A stretch of 64,000 nucleotides of DNA from Candidatus Gottesmanbacteria bacterium GW2011_GWA2_43_14. Its GTDB lineage: Bacteria > Patescibacteriota > Microgenomatia > 2-02-FULL-39-11. How positions within the stretch are numbered: position 1 is the stretch's first letter; each line of letters opens with the position of its first letter. The translations under genes were made by a program, and so were the position numbers. Location: contig LCFP01000007.1 of NCBI GenBank assembly GCA_000999095.1, positions 5,013-69,012 of the forward strand, in the 5' to 3' direction. Below are positions 1 through 64,000 of the stretch, in pieces. The notes below the pieces were generated by a model. The model worked only from the letters and a program-made list of their open reading frames with translations. It was not told the origin of the DNA and ran no database searches.

Positions 1-1755
1 TCCTTCCGACTGCTGGTCCAGCCTGAGTCAGGCTGGTTGAATTCCACCTGCCGGTATTCATAAAAGATTGATCCTACTTTAGTCCGGCCGACCTTAAGAC
101 CTGCTCCGTCAATTCTGACTTTCCAGCTATTTCCGTCAGCCTCAGGATAAGCATATGTCAATGACCCGCCGATTGTCAGAGTATATTCACGGCTTTCATC
201 CCCGTAGACGAACAAGGTTGGGGAGGAACCGGTTAATCTTAACGGGCAAAAATTAAAATCTTCCCATTCTTCCCGCAGCATTTTTAATTCCCTGACTTCA
301 TCCTGGCTGCCTTTTTCATCAATTACCAAAGAGTCAAATTCAGCTATGACTGCGTTTATCTCAGGCAGCGGCTCAACTGTTGCCGGGATCAGGAACCAGT
401 TGTTGGCGCGTTTTTGGTTCTGATTGTTGATGGTAAATTTTCCCACGTCGCCATAGCCGCTTAAAGTTATGATAGGCGCCAGCTGGCTTTCCGACGGGAC
501 ACATGGTGAAGCATTGGTGACGGTTCCTGCCTGGTCGGGATTAAAAGTGCCCAGTTTCAACGATTCATCATCCAGGGCAGGTGCCTCAGTAACCCCGGCT
601 ACCTCACCGGCAAAAACCTGGCGGTTATTAAGCGCCGGTACAGCCATAATAAAGGTTGTGTTGAATCCGCTTTTAGTCACAGCGTTGCCTTTTAGAACAT
701 ACATCGGCTCTATCATTTTATTGCTTGCCGGATTTTCCAGGTAAGTCAGGATATAATCAGTTACCTCAGCCCGGAGGTTGTCTGCCCTGTTTTCCGGAAA
801 TATCTCCTCCCAGGCGATGTTTTCCGTGTTATCAGGTACAATTATAGACAGGTTGGCCATCCCGGAAGTCATTTGCAGGTAAGCTTCATCGGGATTTATC
901 AGATTTTCCGCTCCATAACTCAATTCCGAATCTATTAATTTAAGATTGGAGGTGATTCTCATACCTTGTCCTCCACCCAGTGCCACGGTGACTGTATTGA
1001 AATCATCAGGTCTCATTCTGCCGTCTTCTCCTGTTGAGGTGTTGACGATTTCCGGCTGTTCCGGTGTCAGGCTGTCAGTCATCCCGGGTTGAAGCTGATT
1101 CAATCTGGTTTCATTGGAAACATTAAGAAGACCTGAAAAATTTAATATCGGCAATCCGGCTTTGACAAAATCGCGATGGCATTCCACAAATATATATCCG
1201 TTTATATCATTTCTGGAGTAGGTGACAGGGCATTCTACTGTTTCATCAATCAAACCTAAGTCAAGCAGGTAGTTTCTGACAAACTCTTTTTCAGAGCCGG
1301 CGCCTCCCGGCAGCGAATAATCACGGTAGGAAACCAGTTCATAATTGCCGCTGTTAGTTTGGAATTTCAGGTAACCTGCGTTTTCAGGATCTTCCGTATT
1401 ATAGAAAATCACCGTATTGCCCTCGCTTTTGTTCTGGTTCAGGTCGAATTTCTGGGCAACAGATGCTAGGTAAGGAATGGAGTAATTTGTTCTGAAATTA
1501 TAGACTTTCACACTGTTAGGAACTGCCGTTCCGCTGTAATTGCCGCTGAGTTCACTGAAAGTCATCACCGGAGATGTCAAACGGGTCTGCTGCCTGCTTG
1601 CTGTGTCCGATTCAGAATCCGTGAATAATTGCTCTGTCATGATGTCGGCGGGGTTTTGTTTCTGTTTAAAGAGGGAGAAAAGGAGAGCGACCAGAAGAAT
1701 TAGTACCAGTGAGAGCAGGATGTATAACTTTTTTTTGGGCAGCTTATCCATCATA
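1..1755 (-). CDS. Large exported or membrane-anchored hypothetical protein. The start is at 1755/1752 (MMDKLPKKKLYILLSLVLILLVALL...) and the 3' end runs past the window edge.
   Basis: Hand translation of the minus strand gives an open frame of more than 580 codons. The N-terminal KKK plus hydrophobic segment is a signal anchor. The ORF track omits it because no stop lies in the window. It abuts the downstream cluster genes. Confidence 0.55.
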
Positions 1756-1815
1756 GAGATTAAAATTACGTAAAATTAATAATTAAATTAAGCGTAAACG
1801 AGGCGGAATAATATG

Positions 1816-4269
1816 TCAATAGTCAGTCAATAAATTCGGGTCAACCGTTATTTGGCTTCCTTCCTTCAGCTTGCCGTCCAGAAGCCTCTTGGCGATATAG
1901 TCTTCCAGAGTTGTTTCAATCGTCCTGCGCATAGCGCGGGCTCCGAATTCCCGGGAATTGCCTGTTGAAGCCAGGTAGTTGACCAGCTCGTCGCTGGGGT
2001 TGACCCGGATGGCTTTTTGGGCAATTCTGGAGTTTAAATTTTCAAGCATCAGTCTGGCTACCTGCCTCAGATGTCCCTGGGACAGAGGCGTAAAAACCAC
2101 AGTCCCGTCAAAACGATTGAGAAATTCAGGGGAAAATATTTTTTCTCTCAAGACGTGATCAACAATTTGATCCTGCAGTTTTTGCGGACTTGCTTCTGCG
2201 GCGACCTGTTCCCGGATATATTCCGATCCGGCATTTGATGTGGCGATGATAATTGTCTGCCGGCAGTCAATTTTTTTGCCGGAGGCATCATGCAGATAAC
2301 CTTCGTCCAGAAGCGTTAAAAAAAGATGCTGGATTTCTTTGGGGGCTTTTTCAATTTCATCGAAAAGAAGCAGGCTGAAGGGGTTAACGCTCAATTTTGT
2401 AGTCAGCTCCCCGGCTTTTTGACCGGCGCTTGAACCTATCAGCCTGGCCATGCCTTCTTCGCCCTGGTACTGGCTCATGTCAAAACGCAGCATTTTATCT
2501 TCCCCTCCGTAATAGACGGAACTTAGGGCTTTAGCCGTTTCCGTCTTGCCGACTCCGGTCGGTCCCAGGAAAAGGAAGGAGCCGATGGGTTTCTCCGAGG
2601 AAGAGACATTCATTCTGGCTCTTCTTAAAGCGGAGGCGATCATCCTGATGGCCATTTGCTGGTTGATTATCCGGCGGTGCAGGTAGTCTTCCAGATTAGC
2701 CAGTTTTTCCTTTTCACCTTCAAGAAGTTTGCCTATGGGAATCTTCAGTTTCTCTGTCAGGTATTTATCGATATCATCGCTGCGGATAAATTTATTACGG
2801 TTAGAGGCGATAATGGCATTCTCCAGCAGTTCTATCGCTTTACCGGGAAAAGGCGTTGCTGTCAGATAACGGTCGGCATCCTCAACGGTTTTTTTAACGG
2901 CCGCAAGCGAAATGACAGTGTTATATCTTCGTTCCAGGACCGGCACAATGGATATTTCCAGTTCCGTGATGACGGTTTTTAAATCAGGGGCCAATAGGAA
3001 AATTTCCTCAAACAGGCCTCCCAGGAGGCTATTTTTTTCGAGGAATTGATGATAATCGTCAGGCGTCGTCAAACCGATTAACCCAATTGAGCTTCTGGCA
3101 AATTTCTCGATGACATCCGTCAGATTTAGCCTGCCTTCGCCTTCGGAGGCATACTTGTCGAAGTCGTCGATAAACAGGATGATATTGCCGGCTTTCTCGG
3201 ATTCCTCATATATTTGCGAAAAAACGGCTTTTATTTCCTGGAGGTTCTTTTTATCCGAGCAAAGTGCGTGCATATCAACTTTCATGATTCTCTTGTGGGA
3301 CAGTTCTTTTTCACTCATGCCAAGGTACAGGTGGCGGGCCAGAGTTTCAACCAGCATATGTCTGGCTATACCGGGAACGCCAATCAGCATGACATTTTTA
3401 TTTTCGCTTTTAAGCAAAGCCCTTTCCATTTTTTTTATTTCCGCATCCCGTCCTAAAAGGAAGGGGAATGGTGTCGGTTCGGCAGTTAAATCATGGGCAT
3501 ATTTATCCAACTCAACTGTATAACCGTACGACCAGTCAATGCCTATCCCCGGCAGGGCGCGTATTCTCTTCTTGTCTTCGAGCAGGGGCCGCAGAGTCAA
3601 TGATTCGAGGCGGCGGTACCAGTTCAGACAGGTGAAGAAATCATCTTTGCTGATTTTATTGGCTGAAATTTCCGGTAAAAAGGAAAGGTTTTCATAAATT
3701 TGATTATAGAGGTTTTCTGCATTATCCGGAGTTGTCATAGGCAAAATGGAGAAAGGAGGCAGTTTGGCGATGATGCTCCCAGGGTCCAGTCCAAGTCTTA
3801 TCAAGCAAAAACGGCCGGTTTGCGACAGGCAGAATTTTTTGAGGTATTGACCGTTTCCCAAGGCTTGCATGATTTCAGCAGTCTCCTCGTTGAAATTTTT
3901 TTTTCTTGAAACGTAAAAAGGCAGGGAAACAAAGGGCAGCAAGAGCCAGCCGATTAAAACCGGTAGGTAAAGAAAAGGCAAAAGCAGCATCATGGTCAGG
4001 CCGGTAAAAATTGCCGTCAGCCGCAGGAAAAAACCCATAAATCTTGACGTCAGATTGAATCCAACGACAGAGGCGTAATTCGACAGCTGGAAACCCCGGC
4101 CTTTAACAGCCCGGATGCGTTTCCAGGGCGCCAACAGGTTGGGCAGATGGTGGGGAATTCCCGAAAAATAGTAGGAAAATAAAACCAGATTGAAGAAATG
4201 GTCCGTGAGGCGGGGCCAAATCCGGGAATAATGCCAGTTGAGAAAGTCTTCCAGATTATTCATTTTCAA
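1816..4269 (-). CDS. Membrane-anchored ClpA/ClpB-like double AAA+ ATPase (817 aa). The first ATPase domain (NBD1) is degenerate and the second (NBD2) is intact.
   Basis: The N-terminal ~270 aa contain several hydrophobic helices (e.g. FFLRLTAIFTGLTMMLLLPFLYLPVLIGWLLLPFVSLPFYV). D1 aligns to ClpB D1, but its Walker A reads GVPGIARH where ClpB has GEPGVGKT, and its Walker B reads ILFIDDFD. D2 is canonical: FLFLGPTGVGKTE, LLFDEIEKA, TSNAGS, and the C-terminal GARAMRRTIE small domain. Confidence 0.8.
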   Translation of the reverse strand: MKMNNLEDFLNWHYSRIWPRLTDHFFNLVLFSYYFSGIPHHLPNLLAPWKRIRAVKGRGFQLSNYASVVGFNLTSRFMGFFLRLTAIFTGLTMMLLLPFLYLPVLIGWLLLPFVSLPFYVSRKKNFNEETAEIMQALGNGQYLKKFCLSQTGRFCLIRLGLDPGSIIAKLPPFSILPMTTPDNAENLYNQIYENLSFLPEISANKISKDDFFTCLNWYRRLESLTLRPLLEDKKRIRALPGIGIDWSYGYTVELDKYAHDLTAEPTPFPFLLGRDAEIKKMERALLKSENKNVMLIGVPGIARHMLVETLARHLYLGMSEKELSHKRIMKVDMHALCSDKKNLQEIKAVFSQIYEESEKAGNIILFIDDFDKYASEGEGRLNLTDVIEKFARSSIGLIGLTTPDDYHQFLEKNSLLGGLFEEIFLLAPDLKTVITELEISIVPVLERRYNTVISLAAVKKTVEDADRYLTATPFPGKAIELLENAIIASNRNKFIRSDDIDKYLTEKLKIPIGKLLEGEKEKLANLEDYLHRRIINQQMAIRMIASALRRARMNVSSSEKPIGSFLFLGPTGVGKTETAKALSSVYYGGEDKMLRFDMSQYQGEEGMARLIGSSAGQKAGELTTKLSVNPFSLLLFDEIEKAPKEIQHLFLTLLDEGYLHDASGKKIDCRQTIIIATSNAGSEYIREQVAAEASPQKLQDQIVDHVLREKIFSPEFLNRFDGTVVFTPLSQGHLRQVARLMLENLNSRIAQKAIRVNPSDELVNYLASTGNSREFGARAMRRTIETTLEDYIAKRLLDGKLKEGSQITVDPNLLTDY

Positions 4270-5189
4270 TAAAAATTACACTTTTCTTTTCTCGGATCGC
4301 AGATGGTTTTTTGTAACCCGGGCACGCGTACCAGATTTGAAATATAGTTAACAAGATTATTGTAACCGATAAGTCCCTTGAAAAAATCTTCTGTCATTTT
4401 GACGAAGGACGTATTGTTTGAGGCAGCATGGGAAAGGACGCATGACAGGTTGAAAACCGGTTCTCCGAAAACGGTTTTGTTGGGGTATTCACAACCGACG
4501 CTTTGCCTCATGCCTGGATTAACCGTCAGACAGCGGTTCAGGCAGAAGCGGTATGTTCCATTATCATTTGAGCGGCATTCAGCATTGTTTTCCATCATAA
4601 AACAATGGGTATATCCCTGAGGACCGGTAAACGTCCCGCTTTCGCAGAGGTCCCGGCAGCCGCCCGGCCCGTTAAGCGGCAAACTGCCGCATAATCCCTG
4701 ACCGCCGCCGATATTGCACCAGCATGAAGGGACTCCGGCTGTATACAGAATGCCGCATCCCCGGGGATTGGTTTTTTTGGTTACCGGTGCCGGCGGAGTT
4801 GGTGTGCGTGTCGCCGGACCGGGTGGCCGGGTCGGGAAAGTACAGGCAAAATCCGGTGACAAATTGCAGGCACCGTTGCGAAGTGCATTGCAGTCCGCTG
4901 TTGCCTGGGGGCTTAAACCGCCGTTGCAGTAATGGTTGATTATTTGCGTGTCTGAACACAAGTTGTGCTTGTAACTGTTGTAGATTGGGCGCAAATCAGT
5001 CCTGTATCGTAGAAGACAATCAACGCATTTGGCAGGAAACTGGGGATTTTGAAAATCAAGGTTACAGTTTTTGTCCGAACCCATAGGAACAGCCGGATAG
5101 GTCGGCAGCGGCGTTTGGGCAGAAGCCTGTTTTGCCGCTAAAATTACGGCTGAGACAAAAATGGAAAAAATAATTTTTATTTTGATCAC
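4266..5189 (-). CDS. Secreted Cys-rich protein (307 aa) with a Pro-rich linker and the conserved C-terminal tag ...VRVPGLQKTICDPRKEKC.
   Basis: It has a Sec signal peptide (MIKIKIIFSIFVSAVILAAKQASAQ), more than 25 Cys, and a PTRPPGPATRTPTPPAP linker. The C-terminal motif is shared with the two upstream paralogs. It overlaps its neighbours by 4 bp. Confidence 0.7.
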   Translation of the reverse strand: MIKIKIIFSIFVSAVILAAKQASAQTPLPTYPAVPMGSDKNCNLDFQNPQFPAKCVDCLLRYRTDLRPIYNSYKHNLCSDTQIINHYCNGGLSPQATADCNALRNGACNLSPDFACTFPTRPPGPATRTPTPPAPVTKKTNPRGCGILYTAGVPSCWCNIGGGQGLCGSLPLNGPGGCRDLCESGTFTGPQGYTHCFMMENNAECRSNDNGTYRFCLNRCLTVNPGMRQSVGCEYPNKTVFGEPVFNLSCVLSHAASNNTSFVKMTEDFFKGLIGYNNLVNYISNLVRVPGLQKTICDPRKEKCNFY

Positions 5190-5191
5190 TC

Positions 5192-6949
5192 TCAGGGAAT
5201 TGCACAGCCGTTAGTGACCTTCGGATCACAGGTGGCTTTTTGCAGTCCGGGTACGCGCTGAATTTGTTCGATTAACAGACTTAATTCAATGGCATCGATG
5301 GTGCCCTGTCGATACTGGTCAATATAGCTGCTGATGACTTCATTGGTTGATTGGCTGACGGAAGCGGTTCCCAGAGGATCAGGAAATTCAGCCGTAATAT
5401 CGACCTTAGCCGGCGGATTTACCTGGCAGACACTGGCCTGGCAGGAAGCCATATAATCAATATTTTCTATGACGACTCCCGCAGGTCCGTAAGCTTTGAC
5501 ATAGACGTCATATTTCCTGTCCGGAAAAAGATTGTTAAAGCGGTAGGGGAAAACTACCCCGCTTTGGATGCCTGCTTTGGGAATTTCTATTTTCCGTAAA
5601 TAGTTATCTCTGACATCATTGATCCAGACATAAACAGAATCAAATTGCGCTTTACTGGTAAAGTTCAGGATGACTTCCCCCGAGATTTCGGAATTAGGAG
5701 GCGTGCCGTAGCGGCACTCATACAAAATGTCAAAAGTATTTGGTGGGGAATAAGGCGAGGTGACATCGACACAGGCCTGGCTGTCATATCTCCAGTATGA
5801 GGCTATCTGGCGGTTGATTGGCTGTCCGGCTACCCGGAAACAGTGGCCGCTTCCGTCGGTTGAGCATTGTCCCTGGGGGTTGATACCGTCGACCGAAAAA
5901 GCCCTTTGGTCAGGATTTAAATTATTGCAGCTGACGTCCGTAAAATAAGAGATGTAGTTGGTATGGTTGCAGATTTCACCGTCGGGAGAATACCAGGCAG
6001 GTTTGGGAAGTGCAATCGGTGTTGCGCCGGGCGGAGGGGTAGAGCTTGGGGTTGGAGTATTTGCGGGTCTGTCAATGGTAAAGCTGACAACACAGGCCGG
6101 CTGCGGCGATGAGAATCCGGTATCATCAAGAATAAAATAACCGTTGACCTGGACTTTTAGAGGAAGTTTGTTCCCCCAGAGTTCATCGGGACGGTTCAGG
6201 TCATCGTAATAAACGGTAAATGTATGGCTGGTTGAGCCTGATTTAGGCACGATGACATTATAATGCTGGCCGCCGAAAATAATGGGTTTGGGGTTGCCGG
6301 GACCGTAGAGATTGTCCCTGTTATAAAAGAAAAGCTGGTAGTTGGTGATGGCGGTCCCTGCCGGGGGCAGACCGCTGATAGTGATTTGCAGGGATTGGCT
6401 GGGACTGAGGATGCCGCCTGAGATTGATGAACTCTGACAGACCGCGGGGCGGTATTCTTCCGTTTCTAAAAAACAGGCACTGTTGGTAGGCGACCAGCTG
6501 CCGCTGTCCTGGGCCATATAAGGCACGATTTGCACTCTTTTCAGTTTGCTTCCTAGAGGCAGATTCTGCTTCAGGTCGGTAATAAAAAGCTCAGCCGCGG
6601 AAACGGTTCTGGTACCCGTAGTTCTTTGGGTAGTGGTGGGATCTTTAAATATCAGCGGATACTGTCCGGCCGGACAATCAGTCGTCGGGATAACCACATC
6701 TCCGCCGACATTGGTACAGACCACCTGGCCGAGCGTCGGATCACCGGGTTCTTTAAAATCAAGATTACGGATCAGAAAATAAAAATTATTGACAGGGATG
6801 TCTGATGTGGACTTAAATGTTACGGTTTCATTGACTTTGAGGACAGCTTTGTCGATAGTTGCTCCCGTACAGGATTGGGCATATGTTTTTCCGGGCAAAA
6901 GATACAGAAAGAAGATACCCAGAAAAAGAACTGATAATATAGTTTTCAT
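5192..6949 (-). CDS. Secreted large protein (585 aa), paralog of the C-terminal part of the 7447-9750 product, ending ...IQRVPGLQKATCDPKVTNGCAIP.
   Basis: The signal peptide is MKTILSVLFLGIFFLYLLPGKTYAQ. Two internal regions align to the 767-aa neighbour (IDKAVLKVNETVTF.../IDKATIGPGESFTV... and ...YDVYVKAYGPAG.../...YELYVKAYDRQG...). A PTPSSTPPPGATP linker is present. Confidence 0.7.
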   Translation of the reverse strand: MKTILSVLFLGIFFLYLLPGKTYAQSCTGATIDKAVLKVNETVTFKSTSDIPVNNFYFLIRNLDFKEPGDPTLGQVVCTNVGGDVVIPTTDCPAGQYPLIFKDPTTTQRTTGTRTVSAAELFITDLKQNLPLGSKLKRVQIVPYMAQDSGSWSPTNSACFLETEEYRPAVCQSSSISGGILSPSQSLQITISGLPPAGTAITNYQLFFYNRDNLYGPGNPKPIIFGGQHYNVIVPKSGSTSHTFTVYYDDLNRPDELWGNKLPLKVQVNGYFILDDTGFSSPQPACVVSFTIDRPANTPTPSSTPPPGATPIALPKPAWYSPDGEICNHTNYISYFTDVSCNNLNPDQRAFSVDGINPQGQCSTDGSGHCFRVAGQPINRQIASYWRYDSQACVDVTSPYSPPNTFDILYECRYGTPPNSEISGEVILNFTSKAQFDSVYVWINDVRDNYLRKIEIPKAGIQSGVVFPYRFNNLFPDRKYDVYVKAYGPAGVVIENIDYMASCQASVCQVNPPAKVDITAEFPDPLGTASVSQSTNEVISSYIDQYRQGTIDAIELSLLIEQIQRVPGLQKATCDPKVTNGCAIP

Positions 6950-6952
6950 ATA

Positions 6953-7450
6953 TTATGGACTGATATCAATTTTGATTTCATGATTGCCGCTGATGAGATT
7001 TTTGCCCTGGGACATCAGCCGGCTTTGCTTTGAATCAAGAGAGATTATGGTAGGTCCGGTATTTTTTTTGGTGATAAAGCGGATAGTCACTGCAGGATTT
7101 TTTTCAGCCGCAAGTGCCGTTAAATGGAAAAGCCCCCGTATTCTTTCGGTTTTCACATCTCCCCAGAGGGACGGACTAGGGTCTACCTTTTCAACATCCA
7201 GATACTTAGGATCATAGGCAAGCCACAAATCAATCTCCTGTATCGGCTTCCGGCTTTCAAATGAGATACTCATTGGAAAAGTGGATTGAGTTTTGACTAT
7301 TTTTGCCGGTGTTTCTATCTTAATTTTTACTCCTATTGGAAGGATCAGCCGGATCGCGGCCAGGAATATAAAGACAGCCACGGCTGCCGTGAGATAGTAA
7401 ATGCGCCGGTTGTTTTTTTTATGGCGGATATTCCGGTTCTTTTTTTTCAT
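6953..7450 (-). CDS. Membrane-anchored cohesin-like domain protein (165 aa).
   Basis: A basic N-terminus is followed by one TM segment (YYLTAAVAVFIFLAAIRLIL). The extracytoplasmic domain carries an AYDPKYLDVEKV motif resembling the cohesin YDP-x-xL-x-V signature. It is a paralog of 10024-10575. Confidence 0.55.
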   Translation of the reverse strand: MKKKNRNIRHKKNNRRIYYLTAAVAVFIFLAAIRLILPIGVKIKIETPAKIVKTQSTFPMSISFESRKPIQEIDLWLAYDPKYLDVEKVDPSPSLWGDVKTERIRGLFHLTALAAEKNPAVTIRFITKKNTGPTIISLDSKQSRLMSQGKNLISGNHEIKIDISP

Positions 7451-9985
7451 GGGAGGTCACATCCTCCGGGAATTTTGGGATCACAAGTGGCTTTCTGCAG
7501 GCCCGGCACTCTTGTTATGCGGTGGATGAAGCGCGAAATTTCCAACGGGTCTGCCTGGTTATTGATCCATCTGTTGATCATGTCGTTAAAACGCTGGTTA
7601 ATTTGAGCGGGAGAGGCGTCAACCAGAGGATCGGGAAAAACCAATTTGAAATTGATGACCCCGTCAGGCATGCTTTGGCAGCTGTAACTGCCGCAGGAAC
7701 CTTCATTTATGACGCCGATATAATCAATGGCAGTACCCTGTCGGTCATAAGCTTTGACATAGAGCTCATACGTCTTGTCGTAGAAGAGGGGGGAAAAATT
7801 AAATCGGAATTTGGAATTGTTTTTAACATCTTCAGCTTTTTGTTCATGGAATGTCAGGTAGTTTTCGGCAGAGATGTCATGGAGGTAGACGATAATATTG
7901 CGGAACGGTTTGGCTCCCTCAAAGCTGACGCTGACTTCTCCCGTTATCCTGCCTTTGGGTTCGCTGGTGAAAGAACAGGTGAATAAGCGGTCAAAAATCG
8001 TAGCAGGAATGTCATCCCTGTCTGTAATCGGGGTGCAATCTTCAGAGCCCGAACGTATCAGATATTTCGGCGTGATTGCTTCATTGACGATGACACCGCC
8101 GGCTTTGTAGCAAAAACCTGTGCCGTCTTCATTGCAGCCGGTTTCTTCTTCACGATCGGATAAAGTGTCGCCTGACAGGTATCCTACCGGACTCAGGCAA
8201 AGTGAATCGTTATAGAGTTTGATAAAGTTCTTGTCTGTGCATTTTAGTCCGTCGGGAGCATACCATTCCAATGGATCGTTCGGATTGCCGACGCAGGTGG
8301 TTCCGTTCCAGCAGGCATTAGGGCCGCAATCACAGCCTGAGGTTAGAGCTTGGGTGCAGTTAATTTTAGGGTCTCCCGCCAGTTCACAACTGTCCACACA
8401 ACCGTTGGGGAAGACTTCCCATTTAAATCCCTGGTTTTCGCAGGCAAATTTTTCCGCATCGCTGCAGACAAGCTGGCATTCATTCTCGATGCATTTCGTT
8501 GAGCAATTTCCTCCAATTCCCGAACAAAAATCAGGGTCTTCGCACTGACCGGCAAGAAACTCTTTATTTTCGACGGTGCATTTACCGGTTTCTTTATCCA
8601 GGGCGCAGCCGCAGTCGAAATCAGTCTGGCAGAACAATTTTTCGGAAGCGGGGGTAGGTGTAATGGTGATATCGGGTTCGGGTGTGGGAACATCATCAGT
8701 TACCGATGACGAAACATGTCCGACACAGCCGATTTCAGCTACGGACAGCTGGCCGCCCGGACTCTGGAAAAAATAAGCATTGATCTGAATTTTTTGAACC
8801 GGCAAATTGCCGTTTCTGGCGTCAAGTTTGCCGAATATTTCCTCGTAGGAAATTGTTCTGCTGCCTGTTGTCCGCATCCCGGCCCAGTCAGGATCCTCGA
8901 ATATCAAATGGTGAGTGCCGGTAGGACAGTTGCCGACGATGCCGGTTACATCGCCGCCCTCGGCCACGCAGACCGATTTGGGATTTCCCGGACCGAAGAG
9001 ATTGTCCATGTTATAGAATTGGTACCAAAAACGGTTGATGGGAGTTTTGGAAAATGAGGTTACCGTAAAAGATTCTCCCGGACCGATGGTAGCCTTGTCT
9101 ATGGAGATACCCTGGCAGAGGTTTGGCCTGTCGGGACCGAGTGCCGATACAGGGGTTGCCGATGGTGCCGGTACTCCCGGATCGCCCGGGTCTTTACCCT
9201 GGCATACACAAATCGGCAAACCGTCCGATCCTTCGCCATCGGCCACACAAGTCCCGCCCGTGCCGCAGCTGGTTCCCTCGTCGTGGTTTTTGCAGTTGTT
9301 GTTCGATTCGGCTGAACAGGAGGTGCCTCCGCCCGGATAGCCGGGATCGCCTGGATCTCCGGGACCGCCGGGACCGCCGGGGTCACCCGGACCTGTAGAA
9401 GGCGCAGTGCAATTGCATATCGGATTCCCGCTGGTATCATTTGATCCGGTTATATTGCAGTTTTTGTCCGTAGCGCAGGCAAAGCCGAGATTTTTGCTTT
9501 TACAGACAGTTTCCGATGAAAGTGAAGAGCATTTCTGTTCACAGCAGGTGGATTGGATTCCGCAGTCTTTGACTCCTACGCTGTAATAGTTAGTATCGCA
9601 GGGAAGTTCCGCCAAAGGTGAACAGTATCCCTGGCAAAGCGGAGCTGTTGGGCAATTATCAGCAATATCGCCGCATTTTAAAATAGAGCCTACATAGCCG
9701 CATTTTCCAGGACAGTTTAAATCGGTTGTGCATGTCTGACCGGCGGACAATATCGCCGCATTTTAAAATAGAGCCTACATAGCCGCATTTTCCAGGACAG
9801 TTTAAATCGGTTGTGCATGTCTGACCGGCGGATGTACAAGAAGTTGAGGTCGCGGCCTGCTTTTGGGGGTTTTGGGGCTCAAGTGCGAGGCGGACAGCGG
9901 CGGCGACACCGACGACCATCGTCACCAGAAGCACCAATTCAATACCGGCAAACCCGGCCTGGCGGAATCTTCTAAATATTTTCAT
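7447..9985 (-). pseudogene. Giant type IV pilin-headed Cys-rich adhesin-like gene, about 830 aa if contiguous. An 85-bp tandem duplication splits it into ORFs 9659-9985 and 7447-9750.
   Basis: The N-terminus MKIFRRFRQAGFAGIELVLLVTMVVGVAAAV is a class III prepilin signal (G|F..E5). The 28-aa segment SAGQTCTTDLNCPGKCGYVGSILKCGDI is encoded twice, by the two repeat copies. The body has EGF-like Cys repeats, a collagen-like GPGDPGGPGGPGDPGDPGYPGGG run, and the C-terminal tag ...ITRVPGLQKATCDPKIPGGCDLP. Confidence 0.6.
9662..9831. repeat. Perfect tandem duplication of 2 x 85 bp (9662-9746 and 9747-9831).
   Basis: I checked base by base that the two 85-bp copies are identical. Because 85 is not a multiple of 3, the duplication shifts the reading frame of the pilin-like gene. 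Confidence 0.9.
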
Positions 9986-10023
9986 TATTTCTGATTTTTT
10001 ACAGTTTCCTAATCAACTGATCC

Positions 10024-10575
10024 CTAAAGAATATTCACGTCCAACTGGTCAATTCGTTTCGGATCGAGAATATTGATGCCGTTGGTGGCCACGATCGTTT
10101 TTGTCCGGTCAAAGTTAATTTCGGTTTTGCCTTTATTTTCGGTGGCCTGGAATACGATTTCAGCTACGGTTTCTTTGCCCTTTGGCAATATAATTTCTTT
10201 GCCGTCAAAGGTGGCCACTCCGGAAACCTTCACATAGCCGCTGCCGCTGACGTTGATAGGGTAATTGGCGAAAAAATTACCGGTTGAAACTGAAGTGACT
10301 TTCAGGTATTTCGGGTCGAATGCCACTACAAAGTCAGCCGCGGCCACTTCGGTTTTACCGGAATCAAGAATCAAGGTAACTTTGAAATCTTCCCCGGCCG
10401 GGATCCGGCTGTTTTCGGCAAGGAGATCCAGTTTGGCTTCCTGTTTGATTTCACCTTCCTTCGGCGCTCTTTTTTGCTGGATGATATAAGCAGCCAGAAG
10501 GCCGATTATAAAAAAAAGTGTAAGGATGAATAATTTGCTGGCAGATTTTCCGGTTGAAACTGGTTTTTCCTCCAT
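10024..10575 (-). CDS. Membrane-anchored cohesin-like domain protein (183 aa), paralog of 6953-7450.
   Basis: It has an N-terminal TM segment (LFILTLFFIIGLLAAYII) and an FVVAFDPKYLKVTSV motif. It is the first gene of the minus-strand cluster. Confidence 0.55.
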   Translation of the reverse strand: MEEKPVSTGKSASKLFILTLFFIIGLLAAYIIQQKRAPKEGEIKQEAKLDLLAENSRIPAGEDFKVTLILDSGKTEVAAADFVVAFDPKYLKVTSVSTGNFFANYPINVSGSGYVKVSGVATFDGKEIILPKGKETVAEIVFQATENKGKTEINFDRTKTIVATNGINILDPKRIDQLDVNIL

Positions 10576-10634
10576 AATTTTAAGTTAGAAGAAAAAGAAG
10601 CGTAAGTCAAGCAATTTTTTGCTATACTGTAAGC

Positions 10635-11207
10635 ATGATTCTCTCTGATAGGGATATAAAGAAGAATTTGATCACAGGCAAAATTAAAATCAGCCCGCCC
10701 CCGGATCTTACTTTGCAGCTGGGATCATGTTCCGTTGATTTAAGGTTGGGCAAAACATTCCGTATTTTCGAACACAGCAAACAGCCTTATATTGATCCGT
10801 TTAACACCAAATATTCAGCGGACGTGACGAAATTAGTGAATGTAATTGATACGGAACCGTTTATCTTGCATCCCGGTGATTTTGTCCTGGCCACGACAAT
10901 TGAGCATTTTGAGCTTTCTGATGATCTGGTGGCCAGGCTGGAAGGCCGTTCGTCTTTGGGACGTTTGGGGATCGTTGTTCATTCGACAGCCTCGATTTTT
11001 GAGCCGGGCTGGCAGGGACGGGTGGTTATGGAATTGGGCAATCTGGGACGGATGCCGGTAGCCCTTTACCCGGGGATGCGTGTCTGTGCCCTGACTTTCG
11101 AAGAATTATCAAGCCCTGCTGACGTGCCGTACCACAAAAAAAAGGGCGCCAAGTATGTCAATCAGAAGATGCCTGATGCTTCCAAAATCTCAGCCGATAA
11201 AAAGTAA
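10635..11207 (+). CDS. dcd: dCTP deaminase.
   Basis: The product is 190 aa with conserved ...ILHPGDFVLATTIE...GRSSLGRLGI...EPGWQGRVVMEL..., matching full-length Dcd. Confidence 0.85.
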   Translation: MILSDRDIKKNLITGKIKISPPPDLTLQLGSCSVDLRLGKTFRIFEHSKQPYIDPFNTKYSADVTKLVNVIDTEPFILHPGDFVLATTIEHFELSDDLVARLEGRSSLGRLGIVVHSTASIFEPGWQGRVVMELGNLGRMPVALYPGMRVCALTFEELSSPADVPYHKKKGAKYVNQKMPDASKISADKK

Positions 11208-11247
11208 TTTTCTTTCGCCCTCCTATACCTTTATAATATATATCCTT

Positions 11248-12441
11248 ATGAATTTAGCTTACCGGATGCGTCCCCGCAATTTTTCGGAATTTGTCGGCCA
11301 GCTTCATCTGGCCGGTCCCGAGGGAATCCTGCGTAAAACGGTAGCCTCCGGCAACCTTTTCTCCATGATTTTCTGGGGACCTCCAGGGAGCGGCAAGACA
11401 ACACTGGCCGGTCTGATTGCCGCAGAATCCGCAGCGGATTTCATACATTTGTCTGCCGTTGAGAGTGGCAAGGACGATTTAAGGAAATCCCTGGAAAAAG
11501 CCAGGCTCAATCAAAATTATGGCAAAAAGACCATTCTTTTCATTGATGAAATCCACCATTGGAACAAAGCCCAGCAGGACGGGCTCTTGCCTTATGTCGA
11601 GTCGGGCTTGTTAATCCTCATCGGTGCCACCACGGAAAACCCCTCTTTTGAGGTAATCAGCCCGCTTCTGTCCCGCTGCCGGGTTTTTGTTTTGAATCAA
11701 TTGGACCGTTCTGATTTGGAAAAAATTATTAAAAGGGCACTAACCGATAAAGATAGGGGTTTGGGCAAAGCCAAGATTTCCCTGGGTGTGGAAGAAAAAA
11801 AATTATTGATCAGTTTATCCGGAGGTGATGCCCGGGTAATGCTGATTGCATTGGAGATAGCCTCTCAGACTTCCGGAAAAATCAGCCGGGAAACGATAGA
11901 GGATGTTTTTCAGAAAAAATCTGCAGGACTATACGATAAGAAAGGCGAAGAACACTACAATATTATTTCCGCCTTTATCAAATCCGTCCGTGGCTCAGAT
12001 CCCGATGCCGCTTTATTTTATTTGGCCAAAATGCTGGAGGGCGGTGAGGATCCCAAGTTTATTGCCAGACGGATGATAATTCTGGCCTCAGAAGATATCG
12101 GACTGGCTGACCGGGGTGCTTTAATCCAGGCCAATGCCGCCTTTGAGGCGGTGACAAAGATCGGTATGCCGGAAGCACAACTGATTTTGGCACACATCGT
12201 TATTTATCTGGCTAAAGCTCCTAAATCCAGGTTGGTACCCAATGCTTTGGGCAGGGCTAAGCAGGCAGTCTATGAATTCCCAGAGGAAACCGTGCCTTTG
12301 CATCTCAGGAATGCCCCGACCAAACTCATGAAGGAATTGGGATACGCCAAAGACTACAAATGGAGCGAAAAGTATGTCGGCCCCCAAAAAGGCAAATCAT
12401 TTTTGCCTGAAAAACTTAAAGGCAGGAAATTCGTGGAATGA
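11248..12441 (+). CDS. rarA: Replication-associated recombination protein A (RarA/MgsA AAA+ ATPase).
   Basis: [53 protein letters not shown] and [14 protein letters not shown] all align to E. coli RarA. The ORF track starts at 11155, which overlaps dcd, so the ATG at 11248 is preferred. Confidence 0.85.
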
Positions 12442-12950
12442 CCACTTTCAAATTTTGTCCCGTCTGCCGGAGTGAATTGCGCTTTGCCGAAAAAGGGAAA
12501 GCCTCATATTGCCGTACATGCGGTTTTCATTATTACCATAACCCGGCTCCGGCCGTTGCCGCTGTTATCGAAAACAAAAAGCGGGAAATACTCCTGGTCG
12601 GGCGGAAATTCGAGCCGCAAAAGAATTTCTGGGATTTGCCCGGAGGTTTTGTCGACAATGATGAAAATTTGGAGGAGGGGATGGTCAGGGAAATCAGGGA
12701 GGAATTGGGAACGGATATTACCGGTATTAAATATATCGGTTCGGTCCCCGACGACTACCTTTATAAAGGTTACAGATACAAAGTTGTCACCGCCTTTTAT
12801 GCCGGCGAACTTGCCGGGAAAATTAAAGTCGCAGATGACGTTTCCTCTTTCGCCTGGTTTGTGGCGGGCAGTCTGCCGTTTCCCCGGATTGCCTTTAAGG
12901 GCACCAAAGCCATCCTGAAAAAATATACGGCCTCCTGGATTTCCCCTTGA
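12438..12950 (+). CDS. NUDIX hydrolase with an N-terminal zinc-ribbon (NudC-like).
   Basis: A CPVC...CRTC ribbon is followed by a Nudix box GGFVDNDENLEEGMVREIREELG. It overlaps rarA by 4 bp (ATGA). Confidence 0.75.
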   Translation: MTTFKFCPVCRSELRFAEKGKASYCRTCGFHYYHNPAPAVAAVIENKKREILLVGRKFEPQKNFWDLPGGFVDNDENLEEGMVREIREELGTDITGIKYIGSVPDDYLYKGYRYKVVTAFYAGELAGKIKVADDVSSFAWFVAGSLPFPRIAFKGTKAILKKYTASWISP

Positions 12951-12990
12951 CTGGGAATGTTAGCGGTAATACTCTTTTAATGAACCTAAT

Positions 12991-13617
12991 ATGGTTAAGC
13001 AAAAAAGCCTGTTTATTGTTTTTGAAGGACTTGAAGGCAGCGGCAAATCAACTCAGGCAGGACTTTTGGCCAGCCGGCTTATGGAAGCCGGTTATGACAT
13101 AAAAGCGACCAGGGAGCCCGGCGGCACCAGGATTGGGGAGCTGATCCGTCAGATTACCCATTCCAGGGACAATGTGGATCTGACAGCTGTTGCAGAAGGT
13201 TATTTAATGGCCGCTTCCCGTGCCCAGCATATCAGGGAGATTATCAGGCCTGCCTTAAGCGGGGGGAAAATAGTCATCTGCGACCGTTTTCTTGATTCAA
13301 GTCTGGCTTATCAGGGATACGGCCGGGAATTGGGGGAGGAGAAAATGGCGGAATTAAATAAATTAGCCCTGGATGGGATCAAACCCGATCTGGTAATTTT
13401 TTTGGACCTACAACCCGATCTCGGTTTCAGCCGCAGGAACGGCAGCGGTAAAATTGACAGGCTTGATTTGCAGCAAAGCGATTTTTACGCCAGGGTATAC
13501 CGGGGATATAAAAAGCTGGCCGAGAAAAACAGGGATAAATACTTTATTGTCGACAGTTCAAAACCGGTTGAGGAAGCGGCCGCAATTATCTGGAAAAAAG
13601 TAAAATCATTGTTATAA
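12991..13617 (+). CDS. tmk: Thymidylate kinase.
   Basis: P-loop FEGLEGSGKST, REPGGT, and a DRF..S lid region. Confidence 0.85.
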   Translation: MVKQKSLFIVFEGLEGSGKSTQAGLLASRLMEAGYDIKATREPGGTRIGELIRQITHSRDNVDLTAVAEGYLMAASRAQHIREIIRPALSGGKIVICDRFLDSSLAYQGYGRELGEEKMAELNKLALDGIKPDLVIFLDLQPDLGFSRRNGSGKIDRLDLQQSDFYARVYRGYKKLAEKNRDKYFIVDSSKPVEEAAAIIWKKVKSLL

Positions 13618-13621
13618 GCTG

Positions 13622-14719
13622 ATGCCCCCAGGAACAAAATGGTTATATCTGTCAGTAATGGCAGTCTGCCTGGTTTTTATACTGGAAATGTTTTTCCGCT
13701 TTCTTTTTTTCAGGACTTCTTTCCTGGATAAAAACTATGTTTTAAGCGACACTTGGTGGAAATTAAACTGGATGCGCTGGCAGGGGAGTGATCCGGATAA
13801 ACCTTTCTTTCCGGCAGGAGAGGCCAACTATCAGCCGGACAGGGAATTAGGTTGGAATTTGAAGGCCAATTTAAAAAATCACCGGACGGGAGAAGACACT
13901 TTACTTTCGACTAATTCCAGGGGGGTAAGAGGCAGCAGGGAATATCCGTTAGAGAGAAGCGGCGACACCGACAGGTTTGTTGTATTGGGAGATTCTTTTA
14001 CCTTCGGTGATGAAGTCTCGGATCAGGAGACCTATTCTGCCTTATTGGAAAACCGGGAGCAAAACAGGGAGGTTGTCAATTTGGGGATAATCGGATATGC
14101 GCATGACCAGATGCTTTTAAAACTGAAGACAGAAGGTGTTGCCTACAAGCCCGATCTGCTGATTTTGGGATTTTTAGGAATGGATATGGAGAGGAATATG
14201 CTTTCTTTCAAAGATTACCTCAAACCGTCATTTGAGTTAAAAGACGGACAGTTAATGCCAAAATACAGCGATATTCCCGGGGAAAAAGTGTTTTTACGGC
14301 GGGAAAAGTTCAAGCCGAAAACATTTGATTTTATTTCATTGATTGGGGGCAGGTTTTTTTCCGGAGATAGGACTTTGGAAACAGACAGGCTTACTGCCGC
14401 TTTGCTTGATGAAATTTTAAAAACCGCCGCAGGCATAAGATCGGATACGCTATTGGTATATCTGCCCGCAGGCCCGGAAATAAGCGGAGACGAGGCTTCT
14501 TTAGGGCAAGATTTTTTCAATCGTTACTGCAGGCAAACTGTTGCCAAAAATCAGTATAATATAAATTGTCTTGATCTGCGCAGCCGTTTCAGGGAAGAAG
14601 CAAAAAAGGGGGTAGTTTTCAGGGGAGGGCAGACAGAAGGCCATTATGACCGGCAGGCGCATGCTCTGGTGGCAGTGGAAATAGATGAATATTTAAAGGG
14701 AAAGGGGGTGTTAAAATGA
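13622..14719 (+). CDS. Membrane-anchored SGNH/GDSL-family hydrolase.
   Basis: An N-terminal TM segment, and FVVLGDSFTFGDEV (GDS block I). Confidence 0.55.
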   Translation: MPPGTKWLYLSVMAVCLVFILEMFFRFLFFRTSFLDKNYVLSDTWWKLNWMRWQGSDPDKPFFPAGEANYQPDRELGWNLKANLKNHRTGEDTLLSTNSRGVRGSREYPLERSGDTDRFVVLGDSFTFGDEVSDQETYSALLENREQNREVVNLGIIGYAHDQMLLKLKTEGVAYKPDLLILGFLGMDMERNMLSFKDYLKPSFELKDGQLMPKYSDIPGEKVFLRREKFKPKTFDFISLIGGRFFSGDRTLETDRLTAALLDEILKTAAGIRSDTLLVYLPAGPEISGDEASLGQDFFNRYCRQTVAKNQYNINCLDLRSRFREEAKKGVVFRGGQTEGHYDRQAHALVAVEIDEYLKGKGVLK

Positions 14720-15270
14720 ACAAATTATTATTGGGCATAATCGGAGTGGTAGTTCTTTTGGGGGCCATGTTTTTCGGGACCTACAATAATCTGGTTACCC
14801 AAACCACCAAAATAGACGGCCAGTGGGCTCAGGTTGAGACTCAGTATCAAAGAAGGTTTGATCTTATTCCCAATCTGGTTGCCTCAACCAAAGGATTTCT
14901 GGATCAGGAACAGGAAGTGTTCGGACAAATTGCCGAGGCCAGGACCAGGTATTCGGGAGCTTCTACTGTCGAAGAAAAAGTGGAATCAGCCAACCAGGTT
15001 GAATCGGCTTTGGGACGGTTGTTGGTGATTGTGGAAAATTATCCTCAGTTGAAATCCAATGAAACAGTTGCCAGGCTTATGGATGAATTGGCCGGCACCG
15101 AAAACCGGATCAGCGTCGAGCGCGGCCGCTTCAATGAAATGGTCAGGGATTATAATGTGAGCGTTAAAAGGATGCCGACAGCCCTCATTGCCGGACTTTT
15201 CGGTTTCCATGAGAGGCCGTATTTCCAAGCCGCCACCGGCGCGGAAACACCGCCGGAGGTTGAGTTATAA
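14716..15270 (+). CDS. lemA: LemA family protein.
   Basis: An N-terminal TM segment followed by a typical LemA core (...FDLIPNLV...RYSG...YPQLKSNE...). Confidence 0.8.
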   Translation: MNKLLLGIIGVVVLLGAMFFGTYNNLVTQTTKIDGQWAQVETQYQRRFDLIPNLVASTKGFLDQEQEVFGQIAEARTRYSGASTVEEKVESANQVESALGRLLVIVENYPQLKSNETVARLMDELAGTENRISVERGRFNEMVRDYNVSVKRMPTALIAGLFGFHERPYFQAATGAETPPEVEL

Positions 15271-15271
15271 A

Positions 15272-16156
15272 ATGTCCCGGTTCTGGGGTGCAATCAGTGC
15301 ATGTTTGTTTTTTCTGCTTTCAGCAGGAATAATTTTTGCGGTCAATTATCCCGATCCGACAGGCTACGTCAATGATTTTGCCGATATTTACGGCAGCGTA
15401 TTTGAAACTGAACTTGAGAAAAGGTTAGATGATTTTGAACAGGCTTCCGGAGTGGAAATTGCCGTGGTCACAGTTGAAAGCCTGGAAGGAGAACCGGTTG
15501 AAAATTATGCCGTAAAACTTTTTGAGAAATGGAAAATCGGCAAGGCCAAAGAAGATAACGGCCTGCTTCTCCTGATTTCCGAAAAAGACAGGGAAGTCAA
15601 GTTTGAAGTGGGTTACGGATTGGAGCCTTATATAACCGACGGCCGGGCAGGTGACATTATCAGAAATGACATGGTCCCTTCATTCAAAACGGAGAAATAC
15701 GAAGAGGGTACGGGAAAAGCAGTGGATCGGTCTATGAAGTACATATCCGACAAGGATATAGCCCCGAAGGAGGAGCCTGCGAAAGATGATGACGGACTGC
15801 CGGTGATCGGTATCATGCTGGGAATTTATTTTCTGGGTACTTATCTGGCCAGTTTCCTCGGCCGGACCAAAGAAATTTGGCCGGGAGGCGCGATCGGCGG
15901 ATTGATAGGAATACTTGCGGGACTTATTATTTCATCCCTGGCAGCGGCGGTTTTTTTCGGCCTTTTCGCCGGTTTGTTCGGACTGTTTCTGGATTTTATC
16001 CTTTCGAAAAATTATAAAGTCCGCAAAAGCAAAGGCCTGCCGACCAATTTCTGGTCTTCAGGCGGAGGGTTCAGGTCTGGCGGGGGAGGCGGCGGTTCTT
16101 TCGGAGGTTTCGGCGGCGGTTCATCCGGCGGCGGAGGTGCTTCCGGCAGGTGGTAA
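15272..16156 (+). CDS. TPM-domain (TLP18.3/YgcG-like) membrane protein with a Gly-rich C-terminal tail.
   Basis: YVNDFADI..., EIAVVTVESLEG and NGLLLLIS are TPM-domain motifs. The LemA-TPM gene pairing is conserved. The preferred start is the ATG at 15272, directly after the lemA stop. Confidence 0.7.
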   Translation: MSRFWGAISACLFFLLSAGIIFAVNYPDPTGYVNDFADIYGSVFETELEKRLDDFEQASGVEIAVVTVESLEGEPVENYAVKLFEKWKIGKAKEDNGLLLLISEKDREVKFEVGYGLEPYITDGRAGDIIRNDMVPSFKTEKYEEGTGKAVDRSMKYISDKDIAPKEEPAKDDDGLPVIGIMLGIYFLGTYLASFLGRTKEIWPGGAIGGLIGILAGLIISSLAAAVFFGLFAGLFGLFLDFILSKNYKVRKSKGLPTNFWSSGGGFRSGGGGGGSFGGFGGGSSGGGGASGRW

Positions 16157-16391
16157 GTAGGCTTTCGGTTCATATAGAATTGGTACGAATATATCGATAT
16201 AAAGAATTTCGATATCCGCTGGAGCACCGGTCAGGGAAATATCAATTCCAGCCGGCGGTCTGCCGGGAAAATCAAAGTGCCATTGATTCTCCACGCTGAA
16301 AATAGCTGTTTCTTTTAAAACCATAGGCGGTATTAAATCAGACAAATATATGCAAAATATAAGAATTCGATGAGATTTTGATATTCCGCTC

Positions 16392-16467
16392 TTGACAAAG
16401 CCGGTACATATCAGTAAAAAATATAAAAGGGAATTGCCCCCCAGAGAATCCGGGGGGGATTTTTTTT
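16392..16467 (+). promoter_or_regulatory. Putative sigma70 promoter and a leader hairpin with an 8-T tract, ending 5 nt upstream of the purA ATG.
   Basis: TTGACA at 16392-16397 and an A/T-rich -10 near 16415-16427. The stem CCCCCC (16437-16442) pairs with GGGGGGG (16452-16458) and is followed by TTTTTTTT (16460-16467). Confidence 0.45.
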
Positions 16468-16472
16468 GGCAG

Positions 16473-17717
16473 ATGAATTTATCTAAAACCACGGTCGTGA
16501 TAGGCTCGCAATGGGGTGATGAGGGCAAAGGCAAGATCGTAGATTTCCTGTCGGCCAAATCGGATTTTATCGTCAGGTTTCACGGCGGAAATAATGCCGG
16601 ACATACGGTCGTAAACAGCCTCGGTACTTTCAAAATGCATCTTATTCCGTGCGGCGTCTTTTACCCGGGTACTAAACTGGTTATTACTCACGGAGTAGTC
16701 ATCGATCCGCTGACACTTATCAAAGAAATTAAGACTTTGGAAAAATCTGGCGTTTCCCTGGAAAATAGGCTTTTCATTTCACCCCGCGCCCACATTATTA
16801 TGCCTTACCACCGTTTGCTTGATTCCCTTTATGAAAAAAATAAGGGAAAAAATAAGACCGGTACGACCGGCCGGGGGATAGGGCCTGTTTATGCCGACAA
16901 AGTAAGTTACATGGGTATTCGCCTGGAAGATCTGGTTTCGCCAGCTGTTTTTAAGGAAAAAATTGCCCTCTATCTGCCTATCAAGAACAAAATCATCAAA
17001 GCTCTCGGCGGCAAACCTCTTTCTTTTTCCAAAATATTGAAGGAATATACCCTTTATGCCCGCGCCCTGAAAAAATACGTCACTGAACCGTATTTCGTTC
17101 TTGCGGAGGCAGCCGGAAAAGGCAAGCGTATTCTTTATGAAGGTGCCCACGGAATTCTGCTTGACAATGATTGGGGGACGTACCCTTTTGTGACAGCTTC
17201 TTCAGTCCTGCCGGATATTTCCGGTAAAAGCTCAGTCATCGGCATTGTCAAAGCCTATTCGACAAGAGTCGGTGAAGGGCCGCTGCCTACCGAACAGGCA
17301 AACGGCATCGGCGAGAAATTAAGAAAAATAGGGGATGAGTACGGTTCAACCACGGGACGCCCGCGGCGATGCGGTTGGTTTGACGCCGCTCTGGTCAGGT
17401 TTGCCGCGAGAGTCGGGGGTTTTACCGGAATTGCCTTGACCAAACTTGATGTTCTCTCGGATTTTAAAACCATAAAAGTGTCAGTCGGTTACCGCGGCAA
17501 CGGCAAAAATCAGGGCATTTCGGGTTTGGATTTGAAAAAAGCCAAACCCGTTTACCGGACTTTTAAAGGATGGGGGAAGTCCCTTGATAATATTACTTCA
17601 TACAAAAACCTGCCAACTGAAGCGAAAAAATACATAGAATTTATTGAAAGTTTTGTTCAAGTTCCGGTCAAATACATATCAACCGGGCCATCCAGGTCCG
17701 CCTTAATAAATCGATGA
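16473..17717 (+). CDS. purA: Adenylosuccinate synthetase.
   Basis: GSQWGDEGKGK, GHTV, GIGPVYADK and TTGRPRRCGW. The real start is the ATG at 16473 (MNLSKTTVVIG...). Confidence 0.9.
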   Translation: MNLSKTTVVIGSQWGDEGKGKIVDFLSAKSDFIVRFHGGNNAGHTVVNSLGTFKMHLIPCGVFYPGTKLVITHGVVIDPLTLIKEIKTLEKSGVSLENRLFISPRAHIIMPYHRLLDSLYEKNKGKNKTGTTGRGIGPVYADKVSYMGIRLEDLVSPAVFKEKIALYLPIKNKIIKALGGKPLSFSKILKEYTLYARALKKYVTEPYFVLAEAAGKGKRILYEGAHGILLDNDWGTYPFVTASSVLPDISGKSSVIGIVKAYSTRVGEGPLPTEQANGIGEKLRKIGDEYGSTTGRPRRCGWFDAALVRFAARVGGFTGIALTKLDVLSDFKTIKVSVGYRGNGKNQGISGLDLKKAKPVYRTFKGWGKSLDNITSYKNLPTEAKKYIEFIESFVQVPVKYISTGPSRSALINR

Positions 17718-18799
17718 TCAGAACAATCAGACTGGCATTAACTTATGATGATGTTCTTTTGGTGCCCAAACGTTCTTCTTTAAGGTCGCGCAAAGACGTT
17801 GATACTTCCACTTTTCTGACAAGGGAAATAGAATTGAAAATTCCCGTTGTCTCCGCCAACATGGACACGGTGACGGAAGTGCAGATGGCGGTCTCCATGG
17901 CAACATTGGGGGGCATAGGCTTTATCCACCGTTTTTTAACCGTAAACGAGCAGGCCAACCAGATAGCCAAAGTGAAAAAAGCGAAAGTCAGCGATAAAAA
18001 TTTGCGGGCGACGGTTGGCAAGAACGGTAAACTGGCGGTTGGTGCTGCCGTCGGGGTCAAACCCGATGCCCTTGACCGGGCAAAGGCAGCGATTAGCGCC
18101 GGTTGCGATGCTTTGGTCTTGGATATCGCCCACGCTCATGCTGATTCCGCCCTTGAAATCCTGGCTAAATTGAAAAAAAATTTCCCCAAAATCCCGGTAG
18201 TCGCCGGCAATGTGGCAACAGCCGAGGGCACCCGCGACTTAATTAAAGCCGGGGCTGACTGTATAAAAGTCGGCATTGGTCCCGGATCGATGTGCACCAC
18301 CAGGATTATTGCCGGGGCAGGCATACCGCAACTTACGGCTGTTATGGATTGCAGCAAAGTGGCACGTCCTTTGAAAATTCCGATAATCGCCGACGGCGGC
18401 ATCCGCATTCCGTCTGATCTGTCAAAAGCCATCGGAGCCGGAGCCTCGACTGTCATGATCGGCGGTCTTTTTGCCGGCACGACGGAAAGTCCGGGCATGA
18501 CGGTCAACCGTCAGGGCAAGAAATATAAAATATCCCGCGGCATGGCCTCGGTCGGTGCCAATACAGAGAGGATGGAAATGGAAGAACTGCATGAGTATGT
18601 GGCCGAAGGGGTCGAAGCCTTCGTGCCTTTCAGGGGGGAAGTCGAAGAGGTTGTCTCCCATTTGATCGGAGGTTTAAGGTCGGGCATGAGCTATTCCGGC
18701 GCCAGAAATATCAGGGAATTCTGGAAGAAAGCCGAGTTTATCCGCATAACTCCCGCCGGCCGCCAGGAAAGCCTGCCCCATGACGTGGAATTAATGTAA
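17714..18799 (+). CDS. IMP dehydrogenase / GMP reductase family enzyme without CBS domains (361 aa).
   Basis: Catalytic loop GIGPGSMCTTR and a TIM-barrel. It overlaps purA by 4 bp. Its size fits GuaC or a CBS-less GuaB. Confidence 0.75.
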   Translation: MIRTIRLALTYDDVLLVPKRSSLRSRKDVDTSTFLTREIELKIPVVSANMDTVTEVQMAVSMATLGGIGFIHRFLTVNEQANQIAKVKKAKVSDKNLRATVGKNGKLAVGAAVGVKPDALDRAKAAISAGCDALVLDIAHAHADSALEILAKLKKNFPKIPVVAGNVATAEGTRDLIKAGADCIKVGIGPGSMCTTRIIAGAGIPQLTAVMDCSKVARPLKIPIIADGGIRIPSDLSKAIGAGASTVMIGGLFAGTTESPGMTVNRQGKKYKISRGMASVGANTERMEMEELHEYVAEGVEAFVPFRGEVEEVVSHLIGGLRSGMSYSGARNIREFWKKAEFIRITPAGRQESLPHDVELM

Positions 18800-18819
18800 T
18801 TTTTTATTATTATATATTC

Positions 18820-18860
18820 TTGACATATTTAATGTAAATGTTAAAATTTAATGTAAATGA
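18820..18860 (+). promoter_or_regulatory. Promoter with a direct-repeat operator for the vapBC module.
   Basis: TTGACA at 18820-18825 and TAAAAT at 18842-18847. Direct repeats TTTAATGTAAATG at 18828-18840 and 18848-18860 overlap the promoter. Confidence 0.45.
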
Positions 18861-19108
18861 TTCACTACGTTACCATTACTTCCCAGGGACAAATTACCAT
18901 ACCCGCAAAACTCAGACGCAAATTTAATTTCGGGAAAAATAAAAAAGCGATTGTTTCCTATACTGAAAATGGAATTTTGGTTGAACCGGTAAAGGATATC
19001 TTGGAGTTTGAAGGGATCTTTAAGACTGATAAAAAAATTCCTTTTAAAAAAGCCAGGAAGGCATTCGTCGAGTATTTGGCTAGCAGAAGTTCGAGAATTA
19101 GTAAATGA
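18857..19108 (+). CDS. vapB: AbrB/MazE-type antitoxin (VapB-like).
   Basis: VTITSQGQITIPAKLRRKF is a swapped-hairpin barrel motif. It is coupled to the downstream PIN gene through an ATGA overlap. Confidence 0.7.
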   Translation: MIHYVTITSQGQITIPAKLRRKFNFGKNKKAIVSYTENGILVEPVKDILEFEGIFKTDKKIPFKKARKAFVEYLASRSSRISK

Positions 19109-19491
19109 AGCAATATTTGATAGACACGAACTATCTTCTAAGATTTCTGCTATCAGATGTACCTCAACAAACAAAAATCGTCAGACAGTATTTTATACAG
19201 GCAAAACTTGGCGAAACTGAAATAACCATTCCTTATTTGGCAATAATTGAATTGGATTTTAATTTAAGCAAGCTATATAGATTTTCCAAAACGGAAGTCG
19301 TAGAAAAATTATTTACCCTAATTTCAATTCCATATTTAAACTTTGAGAAGAGAGAATTATTGATAAAAGCTATCCCATTATATAGACAGGTAAATTTTGA
19401 CCTTGTTGATATTTTATTCTTCTGTGAAGCCAAATTGACGGGAAAAGAGCTCCTTACTTTTGACCGCAAGTTGAAAAAGCTGAAAGATTAA
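19105..19491 (+). CDS. vapC: PIN-domain toxin (VapC-like).
   Basis: YLIDTNYLLRFLL is the N-terminal PIN motif. The product is 128 aa. Confidence 0.65.
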   Translation: MKQYLIDTNYLLRFLLSDVPQQTKIVRQYFIQAKLGETEITIPYLAIIELDFNLSKLYRFSKTEVVEKLFTLISIPYLNFEKRELLIKAIPLYRQVNFDLVDILFFCEAKLTGKELLTFDRKLKKLKD

Positions 19492-19515
19492 GAAGAAATG
19501 GTCCTGCCTAACGCT

Positions 19516-20949
19516 TTACTGGTTTCGAAAAACGACGCCTTCTCTTTCAGGACTAAAAGAAGTGAAGGTAACTGGGACTTCAGCAATTTCACTGATACGG
19601 TCCAAATAATTCTGCGCGTTTTCAGGCAACTGTTCCCAGTCTTTGATTCCGGGTTGAATTTCTTCCCATCCCGGTAATGTTTCGTATTTCAGATCTTCCG
19701 GTTCCCAATATTTTGTATCATCAACCCTGTGAATGGTTTCAACCCATTGACCGTCAATTTTATAAGCCACGCATATTTGCGGTTCCAGTCCCGATAAAAT
19801 ATCTAGCTTTGTGACTGCTATTTCAGTCATTCCAGACGATTTTGCTGCGTACTTAAGCAATACTCCGTCAAGCCAGCCTACTCTTCTTGGCCGGCCGGTA
19901 GTTGTCCCATATTCATCCCAGGGATTAGCACCAGTTCCGCGGAGTTTCCAGGCAATTTCGTCCGATAATTCTGTCGGAAAAGGCCCTCCACCGACTCTTG
20001 TCTGGAAAGCTTTGGTTACTCCGATTACTCGGTCAAATCTGGAAGAAGGAATATTAAACGATTCTTCCATACCGATCGGACCTGGGTGACTCGAGGTTAC
20101 AAAAGGATATGTACCCCCTGTTAAATCAAGTAGATGGCCTTGAGCACCTTCTCCAAGTCCATCCTTTCCATGATTTAGTAGATTATGAGCTCTCGTAATA
20201 GTATCACCCATATATGGTTTAATTTGCCCCAATTGTTTTCTTAGGGTTTCAGTTTCTTTTTTTATATCCAATGGCTCGTCTGAAGTTGCTGCCTGTAATA
20301 AATTCAGATATCTTTGTTCAGACGCACTTAGATTTTGTGATGAAGCTTTATCAGTCAATATTTCAATAGTCTCAGCAACTCCGGGGTGTTGAGCCATCGC
20401 TCTAATTAATGGGATTCTCTCTTCAAAATAATTTTTTAGGTCAGTATCGAAATTTGCATTTTCAAACCAACCCATTTCCGGCCCTCGGCGGGATGTTCTT
20501 TGGGTATAAGCAGGTCCGATGCCCCTTAATGTTGTTCCAATTTTTCCTCCCTGCACGGCTTCTTTAAGGGCATCTTCCATTAACATGTCCTTTGTAATGA
20601 TTCTGGTATGGTTATCAATTAAGTACCTGTCAGGGTCCACGTCAATATTTCTATTATGTAGCATATTCAATTCATCAAGTAAGGTAGTTGGATTTACAAC
20701 CACTCCTCTTCCGATCATGACAGCCAATTCCGGTCTGACAATAGCAGATGGAGTTAAATGCAATTTAAATATTTCTTTTCCGACAGTGACAGTATGGCCG
20801 GCATTATCACCGCCCCCGTATCTTGCTACCCAATCGGCGTTTTGTGAAAGTAGATCTACCATTCTTCCTTTACCCTCATCACCCCATTGAGTACCTACAA
20901 TGACATCTAATTTTCCTTGTCCTGGCAGTCGATCTGGATTTACCGGCAT
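19516..20949 (-). CDS. Divergent second adenylosuccinate synthetase paralog (477 aa).
   Basis: GTQWGDEGKGR, GHTV and TTGRPRRVGW are purA motifs. There are long insertions relative to the purA at 16473, and the local sequence is AT-rich. Confidence 0.75.
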   Translation of the reverse strand: MPVNPDRLPGQGKLDVIVGTQWGDEGKGRMVDLLSQNADWVARYGGGDNAGHTVTVGKEIFKLHLTPSAIVRPELAVMIGRGVVVNPTTLLDELNMLHNRNIDVDPDRYLIDNHTRIITKDMLMEDALKEAVQGGKIGTTLRGIGPAYTQRTSRRGPEMGWFENANFDTDLKNYFEERIPLIRAMAQHPGVAETIEILTDKASSQNLSASEQRYLNLLQAATSDEPLDIKKETETLRKQLGQIKPYMGDTITRAHNLLNHGKDGLGEGAQGHLLDLTGGTYPFVTSSHPGPIGMEESFNIPSSRFDRVIGVTKAFQTRVGGGPFPTELSDEIAWKLRGTGANPWDEYGTTTGRPRRVGWLDGVLLKYAAKSSGMTEIAVTKLDILSGLEPQICVAYKIDGQWVETIHRVDDTKYWEPEDLKYETLPGWEEIQPGIKDWEQLPENAQNYLDRISEIAEVPVTFTSFSPEREGVVFRNQ

Positions 20950-21131
20950 AAAATATATCTCCTGTTAAATTTTAAGCGTTATGAAATATAGGGGGCAGAA
21001 TTAGAACTATATATAAACTTTTATGATTGTTACGTCAATAGTCTTGTATGATTGGAAAGAACGGATTAGGCGATCAGGGTAATCAGCAGAGACATGTTTT
21101 GATCCTGTTGCATCCAGATGTTATGGATTGA

Positions 21132-21201
21132 CAAAAGTAATTGATATTTTGATTGGAGGTTTAAGGTCGGGCGTGAGCTATTCAGGCACCCGCATTACAT
21201 G
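21132..21201 (+). pseudogene. Fragment of about 22 codons duplicating the 3' end of the IMPDH-family gene at 17714-18799.
   Basis: 21153-21193 is about 90% identical to 18661-18700 (LIGGLRSGVSYSG versus LIGGLRSGMSYSG). An upstream in-frame TGA sits at 21129-21131, and there is no start codon. Confidence 0.6.
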
Positions 21202-21304
21202 AAAACTTCCGTAGATTTTGAATTATTGACTTCCGTTCTCACGTTTTCTATTATATCTTAGTTTATCTTTCCTGCTTGTTTTAATTTCACCTTAAACTTT
21301 ATAT

Positions 21305-22069
21305 ATGACTGTTATCGCAGAGACACTTACTCCAAGAATAGAATTAAATGTTGTTTCTCCTGATAAAAATAATTTACCACTTCACGGTTTAGAAGTAATT
21401 ATCGGAAATCACGATTTTATATTGCCTTATATTGATGTGGCAAAAAAGGGGGAAGGTCATACTTTAATTCCCTTTTTTGATCCCAGACCGGCAGTTAATC
21501 ATGATTTAATGTTGGCTGGTGCAAGGGAGTTGGCCATCGGATTAGTTAATTCAGGAGCAGATGTTGTTTTTACTCCAAAATCAAAAAAATCCGTACCTAT
21601 GATAATAGAAACAGTAAAAATTGCGGGTGAGATATCCGGTAAAAAGATAAAGTTATTTGTAATAAAAAGGGGACTGCTTTCTGATTTTGATGAAACAGAT
21701 GAAAAACCGATAGATTTTGAAACTATTACTCCTCCATATAAGAAATATATGGCTTTAAGTAAAGTTCAGACTTTAGAGATACAACAAATGCAGAAAGAAT
21801 TTATAAATCAGGGAAGAAAAATAAATGCAGTCATAGCTGATGATGTTATCAGTCGTGGGGGTACGGTTAGGGCATTAAGAAAGGTAGTTGGTAAGGTGTT
21901 AAATTATGAAGATTTTGAAATTCCTGCTTATGCTGTAATCCAGGAATTTCCGATTACTTGGGGATTGGGGCAGATACCCGGTGGGCCCAAAATTGATGGA
22001 GGAATATGGACTCCTGAACCGCAGGAATATAATTATCCCGCCATTATGACTCCGGTCATCATAGGATAA
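21305..22069 (+). CDS. Type I phosphoribosyltransferase-fold protein (254 aa).
   Basis: AVIADDVISRGGTVRAL matches the PRPP-binding motif (hhhhDDhhxxGGT). It lies in a purine context. Confidence 0.5.
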   Translation: MTVIAETLTPRIELNVVSPDKNNLPLHGLEVIIGNHDFILPYIDVAKKGEGHTLIPFFDPRPAVNHDLMLAGARELAIGLVNSGADVVFTPKSKKSVPMIIETVKIAGEISGKKIKLFVIKRGLLSDFDETDEKPIDFETITPPYKKYMALSKVQTLEIQQMQKEFINQGRKINAVIADDVISRGGTVRALRKVVGKVLNYEDFEIPAYAVIQEFPITWGLGQIPGGPKIDGGIWTPEPQEYNYPAIMTPVIIG

Positions 22070-22071
22070 AT

Positions 22072-22296
22072 ATGCCTAATACGAGTGAATTTCCTTCATC
22101 TTTATATAAAATTTACGGAAGTGAAATTCCAGGGGGTGTAGTTGCTCCATGTGGATCATGCGGCCAACCGGATGCGCAACTTGCGGCGACCAGAATAATT
22201 TATCAACCAACTGAAGCCGGGAAATTTTTTGGAGCGGAACTAAAATCAGAAATTATTTCCGGCGGACATTCAGGTTGCAAAGGGAACGGTGGGTAG
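22072..22296 (+). CDS. Small hypothetical protein (74 aa).
   Basis: It is tightly coupled, starting 2 nt after the PRTase stop. There is no homology evidence. Confidence 0.25.
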   Translation: MPNTSEFPSSLYKIYGSEIPGGVVAPCGSCGQPDAQLAATRIIYQPTEAGKFFGAELKSEIISGGHSGCKGNGG

Positions 22297-22353
22297 AGTG
22301 AATAAAAAATTAATTGACATAGGTTATTTTATAGGCTAGAAGTAATAGCAATT

Positions 22354-23634
22354 ATGCAGGTTGAATTAACTTCTTTTAATTTAGAGAAAGCTATAGGATT
22401 GCCTCCGGAAGGAATAATTTTCACCCGACCTGAAGTGGCAACTATTAATCCGTTTCTGTTTTCGTCGGATGAATTCAGGACCCGTTTGGTTTTAAAAGAT
22501 GATCAAGTCGCATTTGACCCGGTATTTTTGTATGACTTGTTCGTTATTTCCCAAGCTATTGATGAAACAATAAATCAGAATGCCTCAGTTTTTCCGGATA
22601 TAAAGGACCAGGTGGGGAAGGGAGAATTCCGAGAACTGGTCAGACTGCATGATTCTGAAAAAATGAAGCAGGTGCAGAAAAATTTCATACGCACTCTTAA
22701 AACAGCCCGGGAAGACGTTGAAGAACAGGGACGAAAAGTGGTCATGGCTTTTCCTATATGGGGGTCACTGGCTATCATGAGGGCCATGGAGCGGGAACAA
22801 ATACCTCAGGAAGTTCTTCAACCTGCGGATATATCAGGATCACTGGGTACTGAAACAGGACACGCCAAAGCGGAAAAACTTGCTCCTGAATTGTTGGATC
22901 CTGAGAAAGTCGTTTTTTTCCCGGATGATATCTTTGACACCTGCGTAACTTTAATTGAATTAGGTATTGAAAGAGCAAAAGTAAAAGTAGCAAGAAATGG
23001 GTTAAAAATAAATCACGATATTTTTCAGGACGTTGAAGCTTTCGAGGATAAAATGAGATTAGCCAGAAAAGGTTTATTATCGCAAGAAGAGACGGTCAAA
23101 GTCTGGAAGGATTTGGCAGAATTGTTATGGGAAGTAGATATAATTTCTGCCCCTTTTTCAATTAAAAATCCGCCTTTTGCTGATGCGGTTATTACACTTT
23201 CAACTAAAGTTTGGAAGGATCCTGATTCTTCGGATTGGGACAGAAAGAAAGCAGCAATTCAAGGACAACTGATGTTTCAAACTCATTACATTAATCCGGA
23301 CAACTGGATCATCGGCGGGCGATGGGAAGGAATTCCTTTATTGGATACGAAAGTTAGCGGAAAGACTGTCATGGATTTACTTGCCCGAGATCAGGAAAAG
23401 TATTTGATCACAGAAAAACAATTAAGAAACCTTCAGCAAGCCGGGCTAGACATTCTGAGCTTCAGGGCATTTTCCGGATTGGACGGTTTGTGGGTATTTA
23501 ATCCGGATGGTTTAAACGTAGATAAAGTTAGTGATAATTTCGACAGGGATCTGCTTCCTGAAAATCAGTTGGTTCAGCTTTATGCGGGGTATATTTCAGC
23601 CTATGCTCAAAAACGCTGGCCTGAAATAAATTAA
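22354..23634 (+). CDS. Hypothetical protein (426 aa).
   Basis: A long ORF in the cluster with no recognisable domains. There is a weak PRTase-like patch, VVFFPDDIFDTCVTL. Confidence 0.5.
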   Translation: MQVELTSFNLEKAIGLPPEGIIFTRPEVATINPFLFSSDEFRTRLVLKDDQVAFDPVFLYDLFVISQAIDETINQNASVFPDIKDQVGKGEFRELVRLHDSEKMKQVQKNFIRTLKTAREDVEEQGRKVVMAFPIWGSLAIMRAMEREQIPQEVLQPADISGSLGTETGHAKAEKLAPELLDPEKVVFFPDDIFDTCVTLIELGIERAKVKVARNGLKINHDIFQDVEAFEDKMRLARKGLLSQEETVKVWKDLAELLWEVDIISAPFSIKNPPFADAVITLSTKVWKDPDSSDWDRKKAAIQGQLMFQTHYINPDNWIIGGRWEGIPLLDTKVSGKTVMDLLARDQEKYLITEKQLRNLQQAGLDILSFRAFSGLDGLWVFNPDGLNVDKVSDNFDRDLLPENQLVQLYAGYISAYAQKRWPEIN

Positions 23635-23717
23635 CGGAAGATTTTTTGCCATTAAAGATCTGATTGTTTATACTTTCGTATTAAAAGTTTAATAGATTAC
23701 TTAAATCATTAAATAAT

Positions 23718-25262
23718 ATGCCTCAAGAGGCAGTTAAACCTTTTTATAAACGCCATGACGAATATCTTCGGAATCAGCATGAAACCGGTCTGCCTCCGGT
23801 CGGTTTAACCTTTGAGGATACTCTTATTTTGCCCGCACATTCAACAATTCCTTCAAGAAAGGACGGAAGCATCAGTTTACTTTCACATATTGCCGTAGAT
23901 GTTTATGTGAATTCTCCTATCATGACATCAAATATGGATACGATTACGGAGTGGCGGATGGCTGAAAGAGTGGCATTGTTGGGAGGAGTGGGAGTGATAC
24001 ACCGCTATTTAACATCAGATGAACAGGCGAGACAGGTTAAGCTGGTAAAGGACAGGACGCGTACTTTTCAGGACCGACCTTTTTCCGTTTATCCAGAAGC
24101 AACCATAAAAGATATGAGGAAATTGCAGAAAGATCATAAAACCGGATATTTTTTGGTTCAGGATTTGGAAAATAACCTTTTAGGAATTGTGACTGACAGG
24201 GATTTGGAAAGTACCGATGACCATCATACCCAGGCATTTAATATAATGACACCCCGTGATCAGTTGGTTACAGTTCCGGAAGGTACAACTCCTGAAGAGG
24301 CTGAAAATGTGATGAAAGTGTATAGAAAACAGAAAGTGCCGGTTTTGTCTGCTGACGGAAAAGTCGTGGGAGTATATACCAGAAAAGATTTTGAATTGGC
24401 AAAGAAATACCCGAGCGCTTCCAGGGACAAAAAAGGTAAGTTAATTGTTGGGGCAGCTGTCGGAGTAAAAGACGCAGATGCTGAAACTGAAAGGGCTTAT
24501 AAATTGGTGGATGCGGGCGTTGATTTTCTTATCATCGATATCGCGCACGGTGACAGTGAAAACATGATGAAAATGCTTAAAAGATTAACCAAAGATAAAT
24601 ATATTAATGTCCCTGTTATTGCCGGTAATATCGCTACCGGTGAAGCGGCAGAGGCATTAATCGGGGAGGGAGCTGATGGATTAAAGGTAGGAATAGGGCC
24701 TGGTTGGGCTTGTGATACCAGAGTTGTTGCAGGTGTGGGAAGGGCTCAGTTATCAGCTATAGCCAGTGTTGCGGCCGTGGCTGTTGGTAAAAATATTGCA
24801 GTTATTGCCGATGGGGGAATGCGGAACCCGGGGGATCTGGTTAAAGCGCTGGTTGCCGGAGCTGATATCGGCATGTTTGGAGGAATGTTCGCGGGTACGG
24901 AAGAAACCCCGGGTATAATAATAAAAAGAGGCAATAAAAAATATAAAAGATACGTAGGAATGGCATCAAGGGAAGCTAGAAAGAGGGCTAAATACGCACA
25001 ACAACCTGTTCAAACAATCGGACTGTATGAAGATCGTTTTTCTGATCAGGATGCAGAGGATGAAGAGCCTGCTCCCGAAGGAAGGGAAAAAGAAATACCT
25101 TTCCGCGGACCTGCAACTGATGTCTTTAAATTTATTGAAGGTGGTGTCAGATCGGGCATGAGCTATATTGATGCAAAAACTATCCCTGAAATAAGGGAAA
25201 AAGGAGAATTGGAAAGAATTACTCAAGCGGGTGCGACAGAACAATACGGTGATATAAGTTAG
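23718..25262 (+). CDS. Divergent IMP dehydrogenase-like protein with a CBS pair (514 aa).
   Basis: GGVGVIHRY and a CBS segment GIVTDRDL. The catalytic loop is GIGPGWACDTR, with the Cys retained. There is a large acidic insertion near the C-terminus. Confidence 0.7.
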   Translation: MPQEAVKPFYKRHDEYLRNQHETGLPPVGLTFEDTLILPAHSTIPSRKDGSISLLSHIAVDVYVNSPIMTSNMDTITEWRMAERVALLGGVGVIHRYLTSDEQARQVKLVKDRTRTFQDRPFSVYPEATIKDMRKLQKDHKTGYFLVQDLENNLLGIVTDRDLESTDDHHTQAFNIMTPRDQLVTVPEGTTPEEAENVMKVYRKQKVPVLSADGKVVGVYTRKDFELAKKYPSASRDKKGKLIVGAAVGVKDADAETERAYKLVDAGVDFLIIDIAHGDSENMMKMLKRLTKDKYINVPVIAGNIATGEAAEALIGEGADGLKVGIGPGWACDTRVVAGVGRAQLSAIASVAAVAVGKNIAVIADGGMRNPGDLVKALVAGADIGMFGGMFAGTEETPGIIIKRGNKKYKRYVGMASREARKRAKYAQQPVQTIGLYEDRFSDQDAEDEEPAPEGREKEIPFRGPATDVFKFIEGGVRSGMSYIDAKTIPEIREKGELERITQAGATEQYGDIS

Positions 25263-25292
25263 ATATGAAAGTTGCCAAGTCACAGAGTTTTT

Positions 25293-25420
25293 GGTAAGAT
25301 AATCTCTACTTTCAGAAACCGGGAAGCTCCTGTCCCGACTTAGTCGGGACTCCGGTTTTCAGATAAAGGAGATGAACTTGATTTTGCGGCAGAGTATACC
25401 TCTGTCGTTTTTTTAATAAA
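25293..25420 (+). repeat. Copy A of a ~128-bp structured direct repeat.
   Basis: It is about 93% identical to 25859-25990. It contains the hairpin GTCCCGA..TCGGGAC, an AAGGAG-ATG mini-ORF, and the hairpin CAGAG..CTCTG followed by T7. Confidence 0.85.
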
Positions 25421-25473
25421 AGTAGAGTAGGGTTGATCAGAAATTTACGTCAAATTTCGTGATATAATGTCTG

Positions 25474-25854
25474 TTGATGGGAATTACAAAAGTAAAATTA
25501 ATAATTAAGAATCCGCAGAATCTGAGGCTTAAAATGGAAGGTGATTTTATGGTTGATTCGGGTGCTCATTATACCGTATTGACCGAGAATTTTGTTAAGA
25601 AACTTAATCTCAAGCCGTCTTTTGAACAAGAGTTTGTGTTGGCCGACGGCAATACGGTAAAAAGACCGGTTGGATCAGCGGTGATCAGGTATGGGGACCG
25701 GGAGTTGTACGTACCGGTTGTTTTGGGAGAAAAACAGGACGAGTCGCTTTTAGGGGTGACTACACTGGAAGCTTTTGGTTTGATGCTTGATCCTTTCCGC
25801 CGGAAAATCTATCCAAGCAAATTAATGCTGGGACAGTTGCGGTATATTAGGTAA
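25474..25854 (+). CDS. Retropepsin-like (clan AA) aspartic protease (126 aa).
   Basis: DSGA active-site motif (FMVDSGAHYTVL) and GVTTLEAFG near the C-terminus. It is flanked by direct repeats. Confidence 0.6.
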   Translation: MMGITKVKLIIKNPQNLRLKMEGDFMVDSGAHYTVLTENFVKKLNLKPSFEQEFVLADGNTVKRPVGSAVIRYGDRELYVPVVLGEKQDESLLGVTTLEAFGLMLDPFRRKIYPSKLMLGQLRYIR

Positions 25855-25858
25855 TCTG

Positions 25859-25990
25859 GTAAGATAATCTTTACTTTCAGAAACCGGGAAGCTCCTGTCC
25901 CGACTTAGTCGGGACTCCGGTTTTCAGATAAAGGAGATGAACTTAAATTTTACGGCAGAGTTTATCTCTGTCGTTTTTTTATTAAAAATA
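25859..25990 (+). repeat. Copy B of the ~128-bp structured repeat, sitting in the rpsB leader.
   Basis: See copy A. It ends 18 nt before the rpsB ATG. Its mini-ORF runs into the rpsB start. Confidence 0.85.
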
Positions 25991-26007
25991 GCCGTGGAGG
26001 ATTTATC

Positions 26008-26901
26008 ATGAAAGAAATATCTTTGACAGAACTCCTGGAAGCAGGCTGCCATTTCGGGCACAAAGTCACCCGCTGGCACCCGAAGGCATCTGTATTTATC
26101 TATCAGCCGCGTGAAGGCGTCCATATTATCGATCTGGTCAAAACCAAACAGGGATTGCAGAAGGCAGCCGAGTTTGTCTATGAACTGGGCAAATCAGGCA
26201 AAATTTTACTTTTGGTCGGCTCAAAAAGACAGGCAAAGGGAGTTGTCTCCGAAGCGGCCAAAAGGGTCGGCCTTCCCTTTATGACCAACCGTTGGATCGG
26301 CGGCTTCATCACCAATTGGGAAGAGGTGAAAAAAAACATCGACAAGATGAATAACTGGCGCAAAGACAGGGATTCAAAAGTCTGGGACCAGTATCCGAAG
26401 CATGAGGTGGTCAAGTTGGGCAAACTCCTACGCCAGGTGGAATCAGTTTACAGCGGAGTCGAAAGCCTGACCCGCGTTCCCGACGCTGTTTTTATCGTCG
26501 ACATCAACAAGGAAGTGGCCGCTCTAAGGGAAGCAACCAGGCGCAAGGTCGATGTGGTGGCTATCGTTGACACCAATGCCAATCCGACCCTGGTCGACTA
26601 CCCGGTTCCGGCCAATGACGATGCCGTAGGCTCGATCCAGTTTCTGGTTAATTATCTGGTTGAAGCATACGATGAGGGCAGGAAATTGAGTCAGAAAGCG
26701 GAAGCTAAAAAAGCCGGAGTCAAAGAGCCGGAAAAGGAGCTTAATGCGGAAGAAAAAAAAGCAGTGGTAGAGGAGGTAAAACCGAAAGAGGATATAAAAG
26801 CCAAACCTGAAAAAAAAGAGCTTAAAAAAGAACCTCCAGCCAAAATAAAGAAGGCGAAAAAACCGGTAAAAAAAGCTGCCGTAAAGAAGGGAGCCAAATA
26901 A
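26008..26901 (+). CDS. rpsB: 30S ribosomal protein S2 with a ~60-aa Lys-rich C-terminal extension.
   Basis: CHFGHKVTRWHPK and related S2 core motifs, plus a KKAKKPVKKAAVKK tail. Confidence 0.9.
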   Translation: MKEISLTELLEAGCHFGHKVTRWHPKASVFIYQPREGVHIIDLVKTKQGLQKAAEFVYELGKSGKILLLVGSKRQAKGVVSEAAKRVGLPFMTNRWIGGFITNWEEVKKNIDKMNNWRKDRDSKVWDQYPKHEVVKLGKLLRQVESVYSGVESLTRVPDAVFIVDINKEVAALREATRRKVDVVAIVDTNANPTLVDYPVPANDDAVGSIQFLVNYLVEAYDEGRKLSQKAEAKKAGVKEPEKELNAEEKKAVVEEVKPKEDIKAKPEKKELKKEPPAKIKKAKKPVKKAAVKKGAK

Positions 26902-26957
26902 TACCTGTTTCAATTGACGACATCAAAAAACTGCGGGAAAAGACCGGCGGAGGAGTC

Positions 26958-27362
26958 ATGGAATGCCGCAAAGCCCTTGAAGAAACCAAAGGAGATTTTA
27001 AAAAAGCCGAGGCGCTTCTGACCAAATGGGGGATAGAACGGTCTGAAAAAAAGGTTGACCGCGAAACCAAAGCCGGGCACATCGATTCCTATATCCATGC
27101 CGGAGGCAAGGTCGGGGTTCTTCTGGAACTTCTTTGCGAGACGGATTTTGTGGCCAGGACCGATGATTTTAAGAGACTTTCACACGAATTGTGTCTGCAA
27201 ATTTCCAGCATGGAACCAAAAGACGTAAAGACACTTCTAAAGCAGGAATATATCCGTGACCCGAAAATAAAAATTGAGGATTTGGTAAAGGCGGTAATCG
27301 GTAAACTTGGAGAAAACATTACCATTGCCCGTTTCACCCGCTTCAAACTCGGCGAAAAATAA
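26958..27362 (+). CDS. tsf: Elongation factor Ts, short form.
   Basis: MECRKALEETKGDFKKAEALL is the EF-Ts N-terminal domain, and TDFVAR is present. The in-frame upstream codons (SIDDIKKLREKTGGGV, 26910-26957) also look like EF-Ts but contain no canonical start. Confidence 0.7.
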   Translation: MECRKALEETKGDFKKAEALLTKWGIERSEKKVDRETKAGHIDSYIHAGGKVGVLLELLCETDFVARTDDFKRLSHELCLQISSMEPKDVKTLLKQEYIRDPKIKIEDLVKAVIGKLGENITIARFTRFKLGEK

Positions 27363-27365
27363 ATC

Positions 27366-27400
27366 AACCTGGGAGGTAGCGCAGATACGCAACCTAGGGG
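27366..27400 (+). repeat. REP-like palindromic element, copy 1.
   Basis: AACCTGGGAGGTAGCGCAGATACGCAACCTAGGGG, located between the convergent genes tsf and the TraD-like gene. Confidence 0.7.
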
Positions 27401-29604
27401 GTAGTGACCATTTTTTCATCCTTACTTTTGGCCTTTTTGGTGTAGCGTTCTTTGGAAAGGCGCATCACTTTTTCCCTGTTCTGGTTAATGGATTTGGGCA
27501 AAGGCAAAGTGACGGCATGGAAGGGCAGGGATGTCAGGTTGTCGATGGCCAGCTTGATTATTATCTGGAAAGTGCCCAGGTTGACCAAATCTTCTTCTTT
27601 GTACCACTGGCCGAATTCCCTGGCCAGGTGGTGCGCATCCTGGGCGCCGATGATAAAGGAGATCAGTGTGCCGGCATTGCCGAAAATTGCCTTCTGGACG
27701 TCTTCCTCGACCTGGCCGACATACTGGTTGGCTAAAACGAGATTGAGCCGGTATTTCCGCGCCTCTGACAGGATTTTTATAAATGAGGTTGTAGCAAAAT
27801 TCTGGAACTCGTCGACATACATATAGAAATCCTTGCGTTCAGCTTCGGGCACATTGACCCGGTTCATGGCTGCCAGCTGGATTTTGGTGATGAACATGGC
27901 GCCGAGAAGTGCGGCATTGTCCTCTCCCAGTTTTCCCTGGGACAGATTGAGGATCAGTATTTTCCGGTTGTTCATGATGTCTTCCAGGTCGATGGTTGAG
28001 GTCGGATGCTCGAGGATCTGCCTGATTGTCGGCGACATGACAAACTGGCCGACTTTGTTCTGGATGGGGGCGATGGCCTCGCTTTTCAGGCGGGGATGCA
28101 TTTTGTCGTATTCATTCCTCCAGAAATTCTGCAGTATTTTGTCCTGGACTTTATTAAGGACCCGGGCGCGGAAATTCGCATCGGCCAGAAGGTCCGGCAC
28201 CATGACCAGAGTGGAATTGGGGTATTCCAGAAGAGTCAAAATGACGTTTCTCAGGATATATTCAAGCCTCGGCCCCCAGGAATAGGAATAGAGTTTGGAA
28301 AAAATGGAGACAATCCCGGAAGATATAAGTTCTTTATGCACGGGATTTTTAACTTCCAGGGGATTCATCCAGAAAGGCTGTTCCTGGTCATAAGGCTCGA
28401 GGTAGACCACATCATTCAGGCGGTAGGAAGGTACATAATCCAGTAAAATTTCCGACAGGTCCCCGTGCGGATCGATGACGCAGACTCCTTCCCGGTTGCG
28501 CATGTCATTGATGGCCATGTTGGCGATCAAAGTTGATTTGCCTGTGCCGGTTTTTCCGATTATATACATGTGTTTCCGGCGGTCATACTTTTTGACGCCG
28601 AAAGTGGTCAGGGTGTTTTTGTACTCGGCTTTGGCAAAAAAATTAATTTCCTGCTTTTCCTCATCGGACAGGTCGGTGGCGACAGGCAGATTGGGCGGCG
28701 GCTCGCCGGCCAATGATCTGCCCCAGGAAATATTTTTGATGCCGGCCAGAAGAATGGTAGGCGGGTGCCAAAGGGTAGCCAGCTCCATAGTATTTAAAAT
28801 CTGGTGGCGGGGAAAATGGCTTTTCTCCCTTTTTAATATTTTTTGGTAGGTTATATCCTTGAAAAACCAGCGTGGGCGCTTGAGAATAAAGCGGTTGCCT
28901 TCCCCCAGGGCAAAGGCGCCGAAAGCCCCGGCCAGATTGTACATCTGGGCATAAGCCTGTTGTCGGGTGGGGGCTCCGATCAGTATCCTGATATAAGTGC
29001 GGTAGCCGGTATGGTTGACTTTTTCTTCGATCAGTCGGGCCAGCGGAAACGGCCGGGTTTTGTCGGGCGCCCGGGGGCTCGGATCAGGCATGCCTTTTTG
29101 CAGCATCGATGCCACCATCCTCTGCCAGTTGAAATGCGGCGGTTCGATAACGATCTGGATCAGCCCCGATTCATCTTTGGAAAATTTGGAAAAGACGCCG
29201 ATTATGGAAGAGAGGGGATCGAGCTCCTTGAAATCTTTATAGGTGCGGATCGGGTAATAGAAATAGCTGGCAAGCATCAGATTGCCGATGGCCAGATACT
29301 TGCTTTTGATGATGTTTGACAGATAATCGGGTACTTTGCTGATGAGGATTTTGGGATACTGGCTGGTTATCTGGCTTTCCAGAAAAGTCTGGAATGACTT
29401 CGGTATGACGGAATAAAAATGAACACTTTGATTATAGGAAGCAATTTCAAAAGAGAGAGTCCTGACTTTTATCCAGAGCCTTTTCCAGTGGGGGATATGC
29501 CCGCCCGGAAAAAGTGAGGAAAAGACCTGGGTCATCATCTCCGGAGACTCTTCGCCTGTTTTGGATGATTTAATTTCCAGGACGACTTTAGATTCGGCTG
29601 CCAT
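27394..29604 (-). CDS. TraD/VirD4/HerA-FtsK-superfamily P-loop ATPase (about 736 aa).
   Basis: Walker A GKTGTGKST, Walker B FYMYVDEFQNF, and ARKYRLNLVLANQ. The start is taken at the ATG at 29604 (MAAESK...), because the longer ORF overlaps the divergent gene's promoter. Confidence 0.55.
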   Translation of the reverse strand: MAAESKVVLEIKSSKTGEESPEMMTQVFSSLFPGGHIPHWKRLWIKVRTLSFEIASYNQSVHFYSVIPKSFQTFLESQITSQYPKILISKVPDYLSNIIKSKYLAIGNLMLASYFYYPIRTYKDFKELDPLSSIIGVFSKFSKDESGLIQIVIEPPHFNWQRMVASMLQKGMPDPSPRAPDKTRPFPLARLIEEKVNHTGYRTYIRILIGAPTRQQAYAQMYNLAGAFGAFALGEGNRFILKRPRWFFKDITYQKILKREKSHFPRHQILNTMELATLWHPPTILLAGIKNISWGRSLAGEPPPNLPVATDLSDEEKQEINFFAKAEYKNTLTTFGVKKYDRRKHMYIIGKTGTGKSTLIANMAINDMRNREGVCVIDPHGDLSEILLDYVPSYRLNDVVYLEPYDQEQPFWMNPLEVKNPVHKELISSGIVSIFSKLYSYSWGPRLEYILRNVILTLLEYPNSTLVMVPDLLADANFRARVLNKVQDKILQNFWRNEYDKMHPRLKSEAIAPIQNKVGQFVMSPTIRQILEHPTSTIDLEDIMNNRKILILNLSQGKLGEDNAALLGAMFITKIQLAAMNRVNVPEAERKDFYMYVDEFQNFATTSFIKILSEARKYRLNLVLANQYVGQVEEDVQKAIFGNAGTLISFIIGAQDAHHLAREFGQWYKEEDLVNLGTFQIIIKLAIDNLTSLPFHAVTLPLPKSINQNREKVMRLSKERYTKKAKSKDEKMVTTP

Positions 29605-29673
29605 GTGGTTTAAGTATAGATTTTCCCTGTGCAAATTAAAAGTTGTATAATCACGCGAATCCGAAGGTCTTAT

Positions 29674-31464
29674 ATGGAAAATGAAGCCAGGAATCAATTG
29701 ATATTAAAACTAAGCCATAATTTTGAATTTGCCACTGCCAGTCTAGATCAATTTTATACAGACTTTTTGGAAAATAATTTGGAGATAAAAGACAAAGTAG
29801 ATACTTTTGCAAAAAGAGTAAATGCTTTATATGGCGGGCAGGAAGCAAGCTATATCGAACACGCATTGAAATTGGCAGTTATAAGTTATCAGTATAATTG
29901 GGATTCTTTAAAACATTACCGAAAATCTCCAACACCGGAAGGGAAAAAAGTTCCAACGCTTTTCCATTCATTGGAAATGGCAGACAAACTGCTTGACGGG
30001 GACGGCCGTGATGATAAGCCCTTCCGCTGGGAAGCTGTAGCCGCCATTTTAATGCATGATATTCCTGAGGATGTGGAAATGGTATTTGTAGAAAACGGGG
30101 GTGAATTTCAGGTAAAAGGAGAAAAATGGTTCGATTTAATTCGTGATTCTTTTGAAACGACCGGTAAAGCTGATTTAATAGTTGATCTGATAAAAGGGGT
30201 AACAGAGAGAAAAATTCCTGATAGGTATAGCGAAGAAGGGAGGGATATCAGAGAAAAAATAAAGGCAACATCAATTTTTAAGATGATTAAAGCCTATGTT
30301 GTTAACGGTCGGATAAAAGGCAGAAAAGTCTTAATGGATGTTCCGGACGTAGAATTAGAGTCGGTTTATGAGGTTGTCTTTAACTTGAATCATTTATTTG
30401 ACAGCGCACTGAGGTCTCCGGAACATCTTCAAATACTGTTATTAAAGATTACGGACATCTGGCATAACTTTCAGACACCGGATTGGGTAAAATCTTCCAA
30501 AGTACTGCGGGGCCGTCTGGCCGCTAGTTTAGCAGAATGGTTTGGTTGGTATTCTATGAGATCAGATTTAGTTACCTTATTAGGTAATGTTGCTGATACT
30601 ACCACGGCATATGCGCCGGAATTGGAATATGAGTTACTTCCCCATAGTGAATTAATGGATAAAATGCTTAAGATGGAGGAATTTGGAAATCAGTTTATTG
30701 AAACACTTAAGAAAAAAGGCATTATACCCGGGACAGCAGAATTTATTTCATCAATAGGTTTTCCGGTCGTAAACAGTGAATATGAATTGGGGAAATTTGA
30801 CGGATCAACCCTGCCAAAACCAGAATTTATAGTATCTTTTGAAAACGAGGCTTTTACGATTTTAGAGGGCGACATAAAGCAAAACTATACCACTATAAGG
30901 TTATTATTACAGAATCAGGAGGTTGCTGCAGGTGAGTCTATAGCCGGTTTAAAAATAAAAAATTACCAGGACAGCATATATTACAGAAAACTAATGGGAC
31001 GATATAGAATTGACGGAGTTTTAAAATTAGGAAACAATGAAGGATTTTTATTTAGAATGGAGAGCAATGAGCCTTATATGACTGATTACTTTAAGGAAAG
31101 ATCGGATGTAAATTATACGGAAATACCCGAATATAAGGGGTTATTTCATAATAAACTCAGGGATAAAGAAGGATGGAGGATTCATTTAAATGCACTAATA
31201 GGTTTTTTCTACGAACCAAATATGCCTTCTTCTCTGTCCAGATTGATATCTCCAGTATTTTACGACGGTTCACTTTATTTTGTTGATGGGGAGCAGACAT
31301 TTTCAGAATTAAAAGATCTATTAAATTTAAAAGCGGATATTTTGATTGATAATCCCGTAAGTTATAAAAATAAAAGAATCACCGGTAAAACTAAAGTTCG
31401 TGATTTATTTCCATCTGCAGCCAGATCTCACGTTATCAAGAGGAGAATGATTACCGTTCAATAA
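29674..31464 (+). CDS. HD-domain protein with a RelA/SpoT-type hydrolase fold and a ~350-aa unknown C-terminal region.
   Basis: YIEHALKLAVISY, AAILMHDIPEDV and KITDIWHNFQT align to SpoT HD motifs (PYITHPVAVA, ALLHDVIEDT, KLADRTHNMRT). The -10 box TGTATAAT at 29645 supports the start at 29674. Confidence 0.5.
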   Translation: MENEARNQLILKLSHNFEFATASLDQFYTDFLENNLEIKDKVDTFAKRVNALYGGQEASYIEHALKLAVISYQYNWDSLKHYRKSPTPEGKKVPTLFHSLEMADKLLDGDGRDDKPFRWEAVAAILMHDIPEDVEMVFVENGGEFQVKGEKWFDLIRDSFETTGKADLIVDLIKGVTERKIPDRYSEEGRDIREKIKATSIFKMIKAYVVNGRIKGRKVLMDVPDVELESVYEVVFNLNHLFDSALRSPEHLQILLLKITDIWHNFQTPDWVKSSKVLRGRLAASLAEWFGWYSMRSDLVTLLGNVADTTTAYAPELEYELLPHSELMDKMLKMEEFGNQFIETLKKKGIIPGTAEFISSIGFPVVNSEYELGKFDGSTLPKPEFIVSFENEAFTILEGDIKQNYTTIRLLLQNQEVAAGESIAGLKIKNYQDSIYYRKLMGRYRIDGVLKLGNNEGFLFRMESNEPYMTDYFKERSDVNYTEIPEYKGLFHNKLRDKEGWRIHLNALIGFFYEPNMPSSLSRLISPVFYDGSLYFVDGEQTFSELKDLLNLKADILIDNPVSYKNKRITGKTKVRDLFPSAARSHVIKRRMITVQ

Positions 31465-31681
31465 CATGAATATTACGTTATTTTTACAGTCCGGGTATTG
31501 GCTTCATATTTTTGTATTACCGGGGCAGCCCGTCATTCTTATGAGGTAATTTTTGATCTGCAACCGGGTGAATCGCCGCCGGAAAAAGATCAATGTATAG
31601 TACATCATAACCCGGCTACTTTATTTTTAGTTAAGCCTCTATAATCTTCTTGTCAAAAAAAATACTTCCTGTTATCCTTTA

Positions 31682-32251
31682 ATGCGTATGGAAGAGCCGT
31701 TAATTACTGAAACAAGAGCCCGGATGCAGAAAGCCCTCCAGGTTTTGGCCGATGATTTGGGCACGATCAGGACAGGCAGGGCAACGCCCGCCCTGGTTGA
31801 AAATGTGGTTATTTCAGCCTATGAGGGGACGCAGAATCTTAAACTGCGGGAAATGGCGACCATAACAACAGAAGGTCCGCGGACGGTTCTTATAGCACCG
31901 TTTGATCCGTCAGTTATTAGAGATATCGAAAAAGGCATTAACAGTGCCAATTTAGGATTTACTGCCGCTCCCGACGGCAATATTCTCAGAATTAATATAC
32001 CGGCATTGACATCTGACAGGCGGGTTGAGTTTATTAAATTGGCGGGAACTAAAATCGAAGGCGGCCGGGTTTTAGTCAGGCAGGTCAGGCATGACGTCAT
32101 GTCCAATATCAAAAGAAGTTTTGAAGCTAAAGAATTATCCGAAGATGATAAAAAAAGGCTCGAAAAAGAAATTCAGGATCTGACTGACAATATGATGGAG
32201 GAAATCGAAGCTATGCGGCATAAAAAAGAAGAGGAACTGCAGCAGGTTTAA
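31682..32251 (+). CDS. frr: Ribosome recycling factor.
   Basis: Full-length RRF (189 aa). Confidence 0.9.
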   Translation: MRMEEPLITETRARMQKALQVLADDLGTIRTGRATPALVENVVISAYEGTQNLKLREMATITTEGPRTVLIAPFDPSVIRDIEKGINSANLGFTAAPDGNILRINIPALTSDRRVEFIKLAGTKIEGGRVLVRQVRHDVMSNIKRSFEAKELSEDDKKRLEKEIQDLTDNMMEEIEAMRHKKEEELQQV

Positions 32252-32253
32252 TT

Positions 32254-32715
32254 ATGACGGATAATACTGACAATCCCGATTTGCCGGAAAGCGTATCACC
32301 TGATGAAATACCCGGCCAGGATGCTTCGGTCATGCTCAATCTGGAGCAACTGGTCAAAAACCACCTGACGCAAATAGAGCAGACAAAAGATAAGCTTAAA
32401 AAGCACCGGGAAATGCTGGATGACATTTTTCTTAACGATCCGACCTATCAGGAACACGATAAGAAAGCCAAAGAAGCGGTTAAAGTCAAAAGCGCCACCA
32501 GAAGCGAACTTCTGAAAAGGACTGATGTTGCCGATTTAAACAACAAAGTAAAGGAGATGAAAATTTCCGTCAAGGAATTGCAGGAAGCCTTGAATGAATA
32601 TGTTCGCGAATATCAGAGACTGTCCGGAGTCAACGAAATTACCGATGATAAGGGGAATGTGATGGAAATAGTCTATACCGTCAAGCTTGTCCGCAAATCT
32701 TCAAAGAAAAGTTGA
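32254..32715 (+). CDS. Hypothetical coiled-coil protein (153 aa).
   Basis: It starts 2 nt after frr. It is acidic and K/E-rich, with no known motifs. Confidence 0.45.
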   Translation: MTDNTDNPDLPESVSPDEIPGQDASVMLNLEQLVKNHLTQIEQTKDKLKKHREMLDDIFLNDPTYQEHDKKAKEAVKVKSATRSELLKRTDVADLNNKVKEMKISVKELQEALNEYVREYQRLSGVNEITDDKGNVMEIVYTVKLVRKSSKKS

Positions 32716-32729
32716 TTTTTCGCTCCGAC

Positions 32730-34379
32730 TTATTTTAACAGTGTCATTTCCCGCTCGACGATTTTTTTCAGGATTGCCTGGGAAACCGCATAGGTAGATT
32801 CCACACCTTCATATGAAAGATTTCTGACGCCCAAATTTTTGGCTTTCGAATAGGGTGTGTCCGAAGCATAATGGGCTATGCCCAGTTCAAAGGGTGTGGG
32901 GGAGAGGTTGATGAATTCATTTTCCTCATAGCGGTTATAGTAGATGAATTCATATGCGGCGTTAAGATACGGTCCTCCCTCCATCTCTATATCGGTATAG
33001 CCTTGCCGAAACCAGTTTTCGATCATTTTGGCTGATTCCAAATAGGTGCCTTTGGTAGTTACGGTTTTTTGATTTTCCAGAATAAGCCCTGAACTGTAGA
33101 TGTTCTTAAAGTCTGCGGCCCGGAAGCAATTGCTGATGGCATAGGTGTTTTTGGTATGAACGTCAAAAACTGTGTTTGGCAAAAGTATATCTCCGACCTG
33201 GCCGGTTAAAGTCGCCGCTTTGCCCATGATATAAATTCCCAGCATTTGTCCTACATTTTGACCTATCTCCGTCAGGATCTGGTAAGCAGCCCAGCCCAGC
33301 GGATAATCAATATTGATGATAATGGATTTGCTTTTTGAAAGCGCTTTCAGGTCCAGATTGAGAAGCTGCGGCAACCCTGATAAGGGCAGGCGGGCAACCG
33401 GGATTATTTGGGCATCGATATCAAGAAAATGTTTTGCCCGGATGGTGGTAATACCCAGTTTTTTTTCAGATAAATTTTTAAGCTCAGTCAGATGTCCGGA
33501 TTTTCGCAGCGACTTTTTTGAAAGGTAATTCAGAAAATATTCGCGGGAGACATCCGCTGATTCTTTTTCTTTTTCCCGCCACAGATTGATAAGATTGTCA
33601 TCACCGCTTTTATAGAGATCTGCCACTATTTCTTTTTCATAATTTTTGGCAAACCTGGTTATAAGATTAACGACAGAATGGGTATTGGAAGAGATAAAGT
33701 ATACCGGCCTGTCCAAAAACTTAATTTCAGGGAGGGATTTGTCGATGTGGTCCCACCAATGCTGGGTAGCCCGGGCATATTCCATATATGAGCCGGAGAG
33801 TAAATGTACCGTAAAATCTATTTTGCGGTATTTAACCGCAGTCAGGAATTTATGGTAGTCATCTCCCCAGATTTTCTGGATCTTGGCGATATCTTCCTGA
33901 TCCAGTAAAATTTCCATGCTCTTTTTAACATCCCGGCTTTTTGCGAGTTTGGCATGCAGTTTGTTCCATTCAATCTGGAAAGCGGTCGATAACGTGATTA
34001 AATCATCAACATCTGTCACTGAAGCGATATAAACTGCCAGTGTATCCCTGCCGTTAAAATACATTTTACGCCTCCTGCCGGGAGCTGTGACTTCCGTCCA
34101 GTCATCTATATGTCCGAAACGGTTATTTTTAAAAACACGGATAGACTGTCCCAGGATGATTTTTTTAACCATGGACATGGTCGGCGGAAGGCGCAGCAGG
34201 GAATAGATAAAAGCTGCGGTATCTATTTTGTCGGAACCGGCCTTTTCATGAAGGATGGAGTCAGCATCCTTATGTGCTTCAATCAGTTTTTCTACCCGGA
34301 CAAAACCGGCTGATTTGAGAAGGGTACGGTAGTTTCTTATATATATTTCAATCTGTTCAATTCCGCCGTTACTATTCAT
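32730..34379 (-). CDS. Hypothetical protein with a PNP_UDP-like (nucleosidase/phosphorylase) C-terminal domain, possibly AMP-nucleosidase-like (549 aa).
   Basis: The C-terminal ...YTDIEMEGGPYLNAAYEF resembles the D-x-EME-x-AA active-site region of PNP/MTAN-family enzymes. The N-terminal region is of unknown function. Confidence 0.35.
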   Translation of the reverse strand: MNSNGGIEQIEIYIRNYRTLLKSAGFVRVEKLIEAHKDADSILHEKAGSDKIDTAAFIYSLLRLPPTMSMVKKIILGQSIRVFKNNRFGHIDDWTEVTAPGRRRKMYFNGRDTLAVYIASVTDVDDLITLSTAFQIEWNKLHAKLAKSRDVKKSMEILLDQEDIAKIQKIWGDDYHKFLTAVKYRKIDFTVHLLSGSYMEYARATQHWWDHIDKSLPEIKFLDRPVYFISSNTHSVVNLITRFAKNYEKEIVADLYKSGDDNLINLWREKEKESADVSREYFLNYLSKKSLRKSGHLTELKNLSEKKLGITTIRAKHFLDIDAQIIPVARLPLSGLPQLLNLDLKALSKSKSIIINIDYPLGWAAYQILTEIGQNVGQMLGIYIMGKAATLTGQVGDILLPNTVFDVHTKNTYAISNCFRAADFKNIYSSGLILENQKTVTTKGTYLESAKMIENWFRQGYTDIEMEGGPYLNAAYEFIYYNRYEENEFINLSPTPFELGIAHYASDTPYSKAKNLGVRNLSYEGVESTYAVSQAILKKIVEREMTLLK

Positions 34380-34470
34380 AGTCAGCCTATTATAACGTTT
34401 TTGGCTGTTTCTTTAAACGAGAATCATTGATTTATGTATTGAGGTTTTATACAATTGAAAAATTCTTATC

Positions 34471-35550
34471 ATGCTGGTTACACTGATTGTTTTTCTGTTA
34501 ATATTGTCGGTTTTGGTCATGGTCCATGAATTAGGGCATTTCCTGGCCGCTAAAAAATTCGGAATTTTTGTTGAAGAATTCGGTATCGGACTGCCGCCGC
34601 GGATATTCGGAATCAGAATTGGCGAGACTGTATATTCCGTCAACTGGCTTCCAATCGGCGGTTTCGTCAAACTCTACGGTGAAGAAGGGGATATGCCGGC
34701 CGCGAAAAAACAAAAAATTCCCAAAAACAGGGCTTTTTATGCCAGGCCCGTATGGCAAAGAGTCATCGTCATCTCAGCCGGGGTGGTCATGAATTTTCTC
34801 CTGGCCATAACCGTTATTTCCTATATTTTTACCCAGGGGGTGATGGTTCCTTCAGACCGGGTGCATATTGAAAAAATTGTGGAGGATTCACCGGCTGAAA
34901 GTGCGGGTTTGGAACAGGGGGATATTATTAAAACTATGATAGTAGACGGCCGGCAAATTACCGTTAAAACAGGCGATGATTTGATTAAAACAACTTCACA
35001 GAATCTGGGTCGGGAATTGACAATAGTCATTGAAAGAGAAGGCCGGGAGATGCAGGTATCCATAACCCCCAGGAAGGAATATCCTGAAGACCAGGGACCC
35101 ATGGGAGTAGTCATTTCGGCCTTTGAGGAAAAGAAATACAGCCTCAGCGAAGCGCCGATTGCCGGACTGCAACAGTCTTTGATGTTGTCATGGGTACTGG
35201 TCAAGGGCATAGCTCTGACTTTATGGAAAGTTATTACCTTCCAGTCCGTATCCAAAGATGTCGCCGGTCCGATCGGCATAGCCCAAATGACGGGCGAGGC
35301 CATCAAATTCGGGAGAAATGCAGTTCTGGAAATGCTGGGGCTTTTGTCATTAAATTTGGCTATCGTCAATATCCTACCGTTTCCGGCATTGGACGGCGGA
35401 CGGCTTCTTTTTATCCTGATCGAAGGCGCAACCGGCAGACGGGTAAAAACCAATTGGGAAAGGTATATTCACCAGGCGGGCATGGCCATTCTGCTATTTT
35501 TGATTCTGATGGTTACCGTCAACGACCTTGTCCGCATCTTCTCCAAATAG
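34471..35550 (+). CDS. rseP: RseP-like site-2 protease (M50 zinc metalloprotease with a PDZ domain).
   Basis: HELGH near the N-terminus within a TM segment, a PDZ region, and LPFPALDGGRL. Confidence 0.85.
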   Translation: MLVTLIVFLLILSVLVMVHELGHFLAAKKFGIFVEEFGIGLPPRIFGIRIGETVYSVNWLPIGGFVKLYGEEGDMPAAKKQKIPKNRAFYARPVWQRVIVISAGVVMNFLLAITVISYIFTQGVMVPSDRVHIEKIVEDSPAESAGLEQGDIIKTMIVDGRQITVKTGDDLIKTTSQNLGRELTIVIEREGREMQVSITPRKEYPEDQGPMGVVISAFEEKKYSLSEAPIAGLQQSLMLSWVLVKGIALTLWKVITFQSVSKDVAGPIGIAQMTGEAIKFGRNAVLEMLGLLSLNLAIVNILPFPALDGGRLLFILIEGATGRRVKTNWERYIHQAGMAILLFLILMVTVNDLVRIFSK

Positions 35551-35617
35551 TTCCAACCAACCTGGGAAAAATCCGGCTAACTGATAAAATGATTATGCAA
35601 ATATAGTAAAATAAACT

Positions 35618-37054
35618 ATGGCCAAATTTGAAAAGAAGGAACTCAAGAAAAAAAGCGGGAATTTCTCCGACTGGTATACGGACGTGATTTTAAAATCAGA
35701 GATGGCCGATTATGCTCCTGTAAAAGGCTGCATGGTAATAAGACCATACGGATATGCCATTTGGGAAAATATCCAGGCCTATATGGACCGGCTGATAAAA
35801 GAGAAGGGTGTAGACAATGCCTATTTCCCTTTACTTATTCCGGAAAAATTCCTTAATCTGGAAAAAGAGCATGTTGAAGGATTTTCACCCCACTTGGCGG
35901 TAGTGACAATAGCCGGCGGCGAGAAATTATCGGAAAAACTGATAGTCCGCCCGACCTCGGAAACAGTCATGTACCAGATGTATAAAGAATGGTTTCATTC
36001 CTGGCGCGATCTGCCGGTTTTGATCAACCAATGGAATAACATAATCCGCTGGGAGAAAAGGACCTATCTGTTTTTAAGAACTTCCGAATTTCTCTGGCAG
36101 GAAGGACATTGCGCTCATGCGACACATTCCGAAAGCAATGATTTTATTCTATGGGCGCTTGAAATGTACGCCAAAACATACCGGGATCTTTTGGGGATGC
36201 ACGGGATTACGGGGATAAAAAGTGAGACGGAAAAATTCGCCGGGGCAGACAAAACGTATTCGGTGGAACTGCTCATGCCGGACGGAAAAGCTTTACAGGG
36301 CGGAACATCGCATGATTTAGGCCAGAATTTTGCCAAAGCTTTGGATTGGACCGTTCTGGATAAAGAGGGTAAAAAACTGAATCCCTGGCAGAACAGCTGG
36401 GGATTTTCCACCAGGTCAATCGGAGGTTTGGTTATGGTCAACGGAGATGACAACGGTTTGTCACTGCCTCCCAATGTTGCACCTTACCAGGCAGTCATTC
36501 TGCCGATTTCAGCTGAAGACAAATCTCTGGATATATATGTTCAAAAATTAAAGGATCAACTTTTAAAGTCGGGTGTAAGGGTTGCGGTTGATAATGATAC
36601 AAACTCTTCCGTCGGCCGCCGTTTTAACTTTTGGGAGGTTAAAGGCGTACCGGCGAGGCTGGAGATCGGCAAGCGGGAAATGGAAAATAAAAAAGTTACC
36701 ATAGCCAGACGGGATAATTTTGAAAAAGAAACAGTCGACATAGATCAAATTACCGCACATCTACAAATAATCCTTAAAGAAATGCAGGAACAGGCTTTAG
36801 CCAGGCACCGGAAATTTACCCAAGACAATACTCATATGACCGATGATTATTCGCAATTTAAAAAAATTATGTCGGAAAAGCGCGGTTTTATCAGATCCTT
36901 ATGGTGTGAAAGTAAGGAATGCGAAGCCAAAATAAAAGCGGAAACCAAAGCCACCACCAGAGTTTTGCCTTTGGATGCTCCGGAAGAGAAGGGGAAATGC
37001 ATCTATTGCCAAAAAGAAGCCTTTCACCGCTGGTACTTCGCCCAGGCTTACTGA
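35618..37054 (+). CDS. proS: Prolyl-tRNA synthetase, archaeal/eukaryotic-type architecture.
   Basis: The product is 478 aa. It has class II aaRS motifs (RPTSET, GGTSH) and a C-terminal zinc-binding CxxC tail. Confidence 0.85.
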   Translation: MAKFEKKELKKKSGNFSDWYTDVILKSEMADYAPVKGCMVIRPYGYAIWENIQAYMDRLIKEKGVDNAYFPLLIPEKFLNLEKEHVEGFSPHLAVVTIAGGEKLSEKLIVRPTSETVMYQMYKEWFHSWRDLPVLINQWNNIIRWEKRTYLFLRTSEFLWQEGHCAHATHSESNDFILWALEMYAKTYRDLLGMHGITGIKSETEKFAGADKTYSVELLMPDGKALQGGTSHDLGQNFAKALDWTVLDKEGKKLNPWQNSWGFSTRSIGGLVMVNGDDNGLSLPPNVAPYQAVILPISAEDKSLDIYVQKLKDQLLKSGVRVAVDNDTNSSVGRRFNFWEVKGVPARLEIGKREMENKKVTIARRDNFEKETVDIDQITAHLQIILKEMQEQALARHRKFTQDNTHMTDDYSQFKKIMSEKRGFIRSLWCESKECEAKIKAETKATTRVLPLDAPEEKGKCIYCQKEAFHRWYFAQAY

Positions 37055-37110
37055 AAAATAACTTTCTTCTTTACGGTTTTGCCCGTATTCTTCCGCTGAA
37101 ACGACCCATT

Positions 37111-38502
37111 ATGCTACAATCCGGGATTAATTCCATGAACAGTGAGATTGATAGCGTCAGATTAGGCAGATTTGTTAAAACAATGACCATACAGCCCGGT
37201 ATCTATCCGGGACTTCTGGAGGGGAATTTTATTCCTGAAGATGCATTTACTGACTATAAGGATAATAAAATTGACAGAAATGTCCTCAAGGGACTCCTTT
37301 TCTTAAATTGCAATTCGTATGAAGAGATGAAGTCAGGTGTATATGAGCAAATTAAAGAATTGGATGATTCATTTGCCGTAGGAAAACCCGATATTGGATT
37401 TAAGGCGATATACGAAATGTTTAAATTTTCGGATTTGATTCCGGTGATGAATCTGGTAGAAAAAGCTATGACCGGAAATTACCGCCGGACGAGGGAACCG
37501 TATTTTGCCCATACAGTCAGGGTAGTTAAAAGATGTCTGGATTTTCTTGACGAGAATAGAAAAGTCTCGGAAAGAGGCGGGAATGTCATGAATTTTACCG
37601 CAGAAACTGCCAAAGCCTTTTTATTAATGGCCATTCTACATGACTTTCACGAGGATAAAGTTATGGATTATGATTCAGGCAAAGAAAATCAAATCGGAAG
37701 TTTTTATCTTGAGGAATTAACTGTTGAAAACGTAAATTCAGCCAAATTTGTCATAAAGTGTTTGCCCCGTCCTGAAATAAACGAAGAAGAATTAAATCTT
37801 ACTATATTAGGATCACAGGGAGTTCATTTACTGAGGGGATTGAGGACATTGAAATATCTCGGCAGGGAATCTGCGGATCAATTTAGGCAATTGGATGAAG
37901 CTACTGACATACTTCGCGAAATCAGAACTGTTTCAGCAGAAGTTGCCATTTGGGCGTATTTGCCTTTTCTGGTAAAACTTTTTGACCGAAAAGACAATCT
38001 CGACACCTATTTATTTTCACCGAAAGAAAAGCGTGATCATTTACCCGTATTGACGGTATTATCGGATATGACTGATTTAACTCAATATGATTATCGGACA
38101 CCAACCAGGGAGGAAATAATTGAAAAAATGTCTGAAGTGAAATATCTCTATTCAGCTGAGGTAAAACTCATCCGGACAATGGAGAAACTGCCGTTTTGGT
38201 ACAGAAATCTCAGGATGGTCAATGATGAATACAGGGAATTTTTACACATTTTTTCTAAAAAGTCCGCTAAATACCTCAAAAGAAGAGAATTCAGGCTTTC
38301 GCAGGATGAATATTCAGATGCCTTGACCGAAGTTTATGACAATAGGGATTTACGGATCAGAAAATTGGCGGGAGATGAGAATATAATTAAATTGCTGCCT
38401 TCATATACGGCAATTTTAATTTTATTAGGCAAAAATCCGAATGAAATTTATAAAGAGAATCCCTGGTCATTAAAAGGTCCATGGGTACCTGTCCCGCTTT
38501 AA
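37111..38502 (+). CDS. Second HD-domain (RelA/SpoT-type hydrolase fold) protein with an unknown C-terminal region.
   Basis: REPYFAHTVRVVKRCL, MAILHDFHEDK and KLFDRKDNLDT align to SpoT HD motifs. The ATG at 37111 is preferred, because the 36919 start overlaps proS by 136 nt. Confidence 0.5.
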   Translation: MLQSGINSMNSEIDSVRLGRFVKTMTIQPGIYPGLLEGNFIPEDAFTDYKDNKIDRNVLKGLLFLNCNSYEEMKSGVYEQIKELDDSFAVGKPDIGFKAIYEMFKFSDLIPVMNLVEKAMTGNYRRTREPYFAHTVRVVKRCLDFLDENRKVSERGGNVMNFTAETAKAFLLMAILHDFHEDKVMDYDSGKENQIGSFYLEELTVENVNSAKFVIKCLPRPEINEEELNLTILGSQGVHLLRGLRTLKYLGRESADQFRQLDEATDILREIRTVSAEVAIWAYLPFLVKLFDRKDNLDTYLFSPKEKRDHLPVLTVLSDMTDLTQYDYRTPTREEIIEKMSEVKYLYSAEVKLIRTMEKLPFWYRNLRMVNDEYREFLHIFSKKSAKYLKRREFRLSQDEYSDALTEVYDNRDLRIRKLAGDENIIKLLPSYTAILILLGKNPNEIYKENPWSLKGPWVPVPL

Positions 38503-38561
38503 AACAAAACTCAGCGGATATTTTTCTTGTGCAGGACGGCCGGTTGAGATAAAATAAACGG

Positions 38562-39425
38562 GTGAAAACCATCGTTACCCACTTTGCTCCGGATGTAGAT
38601 GCTGTCACCTCAGTTTGGCTTCTGAAAAGATTTTTACCTGCCTGGCATGAAGCGGAAGTGAAATATGTCCCGGCCGGCAAAACTTTGGACAATGACATCG
38701 TCGACAGCGATGAGGATATTCTGCACGTTGATACCGGCATGGGCTTTTTGGACCATCACCAGACGGACGAAGATACCTGCGCTGCCAAAAGAGTGCTGGA
38801 ATACCTTATCAAAGTGGAAGCCAAAAACAACAGAGCAAGACAGGTCGTAACTGGGGATATAGCTTTGGAAAGACTGGTCGAAGTAGTTAATGATATTGAC
38901 CATTTCCGCGAGGTTTACCTGCCGAATCCTATGTCCGATTTTTACGATTTCGGTTTGGTGTCCATTTTTGACGGTTGGAAACTGATATTCGGTGACGACT
39001 ATAACAGGATTGTGGATTTGGGTTTGCTGCAGCTTGACGGCATCTACCGCAATTTTCAGAATAAAGTATGGGCCGAAGGAGAGATTAAAAAAAACGGCAT
39101 TGAATTCAAAACAATTTGGGGCAAGGGTCTGGCCGCTGAGACAATCAATGATGAGGTGGTCAGGATAGCCCAGAGAATGGGGTATACAGTGGCTGTTCGC
39201 AAGGATCCCAAGAAGGATTATGTCCGGATTAAAGCCTTGCCGGCATCAAAAGCTGATTTAACGGCATGTTACAATATCTTAAGGATTAAAGACCCGAAAG
39301 CGACCTGGTTTTTGCATGCGTCAAAAAAAATGCTCTTAAACGGCTCAATTAAAAATCCGGAAAGCAAGCCGACATCTTTGACGTTAAGGGAAATAGTGGA
39401 CGTTTTGATAAAAACAAAAAAATGA
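38562..39425 (+). CDS. DHH-family phosphoesterase (NrnA-like).
   Basis: HFAPDVDAVTS and LDHHQ motifs. Confidence 0.55.
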   Translation: MKTIVTHFAPDVDAVTSVWLLKRFLPAWHEAEVKYVPAGKTLDNDIVDSDEDILHVDTGMGFLDHHQTDEDTCAAKRVLEYLIKVEAKNNRARQVVTGDIALERLVEVVNDIDHFREVYLPNPMSDFYDFGLVSIFDGWKLIFGDDYNRIVDLGLLQLDGIYRNFQNKVWAEGEIKKNGIEFKTIWGKGLAAETINDEVVRIAQRMGYTVAVRKDPKKDYVRIKALPASKADLTACYNILRIKDPKATWFLHASKKMLLNGSIKNPESKPTSLTLREIVDVLIKTKK

Positions 39426-39769
39426 ACGGATGCGTTTTCTGTAAAATAGTAAAAAAAGAAATTCCGGCCAAGGAAGTCTATCGTGACGGGGAGATTGTCG
39501 CTTTCCGCGATATCAACCCCAAGGCTCCGGTACATATTTTGGTCATTCCCGTAAAACATTTGGAAGATTTATCAAAAGCCGGACCGAAGGACAGGGAACT
39601 GTTGGGCAAGCTGCTTTATTCCGTAAAAGAGATAGCTGCCGGGGCAGGTTTGGAAAAATCCGGTTATAAACTGATATCCAATAACGGTATAGGTAGCGGC
39701 CAGCTGGTTTTTCATCTGCATTTCCACATTTTGGGAGGCTGGCAGAAAAAACCGGAGTGGCAGGTTTGA
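39422..39769 (+). CDS. HIT-family (histidine triad) protein.
   Basis: CVFCKI near the N-terminus and the HLHFHILGG triad. Confidence 0.85.
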   Translation: MNGCVFCKIVKKEIPAKEVYRDGEIVAFRDINPKAPVHILVIPVKHLEDLSKAGPKDRELLGKLLYSVKEIAAGAGLEKSGYKLISNNGIGSGQLVFHLHFHILGGWQKKPEWQV

Positions 39770-39791
39770 AGGGAGGTGTTTTTTTAAACAA

Positions 39792-39992
39792 ATGGTATAT
39801 GTTAAAGCGTCACCGGGTGATACATCTGATTCGCTGATCCGTAAATTTACCAAAAAGGTTATCGCGGAAGGGCTCCTTTTGGAATTCAAACGCAAAGAAT
39901 TTTATCAAAAACCGGCGGAGATCCGTAAGGAAGCAAAAAAAGAAATTCAGCGAAGGATGAAAGCACGCCGCCGCAATAAAATCAGGAAATAA
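39792..39992 (+). CDS. rpsU: 30S ribosomal protein S21.
   Basis: The product is 66 aa. It has a basic C-terminus and a KRKEFYQKP motif similar to S21 RREFYEKP. Confidence 0.75.
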   Translation: MVYVKASPGDTSDSLIRKFTKKVIAEGLLLEFKRKEFYQKPAEIRKEAKKEIQRRMKARRRNKIRK

Positions 39993-40009
39993 AATCTCGA
40001 TCGACGATA

Positions 40010-40402
40010 ATGGCAGATATTCTCATAAAGACAGATTCTCATTATAAAGTAAACCGGGGAAGAATCAGGAAACTGATTGAAAATTTTTTGGGAGAAAGAA
40101 AAGTCAGGCACAAAGTGGAAGTCAGCTTGTCCGTGGTAGGCGACAGGCAGATGAAAAAACTGAACAATGATTACCGTAAGCTCGATATGACGACAGACGT
40201 CCTATCTTTTCCTTTGAGCCCTATGGAGAGCGGGACTGTTTTTGTCGATGCTCCGGATAATATTTTGAGACTGGGTGATATCGTCATTTCATACCCGCAG
40301 GTGATAGAGTCTGCTTCGGAAGAGGATAAGCTGGTAGATGATAAAATAGATGAACTGATTATCCATGGATTGAAACATCTGCTGGGTCAGCACCACGAGT
40401 AA
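40010..40402 (+). CDS. ybeY: rRNA maturation endoribonuclease YbeY.
   Basis: HGLKHLLGQHH matches the H-x3-H-x5-H zinc motif. The product is 130 aa. Confidence 0.8.
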   Translation: MADILIKTDSHYKVNRGRIRKLIENFLGERKVRHKVEVSLSVVGDRQMKKLNNDYRKLDMTTDVLSFPLSPMESGTVFVDAPDNILRLGDIVISYPQVIESASEEDKLVDDKIDELIIHGLKHLLGQHHE

Positions 40403-40408
40403 CTATTT

Positions 40409-41455
40409 ATGGTTTTATACCGCAAGTACCGTCCGCAGAAAATAGCCGATTTGGATATCAAAGAGGTTCGGGAAAAACTGGAAAAAACATTAGCCTCCAA
40501 TTACCGTCCCCATGCCTATTTGTTTGCCGGACCTAAAGGTACAGGAAAGACTTCCGCTGCCAGGATTATCGCCAAAATTCTTAACTGCGAAAAATTGGAC
40601 GGTAAGTCAAAAGAATACGAGCCCTGCAACAACTGCGATTCCTGTCAGGCCATAACAGACGGCCGGCATTTTGACATCTTGGAAATCGACGCTGCTTCCA
40701 ACCGCGGAATCGAGGAAATCCGTGATTTGCGTGAAAAGATCAAACTGGCTCCTGTTTCGGGAAAGTTCAAAACTTACATCATTGATGAAGTTCACATGCT
40801 GACGACAGAGGCATTTAATGCCCTTCTGAAAACACTGGAGGAGCCTCCTCTTCATGCTGTATTCGTACTGGCTACCACGGAACCCGACAGGATGCCGGGG
40901 ACAATCAAATCCAGATGCGTTACTTTTCCCTTCCGCAAGGCCACCCGGGAAGAAGTGGTCCATTCTTTAAACCGGGTTATCAGGGGTGAAGGAGTCAAGC
41001 TGGATACAAAAATCATCAATGAAATTGCAGAGGTTGCCGACGGTTCATTTCGTGATGCCACCAAAATCCTGGAGCAGGTATTAAGCGAAAAAATCGACAG
41101 CATCGAAAAACTCCATATGTCTTTGGGTAGGCTGGTTGTTTCACCGGAAGTATTTTTATGGAAACTGAAAGAAAAAAAAGTCAGGGAGCTTTTGCAGATG
41201 ATCGTGGAGATGGGCAGTCAGGGCGCTGATTTCCGTTTTTTTGTGACATCCCTGCTTAATCTTTTACATGCTCTGCTGTTGGCTGCCAATGGCCTTCCGC
41301 AAACCGATGTTTCAGAAAAAATGAAAGGCGCATATACTTCAAAAGAGATCAGTGAGCTGATCAGGCATTTTTCCGACGTTTACCAGGAATTGCGTTTTAT
41401 CAGCAGGCCGGAATTGCCGCTTGAGACAGCGGTTGTAGCCTGGTGCGAAAAATAA
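40409..41455 (+). CDS. dnaX: DNA polymerase III gamma/tau subunit, short form (348 aa).
   Basis: YRPQKIADL, GPKGTGKTS, CNNCDSC, IIDEVHML and TIKSRC. Confidence 0.9.
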   Translation: MVLYRKYRPQKIADLDIKEVREKLEKTLASNYRPHAYLFAGPKGTGKTSAARIIAKILNCEKLDGKSKEYEPCNNCDSCQAITDGRHFDILEIDAASNRGIEEIRDLREKIKLAPVSGKFKTYIIDEVHMLTTEAFNALLKTLEEPPLHAVFVLATTEPDRMPGTIKSRCVTFPFRKATREEVVHSLNRVIRGEGVKLDTKIINEIAEVADGSFRDATKILEQVLSEKIDSIEKLHMSLGRLVVSPEVFLWKLKEKKVRELLQMIVEMGSQGADFRFFVTSLLNLLHALLLAANGLPQTDVSEKMKGAYTSKEISELIRHFSDVYQELRFISRPELPLETAVVAWCEK

Positions 41456-41466
41456 TTAACCCAATT

Positions 41467-41499
41467 AACCTGGGAGGTTGCGTAGATACGCAACCTGGG
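41467..41499 (+). repeat. REP-like palindromic element, copy 2.
   Basis: AACCTGGGAGGTTGCGTAGATACGCAACCTGGG. The stem GGTTGCGTA pairs with TACGCAACC. Confidence 0.75.
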
Positions 41500-41550
41500 A
41501 AATTAGACTATAAATAATTATTAATATTTTAGGGAAGGAGGTAGATAAAT

Positions 41551-41844
41551 ATGTTTAATCCGTTTAAAACATTTGGTGACTTGAAATCGATGCGGGACCA
41601 GGCCATTAAAATGCAGCAGGCTTTAGCGCAGGAAGAGGTTGTAGTTGAGAAAAACGGCGTCAAGGTAGTTATGTCCGGGGACCAGAAGATCAAGGAATTG
41701 ACGATAGACGGTCAGGAACATCACCGCGCCAAAGATGCCATAGCCGAGGCTATTAAAAAATCACAGGAGATTGCAGCCAAAAAACTGACGGAAATTTCCG
41801 GCGGGCTCCAGGGATTGATGGGCGGCGGCGGCTCCGGCCAATAA
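41551..41844 (+). CDS. ybaB: Nucleoid-associated protein YbaB/EbfC.
   Basis: The product is 97 aa, lies in the conserved position after dnaX, and has a Gly-rich tail. Confidence 0.8.
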   Translation: MFNPFKTFGDLKSMRDQAIKMQQALAQEEVVVEKNGVKVVMSGDQKIKELTIDGQEHHRAKDAIAEAIKKSQEIAAKKLTEISGGLQGLMGGGGSGQ

Positions 41845-41903
41845 ATAGTAAATTTTCCGATCCAGGATCGTTACAGGTAGGACGATCCGGGAAAAATTGC
41901 TAA

Positions 41904-42845
41904 ATGATTATAATTTCCGGTTCCCTGGCTTACGACCAGATCATGGATTTTCCGGGCAGGTTTTCCGAGCACATCATGCCGGAAAAACTGCATATCCTTA
42001 ACCTTTCTTTTCTGGTGGATACGTTAAGAAAAGGCTTCGGAGGCACAGCCGGGAATATTGCTTATTCTTTATCCCTTCTGGGAAATGAAATTGCGCTTTG
42101 TGGCACTGTCGGCCGTGATTTTGCGCCATATCGTAAATTTTTAAACAGTCATAAGATCTCAACCGGGTATGTTAAAGAAGTGGAAGGATTGCATACTTCT
42201 TCTGCTTTCGGCATTACTGATTCTACAGACAATCAGATTTGGGGGTTTTACACCGGAGCTGATGCGGCAAGTGATAATTTGTCCGTAACAGACATTAAAG
42301 AGAAAATCGATTTTGCCGTTATAGCCCCGCATAATCCCAAGGCGATGGTCAAGTTTGCCCGTGAATATACAGCCAAAAAAATTCCTTATCTGTTTGATCC
42401 TGGTATGCAACTCAGATGGTTGGGTAAAGATGATTTGCGTATCGGATTTAAAGGGGCTGAGGTTATTATCGGCAATGATTATGAAATTGAAATTATGCAA
42501 CAGAAAACCGGTATAACAGAACTGCACCGTTATTATCCGGAAAAAGTTATCATAACGACTTTAGGTGAAAAAGGTTCCAGATTGTCCCTAAAGGGTGAGA
42601 CAGTAAATGTTCAAAGGGCGAAAGTGAAGAGTGCTCTCGACCCGGCCGGTGCAGGTGATGCCTATCGCTCGGGTTTTCTGGCGGGATTTTTACGAAAATT
42701 ACCTCTTAAAACCTGTGGTCAGATGGGTTCAGTTGCTGCCGCTTACACCGTCGAAAAATACGGCACGACTACCCATACATTCACACTGGCCGGATTCAAA
42801 AAGCGCTATCGCGAAAATTTTTCTGTTGACCTGAAATTTCCCTGA
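41904..42845 (+). CDS. PfkB-family carbohydrate/nucleoside kinase (ribokinase/adenosine kinase-like).
   Basis: DPAGAGDAYRSGF is the PfkB signature 2, and there is an N-terminal GG motif. Confidence 0.7.
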   Translation: MIIISGSLAYDQIMDFPGRFSEHIMPEKLHILNLSFLVDTLRKGFGGTAGNIAYSLSLLGNEIALCGTVGRDFAPYRKFLNSHKISTGYVKEVEGLHTSSAFGITDSTDNQIWGFYTGADAASDNLSVTDIKEKIDFAVIAPHNPKAMVKFAREYTAKKIPYLFDPGMQLRWLGKDDLRIGFKGAEVIIGNDYEIEIMQQKTGITELHRYYPEKVIITTLGEKGSRLSLKGETVNVQRAKVKSALDPAGAGDAYRSGFLAGFLRKLPLKTCGQMGSVAAAYTVEKYGTTTHTFTLAGFKKRYRENFSVDLKFP

Positions 42846-43845
42846 CAAAATTATAAACTTCCTCTTTTTTTTCTCCTGTTAAAATTTCCGGCTGGTTGTA
42901 GCCGCTTATAAAAATAGGAATGACTTCGGCATCGGCAATTTGACTGCCGACCAGATAAGTTTTAACGAGCATACCGGTTTTGGTTTCCTCGCTCCATTCC
43001 TGGTCAAAGATAAAATTGCCATGGGCATAGACAATCAGTTTATCCCTGTAAACTTCAAGCGGTTGAATCCAGTGGGGATGGTTGCCATTGATGAAATCTG
43101 CACCGTTATCAATTGCTTCACGGGCTAGCCGAATGGTTTGGTTCGCAGGGTATCTTACGTATTCGGCACCCCAGTGAAAGGATACCATCAGGAAATCGAC
43201 CTGCGCTTTTGCCGCTCTGATTTCCCCCAATATGATTTGCCTGTCGGGATTATCAAGAATGTTGTAAGCCAGAATTCCGATGCGTAATCCCTTAATTTCA
43301 TTTACAGCCAAATTACTCAGGGCTGAAGTTACGGCGGTCGGCCCGGCAAAGAGAATATTATTTTGTTCCAAAAGTCTTTTTGACTGGCTTAATCCCTCCC
43401 GGCCGTGGTTGAGGGAATGGTTATTGCCCAAAGTGGCTGCATCAATTCCTGCAAACAACAGCCCATCAATAAACCGCTGATCGCCGCAAAAAACCATGCC
43501 TTCCGTTGTCAGGGGACAGTCTGCAATCAGTGGAGCTTCCAAATTAATTATCGTCATGTCGCTGTTTTTCAAAAAATCGGCAGTTTTATGAAAAGGCAGT
43601 GTGAAGTCGTTGTTCTGACTCATTTTAAAATTTACTGTCCTGGCCGGAATCACATCGCCGGTGGTTATTATGCTGATGGACTGGTTTAAAGTACGGTTAT
43701 CAACGTAACGATCAAAAATTTTTTCCAGAGTGATCGGAGCAAGAATCGGGGAGGGATTGACAGCAGGAGTAGGCGGAATATTGGGACCGGCGGTAATATT
43801 AAAAAAAGACAGGATAAAAGTTGAGATAAGGCGCAACAGTTGCAT
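42796..43845 (-). CDS. CapA/PgsA-family metallophosphatase-like protein, exported.
   Basis: A signal peptide, FHWGAEY and GNHPH motifs. Confidence 0.65.
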   Translation of the reverse strand: MQLLRLISTFILSFFNITAGPNIPPTPAVNPSPILAPITLEKIFDRYVDNRTLNQSISIITTGDVIPARTVNFKMSQNNDFTLPFHKTADFLKNSDMTIINLEAPLIADCPLTTEGMVFCGDQRFIDGLLFAGIDAATLGNNHSLNHGREGLSQSKRLLEQNNILFAGPTAVTSALSNLAVNEIKGLRIGILAYNILDNPDRQIILGEIRAAKAQVDFLMVSFHWGAEYVRYPANQTIRLAREAIDNGADFINGNHPHWIQPLEVYRDKLIVYAHGNFIFDQEWSEETKTGMLVKTYLVGSQIADAEVIPIFISGYNQPEILTGEKKEEVYNFVREISGQQKNFRDSAF

Positions 43846-43874
43846 AGAATCTCCTAAAAGATTATATATTATAT

Positions 43875-45134
43875 ATGAATTCTTATGATGTAGCGGATAT
43901 TAAAAAGGCAAAAGAGGGGAAACTGAAAATTGAATGGGCGGAAAAACACATGCCCGTTCTAAATTTAATCAGAGAAGAATTTTCCCGAACCAAACCTCTT
44001 AAAGGATTAACCATAGGTGCTTGTTTACATGTGACTACCGCGACAGCCAATCTGATGCTGGCTTTGACGGCCGGCGGGGCGCGAGTCGCCCTGTGCGCCT
44101 GCAACCCGCTGTCTACCCAGGATGATATCGCGGCTTCCCTGGCGGTTGATTTTGGTTTAAATATTTATGCCATCCGCGGAGAGGACAACAAAACTTATTA
44201 CCGGCATATTGATGCTGTTTTGGATATGCATCCCAATATAACTTTGGATGACGGCGGGGATTTGATTTTTATCCTGCATAAAAAACGGACCAAACAACTC
44301 AGGGAAATCATCGGTTCCAATGAAGAAACAACCACCGGCGTTATAAGGCTCAAAGCCATGGCCAGGGATAATGCTTTGAAAGTGCCGGCATTGGCTGTTA
44401 ATTACAGCAAAACCAAACATATGTTTGATAACCGCTACGGTACGGGCCAGTCAACCATTGACGGCATTTTGAGAGCGACCAATATTTTATTGGCAGGTAA
44501 AAAATTTGTGGTTGCCGGATACGGTTGGTGCGGCCGGGGATTGGCAGCGCGGGCGAGGGGTATGGGCGCTCATGTAGTTGTCACAGAAGTGGATCCGGTC
44601 AAAGCCCTTGAGGCGATCATGGACGGTTTTGAAGTTATGCCGATAGCGAAAGCTGCGGTAATCGGAGATATTTTTGTGACGGTTACAGGCAACAAAAGCG
44701 TCATTACATATAATCATATAAAGAAAATGAAGGACGGAGCCATTTTGGCCAACAGCGGCCATTTCAACGCCGAAATCGAAATCGAGCAGTTGGAAAAAAA
44801 TACCGTCCGTAAAAGAAAAATGCGCCCATCGGCAGACGAATTTACCTTAAAAGACAAAAGCAGGCGTTACGTTTTAGCTGAAGGCAGGCTGGTCAATTTA
44901 GCCGCTGCCGAAGGCCATCCTGATGAAGTGATGGACATGTCCTTTGCCAATCAGGCTTTGGCCTGTCAGTGGCTGTTAGAGCATAAAGGTAAACTGGAAA
45001 ACAGAGTTTACCAGCTTCCTGATTCTGTCGATTGGCGGATCGCCTCCCTGAAATTGAAGGCAATGGGTGTTGGGATCGATAAACTGACCGCCGAGCAGCA
45101 GAAATACCTTTCCAGCTGGCAGGAAGGCACCTGA
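43875..45134 (+). CDS. ahcY: Adenosylhomocysteinase.
   Basis: The product is 419 aa, has an NAD-binding VAGYGWCGRG, and matches SAHH throughout. Confidence 0.9.
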   Translation: MNSYDVADIKKAKEGKLKIEWAEKHMPVLNLIREEFSRTKPLKGLTIGACLHVTTATANLMLALTAGGARVALCACNPLSTQDDIAASLAVDFGLNIYAIRGEDNKTYYRHIDAVLDMHPNITLDDGGDLIFILHKKRTKQLREIIGSNEETTTGVIRLKAMARDNALKVPALAVNYSKTKHMFDNRYGTGQSTIDGILRATNILLAGKKFVVAGYGWCGRGLAARARGMGAHVVVTEVDPVKALEAIMDGFEVMPIAKAAVIGDIFVTVTGNKSVITYNHIKKMKDGAILANSGHFNAEIEIEQLEKNTVRKRKMRPSADEFTLKDKSRRYVLAEGRLVNLAAAEGHPDEVMDMSFANQALACQWLLEHKGKLENRVYQLPDSVDWRIASLKLKAMGVGIDKLTAEQQKYLSSWQEGT

Positions 45135-45187
45135 TCTTGATATTTTATTATTATTCGTTTATTCTGAGGTCTCTGATCCCTTAATAT

Positions 45188-46063
45188 ATGGTTGATGACA
45201 AACTAAGTAAATGGACCTACCGGGCTCCGGATAAAATCGAAAAGGGCAGCCTGCATGTTGAAGTCATCGCCGATTATGCCGGCATCCATGCCACCGATCA
45301 CGCTTTTTCCGAAGTCCGCAATCACTTTTTCCGTTTTGACAAAAAAGAAGTAATCAGAACCATTACCGATCATCCTGTTTACGCCTTTTCCACCATAGAA
45401 ACCGGTTTCTGGATTGCCCAGGAGGCCCTTCACAGCGAACACCGCAATCTGGTTATTTTTTCCAATACCGCGCCCCGGGGAGATATTAAGTGGGAAGGGG
45501 AGCAGCGGCAGGCTTTTGCCGCCGGTATATTAAATAACGGCATGCCGGTTTTTGCCGTTCATGCAGGCTACAATTTATCTTTTATCAAAAACGATTTAAA
45601 TGGACTTTGGGAAGTCAAAGTACCTAATCAGGGTACACAGTTCAGATCACGTGACTATTACCCGAAAGCAACCATGGAAATTTTAAACGGGGATTTGTCC
45701 AGGTTAGGCAGGGAAATTGATATTAAAACCATTCCTGAAATTCCCAAATTTGCCGTGGCTTCGGTTGACGGTTACGGAAATTTAAAAACAACCATCCGCA
45801 AAAGCTATTTATCTCCAGCTGTTTTAGATTCCCCGCTTGTCAGAATTGCTTTGAATAAACATTATCATTTTGCCTTAAATACACTTGGCCGGGGCATTAA
45901 GGGGAAAGTCGGTGATTTATGCATGGTTTCCGGCTCCTCGGGAGGCAAAGGCAGAAATTTTCTGGAAGTCATAAAACTGCAGATGAGAGCGGCAGATGAA
46001 TTTGCTGTTGATGGCCCGCGTGACGATTTAGGCAAGATTGAAATCACCCCTGCCAGAATCTGA
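45188..46063 (+). CDS. Probable DUF62-family SAM hydroxide adenosyltransferase-like protein (SAM hydrolase).
   Basis: FRSRDYYPKATMEILNG resembles F-x-GRD-x-FAP-x-AA, and VASVDGYGNLKTTI resembles iDrFGNlitN. The context is ahcY plus transsulfuration. Confidence 0.4.
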   Translation: MVDDKLSKWTYRAPDKIEKGSLHVEVIADYAGIHATDHAFSEVRNHFFRFDKKEVIRTITDHPVYAFSTIETGFWIAQEALHSEHRNLVIFSNTAPRGDIKWEGEQRQAFAAGILNNGMPVFAVHAGYNLSFIKNDLNGLWEVKVPNQGTQFRSRDYYPKATMEILNGDLSRLGREIDIKTIPEIPKFAVASVDGYGNLKTTIRKSYLSPAVLDSPLVRIALNKHYHFALNTLGRGIKGKVGDLCMVSGSSGGKGRNFLEVIKLQMRAADEFAVDGPRDDLGKIEITPARI

Positions 46064-46154
46064 ACCCTCTTGACAGTTTGTTTCATTTAGGATATCTTTC
46101 TTGACAATAATTATGAAAATCTTCTCTATCTGTTTCATTTGTACTTCCTGTTTT

Positions 46155-46224
46155 GGGAGGCGCTTGTAACGAGCGAGAAGATTTTATATAAAAGCCTCCC
46201 TTAAGATCCGGGGAGGTTTTTTTT
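46155..46224 (+). promoter_or_regulatory. Leader with mutually exclusive hairpins (antiterminator/terminator) plus a T8 tract, 5 nt upstream of the ATG.
   Basis: GGGAGGC (46155-46161) can pair with GCCTCCC (46194-46200), or CCTCCC can pair with CCGGGGAGG (46208-46216), which is followed by TTTTTTTT. Two TTGACA boxes lie upstream at 46067 and 46100. Confidence 0.45.
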
Positions 46225-46229
46225 AATCT

Positions 46230-47576
46230 ATGTACTATAAAAATATTCTGGAAGCAATCGGTAATACTCCTTTGGTTAAGATCAACAAACTTAACCCCAA
46301 TACCAGAGTGACAATGCTGGCTAAACTGGAATTTATGAATCCTGGAGGCTCAATAAAAGACCGGATCGGTCTGCCGATGGTGGAGAGGGCGGAAAAAATG
46401 GGCAAGCTGAAAAAGGGCGGCACGATCGTCGAACCGACCAGCGGTAATACCGGAGTCGGACTGGCCATGGCAGCTGCCGTAAAAGGATATAAGACGGTCT
46501 TCGTCATGCCGGATAAAATGAGCGAGGAAAAAAGAAATTTGTTAAGGGCATACGGTTCCAAAGTAGTGGTCACTCCCACAGCTGTTACACCGTCCGATGA
46601 AAGAAGTTATTACCGCGTTTCTGATCAGTTGACGAACGAAAACCCGAATTCCTATAAACCCGACCAGTATAGTAATCCGGCCAATCCGGAAACTCATTAC
46701 CGGACAACCGGACCGGAAATTTGGCGCCAGACAGAAGGCAAGGTCACCCATGTCGTTATCGGTATGGGTACAGGCGGCACAATTACCGGAGTCGGAAAAT
46801 ATTTAAAGGAGAAAAATCCGAAAATCAAAATCATCGGCGTTGATCCGGTTGGCAGCGGCTATTTCCACTTTTATAAAACCGGCAAAATGCCTGAGGTTTT
46901 CAAAACCTACAAAGTGGAAGGAATTGGGGAAGATTTTTTACCGGGAACCATGGATTTTTCCATAGTTGATGATGTTATTGTTGTTTCCGACAAAGAAAGC
47001 TTTATGACAGCCAGGTCACTGGCTTATGAAGAGGGGATACTGGCCGGAGGATCTTCAGGACTGGCCTTGGCTGCTGCCAGGAAAGTTTCCAGGAAAATTA
47101 AAGAGGGGATGATGGTGGTTATTTTGCCTGATTCCGGCAAGAACTATCTGACGAAATTTTACAATGACGACTGGATGAGGGATTTCGGTTTCCTTGATGA
47201 TGAGAGCGAAACCATCAAGAAACTCCTCAAGAAAAAACTGCATTTTATTACCATAGAATCCGGCGCTACACCGGCAGAAGCAATTAAGCTTATGCGCAGG
47301 TATATGATTTCCCAACTTCCGGTTGTGGAAAATAAAAAAGTAGTCGGCACCCTGACGGAGACTATTCTCATCAGGAGTTTATTCGGCAATTCCAAAATCC
47401 CGATAAGTGTGGCGGAGATTATGGACAAAGAATTTATTATGCTGCCTGAGACTTCTTCCGAAACCCAGCTTGCTCAGGCCCTCAAGAAAAAGGAAATGGT
47501 CATCATCTCCGATAAGAAGGGGAAACCGATTGATGTCCTGACCCGGATTGACTTTCTGGGTTTCTTTTCAGTTTAA
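46230..47576 (+). CDS. Cystathionine beta-synthase: a cysteine-synthase-fold PLP domain plus a C-terminal CBS pair.
   Basis: GGSIKDR (PLP Lys), GNTG, and a C-terminal tandem CBS domain. Confidence 0.7.
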   Translation: MYYKNILEAIGNTPLVKINKLNPNTRVTMLAKLEFMNPGGSIKDRIGLPMVERAEKMGKLKKGGTIVEPTSGNTGVGLAMAAAVKGYKTVFVMPDKMSEEKRNLLRAYGSKVVVTPTAVTPSDERSYYRVSDQLTNENPNSYKPDQYSNPANPETHYRTTGPEIWRQTEGKVTHVVIGMGTGGTITGVGKYLKEKNPKIKIIGVDPVGSGYFHFYKTGKMPEVFKTYKVEGIGEDFLPGTMDFSIVDDVIVVSDKESFMTARSLAYEEGILAGGSSGLALAAARKVSRKIKEGMMVVILPDSGKNYLTKFYNDDWMRDFGFLDDESETIKKLLKKKLHFITIESGATPAEAIKLMRRYMISQLPVVENKKVVGTLTETILIRSLFGNSKIPISVAEIMDKEFIMLPETSSETQLAQALKKKEMVIISDKKGKPIDVLTRIDFLGFFSV

Positions 47577-49556
47577 GCTGAAGGAAACGGAGTCGGTTAC
47601 TTTTTTCCAGTGGATAAGCTCTTTTTTTATTTTTTCAACTTTTTCATCAGATAATGATTCGACTCCAAGGGCAAATCTGACGTATTTCGGTCCCTTCCTT
47701 TTGCAGTTCAGATAAAAAGTACCTTCATTATTGACGTAGAAGCGGGTTCGAAACGGAATATCAAGCGGGTCAACTCCGTCCTGAATTTGGACATATACGT
47801 AAAAGGCAGCCAGATCATCTTCGGATTTTTTTAATACTCCATTGATTTCCTGCATTTCTTTATCGTCTTCCTTACCGCTTAAAATATATTCATCAAGATT
47901 AAAGATATCAGGCCTGACGCTTAGTATTTCCAATAATTTTTTCTGCCGGTGGTGAAGCATATCAAAATATCTCAGTTGGTCTTCAAAACTGACATAGTCC
48001 CATATAGCCATAGCCTCAGCCATCATGGCATATGATACTGAAGGTGTCAGCAGTTTGGTAATTGCCGGAATATGCCTGGCCAGTGTTTCATCAGGAGTAC
48101 CTACAAAGCCGCTCCGGAGTGAAGGTCTGCCGAAAATTTTTGTCATCGGCAGGACATCGATTCTTCTTTTGAAGCTGTTAATGATTGCCCCGGTTTTTTT
48201 CAGTTGTTCCTGACTGCCCATTCCCAGATAAGCACAATCATTGATGACGATAACTTTGGCATCATTTCTTCCGCGGTGATTTTCTAGGACTTCCAAGACT
48301 TGCCTTAATTGTTCAGGAGGTACAATGGTTGATGAGGGATTATTGATAATTGATAAATCAACAATCAGTACATCCTGGTTTTCATCTTTTTCCAAAAATT
48401 CTTTCAATTTTTGAGGGTTTAAAAAGAAATTATATTCTTTAGCGGTGACCATTTCCACAGTTTGCATCCCCAATTCACGTGGTAATTTGCCCAACATGGT
48501 AAATCCCGGAGTTGGAAAGAGAATCTTTGGACTGTATTCATATTTTCGGGGTGTGTTGCCGTAAAGTTCCTGGTGCAAAGTATATCTGGCCAGCATATAA
48601 GCTCTGGCAATTCCGTCTGTGGCACCGTAACTGACGAATGCACCGCGTTCAGGAATATAGCCGTTCAGATTATACCTGTTTAAATAACCGATGTGGCGGT
48701 CTATCAGTCCTTGCCAGCCGATTCCCAAAGCTTGGTATCCGGTAGGATTCATGTCGGTTTTTTCCAGAATTTCCATGTATGCATCAGCTCTTCTGTCAAT
48801 CCGTTTCCTTTTAGCGCCCCTAAAGCCCATTCTTTCGGGAACATCATGATATTGGGGTTCCATATCGCCTTTTAATGAAATATTGCCGATAATAAAATCT
48901 TTTAAAGATTCGGGATCAATGCCATTTTTCTCGCAGAAATTTATGGCCGCTTTCCTTATATTTATCCATTCCCTGATTTCTGCCGGCCGTTTTTCACTTT
49001 TTAATAGTGTCTTAAAATCCGATCCCATTTCATGGAGTTTTTTTGCCAGCAGAATATTTTTATCGGTAATCTCCTCTTCAACTGCGGAAGTTGATGTCAT
49101 TTTTACAGCAGTAGTTGCGGACATTTCCGGTTTTTTGTCGGGGGTATAAGCCCCCCTGTTCATCAGCCTCCAAGTCCGGTCAGTTGCGGTTGTCTCACTT
49201 TCGATTTCCGGTCTTTTAATAAATTCAAAAAGGGTTCTGGCGGCTGTACTGACCGCCTGAGTTTTTTCTTCGTCAGTAAACGGCATACCCATTGATTCCA
49301 ATCCGTCTACCAATTCCCGGCTGGTTATAGTGAGATAAAATATAAAAGCTTCCTGTTGTTCATATGTCATACCATTAAGCATTTCTTTAAACTGACTGTC
49401 AAACACAGAATCTTCTCTTTTCAGTCCCTCTATCTCTTTTTTCACAAAACCATTAAAAGAATTCTTCTCTCCTTTAGGATCAAAATCTTTACCCATGGGG
49501 TCAATCGGGGCGATAGTTATGGCTTCATATATAGCTTTCGGGATTTCGGGCACCAT
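47568..49556 (-). CDS. Protein with a class I/II PLP aminotransferase-like C-terminal domain and a ~280-aa unknown N-terminal region (662 aa).
   Basis: NPSSTIV (compare NPTG), VINDCAY, and PMTKIFGRPSLRSGF, which gives a PLP-Lys context. Confidence 0.5.
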   Translation of the reverse strand: MVPEIPKAIYEAITIAPIDPMGKDFDPKGEKNSFNGFVKKEIEGLKREDSVFDSQFKEMLNGMTYEQQEAFIFYLTITSRELVDGLESMGMPFTDEEKTQAVSTAARTLFEFIKRPEIESETTATDRTWRLMNRGAYTPDKKPEMSATTAVKMTSTSAVEEEITDKNILLAKKLHEMGSDFKTLLKSEKRPAEIREWINIRKAAINFCEKNGIDPESLKDFIIGNISLKGDMEPQYHDVPERMGFRGAKRKRIDRRADAYMEILEKTDMNPTGYQALGIGWQGLIDRHIGYLNRYNLNGYIPERGAFVSYGATDGIARAYMLARYTLHQELYGNTPRKYEYSPKILFPTPGFTMLGKLPRELGMQTVEMVTAKEYNFFLNPQKLKEFLEKDENQDVLIVDLSIINNPSSTIVPPEQLRQVLEVLENHRGRNDAKVIVINDCAYLGMGSQEQLKKTGAIINSFKRRIDVLPMTKIFGRPSLRSGFVGTPDETLARHIPAITKLLTPSVSYAMMAEAMAIWDYVSFEDQLRYFDMLHHRQKKLLEILSVRPDIFNLDEYILSGKEDDKEMQEINGVLKKSEDDLAAFYVYVQIQDGVDPLDIPFRTRFYVNNEGTFYLNCKRKGPKYVRFALGVESLSDEKVEKIKKELIHWKKVTDSVSFSLN

Positions 49557-49649
49557 ATTGGGCCATACTTTATCACAGGGGCCCGTTATGTCAAGAAAAA
49601 CATACTTGACGGCCGGAAACTAGTACTGCTATAGTAACTATTTAAACAC

Positions 49650-50465
49650 ATGATTCCGTCTTTTTTGATCACTTTCCGGGAAGTCATCGAAGCATCACTG
49701 ATCGTGGCAACTATCCTGGGTATTCTGGCCAAATTGGGCGATAAAAAAGGGATCAGGACTGTCTGGCTAGCAACAGGAGCCGCCACCACCACCAGTTTGC
49801 TTTTGTTATTGTTGGGTAGCCTATTCGGCCTCAGCATGCAAAAACTGTATTCCGGCAGGACAGAGGAGGTTATTGAAGGCTCGCTTATGGTGATATCTGC
49901 TGTCTTTATAACCTGGGCTGTTTTTTTCCTTCATAATTACTTCGGCAAATATAAAACCAAACTTATCCAAAAGATAAAAAAAACAGTGGAAAACCAGGAG
50001 CACAGAGGTTTGTTTATACTGGCTTTCACGGCTGTCTTCCGGGAAGGCTTCGAGATAGTACTGTTTCTGTCCACCATCTTTTTCTCGGTAAGTCCGCAAA
50101 ATATTTTCACCGGTTTTGCCGCAGGTTTTGTTTTGGCTTTGCTGGTTTCTTTGGGATTATTTACCGCCACTCTGAGACTGCCGGTTTTTTATGCTTTCCG
50201 TATGACCAGTATTCTTTTAATTCTGTTTGCTGCAGGGTTGCTGGCAAGGGGAGTTCATGAATTTGCCGAAGCCGGGTTTGTACCGGAAATCGGCAGGATG
50301 ACCATTCATTTTCTGCCGGAAAAGGTAACTTTCGTTTCCGATATGGTAAAAGCGGTTTTCGGCCTTACCAGACATATGGACTATGTCCAATTGTCGATGT
50401 ACCTGGTTTATACAATTCTCATGACCTGGTGGGTCTTCTTCCGCAAAAGAAATAGGACTAGCTAG
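49650..50465 (+). CDS. FTR1/EfeU-family iron permease.
   Basis: Two RExxE motifs (REVIE and REGFE) within TM helices. The product is 271 aa. Confidence 0.7.
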   Translation: MIPSFLITFREVIEASLIVATILGILAKLGDKKGIRTVWLATGAATTTSLLLLLLGSLFGLSMQKLYSGRTEEVIEGSLMVISAVFITWAVFFLHNYFGKYKTKLIQKIKKTVENQEHRGLFILAFTAVFREGFEIVLFLSTIFFSVSPQNIFTGFAAGFVLALLVSLGLFTATLRLPVFYAFRMTSILLILFAAGLLARGVHEFAEAGFVPEIGRMTIHFLPEKVTFVSDMVKAVFGLTRHMDYVQLSMYLVYTILMTWWVFFRKRNRTS

Positions 50466-51726
50466 TTTTCCAGGACTCTTCTTTAGGATTACGGTGAATG
50501 GCAAAAACGCGCATGTCTTGCGGATTAACCCCGCCGGGGATGAGGATTTCCGGATTTACATAACATGTTTCTTCTTCTCGCAATAAGGAATATTCCGAAT
50601 ATCTCATCGCAGAGCGCCAATAATCATATGTATGAGAGTCTGGGTCATCTCCATCATATATTCTGGAAATATTATCCGCATCGGCAATGTAAACTTTTTC
50701 CCTGGGAATCCGGACTTCTAGAATAATATCTCCCTGCCCCATTAATTTGGCGGGATCAACACAACTGTCAAAATCCGGAAAGGCAAAAACAGAGTCATGC
50801 CTGCTCAGATCAGGATATTTTTGCCTGACATCTTCCGGTATAAGAGCTTCGATTTCTTCATCGAACTTAAATTTTGTCCTTTCAGAGGAAATTCCGGGAA
50901 TTTGTTCAGGCTTGCCCGGAATAGGTTTCAGACCTTCCTGTCCGATGGCGTCTAATTTATCCTCAGGCACACGGCAGTATACGGTTAAATAATTGCGCGG
51001 AACTTCCGATAAATTATTGGAAAACAACGGATTATCGGGATGTCTTTTGCGCAGTGCAATCAACTGTTTAATGTGATCCGGAGTGCATGATTCTATTACC
51101 GGATCAAGAAACCCCAAAATATCCTGTGTTAATTGTATGGAGTCAATGGGATCTGTTTGTTTTTCGGCCGGTTCCTTGGATACACGGATCACATCAATAT
51201 GCTGATTTTTATCACCTGAATTTTTAAGATTTGGAATTTTGACGGTGATTCTTTCATGTTCACCGATCAGTGAAATCAACGCTCTTTCATTCGACAGAAC
51301 ATAATGAGCTCTTAAAGATTGACCACTGCTGCCGGATATGAATTTTTTAAGGGAGTCTGGAAGCTGGTTTCCAGCGAGTCTCATTGAGAAACCTATCCTT
51401 TCCTCACTTACCGGACCACTGCGGTTGTCGGCGTTGATCAGCATCATGATTTTTAATTGTTCTTCAATTTTACTGATCATTTCAGTTATGCGGATTTGTT
51501 CCAGCTGGTGTTCTATTTTTTCCGGAGCATCAGGCTGATCAAACAACGATTCCGTATTCAGTTCATCTTTGGGAGGAAGTCCTTTTATTCTTGATAAAAG
51601 ACCATGTTTTTTTAATCTTGTGAGAAATCCGGCTGTTATTTCCCGATCGCTATTCCCGTTGGAAGGGGGTGTTATTTCGGGTGGAGATGGGACAGCCGGT
51701 TTTTCAAAAGGTTTTCTTAATTTCAT
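50458..51726 (-). CDS. Hypothetical protein (422 aa).
   Basis: A long ORF with no recognisable motifs. It overlaps the upstream small gene by 4 bp. Confidence 0.5.
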   Translation of the reverse strand: MKLRKPFEKPAVPSPPEITPPSNGNSDREITAGFLTRLKKHGLLSRIKGLPPKDELNTESLFDQPDAPEKIEHQLEQIRITEMISKIEEQLKIMMLINADNRSGPVSEERIGFSMRLAGNQLPDSLKKFISGSSGQSLRAHYVLSNERALISLIGEHERITVKIPNLKNSGDKNQHIDVIRVSKEPAEKQTDPIDSIQLTQDILGFLDPVIESCTPDHIKQLIALRKRHPDNPLFSNNLSEVPRNYLTVYCRVPEDKLDAIGQEGLKPIPGKPEQIPGISSERTKFKFDEEIEALIPEDVRQKYPDLSRHDSVFAFPDFDSCVDPAKLMGQGDIILEVRIPREKVYIADADNISRIYDGDDPDSHTYDYWRSAMRYSEYSLLREEETCYVNPEILIPGGVNPQDMRVFAIHRNPKEESWKTS

Positions 51727-52064
51727 TTCAACTTTTGATCGAAAAATTTTTTCATCAGTACGGAAGCCTTGTCCATTTGTCCTTGGTGGATCAATTCAAC
51801 TGCTTCATTCTTTATTATCTCCCGTTGATGTTCTTCATATTCGCTCAGATGTTTGTGAACCACCGCGGCCAGTTCATAAAAATTATCATCCAGTTTAGGG
51901 ATGACGGTAGTTATTTGTTCTTCAGTCAGTGAGTCGGGCAGGACTGACAGGGCAAATTTGGCTATTTGCGAAGCCCGGACCGGAGTTATCTCCAAATGCT
52001 CCAATTTATCCAAAATTAAGTCAGCAATTTCTTTTTCCAGGTTTACCAGGCTGAGTATCGGCAT
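51723..52064 (-). CDS. Small hypothetical protein (about 113 aa).
   Basis: The ORF-track version (to 52382) would overlap prs by 230 nt on the opposite strand, so the internal ATG at 52064 (MPILSLVNLEK...) is preferred. Confidence 0.35.
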   Translation of the reverse strand: MPILSLVNLEKEIADLILDKLEHLEITPVRASQIAKFALSVLPDSLTEEQITTVIPKLDDNFYELAAVVHKHLSEYEEHQREIIKNEAVELIHQGQMDKASVLMKKFFDQKLK

Positions 52065-52152
52065 CAAAATTATTGTATTGGATTGATATTTATATAGCAA
52101 TATTAATCGGGGTTGAATATCGCAACTTAAAGTCCGATAATAGATTCCATTA

Positions 52153-53061
52153 ATGGATTCCATAATTTTTTCCGGCAATTCCAATCCGGAACTGACTGCC
52201 CAAATCACCTCTGAATTGAAAATTCCTCTGGGTAAAGCAGAAATCATCAGGTTTGCCGATTCGGAATGCCGCGTCAGGATCGAAGAAGACGTTGAGGGTA
52301 AAAACATCTTTGTCATCCAGTCGTTGTCCAATCCTGTTGACGAGCATTTGATGGAATTTTTGCTGATGGGCGACGCCGTCAAAAGGGGAGAACCGAGAAA
52401 AATGATTGCTGTCCTGCCTTACCACAGTTATGCCCGGCAGGACCGCATACACCGTCCGGGGGAATGCCTGTCAGCCCAGGTTGTGGCCAAGATGATTGAG
52501 TCAGTCGGATTCGATAAACTTATAACTTTGGAGCTTCACAACGAATCAATCGTCGGCTTTTTCAAAATACCGGTAGTCCATGTTTCCGGTTTGGAAGTTT
52601 TCCGCAAAAGGGTTACGGATTTGAAAGAAGATGTGGTAATAATTACGCCTGATGCTGGCGCTTTAAAAAGGTCTCAGAAATTTGCCGAAAGCCTTGATTT
52701 GCCGCTGGCCCTGATTGAAAAAAAGCGGGATTTGGAACGGCCCCATAAAATCCTCTCCATGCGGGTGGTCGGCGACGTCAAAAACAGGACAGCCGTTATT
52801 GTCGACGACGTGATTGTTACCGGCGGGACTCTGATAAACGCCGCTTTTCTTTTGAAAGAAAAGGGGGCTAAAAAAGTCATTGCTGCCGCGACCCATGCTG
52901 ATTTTGTCGGCGGGGCGGATAAAATTCTTCAGGATTCTCCTTTGGACCAGGTTTGGGTCACTGATACCATTTTTATACCCCCATCCAAAAACTTCCCCAA
53001 ACTGAAAATTTCCTCAATCGCTTCAACCCTGTCCGGGACCATGGCGAAAATGGTAAAATAA
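52153..53061 (+). CDS. prs: Ribose-phosphate pyrophosphokinase (PRPP synthetase).
   Basis: A PRPP-binding loop VDDVIVTGGTL and the N-terminal domain motifs. Confidence 0.9.
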   Translation: MDSIIFSGNSNPELTAQITSELKIPLGKAEIIRFADSECRVRIEEDVEGKNIFVIQSLSNPVDEHLMEFLLMGDAVKRGEPRKMIAVLPYHSYARQDRIHRPGECLSAQVVAKMIESVGFDKLITLELHNESIVGFFKIPVVHVSGLEVFRKRVTDLKEDVVIITPDAGALKRSQKFAESLDLPLALIEKKRDLERPHKILSMRVVGDVKNRTAVIVDDVIVTGGTLINAAFLLKEKGAKKVIAAATHADFVGGADKILQDSPLDQVWVTDTIFIPPSKNFPKLKISSIASTLSGTMAKMVK

Positions 53062-53069
53062 GATAATTC

Positions 53070-53702
53070 ATGTCAGTTCTACCCAAATCAATTGTCCGGC
53101 TGATCGAACATTTCCAGCGATTGCCGGGGATAGGTCCCAAGACCGCCAGCCGGCTGTCTTTATATCTGTTAAATATGCCCCAGCCGCATTTGGAAGCCTT
53201 AGCCTCATCAATTGCCGGATTGAAAAAATCAATTGTCTTTTGTTCAGTCTGTTTTAATATAGCTGAGGCAGATCCCTGCCCTGTCTGCAGTGATACTCAA
53301 AGGATACAGGAGCTGATCTGCGTGGTGGAAAGCCCGGTTGATGTCTTCCAGGTTGAAAAAACGGGTAAGTACAAGGGCAGCTATCATGTGCTTCACGGGG
53401 CTATAAATCCTTTAAATAATATCGGTCCCGATGAGATCAGGATCAATGAACTTCTGCAAAGGATAAAAAAAGGCGGCATAAAGGAAATTATTCTGGCCAC
53501 GAATCCGAATATGGAAGGGGAGGCCACATCCATGTATATCAAACGGGAAATTTACAGGCTTCAGCATGCCAACGGACAAAAAGAAAATTTAAACGGACTG
53601 CTGGTAACCAGACTGGCTCACGGCTTGCCGGTAGGAGCTGATTTGGAATATGCCGATGAAGTCACGCTGTCAAGGGCGTTTGAAGGCAGGAGGGAATATT
53701 AA
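53070..53702 (+). CDS. recR: Recombination protein RecR.
   Basis: HhH, a C4 zinc finger CSVC...CPVC, and a Toprim domain. Confidence 0.9.
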   Translation: MSVLPKSIVRLIEHFQRLPGIGPKTASRLSLYLLNMPQPHLEALASSIAGLKKSIVFCSVCFNIAEADPCPVCSDTQRIQELICVVESPVDVFQVEKTGKYKGSYHVLHGAINPLNNIGPDEIRINELLQRIKKGGIKEIILATNPNMEGEATSMYIKREIYRLQHANGQKENLNGLLVTRLAHGLPVGADLEYADEVTLSRAFEGRREY

Positions 53703-54012
53703 AAAGTCAAAAGCAACCCGCGAGAAGCTTCTTAAGGCATTAAAAAACGTGCCTGATCCGGAACTGGGGATCTCCATTGTCGATCTGGGTTTGGTTTATG
53801 ATGTCAAAATAAATCAACAGGGACAGGTTGAGGTGCTGATGACTTTGACAACCATGGGTTGTCCCTTATTTGATTTAATCAGGGATCCCGTCGAAGCCAC
53901 CTTGATGAAAATTAAGGGCGTTAAAAATGTGACTGTCAATCTGACCTTTGAGCCCCCATGGTCAGTCGAGCGGATGACGGAAGAAGCCAAAGTTAAATTG
54001 GGTTTTTTCTGA
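53650..54012 (+). CDS. DUF59/MIP18-family Fe-S cluster assembly protein (SufT-like).
   Basis: DPELGISIVDLGLVYDV. The start is uncertain: ATG at 53650 or 53656, or TTG at 53680. It overlaps the recR 3' end. Confidence 0.65.
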   Translation: MPMKSRCQGRLKAGGNIKKSKATREKLLKALKNVPDPELGISIVDLGLVYDVKINQQGQVEVLMTLTTMGCPLFDLIRDPVEATLMKIKGVKNVTVNLTFEPPWSVERMTEEAKVKLGFF

Positions 54013-54017
54013 AAATT

Positions 54018-54515
54018 ATGTCCAAAGCTAAAAAAATAATCGGTGCCCTGATAGAAGGCGGAGCCGAAATTGTCAAAGATTCCGCCAGGCAGTTGTCCGA
54101 TACCGTCAGCCCCGTAAAGATGGTCGAACAGGCTCTCGGAACTCCGCAGTCCGGAAAGGAAGATGAATTTAGCAAATATCTTAAAAATTTAGGCGGGGAG
54201 CTGACACCTGCTGAAATGGAGAAGAAGAGGCAGGAATTTGCCGAAAAACAGGCCGGTGAGATGGACCAGGCGAGACAGGTAATAAAAGCAGCTTTGCCTG
54301 ACCATCTGAAACCGCCGTCCGGTCCGCCCGAAGCATCAGTTTTTGAGAAGATGAAGCAGGAAGAAGAACATAAGAAAGCCATGCAGGTTGAAGCCCAAAA
54401 AAAGCAAAAAGGAGCAATAGCCGCCCCCGCCGGCAAGAAAACAGGCGTACTTGGCAAACGCAAGAAACCGGCATCCTCGGACTTCGAAACAGGCAAGAAT
54501 AAAAAAATTGGGTAA
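54018..54515 (+). CDS. Hypothetical K/E-rich low-complexity protein.
   Basis: A 165-aa ORF between the DUF59 gene and cysS. Confidence 0.4.
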   Translation: MSKAKKIIGALIEGGAEIVKDSARQLSDTVSPVKMVEQALGTPQSGKEDEFSKYLKNLGGELTPAEMEKKRQEFAEKQAGEMDQARQVIKAALPDHLKPPSGPPEASVFEKMKQEEEHKKAMQVEAQKKQKGAIAAPAGKKTGVLGKRKKPASSDFETGKNKKIG

Positions 54516-54518
54516 ATA

Positions 54519-55943
54519 ATGAAACTCTACAACACACTTTCCGGAAAAAACGAAGAGTTCCGGCCGTTAAATCCGGCTGTGGTCACCTATTATTCCTGCG
54601 GTCCGACGGTTTATGACTATGCCCATATCGGCCATGCGAGGACATATATCTTTGCCGATATCCTGGAGAGGGTGTTAAGGTTTAACGGATTCAAAGTTAA
54701 GAGAGTCATGAATATCACCGATGTCGGACATCTGACATCGGATGCGGACAGCGGGGAAGACAAAATGGAGAAAGGGGCAAAGAGGGAGAAAAAATCAGTT
54801 TGGCAGATTGCCGAATTCTACACCAACGATTTTTATGAAATGCTCAAGCTTCTAAATATCCGCCGGCCGGAAAATATCACCAAAGCTACCGAATATATTC
54901 CGCAGATGATAAGTCTTATAAAGGAATTGGAAAAGAAAGGCTTTACTTATAAAACCGGTGACGGTCTCTATTTTGACACTTCCCGTTTGACCGACTACGG
55001 CAAATTAACCGGCAAATCGTTCAAGGACTTGGTAAGTTCATTAAAAGCCGGCATAAGGGTGGAACAAGTAGAGGGTAAGAAAAATATTACCGATTTTGCC
55101 TTGTGGAAATTTACTCCATTTCGGGTAATCAGGCAAATGGAGTGGGAGAGTCCCTGGGGCAAAGGCTTTCCCGGCTGGCATATTGAATGTTCGGCTATGG
55201 CTATGGCCATATTGGGTGAGACTATCGATATCCATACAGGAGGTGTAGACCATATTCCCATACACCACACAAATGAAATTGCCCAAAGCGAGGCGGCGAC
55301 AGGCAAGCCGTTTGTCAGATTTTGGCTTCATGCGGGACATCTGACCGTCGAGGGCGAAAAAATGAGCAAATCCCTTGGTAATTTCATCAGGGTTGCCGAA
55401 CTGGCGGCCAAAGGTTATCAGCCGTTGGCCTTGAGATATCTTTTTTTGACAGCCTCATACCGCCGGGAGATGAATTTTACCCTGGCTGCCTTTGAGGGAG
55501 CCCAAGCAGCTTATCTGAATCTCAGAGAAATTATGGCTATCTTAAAAGACAGCTCCCGGAAGGCTGGAAGAGAAAACTTATCGGTCGGGAAAGCGGTTAA
55601 AGCCGGCAATTTCCGGCAGGCTTTTACTGAGGCGGTCAGCGACGATCTGAATTTGGCCAAAGCCTTGGCTGTAACTTGGGAAACGGTTAAAAGCAATTTG
55701 TCACCCGGGGATAAATACGAGCTCCTATTAAGCTTTGATGAAGTTTTGGGCCTGGATCTGAAATCGGCAGAAAACGACTTGCAAAAGGCAATTCCTGACA
55801 ATATCAGGGAGCTTGTTATGAAGAGGCAAAAGTTGAGAGCGGAGAAAAAATTTGCCGAAGCTGACGAAGTCAGGGAAAAAATTGAAAAATCCGGCTTTGA
55901 AGTAATTGACACGGAGAAAGGGACAAGCGTTAAAAAGAAGTGA
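54519..55943 (+). CDS. cysS: Cysteinyl-tRNA synthetase.
   Basis: HIGH as HIGHARTY, KMSKS, and a TGA stop. Confidence 0.9.
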   Translation: MKLYNTLSGKNEEFRPLNPAVVTYYSCGPTVYDYAHIGHARTYIFADILERVLRFNGFKVKRVMNITDVGHLTSDADSGEDKMEKGAKREKKSVWQIAEFYTNDFYEMLKLLNIRRPENITKATEYIPQMISLIKELEKKGFTYKTGDGLYFDTSRLTDYGKLTGKSFKDLVSSLKAGIRVEQVEGKKNITDFALWKFTPFRVIRQMEWESPWGKGFPGWHIECSAMAMAILGETIDIHTGGVDHIPIHHTNEIAQSEAATGKPFVRFWLHAGHLTVEGEKMSKSLGNFIRVAELAAKGYQPLALRYLFLTASYRREMNFTLAAFEGAQAAYLNLREIMAILKDSSRKAGRENLSVGKAVKAGNFRQAFTEAVSDDLNLAKALAVTWETVKSNLSPGDKYELLLSFDEVLGLDLKSAENDLQKAIPDNIRELVMKRQKLRAEKKFAEADEVREKIEKSGFEVIDTEKGTSVKKK

Positions 55944-56557
55944 AAAAGCCGCTGTATGCCACTATCGGTATTGATATAGACAATACCATCTGCGATTCCT
56001 ATCCGGCCTATCTGGAAAAGTATAACATCAAATACCGGAAACAGGTCCAACTGACTGAAATCCTTGATTTCTATTACCTGAATAATCTGGCCAATCAGGA
56101 AGGTGCCGGTTTATCCGGTTTTATCGACGAACTGGTTTTAAGTGAGGAGTTCCAAATTTCCCTAAGACCTGTCATTGACGCTCCGGAAGCAATACATGCC
56201 TGGTCCCGTGAAGGCCACCGGATACATTATGTGACCGCCCGTCCGATCCAAATGTACAAAGTAACTAAAAAATGGCTGGAAAAGCACGGTTTTTGGTTTA
56301 CAAATACCCGCCTGGATCTTTTTAACCCAAAAAAAGGTTATCAAAGCGATATAGATTATAAAATTACTGTTGCGGAAAAATCCGGCATCAAAGTTTTTAT
56401 CGAGGATGCGGGAGAAATCGCCAGCGCTTTGAAAATCCCCGTTTTTTTATTTGACCGGCCGTGGAACAGGGGGAAAATGCCTGATAATGTCCAACGGGTG
56501 ACAACCTGGGAAGAAATAGGGGAAAATTTACCCGACGTTTTACAAAGGCAGCCTTAA
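55940..56557 (+). CDS. HAD-superfamily hydrolase, possibly a nucleotidase.
   Basis: A GTG start overlaps the cysS stop. The DIDNT motif is HAD motif I. Confidence 0.5.
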   Translation: MKKPLYATIGIDIDNTICDSYPAYLEKYNIKYRKQVQLTEILDFYYLNNLANQEGAGLSGFIDELVLSEEFQISLRPVIDAPEAIHAWSREGHRIHYVTARPIQMYKVTKKWLEKHGFWFTNTRLDLFNPKKGYQSDIDYKITVAEKSGIKVFIEDAGEIASALKIPVFLFDRPWNRGKMPDNVQRVTTWEEIGENLPDVLQRQP

Positions 56558-57570
56558 AAGTGCTGCCTATAGAAATCGAGGCTTCTGGTATAAGCCGAAT
56601 CCCAGGCTCCTTGTTGGAAATTATGGTTTTCGCCCGGGTAGGTAAAATATTCGATGTCTTTATTCTTGTCATTTAATGATTGATAAAACTCATCAGACCA
56701 ATACTTCGGAACTTCCCAATCAGCTTCACCCTGGTGCAGTTGGATGGGAGCTTCTATCGAATCCCAAAATCCACTGATTGAATATTGACTGCTGTCATAC
56801 CGGCTTTCAAAATCAGCCACCAGTTTTCTTAAAGCCCGTCCCTGGTCATCGAATTCGTCAGTATAAAAAAGGATAGAATAGGGAAAAGAGCGGGAAACAG
56901 GCGCCCAGAGCACAGTAGGATAACCGGCTCCGGTTATTTCCAATACAGCCAGAGCAATATGACCGCCGTTGGAATGCCCCCAGATGCCGATTTTATCTGC
57001 TTTGGCCCGGTTGATCAGACCTGCCATAATGAGAGAGTCATTTAAATTATGGACTGATTTTATCAGGTTGATGGCTGTTGTGTAGGTTTCAAACCTCTCT
57101 TCAAGCGGGTAAGCCGAAGGCGATGCGGATTGTCCGTATCCTAAAAAATCCGGCGCCAGGGTGATAATACCTGCCGAAGCCAGAGCTTCTCCCATCCTTT
57201 GACTGCCTACTCCGGGTGAATAAATTGACCGGTCCACATACCCCCGCAAAAGTATGACTACCGGGTTGAGTATTTCAGTTTTCGGCAGATTAATCAGGCC
57301 GCTTACTTTTTTGCCGTCTGAGAGGAAATTAAAACTTCTGGATTGAAAATTGAGGCTGTCGTTTACGATTTCACCCAGTGAAATTTTTTGGGCGGGGAAA
57401 TTCCGCAGTCTTAAAGATCCGATTGAATATTTGTCCAAAATCCTGGGGTCTTCAACAGTATCTTTTACCGGGTTAAAAAGAGGGGGCAGTTGATAGTTTA
57501 TAAGACTTGCAGTGATGACTATAATCAGAAGTGTTACGGCCAGGGCACTTGTCAAAATAGCCTTTTTCAT
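56554..57570 (-). CDS. Exported alpha/beta hydrolase (S9/dienelactone hydrolase-like).
   Basis: An N-terminal signal/TM segment and the nucleophile elbow GHSNG. Confidence 0.7.
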   Translation of the reverse strand: MKKAILTSALAVTLLIIVITASLINYQLPPLFNPVKDTVEDPRILDKYSIGSLRLRNFPAQKISLGEIVNDSLNFQSRSFNFLSDGKKVSGLINLPKTEILNPVVILLRGYVDRSIYSPGVGSQRMGEALASAGIITLAPDFLGYGQSASPSAYPLEERFETYTTAINLIKSVHNLNDSLIMAGLINRAKADKIGIWGHSNGGHIALAVLEITGAGYPTVLWAPVSRSFPYSILFYTDEFDDQGRALRKLVADFESRYDSSQYSISGFWDSIEAPIQLHQGEADWEVPKYWSDEFYQSLNDKNKDIEYFTYPGENHNFQQGAWDSAYTRSLDFYRQHF

Positions 57571-57630
57571 TTTATGGTTTGGGACTTATTTTAATTTACT
57601 ATTATATTTGTTATACTACCGGAAACAGTT

Positions 57631-57975
57631 ATGGACAATCTTTACGAATTGATGCTCGTCGGCAACAGCAAACTCTCCGAGGCTGAAGAAAAGAAGCTTG
57701 AAGGAAAAATTGCCGATTTTCTGAAGAATAAGGGAAAAATTCTGAAAAAAAGCCTGTTCGGCAAAAAAGAGCTCGCCTTTCCGATTAAAAAGGAAGCATC
57801 GGGAAATTTCTGGCTGTACAATTTGCAGTTAATCTCAACCGAAGTAAACCCTTTTTCGCAAAAGTTGCGTATGGAAGAATCAGTATTGCGATTTTTACTG
57901 ATAAAAAATCCGGAGGTCAAAACCAAAAATAAAACAGAGCCGGTAGTTAAAGTGAAAAAGGAGAAAAAAGCATAA
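57631..57975 (+). CDS. rpsF: 30S ribosomal protein S6.
   Basis: YELMLV and ELAFPI resemble S6 motifs. The rpsF-ssb-rpsR gene order is conserved. Confidence 0.75.
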   Translation: MDNLYELMLVGNSKLSEAEEKKLEGKIADFLKNKGKILKKSLFGKKELAFPIKKEASGNFWLYNLQLISTEVNPFSQKLRMEESVLRFLLIKNPEVKTKNKTEPVVKVKKEKKA

Positions 57976-58514
57976 TGTCGGCCAGATCTCTTAATAAAGT
58001 CACTCTTATAGGCAATCTGACCCGGGATCCGGAATTGAGATTTACACCCTCCGGAACGGCCGTGTGTACATTAGGGCTGGCAACTAACCGTTCCTGGACT
58101 ACGCAAACCGGCGAAACACGGGAGGAAACAGAATTTCACCGTATCGTGGCCTGGAATAAACTGGCGGAATTATGTTCCCAGCTTCTTGCCAAAGGCCGGA
58201 AAATTTATGTCGAAGGCAGGCTGGCAACCCATTCCTGGACCGCCCAGGACGGCAGTCAAAGAACTACTACGGAAATTGTTATTGACGATATGATTATTCT
58301 GGATTCAAAGAAAGTCGTTAAAGAATCTCAGACTGATGAAACTGAGGCGGCGGCGGAATCCGTTCCTTATGAGGAAACAGCGGAAGCTGATAAAGCCAAG
58401 GAAATTAAAGCAAAACCGGTAGCTAAAAAAACAGCGGTAGTTAAAGAAGAAAAGAAGGAGGCAGAGGAAACATCAGGCAGTGAAGACATCACCCCTGACG
58501 ATATTCCTTTTTAA
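57975..58514 (+). CDS. ssb: Single-stranded DNA-binding protein.
   Basis: OB-fold motifs and the C-terminal DDIPF tail. Confidence 0.9.
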
Positions 58515-58519
58515 AAATT

Positions 58520-58765
58520 ATGCGCCGAAAAATGATGAGACGTCCAAGACGAATAATACGTATTAAGGATTGCCCCTATTGTAAAAACTTAATTGAACCG
58601 GATTATAAGGAAGTCGACAATCTGAAACATTATATATCGGAAAGGGGTAAAATATTACCCAAATCTCTCAGCGGGATTTGCCAAAAGCATCAGCTGAGAC
58701 TGACCAAATCAATCAAACAAGCCAGATATCTCGCTCTCCTTCCTTTTTTAGTAAGGCCCTCATAG
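58520..58765 (+). CDS. rpsR: 30S ribosomal protein S18.
   Basis: CPYC, plus the conserved S18 core. Confidence 0.85.
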
Positions 58766-58778
58766 AGGTATTTAGCCG

Positions 58779-59507
58779 ATGCTATCACATATAAGAATTG
58801 CCCTTCCTCCTCAAGTCCACCTGACTGTAGAAGAAGGCGATCAGATTAGCGAGAATACGGTAATTTACAAGACAGGAGAAGAAGCGCTTGTTTCAGAGAT
58901 ACCTGTTGCTCAACTGTTAAAAGTCAAACCGGACCTGACAGTGAAATATCTGCGCAGAAGACCCGGAGAAGCAGTGGTAAAAGGTGATATTTTAGCCGAA
59001 AAAAAGGGCATCCTGGCTACACTAAGTGTCCGTTCACCCCATGATGGCGTGATAAGGGAACTGGATTTAAAAAAAGGACATATTATCCTGGCCGGGAAAG
59101 AGGATACACAGAAAACAAAAGTCAGCTTGCCGATTAACGGGAAAATTAAAAAGATCAGCCGTGCATATTTGGAAATAGAAGTTAAAGGTGAAGTTCTGGA
59201 AGGCAGGAAAGGCGCGGGCAATGACCGCTTCGCTCAATTGATGCTTATTCCGGACGACCGTTTCAATATTACGGATTTTGATGCTGACGTTGAAGATAAA
59301 ATCGTATATATTAAAAAAGCACCGCGCGAAGTCGTACTTAAACTCGATGTCCTTGGTGCTAAAGGATTAATCTCGGCAGAAATGGCGGAAGCAGGGGATT
59401 TTTCAGCGGTTGAGGTTGATATCGCAGAGGCAGGAAAATTACACAAAGCCGCAAATAAATGGATCTGGTTAAAACCCAGTGAAAAATTGATATTAATTAT
59501 CGATTAA
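58779..59507 (+). CDS. Hypothetical protein (242 aa) occupying the position where rplI usually sits.
   Basis: It does not resemble L9. It has a possible barrel-sandwich hybrid motif, KGDILAE...SPHDGVI. Confidence 0.5.
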   Translation: MLSHIRIALPPQVHLTVEEGDQISENTVIYKTGEEALVSEIPVAQLLKVKPDLTVKYLRRRPGEAVVKGDILAEKKGILATLSVRSPHDGVIRELDLKKGHIILAGKEDTQKTKVSLPINGKIKKISRAYLEIEVKGEVLEGRKGAGNDRFAQLMLIPDDRFNITDFDADVEDKIVYIKKAPREVVLKLDVLGAKGLISAEMAEAGDFSAVEVDIAEAGKLHKAANKWIWLKPSEKLILIID

Positions 59508-59513
59508 ATAAGC

Positions 59514-60767
59514 ATGATAAAAATTAGAAATACCGTTTTTATACTGATTTTGCTGGTTTTGACTTACGGAACCGGCTACAATTTCGGCCGGAACAGCATT
59601 CCTCCTTTTAAAAGAAACACGGTTGAAAGCCGTACACCTGATTTGCGCGGTTATGATTTTTCACTGTTCTGGGATGTTTGGGACAGGCTGAAATATTACT
59701 ATATAGATAAGGAAAAGTTGGACCCGGCAAAACTGATTTACGGTGCTATCAGCGGTATGGTGGCGTCTCTTGACGACCCTTATACGGTTTTTCTGTCTCC
59801 GGAACAAAACCAGGAAGCCAAAGATGATTTGGGCGGCAAGTTTGAAGGTATAGGCGCACAGCTGGGTGTTAAAGATAAGAAAATTGTTATTGTGGCACCA
59901 TTGAAAAAATCGCCGGCAGAAACAGCCGGTCTTAAAGCCGGTGACTGGATTATTAAAGTCGACGGCGAGGATACCGTCAATTGGACATTGCCCGAAGCAG
60001 TGTCCAAAATCAGAGGGCCTAAAGGCAGCCAGGTTATGTTGAATATCCTCCACGCAGAAGCGGATAAAAGTGAAGATGTCAGCGTATTTCGCGATGAAAT
60101 AAAAGTGGCTTCGGTTGAGCTGGATGTCATTTATCTGGATTGTACTTCAGACCCGGGAGCAGGCTGCCAAAAGGCAGATGCCAATGCTGCTTCCGGCCTC
60201 AAATTTTACCATTTGAAATTAGGCCGTTTCGGCGATAATACCAACAGTGAATGGAATAAAATTGTCAGCCAGATAAAAGCCCAATATAATCCCGGGACGG
60301 ATGCCGGGATTATCTTTGATCTGCGCAACAATCCGGGGGGTTACTTAAGCAGCTCTGTTTTTATTGCTTCGGAGTTCATAGACCAGGGTGCTGTGGTGAT
60401 TCAGGAAAATGCCGACGGCAGCAAAAAAACCTATAATGTAGAACGGCCGGGAAAGCTCCTGGAAATTCCTTTAATAGTCTTAATCAATAAAGGCAGCGCT
60501 TCGGCATCGGAAATTGTGGCCGGCAGCTTAAGGGTCAGGAACAAAACGAAATTAGCCGGTGAGACTTCTTTCGGCAAAGGCACGATCCAGGAAGCACAGG
60601 AATTGTCCAAAGGCGCCGGTATCCATATCACCACCGCCAAATGGCTTCTGCCGGACGGGACATGGATAAACGGAGAGGGTTTAAAGCCTGATGTTGAGGT
60701 TGAATCCGATTTAGAATCCGAAGATGACAACCAGCTACTTCAGGCGGCAAAAATATTGTCAAAATAA
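59514..60767 (+). CDS. ctpA: Carboxyl-terminal processing protease (S41).
   Basis: A PDZ domain and the catalytic GSASASE. Confidence 0.85.
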   Translation: MIKIRNTVFILILLVLTYGTGYNFGRNSIPPFKRNTVESRTPDLRGYDFSLFWDVWDRLKYYYIDKEKLDPAKLIYGAISGMVASLDDPYTVFLSPEQNQEAKDDLGGKFEGIGAQLGVKDKKIVIVAPLKKSPAETAGLKAGDWIIKVDGEDTVNWTLPEAVSKIRGPKGSQVMLNILHAEADKSEDVSVFRDEIKVASVELDVIYLDCTSDPGAGCQKADANAASGLKFYHLKLGRFGDNTNSEWNKIVSQIKAQYNPGTDAGIIFDLRNNPGGYLSSSVFIASEFIDQGAVVIQENADGSKKTYNVERPGKLLEIPLIVLINKGSASASEIVAGSLRVRNKTKLAGETSFGKGTIQEAQELSKGAGIHITTAKWLLPDGTWINGEGLKPDVEVESDLESEDDNQLLQAAKILSK

Positions 60768-60834
60768 TATTTTTGTTATAATACAATTGTATTTTTCAGC
60801 AAAATCTCAGTTAAATTAAATATAAATTAAGACC

Positions 60835-61998
60835 GTGATGAAAAGATTATTAGTTCTAATAGCCCTTTTCCTGCTACTGATTTTTATCGGTTCCTCAGGC
60901 AGGAATCTTGATTTTTCATTCGGCACAATCGGCAATCTTTTTAAATCCCAGGAATCGCAAATAGGTACGGATTCGGAAAAAATCAGGATTATTACTGAAG
61001 AATCGGTAATTACTTCGGTGGTCGACAAGGTTTCACCTTCGGTTGTCACCGTGTCAGTTGTCAGTAACCGCTCCTTGGGCCGCATTTTTGACGATAATCC
61101 GTTTGACCCTTTTGATATGTTCCGCCAGGGGCAGAGCCAGCAGCAGCGGGTGGAACAGGATATCGGTACGGGCTTCATCGTTTCAGAGGATGGATTGATA
61201 GTTACCAATAAGCATGTAGTTTCCGATACGGATGCCAAATACCGTGTTATCACCCATGATGATAAAAGCCACGATGTGGAAAAAGTATACCGGGACCCGA
61301 CCAATGATCTGGCTATAATCAAAATTGCCGACGGGGATTTAAGTCCGGTAGAAATCGGAGACTCATCCAAAATTAAAGTCGGCCAGCTGGCCATTGCCAT
61401 CGGGACTGCTTTGGGAGAATTCAGAAATACGGTCACCGTCGGTGTCATATCGGGGCTCGGCAGGGGAATAACCGCCGGCAGCCCCTTCGAGGGTTTTGTC
61501 GAAAGGCTGGATAATGTTATCCAGACTGATGCGGCAATAAACCCGGGAAATTCCGGAGGGCCGCTTCTCAACAGTGCGGGACAGGTGGTGGGTATGAATG
61601 TGGCTGTCTCGGCTGAAGGGCAGAATATCGGGTTTGCCCTGCCGATTGGTACGGTTAAAGAAGTACTGGACCAGTTTCAAAAGTCCGGAGGCCGTTTCGA
61701 AAGGCCTTATTTGGGGGTCAGGTATAAAATGATCACCCGGGATCTGGCTCTTTTAAACGAAGTCCCGGAAGGGGCTTATATACAGGAAGTCATTGAAGAC
61801 TCACCGGCAGATAATGCCGGAGTCCGGGTCGAGGACATAATCACCAAAATCGATAATCAGAAAGTGACGGAAAATGACGGCGGCTTGGCCAGGATTATCG
61901 CCGCTAAAAAAATCGGAGACAGGACAGCCCTGGAAGTCTGGCGCAACGGTGACTCCATCAATATCAGCGTCACTATCGGTGAATCCTCCGGCGAATAA
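60835..61998 (+). CDS. htrA: HtrA/DegP-family serine protease with a PDZ domain.
   Basis: GTGFIV (His region) and GNSGGPLL (Ser), a PDZ domain, and an N-terminal signal/TM segment. Confidence 0.9.
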   Translation: MMKRLLVLIALFLLLIFIGSSGRNLDFSFGTIGNLFKSQESQIGTDSEKIRIITEESVITSVVDKVSPSVVTVSVVSNRSLGRIFDDNPFDPFDMFRQGQSQQQRVEQDIGTGFIVSEDGLIVTNKHVVSDTDAKYRVITHDDKSHDVEKVYRDPTNDLAIIKIADGDLSPVEIGDSSKIKVGQLAIAIGTALGEFRNTVTVGVISGLGRGITAGSPFEGFVERLDNVIQTDAAINPGNSGGPLLNSAGQVVGMNVAVSAEGQNIGFALPIGTVKEVLDQFQKSGGRFERPYLGVRYKMITRDLALLNEVPEGAYIQEVIEDSPADNAGVRVEDIITKIDNQKVTENDGGLARIIAAKKIGDRTALEVWRNGDSINISVTIGESSGE

Positions 61999-62029
61999 CC
62001 TGGGAGGTTGCGTAGATACGCAACCTAGG
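61997..62029 (+). repeat. REP-like palindromic element, copy 3, forming the left flank of the RAYT gene.
   Basis: AACCTGGGAGGTTGCGTAGATACGCAACCTAGG, nearly identical to copy 2. Confidence 0.8.
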
Positions 62030-62043
62030 AAATTTTTACAGGA

Positions 62044-62715
62044 TTACTCAAGAAGTAAATGTTCAATCCTCTTTAATCCTCGTTGATAATCTGCTTGGTT
62101 TAAAATAAACTCTTTGTATTTTTCAGAATCTTTAAAAAATGACAAAATTTTTGTAGTATTTACGATATTGTTGTTACTTTTTAACAGATAAGATTGAAAA
62201 GATGACCATGGATAGGATTCAACATCAGAAATTCTTTTTATTAAATATGAAGTGTAGGGGTTTAAATGAATATAGCGTGAAACATGAATGAATTGATTTT
62301 CAGTTTCGATTCTTATCGCTTTAAATTGATTTAAAAAAATAGCACCGTCCTTTTTATTAAGACTGTTAAAAAACCGTGTATAACTATTTTGGAAATTGCT
62401 TAAAAATTTCGATATTCCATTGTCAAATTCTTGTTCGAGGAGGAAATGGAAATGATTTGGCATTAAGCAATAGCAATAAATTTGGATCATTTTCCGATCC
62501 TTTTTAAGGTCTTTTAGTATCTTTTGTCGCTTTTGTCGTTCCAAACTTAGAATTTTTGACAAGCTAAATGGGGGATTAAGATATTGGTATAATTCAAGTG
62601 CAAGAAGTGCTCTTTCATATTCCCGTTTCGAGGTAAATGTTGGTCGACGATCAATTCCTCGATTAAATACATGATAGATTTCATGATTGACTAAGGGTAC
62701 CAGTCGTCCGGGCAT
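62044..62715 (-). mobile_element. REP-associated tyrosine transposase (RAYT, IS200/IS605 TnpA-like HuH Y1 transposase).
   Basis: HuH motif LMPNHFHFLL and catalytic Tyr region SRYIHLNP. The product is 223 aa and is flanked by inverted REP copies. Confidence 0.75.
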
Positions 62716-62782
62716 ATGCTATATAAGATTATTATTCCTCTTTAAACAAGTCAAGTAAAGTTAACCTGCTTGTATACGGAAT

Positions 62783-62815
62783 TCCCAGGTGTGAAGCTAA
62801 TCAACCTCCCAGGTT
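62783..62815 (-). repeat. Diverged inverted REP-like copy, forming the right flank of the RAYT gene.
   Basis: The reverse complement reads AACCTGGGAGGTTG...ACCTGGG. Fourteen of fourteen 5' bases match the REP consensus. Confidence 0.6.
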
Positions 62816-62823
62816 GACTGGAA

Positions 62824-63525
62824 TCAAGCGGGGAGTAAGGTTTTCAGGGTTTCCGCAATTTTTTCCATTTTGCCTTCCATGATATCTTCCAGATTGTGCC
62901 ACGATTTGCCGATGCGGTGATCCGTGACCCGGTTCTGCGCGAAATTGTAAGTTCTGATTTTTTCAGCCCGCATACCCCGGCCGACTTTGGATCTGGCCGT
63001 GCCCAAAGCTTTTTCTTTCTTTTCTTCCTCCAATTCCCATAATTTTGAACGCAAAAGCGACAGGGCAATTCTTCGGTTTTGCTCCTGGAATCTCTCTGTT
63101 TGGGCTGTCGTCACAATACCTGTCGGTTTATGTTTCAGTCTGACGGCGGTTGAGACTTTATTGACATTTTGGCCTCCTTTGCCGCCGGCGCGGTAGAATT
63201 CCCATTCCAGATCTGAGGGATTGATGTATATTTGTGTTTCTTCAATTTCCGGGACAACAATCACGGTGGCGGTTGAAGTATGGATCCGGCCGTATCTTTC
63301 GGTCTTGGGAATCCTTTGCACCCGGTGGACTCCAGTTTCGGGCAAAAAGGTAAGATAGGCTGACGGGCCTGAGATCCGCAGGACATTTTCATCAACCAGT
63401 TCAGCTTTAAAACCCTTTGACTGGGAGAAGCGGCCGTACATTCTGGATAAGTCGGCAGCCCATATTTTAGCTTCATCTCCGCCTGTTCCGCCGCGGACCT
63501 CAATAATGGCTACATTTTGATTCAT
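62824..63525 (-). CDS. prfA: Class I peptide chain release factor of RF1 type, N-terminally truncated (233 aa, domains 2-4 only).
   Basis: A PKT tripeptide (RF1-type PxT), GGQ, and IHTSTATV. The protein begins at the point equivalent to ...[12 protein letters not shown], so domain 1 is missing. Confidence 0.65.
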
Positions 63526-63540
63526 GAAAGTATATTGAAG

Positions 63541-63867
63541 CTAAGAAGAGCCAAGTAGCATTTCACGCAGGGATTTTGGCCGACGGTCTTCTTTTTCACT
63601 GACCTCTTTTTTCTTTTTTTTCTCCTGGAGTATTTTCAGTGAGACTTTTGCCTTTTCCTGTTTCTTCTGGAATCTTTCTACCCTGCCCAGCGTATCGACA
63701 AATTTCATTTCGCCGGTGTAAAAGGGATGGCATTTATGGCAAAGCTCGACTTTGATAAGCTGTTTGGTCGAGCCGACTTTAAACATATTTCCGCAGGCAC
63801 AGACGACCTCGGCTTCGGGATACCATTTCGGATGAAGATCGGCTTTCATAATCCACGTATTATACAT
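63541..63867 (-). CDS. rpmE: 50S ribosomal protein L31 with a K/E-rich C-terminal extension.
   Basis: [10 protein letters not shown] and CxCG...[10 protein letters not shown]. The product is 108 aa. Confidence 0.8.
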
Positions 63868-64000
63868 TATTTCATTTCCAAGACAAAGAAGGTTAGGTAG
63901 ACGAGGAATAACAGAATTCCTTCCAATCTGGAAATGTCATTTTTACTTCTGGTGAAACGGTAAAAAAAGAAAAGGCCGAGTGTCATCAGCATAAAAGTCA

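Follow-up and report, generated by a model that had tools for sequence, protein, structure and literature searches.

A putative disulfide-rich surface protein with a prepilin-like head, encoded beside conserved cohesin genes in Candidatus Gottesmanbacteria GW2011_GWA2_43_14

The 64,000-nucleotide stretch of DNA analysed here (the window) contains a locus that, with a probability we put at roughly 45%, encodes one intact, exported, disulfide-rich, multi-domain surface protein of Candidatus Gottesmanbacteria GW2011_GWA2_43_14, an uncultivated groundwater bacterium, displayed on the cell as the adhesin-like product of a cohesin operon (Table 1). That the protein is an extracytoplasmic surface protein is highly probable, and its body is made of extracellular-type modules. 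The conserved linkage of the gene is to cohesins, not to pilus genes. A preliminary description of the same DNA, which proposed a pilin-headed adhesin, missed this conserved cohesin context and the different anchoring logic that goes with it; the role of tip pilin or adhesin that it assigned is inferential.

Table 1. Features of the locus, in window coordinates.
Feature	Coordinates	Strand	Evidence or remark
Upstream gene, 183 aa, N-terminal TM anchor and cohesin domain	10024..10575	-	Pfam Cohesin E=3.4e-10
Basic leader MKIFRRFRQAG, last Gly the would-be -1 of a class III (prepilin) signal	9953..9985	-	sequence
Hydrophobic helix FAGIELVLLVTMVVGVAAAVRLAL; F+1, E+5, 15-residue core between E and R	9881..9952	-	sequence
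Pro/Gln-rich juxtamembrane motif EPQNPQKQAATSTS, core QN(P/L)QKQAAT conserved	9839..9880	-	alignment; ends helix
Exact 85-bp x 2.0 tandem duplication	9663..9832	.	breaks reading frame; TRF
Intact copy of 37-aa six-Cys module CTSAGQTCTTDLNCPGKCGYVGSILKCGDIADNCPTA, repeat unit	9643..9753	-	1, 2 or at least 3 copies, depending on the assembly
Two six-Cys modules (ending ...PICxC) either side of the Gly/Pro linker	9202..9507	-	sequence, alignment
Gly/Pro linker GPGDPGGPGGPGDPGDPGYPGGG, seven G-X-Y triplets from a 9-nt microsatellite	9325..9393	-	sequence, TRF
Ig-like beta-sandwich, signature FYNxDNL(F/Y)GPGNPK	8713..9117	-	AF2 pLDDT 94.6
Cys-rich modules (CQTDFDCGCALD...CIENEC and onward)	8290..8631	-	alignment A1
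WYAPDG Cys-containing region, then CnaB/prealbumin-like beta-sandwich (residues ~650-756)	7633..8265	-	AF2, alignment A4
C-terminal tag: helix-loop-helix (AQINQRFNDMINRWINN-QADP-LEISRFIHRI), then RVPGLQKATCDPKIPGGCDLP	7450..7608	-	sequence, AF2 model
Downstream gene, 165 aa, TM-anchored, diverged cohesin-like, 4-nt overlap with target	6953..7450	-	Pfam Cohesin E=0.16
Two Sec-signal paralogs/partners, 585 aa and 307 aa, same C-terminal tag	4266..6949	-	sequence, alignment
ClpB-like double-AAA+ protein, N-terminal hydrophobic region	1816..4269	-	overlaps 307-aa gene by 4 nt

Is there a real gene at this position? The preliminary description treated 7447..9985 as one gene of about 830 aa, but the span measures 2539 nt (mod 3 = 1) and is not a single ORF in the window. 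The reading frame is shifted by the 85-bp tandem duplication at 9663..9832, which splits the ORF into one of 108 aa (9659..9985, KKS97570.1) and one of 767 aa (7447..9750, annotated as the 722-aa KKS97569.1). The frame is thus broken in the window as well as in the GenBank record, where the pieces are annotated apart, as they would be if there were no real gene and the region were a chimera of an unrelated signal and a hypothetical ORF, or a frameshifted pseudogene. Such an explanation is very improbable in view of other copies of the locus. In the ENA copy of the same scaffold a gap of 100 N stands exactly at the duplication site, and the repeat period there is 111 nt (37 codons). The 85-bp junction is unique to the record analysed, being absent from 22 loci examined and from JGI metagenome contigs; the 111-nt junction is present in independent assemblies and, like the 85-bp one, was not found in the JGI contigs. 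In five independent assemblies the gene reads through in frame. An identical and uninterrupted ORF of 817 aa is found on an independent contig of 70,677 bp (P0153/L023), and three further assemblies are in frame too, with one copy of the 37-aa repeat in L010, two in L011 and at least three in L014. The true repeat is an in-frame unit of 111 nt (37 aa, six Cys), the gene is real and intact, with a length of 817 aa plus 37 aa for each extra repeat copy, and what interrupts it in the window is an artefact of assembly or gap closing, the 85-bp duplication representing a mis-closed scaffold gap within the genuine tandem repeat. It is due to this mis-closed gap that GenBank splits the gene into two 'hypothetical proteins', and automated surveys therefore miss the full architecture. 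Since head and body are conserved together in about six Gottesmanbacteria orthologs (~35% identity), a chimera is ruled out, as it is by the independent in-frame assemblies, and the fusion of head and body in one gene, as originally proposed, is confirmed. Repeats that vary in number while keeping the frame are typically seen in exposed surface proteins, and the same functional link may apply here.

All 56 Cys of the protein lie behind the transmembrane segment. They form no CxxC motif at all, instead four CxC and six CxxxC, so that the earlier characterisation as CxxC-rich was mistaken. The label EGF-like finds no support either: no EGF-family Pfam matches at E<=10, and the spacing in the six-Cys modules (C-x6-C-x5-C-x3-C-x8-C-x6-C, or with a CxC ending) differs from that of EGF. 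The tract described as a collagen-like run does exist, but it is an unconserved Gly/Pro linker, with no support for a collagen; Pfam PF01391 (Collagen) gives no match at E<=10, there are only seven triplets, and orthologs have non-periodic poly-G/P at this position, the triplets not being conserved. The Ig-like domain is the most widely shared unit of the family, which comprises at least 200 representative clusters, and Foldseek returned generic beta-sandwich matches only (F-spondin reeler, TM 0.44-0.49; antibody V domains). The Cys-rich modules at 8290..8631, which P0004 and P0005 share with the target, stand in the place of the second Ig-like domain of orthologs and paralogs. For the CnaB-like sandwich, modelled with an AF2 pLDDT of 85-96, the best Foldseek matches are Spy0128, PitA, Cpa and FctB, Gram-positive pilins and adhesins (E ~1e-4, TM 0.2-0.28). 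No enzymatic Pfam domain was found in the protein, a phmmer search of PDB sequences with the full protein brought up noise only (E>=0.39) and no match to any PDB chain, and NCBIfam did not match the target or the four flanking proteins. CPR bacteria are enriched in MdbA-like disulfide oxidoreductase (PMC6744442).

Does the head make this protein a pilin? The preliminary description saw in it a tip adhesin or minor pilin. Spelled out, this would be a type IV pilin of modular build and unusual size, cleaved by prepilin peptidase after G11 and methylated at F12, whose hydrophobic helix would insert into the pilus core so that the pilus presents the Cys-rich and Ig-like body as a host-cell adhesin. 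A prepilin-like peptide with G-F-x3-E and a hydrophobic segment is indeed present: the N-terminal peptide MKIFRRFRQAGFAGIELVLLVTMVV begins at 9985(-) and contains RQAG followed by FAGIELVLLVTMVVGVAAAV, that is, the class III triad of G-1, F+1 and E+5 and then about 20 hydrophobic residues. Five full-length orthologs (P0002, P0003, P0007 with Leu at +1, P0008 and P0027) conserve both the leader Gly and the triad, and the Glu is retained in a sixth, N-truncated ortholog. The pilin idea thus withstands both objections that its proponent had anticipated, an assembly chimera and a lack of the motif in homologs. Among about 150 family N-termini a regular expression for the triad flags only these orthologs and canonical pilins, and across the window the head at 9985(-) is the only true gene start that it flags. 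G15 and A17-A18 of the head recall the canonical G14 and A17-A18 of PAK PilA. Moreover, P0110, a relative with a canonical GFTLIE pilin head, bears the same Ig-like domain. PilD and the type IV pilus machinery are widespread in CPR (PMC6744442), and more than 1,200 modular pilins are on record, among them CPR examples that reach 860 aa (PMC8179133).

Against a pilin stands, however, that the head is not the textbook signal it was taken for. At cut-offs between E<=1 and E<=10, Pfam PF07963 (N_methyl) and NCBIfam TIGR02532 match neither the full protein nor the 43-aa head nor four orthologs; P0110, the positive control, reaches 30.5 bits (E=2.4e-7) in the pilin-motif profile. In a home-made HMM of canonical pilins the heads of this group score 0.3-0.8 bits, like generic anchors, and canonical heads 17-20 bits. 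The hydrophobic helix, as read from the sequence, stops at residue 35 after about 24 residues and gives way to EPQNPQKQ in EPQNPQKQAATSTS and then to the six-Cys modules. Because the prolines follow directly on the hydrophobic helix, an alpha1C and a pilin domain are apparently missing, and a long alpha1 of about 50 residues running into a globular alpha/beta pilin domain is not seen in the sequence. To our knowledge, all structurally characterised modular pilins do have an alpha1C or globular pilin module. One ortholog, P0009, departs from the triad, with G followed by QIILK and K at +5, lacking both F+1 and E+5. Pilus genes are absent nearby as well: a search of the 70.8-kb scaffold and of loci L003, L019, L020 and L022 yielded no T2SSE, T2SSF or Peptidase_A24, nor were the pilB/C/D/M-O families found on the scaffold or in the orthologous loci, the regions covered by this search. 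The context of P0110 likewise holds no pil genes, and no Bas-like or pilus ATPase/platform genes lie near the target gene. With the conserved linkage to cohesins rather than pilus genes as a further argument, a modular pilin is an unlikely identity for the protein, and its polymerisation into a type IV pilus is improbable. Cleavage of the head by a prepilin peptidase is plausible from the triad, at odds somewhat short of even.

Some further observations concern the head itself. In a scan of GTDB genomes the head motif gave just one true match, an ortholog in another Gottesmanbacteria genome, and therefore the head in its exact form is not a widely used signal; a second match, in Emticicia aquatica (Bacteroidota), was taken as chance. 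A homologue search with the 54-aa head returned no candidates although P0003 shares long exact words with it, apparently an index limitation. A Tat signal, suggested by RRFRQ, was discarded, as orthologs do not conserve the RR.

With its G at -5 and an AAA motif for cleavage, the helix could also be the h-region of a Sec signal. The head would then be an ordinary Sec signal, cut by signal peptidase I between VGVAAA and VR, or an uncleaved type II anchor, the triad would be a lineage-specific feature without a link to pili, and the protein would be retained at the surface by the C-terminal tag and cohesins alone or by its N-terminus. This alternative is possible, albeit doubtful. It is consistent with the orthologs, which all have G at about -5 and AAA or AAS directly before K/R, with the plain Sec signals of the same-operon paralogs, and with the negative pilin-profile tests. 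Furthermore, related Q-rich motifs follow the N-terminal TM segment in many family members, and these relatives have the anchor without the triad. It accounts less well for two features that Sec signal peptides do not typically have, the conserved Glu in the hydrophobic region and the K/R at +1/+2 of the supposed signal peptidase I site; in addition, signals that are cleaved tend to have shorter hydrophobic stretches than the roughly 24 residues seen here, and the conservation of the triad is left without explanation.

The upstream partner protein contains a cohesin module that scores 40.7 bits against a Pfam cut-off of 24.1, and in six distinct organisms the ortholog directly follows a cohesin gene, as in loci L001, L003, L019/L025, L020 and L022. 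The cohesin-like protein of 165 aa is related to the 183-aa cohesin by BLASTP (E=1e-4), and the protein encoded at the corresponding position in L022 does match Pfam Cohesin. Equivalents of the 585-aa and 307-aa genes, all with the tag, are found in L019, L020, L022 and L001, and in L020 the AAA+ gene after the tag genes is conserved too. From the target gene to the AAA+ gene, overlaps and gaps amount to 2-4 nt, and the gap to the upstream cohesin gene is 38 nt, indicating a single operon, in which the AAA+ gene is possibly included because of its 4-nt overlap with the 307-aa gene. A promoter/terminator scan of the operon gave nothing above shuffled expectation.

The shared C-terminal tag noticed in the preliminary description is real: RVPGLQK[AT][TI]CDP... 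closes three consecutive genes (7447.., 5192..6949 and 4266..5189). It occupies the site at which the relatives P0037 and P0076 bear a true Dockerin_1. The idea that the tag is a degenerate dockerin was examined and discarded, except as a positional analogy: Pfam Dockerin_1 does not match the four tags at E<=10 but does match a control dockerin tail, hhalign of the tag profile with a dockerin profile gives a probability of 9.7% over 21 columns, and the tag lacks the Asp/Asn calcium-binding ligands of the dockerin motif DxNxDGxxxxxD. The tag profile (A2) found nothing at E<=0.01 among 5.8 billion proteins, since it is too short. The C-terminus, ...KIPGGCDLP, has no LPXTG and no TM tail. Conserved synteny and the positional equivalence to dockerins suggest that the tag may dock onto the cohesins, a proposal we hold tentatively, at slightly under an even chance.

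How could these elements act together? In the reading that we prefer, a surface-displayed protein of the cohesin operon, the target is the second gene of a conserved and tightly packed operon in the order TM-anchored cohesin, target, second cohesin-like anchor and two Sec-exported proteins, and all three passengers share the tag, a helix-loop-helix followed by PGLQKATCDPKxPGGC. The N-terminal segment would carry the target across the membrane and anchor it with the N-terminus inside, and the minimal prepilin-like triad (G-1, F+1, E+5) may be cut by prepilin peptidase. The target is not considered a structural pilus subunit because it has a bare hydrophobic helix without a pilin domain. Its ectodomain, composed of Cys-knot-like modules, the Gly/Pro linker, and Ig-like and CnaB-like sandwiches, would project as a binding or stalk structure, while the C-terminal tag would dock onto the membrane-anchored cohesins encoded nearby. 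Through such docking, the three tagged proteins could form a cohesin-organised surface complex. Against this arrangement speak, besides the negative profile results for head and tag and the K at +5 of P0009, that a protein anchored at its N-terminus and docked at its C-terminus would be held at both ends, which is unusual, and that a Sec signal or an uncleaved anchor is an equally good reading of the head.

Attachment to other cells is the presumed way of life of CPR bacteria, and few of the molecules that make the contact are known. The locus offers a concrete and conserved candidate: a disulfide-rich protein with a variable repeat, anchored cohesins, and partners with a new tag. If the tag binds cohesins, a streamlined genome would encode a dockerin-independent form of surface display by way of cohesins. 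Processing of the minimal GFxxxE head by prepilin peptidase, should it occur, would widen the known range of bacterial class III substrates that are not pilins. It could even be imagined, as a rather remote prospect, that Gottesmanbacteria have an undescribed surface-assembly system. Single-cohesin membrane anchors would capture a non-dockerin tag (a helix-loop-helix without calcium loops plus a PGLQKATCDPKxPGGC disulfide loop), the largest passenger would carry a prepilin signal stripped down to alpha1N, and prepilin peptidase or the type IV pilus machinery would process or present this disulfide-rich, repeat-variable adhesin of about 820-890 aa. A motor for assembly or extraction might be provided by the ClpB-like AAA+ protein, translationally coupled and membrane-bound.

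Several known systems resemble parts of this locus. The Pam pili of CPR are, like the target, restricted to CPR and found in Microgenomatia, with Ig-like domains, paired cysteines and extracellular structures for host contact; Pam pilins, however, have Sec signal peptides, donor-strand exchange and dedicated chaperone-like genes, and cohesin, dockerin and prepilin are not mentioned in the Pam pili paper (bioRxiv 10.64898/2026.03.03.709456). On account of the Sec signal and the donor-strand exchange, and with cohesins and prepilins unmentioned, a link to Pam pili was dropped. Gram-positive MSCRAMM and sortase-pilus adhesins (Spy0128, Cpa, PitA, FctB) have CnaB-type stalk domains that are the best, albeit weak, structural matches of the target's C-terminal sandwich, and share with it the beads-on-a-string architecture and an in-frame variable tandem repeat, whereas the target has no LPXTG sorting signal and is apparently stabilised by disulfides (56 Cys). 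The substrates of the Sulfolobus bindosome, sugar-binding proteins with class III signal peptides, are likewise large non-pilin surface proteins whose prepilin-type signal serves insertion into the membrane or processing, and not classical filament subunits (PMC3047682), but they are archaeal, have the dedicated Bas assembly system and carry solute-binding passengers.

Modular type IV pilins such as PilB and PilC of Streptococcus sanguinis, and the proteins of Raynaud et al. 2021 that join IPR012902 to an extra module (PMC8179133), have in common with the target an N-terminal hydrophobic G-F-x3-E segment joined to large non-pilin modules and a body, presumably ligand-binding, outside a monoderm cell. 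Unlike the target, they match IPR012902/N_methyl and have a full small pilin module, a long alpha1 plus beta-sheet, before the grafted module; in the target the motif profile failed, a Pro/Gln linker follows after about 24 hydrophobic residues, and the linkage is to cohesin instead of pil genes. Cohesin-dockerin assemblies, cellulosomal or non-cellulosomal, differ in other respects, as the locus has no carbohydrate-active enzyme domains, one cohesin per anchor in place of a multi-cohesin scaffoldin, and a tag that is a single helix-loop-helix without DxNxDG calcium loops, followed by the PGLQKATCDPKxPGGC tail. With these assemblies it nevertheless shares a membrane-anchored, Pfam-positive cohesin beside secreted proteins that have one C-terminal module in common, and Ig-like relatives in the target family end in a bona fide Dockerin_1.

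The N-terminal peptide MKIFRRFRQAGFAGIELVLLVTMVVGVAAAVRLALEPQNPQKQAATSTSC... begins, exactly as the preliminary description had it, with the ATG at 9985 on the minus strand. The region 7447..9985, which was taken there for a single ORF, has a length of 2539 nt, leaving a remainder of 1 upon division by 3, and the ORF list gives two ORFs for it. Both run through a tandem duplication found with Tandem Repeats Finder (85-bp unit, exactly 2.0 copies, 100% identity) and encode the peptide SAGQTCTTDLNCPGKCGYVGSILKCGDI through it in differing frames, and deletion of one copy in silico restores an uninterrupted ORF of 817 aa. In the ENA version of the scaffold (L004) 100 N stand at this site, and the reading beside the gap (...CGDIADNCPSA followed by CTSAGQTC...) points to a true period of 85 + 26 = 111 nt for the repeat, which is 37 codons in frame. 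In place of the junction GATATTG/TCCGCC the true sequence would be expected to read ...GATATTG/CTGATAATTGCCCATCAGCTTGTACA/TCCGCC.... The 85-bp junction of the window was found in none of the 22 loci compared and in none of the JGI metagenome contigs, and the 111-nt junction is present in the independent assemblies L008, L011 and L014. Independent assemblies of the same organism are in frame throughout, with flanking genes that encode identical proteins. The frame break in the window is an assembly artefact, and the in-frame read-through elsewhere together with the junction evidence establishes that the gene is real.

The length of the protein is 817 aa plus 37 aa for each additional repeat copy. 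A single copy is present in L010 and in the 70,677-bp contig L023, the 817-aa product of which (P153) is identical to the reconstructed target; L011 has two copies, and L014 shows two that both have CPSA ends, hence at least three. Several further contigs terminate within the repeat. As the assemblies used k = 127-141 for a period of 111 nt, k-mer logic suggests that the copy number of this exposed 37-aa module varies within the population. The GP-tract region (window 9330..9393 and 9099..9440) is a second place in the gene prone to mis-assembly or variation: in the JGI assembly that encodes P0154 (616 aa), a deletion or frameshift between the two GP tracts has joined another reading frame to the main ORF.

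Positions of the target's parts and of neighboring genes in the window
Feature	Position	Strand	Remarks
ORF 1 of target	9659..9985	-	108 aa; KKS97570.1 (GenBank)
ORF 2 of target	7447..9750	-	767 aa; GenBank version KKS97569.1, 722 aa
85-bp tandem duplication	9663..9832		
111-nt in-frame repeat of 37-aa six-Cys module	9643..9838	-	copy number among samples/assemblies: 1 (L010, L023), 2 (L011), at least 3 (L014)
Gln-rich juxtamembrane motif	9839..9880	-	QNPQKQAAT; in relatives QQQQDIREKAAT, TQRQEVRQKAAT, SQQRQEIRQRA
Gly/Pro tract, seven G-X-Y triplets	9325..9393	-	coded by 9-nt microsatellite (9330..9393)
Cohesin gene, upstream	10024..10575	-	38 nt away; 183 aa, TM-anchored; Pfam cohesin E=3.4e-10
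Cohesin-like gene, downstream 1	6953..7450	-	165 aa, diverged anchor; Pfam E=0.16; BLASTP against 183-aa cohesin E=1e-4
Tag genes, downstream 2 and 3	4266..6949	-	585-aa paralog with Sec signal; 307 aa, Cys-rich
ClpB-like double-AAA+ gene, downstream 4	1816..4269	-	hydrophobic N-terminal region; 4-nt overlap with 307-aa tag gene
Gene after AAA+ gene	1..1754	-	~685 aa, cut by window edge
TrwB/TraG-like coupling-type ATPase gene	27394..29697	-	DUF87, TrwB_AAD_bind

When 1.84 billion representative proteins were searched with a profile, 203 relatives were found. Seven full-length or near-full-length orthologs share the architecture of an N-terminal head followed by a large body, which rules out an assembly chimera of the two parts. 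The heads read SGFAALELV (P0002), AGFAGIELV (P0003), TGLAVIELI (P0007), AGFAGIELI (P0008) and LGFAGLELI (P0027); P0036 is N-truncated with the Glu retained, and P0009 (NSGQIILKL) is devoid of F+1 and E+5. All seven continue with about 15 hydrophobic residues, K/R and a conserved QN(L/P)QKQAAT. The annotations of several further Gottesmanbacteria genomes include proteins of the P0007 type. Scanning 185,579 species genomes for the head with degenerate codons gave one true match, an ortholog in Gottesmanbacteria RIFCSPLOWO2_01_FULL_42_22 with the same synteny, and a further match in Emticicia aquatica (Bacteroidota) that was taken as chance.

Does the head act as a prepilin signal of the type IV kind, as had been proposed? 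What holds of this claim is the conserved minimal triad G-1, F+1 and E+5 with its hydrophobic run; every stronger pilin test fails. Among about 150 family N-termini a regular expression for the triad matched only target-type orthologs and canonical pilins, within the window the target was the only true gene start matched, and chance would not be expected to conserve a Glu inside a membrane helix. Neither Pfam N_methyl nor NCBIfam matched the full target, its head alone or any of four orthologs at cut-offs as loose as E<=10, and in the same run the positive control P0110 with its canonical head MRAGFTLIEAMV... reached 30.5 bits (E=2.4e-7). A home-made pilin-head HMM, which was built from 13 canonical N-termini and is a lead, not a curated test, gave 17-20 bits for canonical heads versus 0.3-0.8 bits for target-type heads, equal to generic anchors. 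The head helix ends after about 24 residues at EPQNPQKQ with 6-Cys modules directly beyond, and the target has neither alpha1C nor a pilin domain. Neither the 70.8-kb scaffold nor any of four orthologous loci has a recorded T2SSE, T2SSF or Peptidase_A24. Across CPR, PilD and type IV pili occur widely (PMC6744442). Given the conserved triad and the failed stronger tests, processing of the head by prepilin peptidase is a tentative assignment at somewhat less than even odds, and it is unlikely that the protein is truly built into a pilus.

A second legitimate reading takes the head for a signal of the signal-peptidase-I type, consistent with the pattern shared by all orthologs, in which K/R comes immediately after AAA or AAS and a G stands near position -5 (VGVAAA/VR, AGIAAS/TK). 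The mature N-terminus would be N-methyl-FAGIELV... after prepilin processing, VRLALEPQNPQK after signal peptidase I cleavage, and MKIFR... in an uncleaved anchor. In many relatives (P0018, P0034, P0039, P0075, P0108, P0130 and others) a Gln-rich juxtamembrane motif ending in Ala comes after the N-terminal TM segment; this motif is not an AXA site and may serve processing or sorting in CPR in a way not yet described. P0110 itself (293 aa; locus L021, 158..1039) combines a canonical GFTLIE pilin head with the same Ig-like domain as the target family; it adjoins a Hint-domain protein, and no pil genes were found nearby.

The body differs from the CxxC-rich EGF-like modules and collagen-like tract originally described. 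Pfam finds neither EGF nor Collagen nor enzymatic domains in it, a PDB sequence search with the target gave no match, and none of the 56 Cys lies in the membrane segment or forms a CxxC motif. An MdbA-like disulfide oxidoreductase is enriched in CPR (PMC6744442). At the position of the Gly/Pro tract the orthologs have poly-Gly/Pro without periodicity, which makes the tract a linker; true collagen-like linkers occur in the family but not in the target, as in P0076, where a Pfam Collagen repeat (E=9e-8) and a Dockerin_1, both genuine, accompany the Ig-like domain. What defines the family is an Ig-like sandwich bearing the signature FYNxDNL(F/Y)GPGNPK (AF2 pLDDT 94.6, pTM 0.88), for which Foldseek returns generic beta-sandwich matches only (F-spondin reeler domain, TM 0.44-0.49; antibody V domains). 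The AF2 model of the C-terminal 278 residues places an ill-defined Cys-containing region before a sandwich modelled with confidence (pLDDT 85-96), a helix-loop-helix and a disordered PGLQKATCDP... tail, and this sandwich comes closest, at low TM and E about 1e-4, to stalk domains of Spy0128, PitA, Cpa and FctB, which are pilins and adhesins of Gram-positive bacteria. All in all, the body has the look of a binding or stalk protein, for which the proposed adhesin role may reasonably be inferred. Other Ig-like family members (P0031, P0033, P0047, P0075, P0079, P0109, P0137) end in (S/T)PT(I/L)xGxGxG and a hydrophobic tail ...SLALAL, which resembles an exosortase/archaeosortase-type C-terminal sorting signal.

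How might the protein be held at the cell surface? The preliminary description missed the cohesin context. The target lies between two genes for cohesin or cohesin-like anchors, the downstream genes follow with 2-4-nt overlaps or gaps, and one tag, the helix-loop-helix with the PGLQKATCDP... tail, ends the target, 585-aa and 307-aa proteins alike. The order DCD, cohesin, giant protein, optional second cohesin, ~590 aa and ~300 aa recurs in L003, L019/L025, L020, L022 and L001, where all downstream partners carry the tag. The combination of head, cohesin and tag is, as far as could be seen, confined to a subclade of Gottesmanbacteria. Among 152 family proteins about 30 have two-F-hand dockerin ends, those of P0076 and P0037 matching Pfam Dockerin_1, and 18 have tag ends. 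The tag is not a detectable dockerin, as it has no Pfam dockerin match, lacks the DxNxDG ligands and reaches only 9.7% probability against dockerin in hhalign. Based on the conserved cohesin context and the occurrence of the tag in the same family as dockerin ends, the tag could be the functional counterpart of dockerin, through which all three tagged proteins would dock onto the membrane-anchored cohesins (probability about 0.45). Taken as a whole, the proposed mechanism predicts N-terminal processing, tag-cohesin binding and repeat variation. The AAA+ gene and its ~685-aa partner also follow the tag genes in L020, and the ClpB-like protein may be a dedicated ATPase of the surface system.

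Elsewhere in the window, the TrwB/TraG-like ATPase gene lies amid housekeeping genes and may be part of a type IV secretion system of the monoderm type, such as has been reported in Patescibacteria.

Pilins of large, modular build form an established class with known members in CPR, so that a pilin with a big body is not new by itself (PMC8179133). By the tests applied the target falls outside this class: in the modular pilins described so far (PMC8179133) modules are grafted onto a complete pilin module, whereas the target's helix leads straight into 6-Cys modules. It would work most like the bindosome substrates of Sulfolobus, surface proteins with class III signals that are not filament subunits (PMC3047682). 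Compared with known cohesin-based display, the system appears to use a new tag in the place of dockerin. A class-III-type signal and cohesin display with a new tag would be known kinds of elements in a new combination.

What the first reader, a model, noticed from the sequence alone, without database searches (positions are those of the whole stretch)
9662..9831. Perfect 85-bp tandem duplication frameshifts the pilin-like adhesin gene
Two 100%-identical 85-bp units are adjacent, and I checked them base by base. Because 85 is not divisible by 3, the duplication separates the pilin N-terminus (9659-9985) from the 767-aa body (7447-9750). Each ORF encodes the same 28-aa peptide SAGQTCTTDLNCPGKCGYVGSILKCGDI. 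Removing one unit restores a single ORF. There are three possible explanations: recent pseudogenisation, a slipped-strand ON/OFF switch for a surface adhesin (phase variation), or an assembly artefact.
Basis: seen in the sequence. Interest (0 to 1): 0.6.

Follow-up and report, generated by a model that had tools for sequence, protein, structure and literature searches.

The report
Misassembled in-frame repeat, not a switch
The perfect 85-bp duplication that splits this surface-protein gene appears only in this one deposited assembly; all other public assemblies of the same groundwater bacterium show an intact gene or an in-frame 111-bp repeat, so the frameshift is most likely an assembly error at a truly repetitive site.

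Summary
The window has a perfect 85-bp x 2.0 tandem repeat at 9663-9832, one base off the stated coordinates. It splits a minus-strand gene into a 108-aa N-terminal ORF and a 767-aa body ORF. Removing one unit gives one 817-aa ORF.

The window is contig UV73_C0007 of Candidatus Gottesmanbacteria GW2011_GWA2_43_14, a short-read metagenome-assembled genome (MAG). I recovered 12 other public contigs of this locus, from 11 assemblies of the same aquifer. None carries the 85-bp junction. Across window 1-20004, the only 31-mers missing from all of them are the 30 that span that junction.

The other assemblies show three things:
- One copy and an intact 817-aa gene (two contigs).
- A different, in-frame 111-bp (37-aa) duplication with a new junction base (five contigs; one fully resolved, one hinting at three or more copies).
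- Contig ends or a 100-N run at the module.

Best reading (about 0.8): the site holds a real in-frame tandem module that varies in copy number, and it was misassembled into a false frameshift. Phase variation and pseudogenisation are not supported, but only reads can fully exclude them. Interest is low. The practical result is a corrected gene model: the GenBank protein (722 aa) is truncated.

The parts
9748..9832 (-). First copy (in gene direction) of the 85-bp unit TCCGCCGG...GCGGCGATATTG
   Evidence: TRF; sequence
9663..9747 (-). Second copy of the 85-bp unit. It starts exactly 99 bp before the point where the one-copy and two-copy alleles of other assemblies diverge (A versus T after GCCCA).
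9718..9777 (.). Span of the 30 31-mers that cross the 9747|9748 junction (GCGGCGATATTG|TCCGCCGGTCAG in gene direction). These are the only 31-mers of window 1-20004 absent from every other public assembly of the locus.
   Evidence: junction search
9649..9840 (-). Region corresponding to the true 107-bp module CTTGTACA + 85-bp core + CTGATAATTGCCCA. It encodes a 6-Cys segment CTSAGQTCTTDLNCPGKCGYVGSILKCGDIADNCP. Other assemblies carry it once, or as tandem copies with a 111-bp period joined by TCAG.
9659..9985 (-). N-terminal ORF (108 aa) created by the frameshift. It contains MKIFRRFRQAG|FAGIELVLLVTMVVGVAAAV, a class-III-signal-like motif followed by a hydrophobic helix.
   Evidence: the N-terminus is conserved in homologues P0002 and P0003
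7447..9750 (-). Body ORF (767 aa from a mechanical TTG start). GenBank annotates only 722 aa of it (KKS97569.1).
7447..9985 (-). The whole gene as it stands in this record. The corrected product is 817 aa with one module or 854 aa with two.

Best explanation
The 85-bp perfect duplication is most likely an error of the deposited short-read assembly (IDBA-UD-era MAG, contig UV73_C0007) and not a feature of the organism. Just after the pilin-like N-terminus, the gene truly carries a 107-bp module encoding a 35-aa, six-cysteine segment. In the aquifer population this module occurs once (817-aa protein) or as in-frame tandem copies with a 111-bp (37-aa) period, joined by four bases TCAG (854 aa with two copies, possibly more). 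A perfect repeat longer than the assembler's largest k-mer, possibly mixed with a one-copy allele, forms a loop in the assembly graph. Different pipelines resolved that loop differently: collapse to one copy, a break, a 100-N placeholder, or two copies. In this record two sequence pieces that both contain the module core appear to have been butted together. That leaves an 85-bp duplicate without the real 26-bp inter-copy segment (CTGATAATTGCCCA-TCAG-CTTGTACA), and so produces a false frameshift.

Shown directly:
- The junction is absent from every other assembly.
- One-copy and 111-bp in-frame alleles exist in other assemblies.
- Assembly breaks coincide with the module.

Inferred:
- The exact way the artefact arose.
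- That the one-copy and multi-copy alleles truly coexist, as expected from replication slippage or unequal recombination between 107-bp identical repeats.
For: (1) Source and method. The window is Candidatus Gottesmanbacteria GW2011_GWA2_43_14 contig UV73_C0007. The reads are from PRJNA268031 groundwater filtrates and the MAGs from PRJNA273161.

(2) L002 (ENA ERZ27254745, k141_1507503, 70.7 kb) has no substitutions against the window over 20 kb and differs by only two indels. It has one unit and encodes P0006, 817 aa, identical to my restoration. L006 also has one copy.

(3) L001 (with L004 and L012, excerpts of the same scaffold), L005, L007, L010 and L013 carry a different junction, AATTGCCCA-TCAG-CTTGTACATCC. 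This is a 111-bp in-frame repeat containing a base (T) not present in the one-copy sequence, so it must come from reads. L007 resolves two copies with the ORF open. L010 shows a second such junction after copy 2.

(4) Contigs end or start at the module in L005, L008, L009, L011, L013 and L014. L003 starts about 45 bp downstream of it. L001 has exactly 55 bp of copy 2 followed by exactly 100 N.

(5) The 85-bp junction is found in none of them. The 30 31-mers spanning it are the only window-specific 31-mers in window 1-20004.

(6) The window equals the two-copy allele minus 26 bp with no microhomology. The second unit begins exactly 99 bp (k-1 for k = 100) before the allele branch point, which is what a de Bruijn contig boundary would give.

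(7) Chen et al. 2020 (PMC7111523) describe these error classes for IDBA-UD: duplicate sequence at scaffold joins, and wrong repeat number in local repeats.

(8) Homologues P0002 and P0003 have the same N-terminus fused to long bodies, so an uninterrupted gene is the family norm.
Against: I had no reads, so absence of the junction is inferred from other assemblies only. The genomes of that study are reported to have been checked for unsupported sequence with ra2.py. If that check was applied after the final edit, an unsupported junction should have been flagged. The left boundary of the join, 93 bp into the module, does not correspond to an obvious k-mer length, so the artefact mechanism is only half explained. 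The one-copy contigs could partly reflect collapse or pruning by the assembler. I did not establish which ENA assemblies come from the same sample as the deposited MAG.
Confidence: 0.8

Rival explanations
1. The 85-bp duplication is a real allele and acts as a reversible ON/OFF switch (phase variation). Duplication of 85 bp turns the surface protein off. RecA-independent deletion between the two perfect copies turns it back on.
For: The unit length is not a multiple of 3, and the copies are perfect and adjacent, which is the configuration that reverts easily. An intact one-copy allele exists in the same aquifer. The same 100-bp stretch is clearly prone to duplication, as the 111-bp allele shows. 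Surface proteins are typical targets of such switches.
Against: The OFF junction occurs in one record only and in none of 12 other contigs from 11 assemblies. The variation that is reproducible is in frame. There is no microhomology at the junction. The site is a demonstrable assembly trouble spot.
Confidence: 0.07
2. The 85-bp duplication is a real, recent loss-of-function mutation (pseudogene) in the strain that dominated the GWA2 sample.
For: The sequence is as deposited. Another assembly (L003) carries a different frameshifting change, a 143-bp deletion, in the same gene. That could mean the gene is often lost.
Against: This faces the same objections as the phase-variation reading. In addition, L001 and L002 are 70-kb contigs with almost the same ends and no substitutions against the window, so they probably represent the same dominant population, and they lack the junction. 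The L003 deletion lies within about 310 bp of a contig end, and L013 and L014 do not reproduce it.
Confidence: 0.08
3. There is no real repeat at all. The gene is single-copy in every cell, and both the 85-bp and the 111-bp duplications are artefacts.
For: Two assemblies give a clean one-copy gene.
Against: The 111-bp junction contains a base change (ACAG to TCAG) that is absent from the one-copy sequence. It recurs in five contigs from four assemblies made by at least two pipelines, from at least three samples or runs: SAMN03202995, SAMN03202999, SRR1658344 and SRR1658466. Assemblers do not invent the same new base repeatedly.
Confidence: 0.04

Closest known systems
Local assembly errors of short-read metagenome assemblies: duplicate sequence at scaffold joins, and wrong repeat number in local repeats (Chen, Anantharaman, Shaiber, Eren and Banfield 2020, PMC7111523)
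   Same: The duplicate is perfect and exactly two-copy, with no microhomology. It lies at a site where other assemblies break, insert Ns or disagree on copy number. The record comes from a short-read groundwater MAG study of the era and lab that paper discusses.
   Different: That paper describes duplicates flanking an N-run. Here no Ns remain in the record. The duplicated length (85 bp) equals neither the real repeat period (111 bp) nor a standard k-mer overlap, although one boundary fits k-1 = 99.
In-frame tandem-repeat number variation in bacterial surface proteins, for example the alpha C and Rib proteins of group B streptococci (named from my own knowledge)
   Same: DNA repeats are near-identical and their period is a multiple of 3. 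They lie in a predicted surface protein, and copy number differs among sequences from one population.
   Different: There is no sequence relationship to those families and no Pfam hit. Only 1-3 copies are seen. The host is an uncultured CPR bacterium. Copy-number differences are inferred from short-read assemblies, not from isolates.
Phase variation by spontaneous tandem duplication inside an ORF, for example the pneumococcal type 3 capsule gene cap3A (Waite et al. 2001; recalled from my own knowledge, not checked here)
   Same: As written, the record shows a perfect out-of-frame duplication of tens of bases within a surface-structure gene.
   Different: In this population the out-of-frame duplication is not reproduced by any independent assembly. 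The reproducible duplication is in frame.
Modular type IV pilins, that is a pilin N-terminus fused to a large functional module, for example Streptococcus sanguinis PilB and PilC (from my own knowledge)
   Same: The N-terminus reads G|F-x-x-x-E followed by a hydrophobic helix, then a long extracellular body. This layout is conserved in homologues P0002 and P0003.
   Different: No prepilin-domain profile matches. No pilus machinery was found among the window ORFs scanned against Pfam. The body has no recognisable domains.

Membership tests
Short-read assembly artefact (duplicate left at a join, or wrong repeat number) | The junction sequence is absent from independent assemblies of the same population | tested here: met
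   The 85-bp junction is absent from all loci L001-L016. Its 30 31-mers are the only window-specific ones in window 1-20004.
Short-read assembly artefact (duplicate left at a join, or wrong repeat number) | The site coincides with contig ends, N-runs or copy-number disagreement in other assemblies | tested here: met
   L001 has a 100-N run. L005, L008, L009 and L011 end at the module, and L013 and L014 start at it. L003 starts about 45 bp downstream. Different assemblies give 1, 2 or at least 2 copies.
Short-read assembly artefact (duplicate left at a join, or wrong repeat number) | No sequencing read spans the junction | not testable with these tools
Phase-variable (ON/OFF) contingency locus | The repeat unit changes the reading frame | tested here: met
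   85 = 28 x 3 + 1. The frame is broken in this record.
Phase-variable (ON/OFF) contingency locus | ON and OFF alleles that differ only in unit number coexist in the population | tested here: not met
   The ON (one-copy) allele is seen in L002 and L006. The OFF allele appears only in this record. The other alleles differ by 111 bp and stay in frame.
Phase-variable (ON/OFF) contingency locus | Reversible switching at high frequency | not testable with these tools
   This needs cultures or deep read data.
In-frame tandem-repeat length variation of a surface protein | The period is a multiple of 3 and the copies are near-identical at DNA level | tested here: met
   The period is 111 bp. The copies share 107 identical bases, and the remaining four bases differ at one position (TCAG versus ACAG). 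The ORF stays open, giving 854 aa.
In-frame tandem-repeat length variation of a surface protein | Copy number differs among members of one population | tested here: inconclusive
   One copy in L002 and L006, two in L007, and two plus a further junction in L010. All are short-read assemblies, so collapse or loop traversal by the assembler cannot be excluded.
Type IV pilin / pseudopilin | Class III signal: G|F(M)-x-x-x-E followed by a hydrophobic helix | tested here: met
   The sequence reads RQAG|FAGIELVLLVTMVVGVAAAV. The motif is conserved in P0002 (SG|FAALELV) and P0003 (AG|FAGIELV).
Type IV pilin / pseudopilin | Match to a prepilin N-terminal profile (PF07963 or TIGR02532) | tested here: not met
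   No such hit in Pfam at E <= 0.1 or NCBIfam at E <= 1.
Type IV pilin / pseudopilin | Prepilin peptidase and pilus assembly genes in the genome | tested here: inconclusive
   None among the 24 window ORFs scanned against Pfam. The rest of the genome was not examined.

The most novel reading that the evidence does not exclude
The 85-bp out-of-frame duplication is real and coexists with the one-copy allele and the 111-bp in-frame multi-copy alleles. It may also coexist with the 143-bp frameshifting deletion seen in L003. The first about 700 bp of this pilin-like surface-protein gene would then be a duplication and deletion hotspot that both resizes the protein and switches it off in an uncultured CPR bacterium, for example under phage or host-contact selection.
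Probability: 0.1. Interest if true: 0.55.

Novelty: not a real feature. Interest (0 to 1): 0.15.

Why it matters
The practical value is a correction. The public record of this MAG splits a gene. The GenBank and UniRef protein (KKS97569.1, A0A0G1DIP8, 722 aa) lacks the first 95 residues, which include the membrane-anchor or signal region and the first Cys-rich module. The real product is 817 aa, or 854 aa with two modules.

The case also shows that a perfect tandem duplication in a short-read MAG should be checked against independent assemblies before it is read as a pseudogene or a switch.

The biology underneath is a 37-aa six-cysteine module, next to a pilin-like N-terminus, that varies in copy number in situ. 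This is an ordinary kind of surface-protein length polymorphism, though it is rarely documented in CPR bacteria.

Tried and rejected
- An exact 32-mer from inside the unit, searched in metagenome contigs and genome contigs, gave 0 hits.
- Protein-level scans of both collections with P0006 gave no confirmed relatives. No further alleles came from those sources.
- An exact look-up of the 108-aa N-terminal ORF found nothing on record. No gene caller in the collection recorded that product.
- Pfam and NCBIfam scans of the restored protein, its paralogue and the neighbours gave no significant hit. The exception is the upstream 183-aa protein, which has a cohesin domain. The 'pilin' and 'adhesin' labels therefore stay motif-level.
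- The homologue search found only 5 proteins, so the family is too small for a profile or a useful structure prediction. I did not run structure prediction.
- I considered programmed frameshifting or two genuine separate genes. I rejected both because the one-copy allele encodes the uninterrupted protein and the homologues are uninterrupted.
- I tried to derive the artefact from simple abutment of two k = 100 contigs. The right boundary fits (99 bp) but the left boundary (93 bp into the module) does not, so the precise origin stays open.
- I could not retrieve the original study's methods text. The description of ra2.py is second-hand.

Full report
**1. What the window shows**

Tandem Repeats Finder reports a single array at 9663-9832 with period 85, 2.0 copies and 100% identity. 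It is the only long tandem repeat in the 64 kb.

The gene lies on the minus strand. ORF 9659..9985 (108 aa) starts MKIFRRFRQAGFAGIELVLLVTMVVGVAAAV. ORF 7447..9750 (767 aa) is the body. Both encode SAGQTCTTDLNCPGKCGYVGSILKCGDI. Deleting one unit gives one 817-aa ORF.

**2. Where the sequence comes from**

The body ORF is 100% identical to KKS97569.1, hypothetical protein UV73_C0007G0012 of Candidatus Gottesmanbacteria bacterium GW2011_GWA2_43_14. That protein sits on a 70,872-bp contig and is annotated as only 722 aa. This is a short-read MAG from aquifer groundwater filtrates. The reads are in PRJNA268031 and the MAGs in PRJNA273161.

**3. Independent assemblies of the same locus**

The 90% cluster of that protein contains an 817-aa member, P0006, which is identical to my restored protein. 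Look-ups of P0001, P0006, P0007 and the two flanking genes returned 16 loci. These represent 12 distinct contigs from 11 ENA, JGI and Logan assemblies. I compared all of them with the window.

- **One copy, gene intact.** L002 (ERZ27254745, k141_1507503, 70,677 bp) has no substitutions against the window over 20 kb and differs by only two indels. L006 (ERZ27254739) is also single-copy.
- **A different duplication.** L001 (with L004 and L012, excerpts of the same scaffold; ERZ28564302, SAMN03202995, scaffold_857, 70,804 bp), L005 and L013 (ERZ978281, SRR1658344), L007 (ERZ28564412, SAMN03202999) and L010 (ERZ909595, SRR1658466) all contain the junction AATTGCCCA-TCAG-CTTGTACATCC.
  - This is a tandem repeat with a 111-bp period. 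The copies share a 107-bp identical module, CTTGTACA + the 85-bp core + CTGATAATTGCCCA. The remaining four bases read TCAG between the copies and ACAG after the last copy.
  - It is in frame: ...CGDIADNCP-SA-CTSAGQTC...
  - L007 resolves two copies with the ORF open. Built into the full gene this gives 854 aa.
  - L010 runs through two copies into a second TCAGCT junction, which hints at three or more copies.
  - L005 ends just after the junction and L013 starts just before it.
  - L001 has exactly 55 bp of copy 2, then exactly 100 N, then the rest of the module. From my own knowledge, that layout is what a metaSPAdes scaffold with k = 55 looks like at an unresolved loop.
- **Contigs that stop at or near the module.** L008 and L009 end 10 bp into it. 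L011 ends 16 bp before it. L014 starts inside it. L003 starts about 45 bp after it.

**4. The 85-bp junction is unique to this record**

GCGGCGATATTG|TCCGCCGGTCAG occurs in none of the other loci. In window 1-20004, the only 31-mers absent from all other assemblies are the 30 with start positions 9718-9747. Those are exactly the 31-mers that cross the junction.

The window sequence equals the two-copy 111-bp allele with the 26-bp inter-copy segment CTGATAATTGCCCATCAGCTTGTACA removed, without microhomology. The second 85-bp unit begins exactly 99 bp before the base where the alleles diverge. A contig from a k = 100 de Bruijn graph would begin at that point, and to my knowledge 100 is the default maximum k of IDBA-UD. 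The left boundary, 93 bp into the module, has no such explanation.

**5. Interpretation**

The T in TCAG is a base that the one-copy sequence lacks, and it recurs across pipelines and samples. The 111-bp repeat is therefore real. A 107-bp perfect repeat exceeds k = 100 and k = 55, and so forms a loop in the assembly graph. That explains the breaks, the N-run and the disagreement on copy number.

Chen et al. 2020 (PMC7111523) list the relevant error types as common, especially with IDBA-UD:
- sequence unsupported by any read;
- Ns inserted although the flanks overlap, so that the duplicate must be removed;
- a wrong number of local repeats.

The 85-bp duplicate fits that class. My estimate is 0.8 for an artefact and about 0.15 for a real out-of-frame allele, whether a switch or a pseudogene. 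The main caveats are:
- I had no reads.
- The study's curation script (ra2.py) is meant to flag unsupported sequence.
- The one-copy contigs could owe something to graph pruning. However, k = 141 contigs that run flank-module-flank are hard to obtain without reads from a one-copy allele. This last point is my own reasoning.

**6. What the gene is**

The N-terminus has the class-III-signal pattern G|F-x-x-x-E followed by a hydrophobic helix. That pattern and a following QNPQKQAAT linker are conserved in the only two sizeable homologues, P0002 (1000 aa) and P0003 (791 aa). Both are uninterrupted. No prepilin profile matches, and none of the 24 window ORFs I scanned against Pfam is a pilus-machinery gene. 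'Pilin-like' is therefore motif-level only.

The body has no Pfam domain. It is rich in cysteine modules and Gly-Pro stretches. Its C-terminal segment, ending RVPGLQKATCDPK, is shared with the downstream 585-aa paralogue. The upstream neighbour is a membrane-anchored cohesin-domain protein. A cell-surface role is a reasonable inference and nothing more.

**7. How the real feature probably works (inferred)**

Two or more 107-bp identical copies in tandem are substrates for replication slippage and unequal recombination, so copy number should drift. Each step adds or removes a 37-aa, six-cysteine module between the membrane-proximal helix and the rest of the protein. This changes length or exposure, not expression. 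It is analogous to repeat-number variation in Gram-positive surface proteins. It is not a homologue of those proteins and not an ON/OFF switch.

**8. Verdict**

The frameshift is most likely not real. Novelty is 'not a real feature' and interest is low. The useful outputs are the corrected gene model (817 or 854 aa) and the read-level test that would settle the matter (see the decisive next steps).

Noticed in passing
window 18827-18845: The window and L001 carry a 19-bp insertion relative to L002, in the spacer between the MazE-like antitoxin gene and the IMPDH-family gene. In gene direction it reads TTTAACATTTACATTAAAT, a 14-bp direct repeat plus 5 new bases. It is the only other difference between the window and L002 over 20 kb.
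   Followed up: partly
window 9150-9292 (L003 313/314): JGI contig Ga0209211_10007983 (L003/L015) lacks 143 bp of the same gene. The deletion is bounded by a 3-bp CTG microhomology and is also frameshifting (product P0007, 616 aa, starts in another frame). It lies about 310 bp from the contig end, and L013 and L014 do not reproduce it. It could be a real deletion allele or another assembly error.
   Followed up: partly
window 9330-9393: An imperfect 9/18/27-bp tandem repeat encodes a Gly-Pro stretch (GPGDPGGPGGPGDPGDPGYPGG) between Cys-rich modules. Homologues P0002 and P0003 have poly-Gly or poly-Pro linkers at the equivalent place.
   Followed up: no
window 5192-10575, minus strand: The gene cluster runs: cohesin-domain membrane protein (10024-10575, PF00963, E = 3e-10), the 817-aa pilin-like protein, a 165-aa membrane protein with cohesin-like sequence but no Pfam hit (6953-7450), then a 585-aa paralogue with an ordinary signal peptide (5192-6949). 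The two large proteins and P0002 share a C-terminal segment ending (R/D)(V/A)PGL(Q/K)(K/T)AT(C/F)DP. By eye its helix resembles half a dockerin, but I did not test this.
   Followed up: no
GenBank KKS97569.1 / UniRef100_A0A0G1DIP8 (window 7447-9615): The public protein entry is 722 aa and starts at an internal Met. It lacks the first 95 residues of the real 817-aa product.
   Followed up: yes
L007 151-181: The two-copy contig from SAMN03202999 has one further substitution against the window, at about position 181 in the dCTP deaminase gene. The one-copy contig L006 has none. L006 has nearly the same ends as L007 and may come from the same sample. Two closely related strains may therefore coexist.
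   Followed up: no
window 16392-25262: There are two adenylosuccinate synthetase genes (16392-17717 on the plus strand, 19516-20949 on the minus strand) and two IMPDH-family genes (17714-18799, 23718-25262). They surround a PIN/MazE toxin-antitoxin pair.
   Followed up: no
window 27394-29697 (-), 32730-34379 (-): A 767-aa protein carries TrwB/VirD4-type coupling-protein and HerA-type ATPase domains. A DUF6909 protein gives a very strong match (E = 1.7e-178). Both sit among housekeeping genes.
   Followed up: no

Follow-up and report, generated by a model that had tools for sequence, protein, structure and literature searches.

Two non-orthologous sets of adenylosuccinate synthetase and IMPDH-family genes at a probable purine salvage and interconversion locus of a Gottesmanbacteria genome

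Why does a bacterium with a tiny genome have two adenylosuccinate synthetase genes and two genes of the IMP dehydrogenase (IMPDH) family side by side? This question is raised by a 64-kb stretch of DNA (the window) from Candidatus Gottesmanbacteria GW2011_GWA2_43_14, a groundwater CPR bacterium. A first-pass annotation had listed two purA and two IMPDH-family genes, a phosphoribosyltransferase (PRTase)-like gene, a 426-aa unknown and a VapBC module, and all of these were found where it had placed them, within 9 kb, full length and with intact catalytic residues. The reading that we favour, with a probability of about 0.62, is that the region would serve as a purine-nucleotide salvage and interconversion locus with two non-orthologous, functional enzyme sets.

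The first of these, set A, consists of purA1 and IMPDH1. The purA1 gene (16473..17717, + strand) is the first of a bicistron and encodes an adenylosuccinate synthetase that covers the Pfam model Adenylsucc_synt completely (1-416/416, 516 bits) and scores 501.9 against the NCBIfam purA equivalog, which has a cut-off of 402. PurA1 keeps D13, H41, TTGRPRR and TKLD, whereas E. coli R143 is changed to Tyr and Q224 to His, and we refer to this subfamily as the Tyr143-type. In PurA and PurZ, the equivalents of R143 and Q224 lie in the wall of the nucleotide pocket (PMC8342488), and PurA1 is thus without two substrate-contacting residues of these characterised enzymes; its substrate is assumed to be IMP. 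In many Patescibacteria, the Tyr143-type seems to be the usual PurA.

IMPDH1 (17714..18799, + strand, 361 aa) starts in an ATGA overlap with the purA1 stop codon, which points to translational coupling, and it spans PF00478 (1-345/345) with the CBS domain absent, so that the earlier description of a coupled, CBS-less IMPDH/GMP-reductase-family gene holds. Its public name is 'GMP reductase' (KKS97581.1). The catalytic loop reads GPGSMCTTR, and the flap has ERM where DRY is expected; in the whole IMPDH1 family the flap Arg is kept and the Tyr of the IMPDH Arg-Tyr dyad is missing. Because this pattern is the same as in the characterised GMP reductase of Trypanosoma brucei, IMPDH1 most likely leans towards GMP reductase, with a putative GMP to IMP step. 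The route from GMP via IMP to adenylosuccinate that had been proposed for this pair is therefore plausible, although full-length relatives of IMPDH1 exceed the IMPDH cut-off (549.8 versus 481.5). A few IMPDH1-type members have guaA in the same operon (L270 and L183), and this would fit a true IMP dehydrogenase. The NCBIfam equivalog cut-offs are reached by neither IMPDH1 nor its counterpart in the second set, IMPDH2.

A metagenome scan with the peptide ADKVSY[MN]GIR gave at least 119 loci. In 10-13 metagenomic loci a purA with His224 was followed, 0-205 bp away on the same strand, by a CBS-less IMPDH1-like gene, with purB upstream in four of them, and in at least 20 loci a Met224 PurA was found divergent to a CBS-containing IMPDH1-like gene. 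Residue 224 of PurA thus co-varies with the type of the neighbouring IMPDH-family gene. The purA1-IMPDH1 pair belongs to a widespread operon type in which a purA(Tyr143/His224), optionally after a purB, precedes a CBS-less gene of the IMPDH family; many Patescibacteria and Chloroflexota have it, often including purB. Neither purB nor guaA was found within the 64-kb window.

Three other lineages (L001, L004 and L007) lack set A at this locus, and the locus-variable pair is the 'canonical' purA1-IMPDH1 rather than the AT-rich set. One alternative is that only the second set is native and that set A was recently acquired by lateral transfer, with Chloroflexota as one conceivable donor, and placed between the TPM gene and VapBC. 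The best species-representative PurA and IMPDH matches with conserved adjacency, from the Anaerolineae MAGs L010 and L011, agree with this, although a generic motif saturated the scan that gave them, which may have missed relatives. Also, a 57-nt relic of IMPDH1 located 2.5 kb away (21148..21204, + strand) points to rearrangement. This relic is a copy from the 3' part of IMPDH1, with 86% nucleotide identity to 18661-18717 and an alignment score of 73 against a shuffle maximum of 44; its translation ends in LIGGLRSGVSYSGTRIT followed by a stop codon, and tblastn matches it to IMPDH-family C-termini. However, the closer relatives of PurA1 are named Patescibacteria or Levyibacteriota, and their 53-58% identity is compatible with vertical descent within Microgenomates. 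Moreover, set A does not differ from the window in GC or GC3, and there is no sampled donor above about 60% identity, so that no recent transfer is visible. We consider an import of set A unlikely, and maintain that the locus probably holds two functional enzyme sets.

The second set, set B (PurA2, unk426 and IMPDH2), sits between the TPM-domain gene and rpsB-tsf. Set A is separated from it by VapB (18857-19108, + strand), an AbrB/MazE-type antitoxin (Pfam MazE_antitoxin), and VapC (19105-19491, + strand), a PIN toxin (Pfam PIN). PurA2 (19516..20949, - strand, 477 aa) was thought to be highly divergent with several long insertions. In fact, it shares 48-52% identity with ordinary bacterial PurA, keeps every canonical active-site and substrate residue, including D13 and H41, and reaches 429 bits in Pfam and 415.5 against the purA equivalog (cut-off 402). 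There is a single 35-aa insertion (residues 161-195), which is also conserved in two related proteins (P0011 and P0012), and a 12-aa N-terminal extension. PurA2 falls in a Gottesmanbacteria-specific clade (50/50 bootstraps), and its position and orientation are identical in L007/L008 and L006.

Three small or novel genes follow. PRT254 (21305..22069, + strand, 254 aa) contains the type I phosphoribosyltransferase PRPP-binding motif AVIADDVISRGGT, and weak NCBIfam APRT matches are confined to the motif region. Just two relatives were found among 5.8 billion proteins, and its AF2 model is poor (pLDDT 47), with weak Foldseek matches that include PyrR, HGPRT and OPRT. In L006, the PRT254 orthologue is flanked by the same genes. 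The tightly coupled s74 (22072..22296, + strand) encodes a conserved 74-aa Cys/His-containing protein without a family match in Pfam or NCBIfam; a 72-aa orthologue with 48% identity follows the L006 PRT254 orthologue, and dN/dS is 0.25. The 426-aa unknown, unk426 (22354..23634, + strand), gave no match to Pfam, NCBIfam PRTase models or PDB sequences, and a word-indexed search found seven relatives. Its AF2 model (pLDDT 65) has hypoxanthine(-guanine) PRTases as top Foldseek PDB matches (probability 0.98-0.99, E about 0.02), and its motifs align with those of E. coli Hpt (WGS/RGS, ISGSxG/SSYGSG, DDIFDT/EDIIDT; hhalign E 0.021). By fold and motifs, unk426 is most likely an HPRT-like PRTase whose core spans about residues 100-215 and 315-335, to which a helical insertion and a C-terminal extension have been added. 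Family members always adjoin purine genes, and in one lineage the protein is fused to an IMPDH2-type enzyme (P0131, hhalign 99.7%). This small, previously undescribed family is a partner of IMPDH2.

IMPDH2 (23718..25262, + strand, 514 aa) comprises PF00478 and two CBS domains, carries the public name 'IMP dehydrogenase' (KKS97587.1), and scores 442 against TIGR01302 (cut-off 481.5). The catalytic loop, GPGWACDTR, is altered as had been noticed, but at flanking positions alone, since the Cys, Thr (+2) and Arg (+3) are kept; the loop Cys is also intact in IMPDH1. Trp or Tyr stands in place of the Ser that lies two positions ahead of the catalytic Cys and presumably contacts the IMP phosphate. 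The protein belongs to a small clade marked by the loop G[WY]ACDTR and by an acidic flap that is long and variable and has DRF for DRY, so of the Arg-Tyr dyad the Arg is retained and the Tyr is Phe. L001, L007, P0130 and P0131 share this loop, which is otherwise rare (6/159), and among these orthologues the flap has DRY or ERY at the canonical spacing in L007 and L001 and has lost the motif in P0130 and P0131. Judged by sequence, either of IMPDH1 and IMPDH2 could be the enzyme that oxidises IMP and the other the one that reduces GMP.

Is set B foreign? The first-pass annotation suggested that PurA2, PRT254, unk426 and IMPDH2 form a horizontally acquired, AT-rich island beside VapBC, for example of phage auxiliary metabolic genes. 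The composition is indeed shifted, best seen at third codon positions: GC3 is 0.25-0.36 in five consecutive genes (VapC, PurA2, PRT254, unk426 and IMPDH2), 1.3-2.8 sd below the window mean of 0.465 (sd 0.077, 60 ORFs). This is a modest difference, however, and the orthologous blocks of sister genomes are equally low in GC3. The nearest relatives of PurA2 outside Gottesmanbacteria are Anaerolineae-type PurAs (48-52%), and L001 and L005 have another PurA type in the PurA2 slot, indicating that the PurA gene there was replaced at some point. Nevertheless, at least four other lineages (L001, L007/8, L282 and L283-5) have IMPDH2 and unk426 directly in front of rpsB-tsf. The order is TPM, PurA2, unk410, IMPDH2, rpsB-tsf in L007/L008 and TPM, PurA, PurB, unk418, IMPDH2, rpsB in L001, and L282 has an unk::IMPDH2 fusion upstream of rpsB. 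IMPDH2 is as diverged from L007 (73% identity) as the flanking housekeeping genes rpsB (73%), Tmk (73%) and RRF (75%). Even VapBC is syntenic in the sister genome L004 (VapB 61%, VapC 54% identity), and the locus repeatedly carries toxin-antitoxin modules. PHROG families do match PurA2 and IMPDH2, but these are generic family matches; viral PurAs are at most 42% identical and more distant than cellular ones, no viral relative of the unk426 family was found, nor any phage or defence link for the locus. A recent or phage acquisition is improbable and already largely refuted: synteny in sister genomes, divergence in step with flanking housekeeping genes and shared low GC3 indicate that set B is the lineage's own, long-resident set.

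Another explanation is non-canonical chemistry, in which the substrate of the Tyr143/(His/Met)224 PurAs, or of the G[WY]ACDTR IMPDH2 and the PRTase-like partner fused to it, would be a compound other than IMP, such as GMP or XMP, giving 2-substituted adenylates. The replaced pocket residues R143 and Q224 in PurA1 and its subfamily, the co-variation of residue 224 with the adjacent IMPDH-family gene type, and the Ser to Trp/Tyr change in the IMPDH2 loop would suit this. However, PurA1 is well above the purA equivalog cut-off, Tyr143-type enzymes look like ordinary PurAs, the same loop positions vary in other IMPDH-family members, and both window PurAs lack the Ser for Asp13 that is the hallmark of the phage derivative PurZ, scoring 96-105 against a PurZ model cut-off of 300, which makes this very improbable. 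Finally, the copies could stem from an old duplication within the lineage, after which one of them drifted under relaxed constraint or decayed into pseudogenes. In favour of this, the two copies of both enzymes are adjacent, PurA2 has its insertion, and IMPDH2 has its altered loop and the dyad Tyr to Phe change. This reading is hardly credible, however. PurA1 and PurA2 share 35-37% identity, were grouped in 0/50 NJ bootstraps and rank 106th-121st among each other's relatives, and each has nearer relatives among the PurAs of other organisms. IMPDH1 shares 55-57% identity with Anaerolineae proteins and 43% with IMPDH2, and the full-length frames with their catalytic residues are under purifying selection (dN/dS about 0.1; PurA2 0.09-0.15 and IMPDH2 0.10-0.14, compared with 0.08 for rpsB). 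By these comparisons PurA1 and PurA2 are anciently separate and not sister genes.

Overall, this is an ordinary purine salvage and interconversion locus plus some new protein variants. In the arrangement that we propose, one or both of the PRTase-fold proteins, unk426 and PRT254 with s74, would load a salvaged purine base onto PRPP, the PRTase activity and base specificity of unk426 being predicted, the CBS-regulated IMPDH2 would act at the IMP/XMP/GMP node, and PurA2 would commit IMP to adenylosuccinate. Set A is a self-contained bicistron that most likely reduces GMP to IMP, much as a GMP reductase does, and passes the IMP on to adenylosuccinate. Between them, both sets could balance A and G nucleotides from whatever base is obtained, in a cell that presumably lacks de novo synthesis.

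The individual enzymes can be compared with characterised ones. PurA1 and PurA2 are full-length family members like PurA of E. coli (1ade) and B. anthracis (4m0g), with Asp13, His41, the Asp-binding Arg pair and the GTP motif TKLD in common; they differ by the Tyr and His at positions 143 and 224 of PurA1 and by the clade-specific insertion of PurA2. The T. brucei GMP reductase (PDB 6lk4, 6jig), the third best PDB match of IMPDH1, shares GMAxxGAN, EGVE and the 'Arg without Tyr' flap with the IMPDH1 family. This enzyme and mycobacterial GuaB1 (PMC9790621) are IMPDH-family proteins that databases call IMP dehydrogenase, yet they reduce GMP. Both contain CBS domains, unlike IMPDH1, and GuaB1 is distant (213 bits; NCBIfam GuaB1 model 301 versus a cut-off of 675). 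The unk426 model has the core fold of the type I PRTase E. coli Hpt (5knx, 1g9t), with the same order of PPi loop, flexible loop and acidic PRPP motif DDxxD[TS], a Lys after the next strand and a hydrophobic-GG hood. Compared with Hpt, unk426 is about 250 residues longer, with the helical insertion and C-terminal domain, has Cys at the position of the motif Gly, and is linked to an IMPDH-family enzyme by gene neighbourhood or by fusion. As a whole, the locus resembles the purine salvage and interconversion network of Helicobacter pylori, which works without de novo synthesis and uses PurA, PurB, GuaB, GuaA, GuaC and PRTases (PMC3368855). Starting from salvaged bases, the same enzyme families would convert AMP and GMP into each other via IMP, in a similarly reduced genome depending on external purines. 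In contrast to H. pylori, the window contains neither purB nor guaA, the PRTases are highly divergent members of unannotated families, and PurA and the IMPDH family are each represented by two neighbouring genes of different ancestry. This CPR bacterium with a tiny genome has its A/G interconversion enzymes in two copies, both intact and anciently separate.

The region is an ordinary purine salvage and interconversion locus that carries two enzyme sets of separate ancestry, both predicted from their sequences to be functional. An open reading frame (ORF) map and domain scans confirmed every gene listed in the first-pass annotation. Set A consists of purA1 (16473-17717, + strand) and IMPDH1 (17714-18799, +), a CBS-less gene of the IMPDH/GMP reductase family that overlaps purA1 in an ATGA. 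It is followed by VapB/VapC (18857-19491, +), a type II toxin-antitoxin pair identified by its antitoxin (PF04014, E = 1.6e-7) and toxin (PF01850, E = 1.2e-7) domains, the genes of which overlap by 4 nt (19105-19108). Set B comprises PurA2 (19516-20949, -), PRT254 (21305-22069, +), a 254-aa protein with a phosphoribosyltransferase (PRTase) motif, the tightly coupled 74-aa ORF s74 (22072-22296, +), unk426 (22354-23634, +), a 426-aa protein without family match, and IMPDH2 (23718-25262, +), a CBS-containing IMPDH-family gene. Upstream lie genes for dCTP deaminase, MgsA, a NUDIX protein, thymidylate kinase, a GDSL hydrolase, LemA and a TPM-domain protein, and downstream of IMPDH2 follow a clan-AA aspartic protease gene (25474-25854), rpsB and tsf. 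Neither purB nor guaA was found within the 64-kb window. The unk426, IMPDH1 and IMPDH2 proteins are exact matches to public proteins of GW2011_GWA2_43_14, a CPR/Patescibacteria metagenome-assembled genome. No Rfam match with E <0.19 pointed to a riboswitch or leader upstream of the purine genes (15.5-26.5 kb), and a search for defence systems with PADLOC gave 0 matches among 10 proteins.

The second set had been described as AT-rich and perhaps acquired from a phage. The composition itself was borne out over 60 ORFs: with a GC3 of 0.465 for the window (standard deviation 0.077), VapC, PurA2, PRT254, unk426 and IMPDH2 lie without interruption at 0.25-0.36 (z -1.3 to -2.8), and purA1 (0.475) and IMPDH1 (0.577) are at or above the usual level. 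The orthologues in three sister genomes (relatives' loci are given as L-numbers) are likewise the lowest-GC3 genes of their own neighbourhoods, with 0.23 for IMPDH2 versus about 0.40 in L007, 0.24-0.30 versus 0.33-0.44 in L001, and 0.22-0.23 in L004. Low GC3 is therefore a persistent property of the set-B genes and not a sign of recent arrival. Two further ORFs of the window are low in GC and GC3 (62044-62715, -, 0.31/0.25; 29629-31464, +, 0.36/0.32), thus the purine block is not its sole AT-rich patch.

Gene order was compared among the relatives. In L007/L008 (Gottesmanbacteria RIFCSPHIGHO2_01_FULL), the series DCD-MgsA-NUDIX-Tmk-LemA-TPM is followed by a PurA2-type gene, unk410, an IMPDH2-type gene and rpsB-tsf. 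The order in L001 is Tmk-LemA-TPM, a gene for a 589-aa PurA, PurB, unk418, an IMPDH2-type gene and rpsB-tsf; L282 carries a natural unk426::IMPDH2 fusion immediately upstream of rpsB, and in L283-285 an IMPDH2-type gene lies amid PIN toxin-antitoxin modules upstream of rpsB-tsf. L004 holds the window's upstream genes, a VapBC pair that is syntenic with that of the window (61/54% identity), an IS element, unk426 and a Ham1-fusion protein, and L006 has the order PurA2, PRT253, s72, Ham1-like. Between the window and L007, IMPDH2 is 73% identical, as are rpsB and Tmk, with RRF at 75% and LemA at 70%; for L001 the values are 61% for IMPDH2 and 59-65% for the flanking genes. Since its identity matches that of the flanking housekeeping genes, IMPDH2 has co-diverged with the chromosome. 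Set A, on the other hand, is not present at the corresponding locus of L001, L004 or L007. No viral relatives of the unk426 family were found, the best viral PurA reached 42% identity, the neighbours are housekeeping genes and PHROG matches were generic, and a cluster of phage auxiliary metabolic genes was discarded on these grounds. Together with the synteny, the co-divergence of IMPDH2 and the low GC3 in the sister genomes, this speaks against a phage or other horizontal origin of the second set. The PurA slot is unstable, with a PurA2-type or a 589-aa-type gene at the same position in different lineages, and the nearest relatives of PurA2 beyond Gottesmanbacteria are ordinary Anaerolineae-type PurAs (48-52% identity); PurA may thus have been replaced here in the distant past, and a recent replacement is not supported.

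Several other features of the interval were observed. Between Tmk/TPM and rpsB lies a hotspot of PIN-type toxin-antitoxin modules in several Gottesmanbacteria-like genomes, for example, at 18857-19491 in the window, 6118-7515 in L004 and 5869-10268 in L283. Following unk426 in L004 (11421-13397, +) and PRT253-s72 in L006 (1485-2273, +) is a further uncharacterised member of the purine neighbourhood, a 659-aa protein in which an N-terminal Ham1/ITPase domain is joined to some 430 C-terminal residues of unassigned type. A search for repeats and mobile-element boundaries flanking purA1-IMPDH1 yielded only a 57-nt fragment between PurA2 and PRT254 (21148-21204, +), with 86% DNA identity to the 3' part of IMPDH1 (18661-18717) and a translation ending in LIGGLRSGVSYSGTRIT and a stop; it is what remains of an earlier rearrangement or partial duplication in which IMPDH1 took part. 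Two 767-aa ORFs of the window, checked as possible duplicates, were unrelated. A direct repeat of about 135 nt (25292-25425 and 25857-25991; 97% and 89% identity over two parts), without Rfam family match, carries two hairpins, a long one and one resembling a terminator, and flanks the aspartic protease gene. As IMPDH2 leads directly to rpsB in sister genomes, the protease gene with its repeats seems to have arrived as a small insertion, with duplication of the IMPDH2-rpsB spacer.

Adenylosuccinate synthetase (PurA) forms adenylosuccinate from IMP, aspartate and GTP, and its hallmarks are the catalytic Asp13 and His41, the aspartate-binding TTGRxRR motif and the GTP-specificity motif TKLD (E. 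coli numbering). PurA1 and PurA2 match residues 1-416 and 1-414 of the 416 positions of the Pfam model (PF00709) and score 501.9 and 415.5 against the equivalog cut-off of 402 (NCBIfam NF002223/TIGR00184). Both contain GDEGKG (Asp13), NAGHT (His41), TTGRPRR and TKLD, so that the divergent copy retains its catalytic residues, and both are predicted to be adenylosuccinate synthetase-family enzymes acting on IMP. The IMP pocket of PurA includes Arg143, which comes from the partner subunit and touches the 5'-phosphate, and Gln224. In PurA and PurZ structures, the equivalents of these two residues contact the nucleotide phosphate and line the base pocket (PMC8342488). PurA2 has kept both, as have 118 of the 124 sampled PurAs, and its main peculiarity is a single 35-aa insertion (residues 161-195) that is conserved in its two closest relatives. 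In PurA1, R143 is replaced by Tyr and Q224 by His, and judged by these substitutions the 'canonical' purA1 encodes the more unusual PurA at the active site. The phage 2-aminoadenylosuccinate synthase PurZ has Ser in place of the catalytic Asp13 (PMC8342488); PurA1 and PurA2 keep the Asp in GDEGKG and score 96 and 105 against the PurZ cut-off of 300 (NF038379), and this identity was rejected for both. The 589-aa protein of L001 (6475-8244, -), also found in L005 (2-457, -), is a very divergent PurA-family member adjoining PurB, with a 57-aa N-terminal extension, several insertions, THLD for TKLD, RPRH for RPRR and Tyr at R143; its place in the gene order is that of PurA2 in the window, and it may thus have acquired a different function.

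PurA1 and PurA2 share 35-37% identity. In a neighbour-joining (NJ) tree of 124 PurAs, the PurA2 clade appeared in 50/50 bootstraps, the grouping of PurA1 with L010 and L011 in 34/50, and PurA1 with PurA2 in 0/50, which argues against a plain in-lineage duplication of purA. Decay into pseudogenes is opposed by the intact catalytic residues and by Nei-Gojobori dN/dS values against orthologues of 0.09-0.15 for PurA2 and IMPDH2, with 0.08 for rpsB, 0.33 for PRT254 and 0.25 for the 74-aa ORF, all of them rough since dS is near saturation.

Scanning metagenomes for ADKVSY[MN]GIR, a peptide of the PurA subfamily with Tyr143, gave at least 119 loci. Of at least 118 metagenomic sequences, 38 carry Met at position 224, 36 carry His and 27 carry Gln. 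In at least 10-13 loci a His224 PurA is followed after 0-205 bp, on the same strand, by a CBS-less IMPDH1-like gene (343-349 aa), with purB upstream in at least 4, and purA1-IMPDH1 has exactly this arrangement. In at least 20 loci, a Met224 PurA and a neighbouring CBS-containing IMPDH1-like gene are divergently oriented, and Gln224 PurAs had no neighbouring IMPDH-family gene among the matches listed (L163-L281). Residue 224 thus tracks the type of neighbouring IMPDH-family gene within the Tyr143 subfamily. The scan of the genome collection with PurA1 is a weak guide to its nearest relatives, being dominated by the generic QWGDEGKG pattern and without the source genome among the matches listed. 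The targeted metagenome scan and a cluster look-up gave relatives with 53-58% identity, the closest among the matches listed, on low-GC contigs and in clusters named Patescibacteria group or Candidatus Levyibacteriota, and an origin of set A from Anaerolineae became less likely. PurAs of the Tyr143 type therefore appear to be common among Patescibacteria, and the set-A operon is no oddity but recurs across loci.

Sequence searches with unk426 gave no Pfam, NCBIfam or PDB match. Type I PRTases bind PRPP through a motif consisting of a hydrophobic run, two acidic residues and xxD[TS]xx[TS], and unk426 contains such a motif (VVFFPDDIFDTCVT). A word-indexed search of 5.8 billion proteins found seven relatives; 7 family members have D191, D192, D195 and T196 without exception, and the more distant unk410 of L007 and N-terminal half of P0131 (hhalign 99.7% each) likewise carry the motif. 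The top Foldseek PDB matches of an AF2 model (pLDDT 65) were hypoxanthine(-guanine) PRTases (probability 0.98-0.99, E 0.02-0.1 over 105-176 columns; TM to target 0.4-0.5). Alignment with E. coli Hpt (hhalign E 0.021) paired WGS with RGS in the PPi loop, ISGSxG with SSYGSG in the flexible loop and DDIFDT with EDIIDT in the PRPP motif, and the invariant APFxIKN and WIIGG...LLDTK seem akin to the Lys region and the hood of 6-oxopurine PRTases. On the strength of motif and model, unk426 is probably the 6-oxopurine PRTase hitherto missing from these organisms; it may instead be a regulatory PRPP sensor like PurR or PyrR. In P0131 (L282 183-2855, +), the unk426-family domain (residues 1-405) is fused to an IMPDH2-type enzyme with the loop GYACDTR, and this fusion and the constant purine-gene neighbours argue for unk426 and IMPDH2 being a functional couple. 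PRT254 has a clear PRPP motif and a structure model (pLDDT 47) too poor for fold assignment.

IMPDH1 and IMPDH2 are named 'GMP reductase' and 'IMP dehydrogenase' in public records, by annotation only, and neither reaches a curated equivalog cut-off of any kind. Against the IMPDH model TIGR01302 (481.5 bits), IMPDH1 scored 375.5 (without the CBS part of the model), IMPDH2 442.4 and the L007 orthologue of the latter 443.5. Against the GMP reductase models, IMPDH1 scored 253 versus 397 and 245 versus 492 (GuaC, PRK05096/TIGR01305) and 301 versus 675 (GuaB1-type, NF052358), and IMPDH2 205 versus 397 and 289 versus 675. The active-site loops, GSMCTTR in IMPDH1 and GWACDTR in IMPDH2, both hold Cys, Thr(+2) and Arg(+3), so the divergent copy keeps its catalytic Cys; its odd Trp(-2), Ala(-1) and Asp(+1) are found clade-wide as G[WY]ACDTR. 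In the IMPDH mechanism, an Arg-Tyr dyad of the mobile flap activates water. Both proteins have kept the Arg of this dyad and lack the Tyr, with ERM in IMPDH1 (family [DE]R[QNM]) and DRF, at canonical spacing from PEG, in IMPDH2. Among IMPDH2 orthologues the motif is DRY in L007, ERY in L001 and absent from P0130 and the fusion P0131, hence the dyad looks dispensable in this clade. Whether IMPDH2 would act as dehydrogenase or reductase is about evenly balanced. No guaA was found near relatives of IMPDH2, unk426 or PurA2 in six contexts, and in L001/L005 the adjacent PRTase-like, IMPDH2, PurA and PurB genes would provide a complete guanine->GMP->IMP->sAMP->AMP route if IMPDH2 were a reductase.

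CPR/Patescibacteria are believed to feed on host-derived nucleotides or bases, which makes the balancing of A and G pools central to their physiology. The locus indicates that in such genomes neither composition nor 'looking divergent' says reliably what is foreign, as the odd-looking set is the resident one. New are the PRTase-like unk426 family, tightly linked to an IMPDH-type enzyme and fused to it in one lineage, the G[WY]ACDTR IMPDH clade, and a large PurA subfamily with two changed nucleotide-pocket residues (Tyr143 and His/Met224) and a co-varying neighbour; literature searches found no description of the locus, the PurA variants or the unk426 family. The covariation of residue 224 is a testable handle on the IMPDH versus GMP reductase assignment, which current annotation models cannot resolve. 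Known biochemistry is not overturned unless the enzymology proves unusual. It is very improbable that Tyr143/(His or Met)224 PurAs aminate not IMP but another 6-oxopurine nucleotide (GMP or XMP) from their co-evolving, dyad-less IMPDH-family partner; if they did, PurB would turn the product into a 2-substituted adenylate, and cells would have an equivalent of the phage PurZ pathway at the ribonucleotide level. In a milder form of this reading, Tyr143-PurA operons would be a dedicated GMP->AMP conversion unit, and unk426::IMPDH2 a new PRTase-oxidoreductase couple channelling a salvaged base.

For IMPDH1, we put the probability of a GMP reductase at about 0.6. Against this assignment, full-length relatives pass the IMPDH model (CBS-containing L010, 549.8 versus 481.5), although a sequence like the Trypanosoma brucei GMP reductase (TbGMPR) also passes TIGR01302, thus this model does not discriminate. 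In L270 and L183, guaA is in the same operon as the IMPDH1-type gene, which likewise weighs against a reductase. The earlier proposal that the first pair converts GMP to IMP to adenylosuccinate is plausible, given the TbGMPR-like, dyad-less flap of IMPDH1. In an NJ tree of IMPDH C-terminal halves, dyad-less sequences were split from dyad-containing ones (68/70 versus 11/52), a division with a bootstrap of 2/40 that partly reflects the flap itself. The IMPDH1 family has a shortened flap, AN-x-[DE]R[QNM], and GMAS and EGVEA versus GMGS and EGIEG of canonical IMPDH. TbGMPR (6lk4) is the third best PDB match of IMPDH1 (350 bits versus 381 for T. maritima IMPDH), and the nearest neighbours of its C-terminal half are IMPDH1-family proteins, in a grouping without bootstrap support. 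The trypanosome enzyme, with GMAGFGAN...AERE...EGVEG, shares the pattern of the IMPDH1 family, GMAxxGAN...R(no Y)...EGVE.
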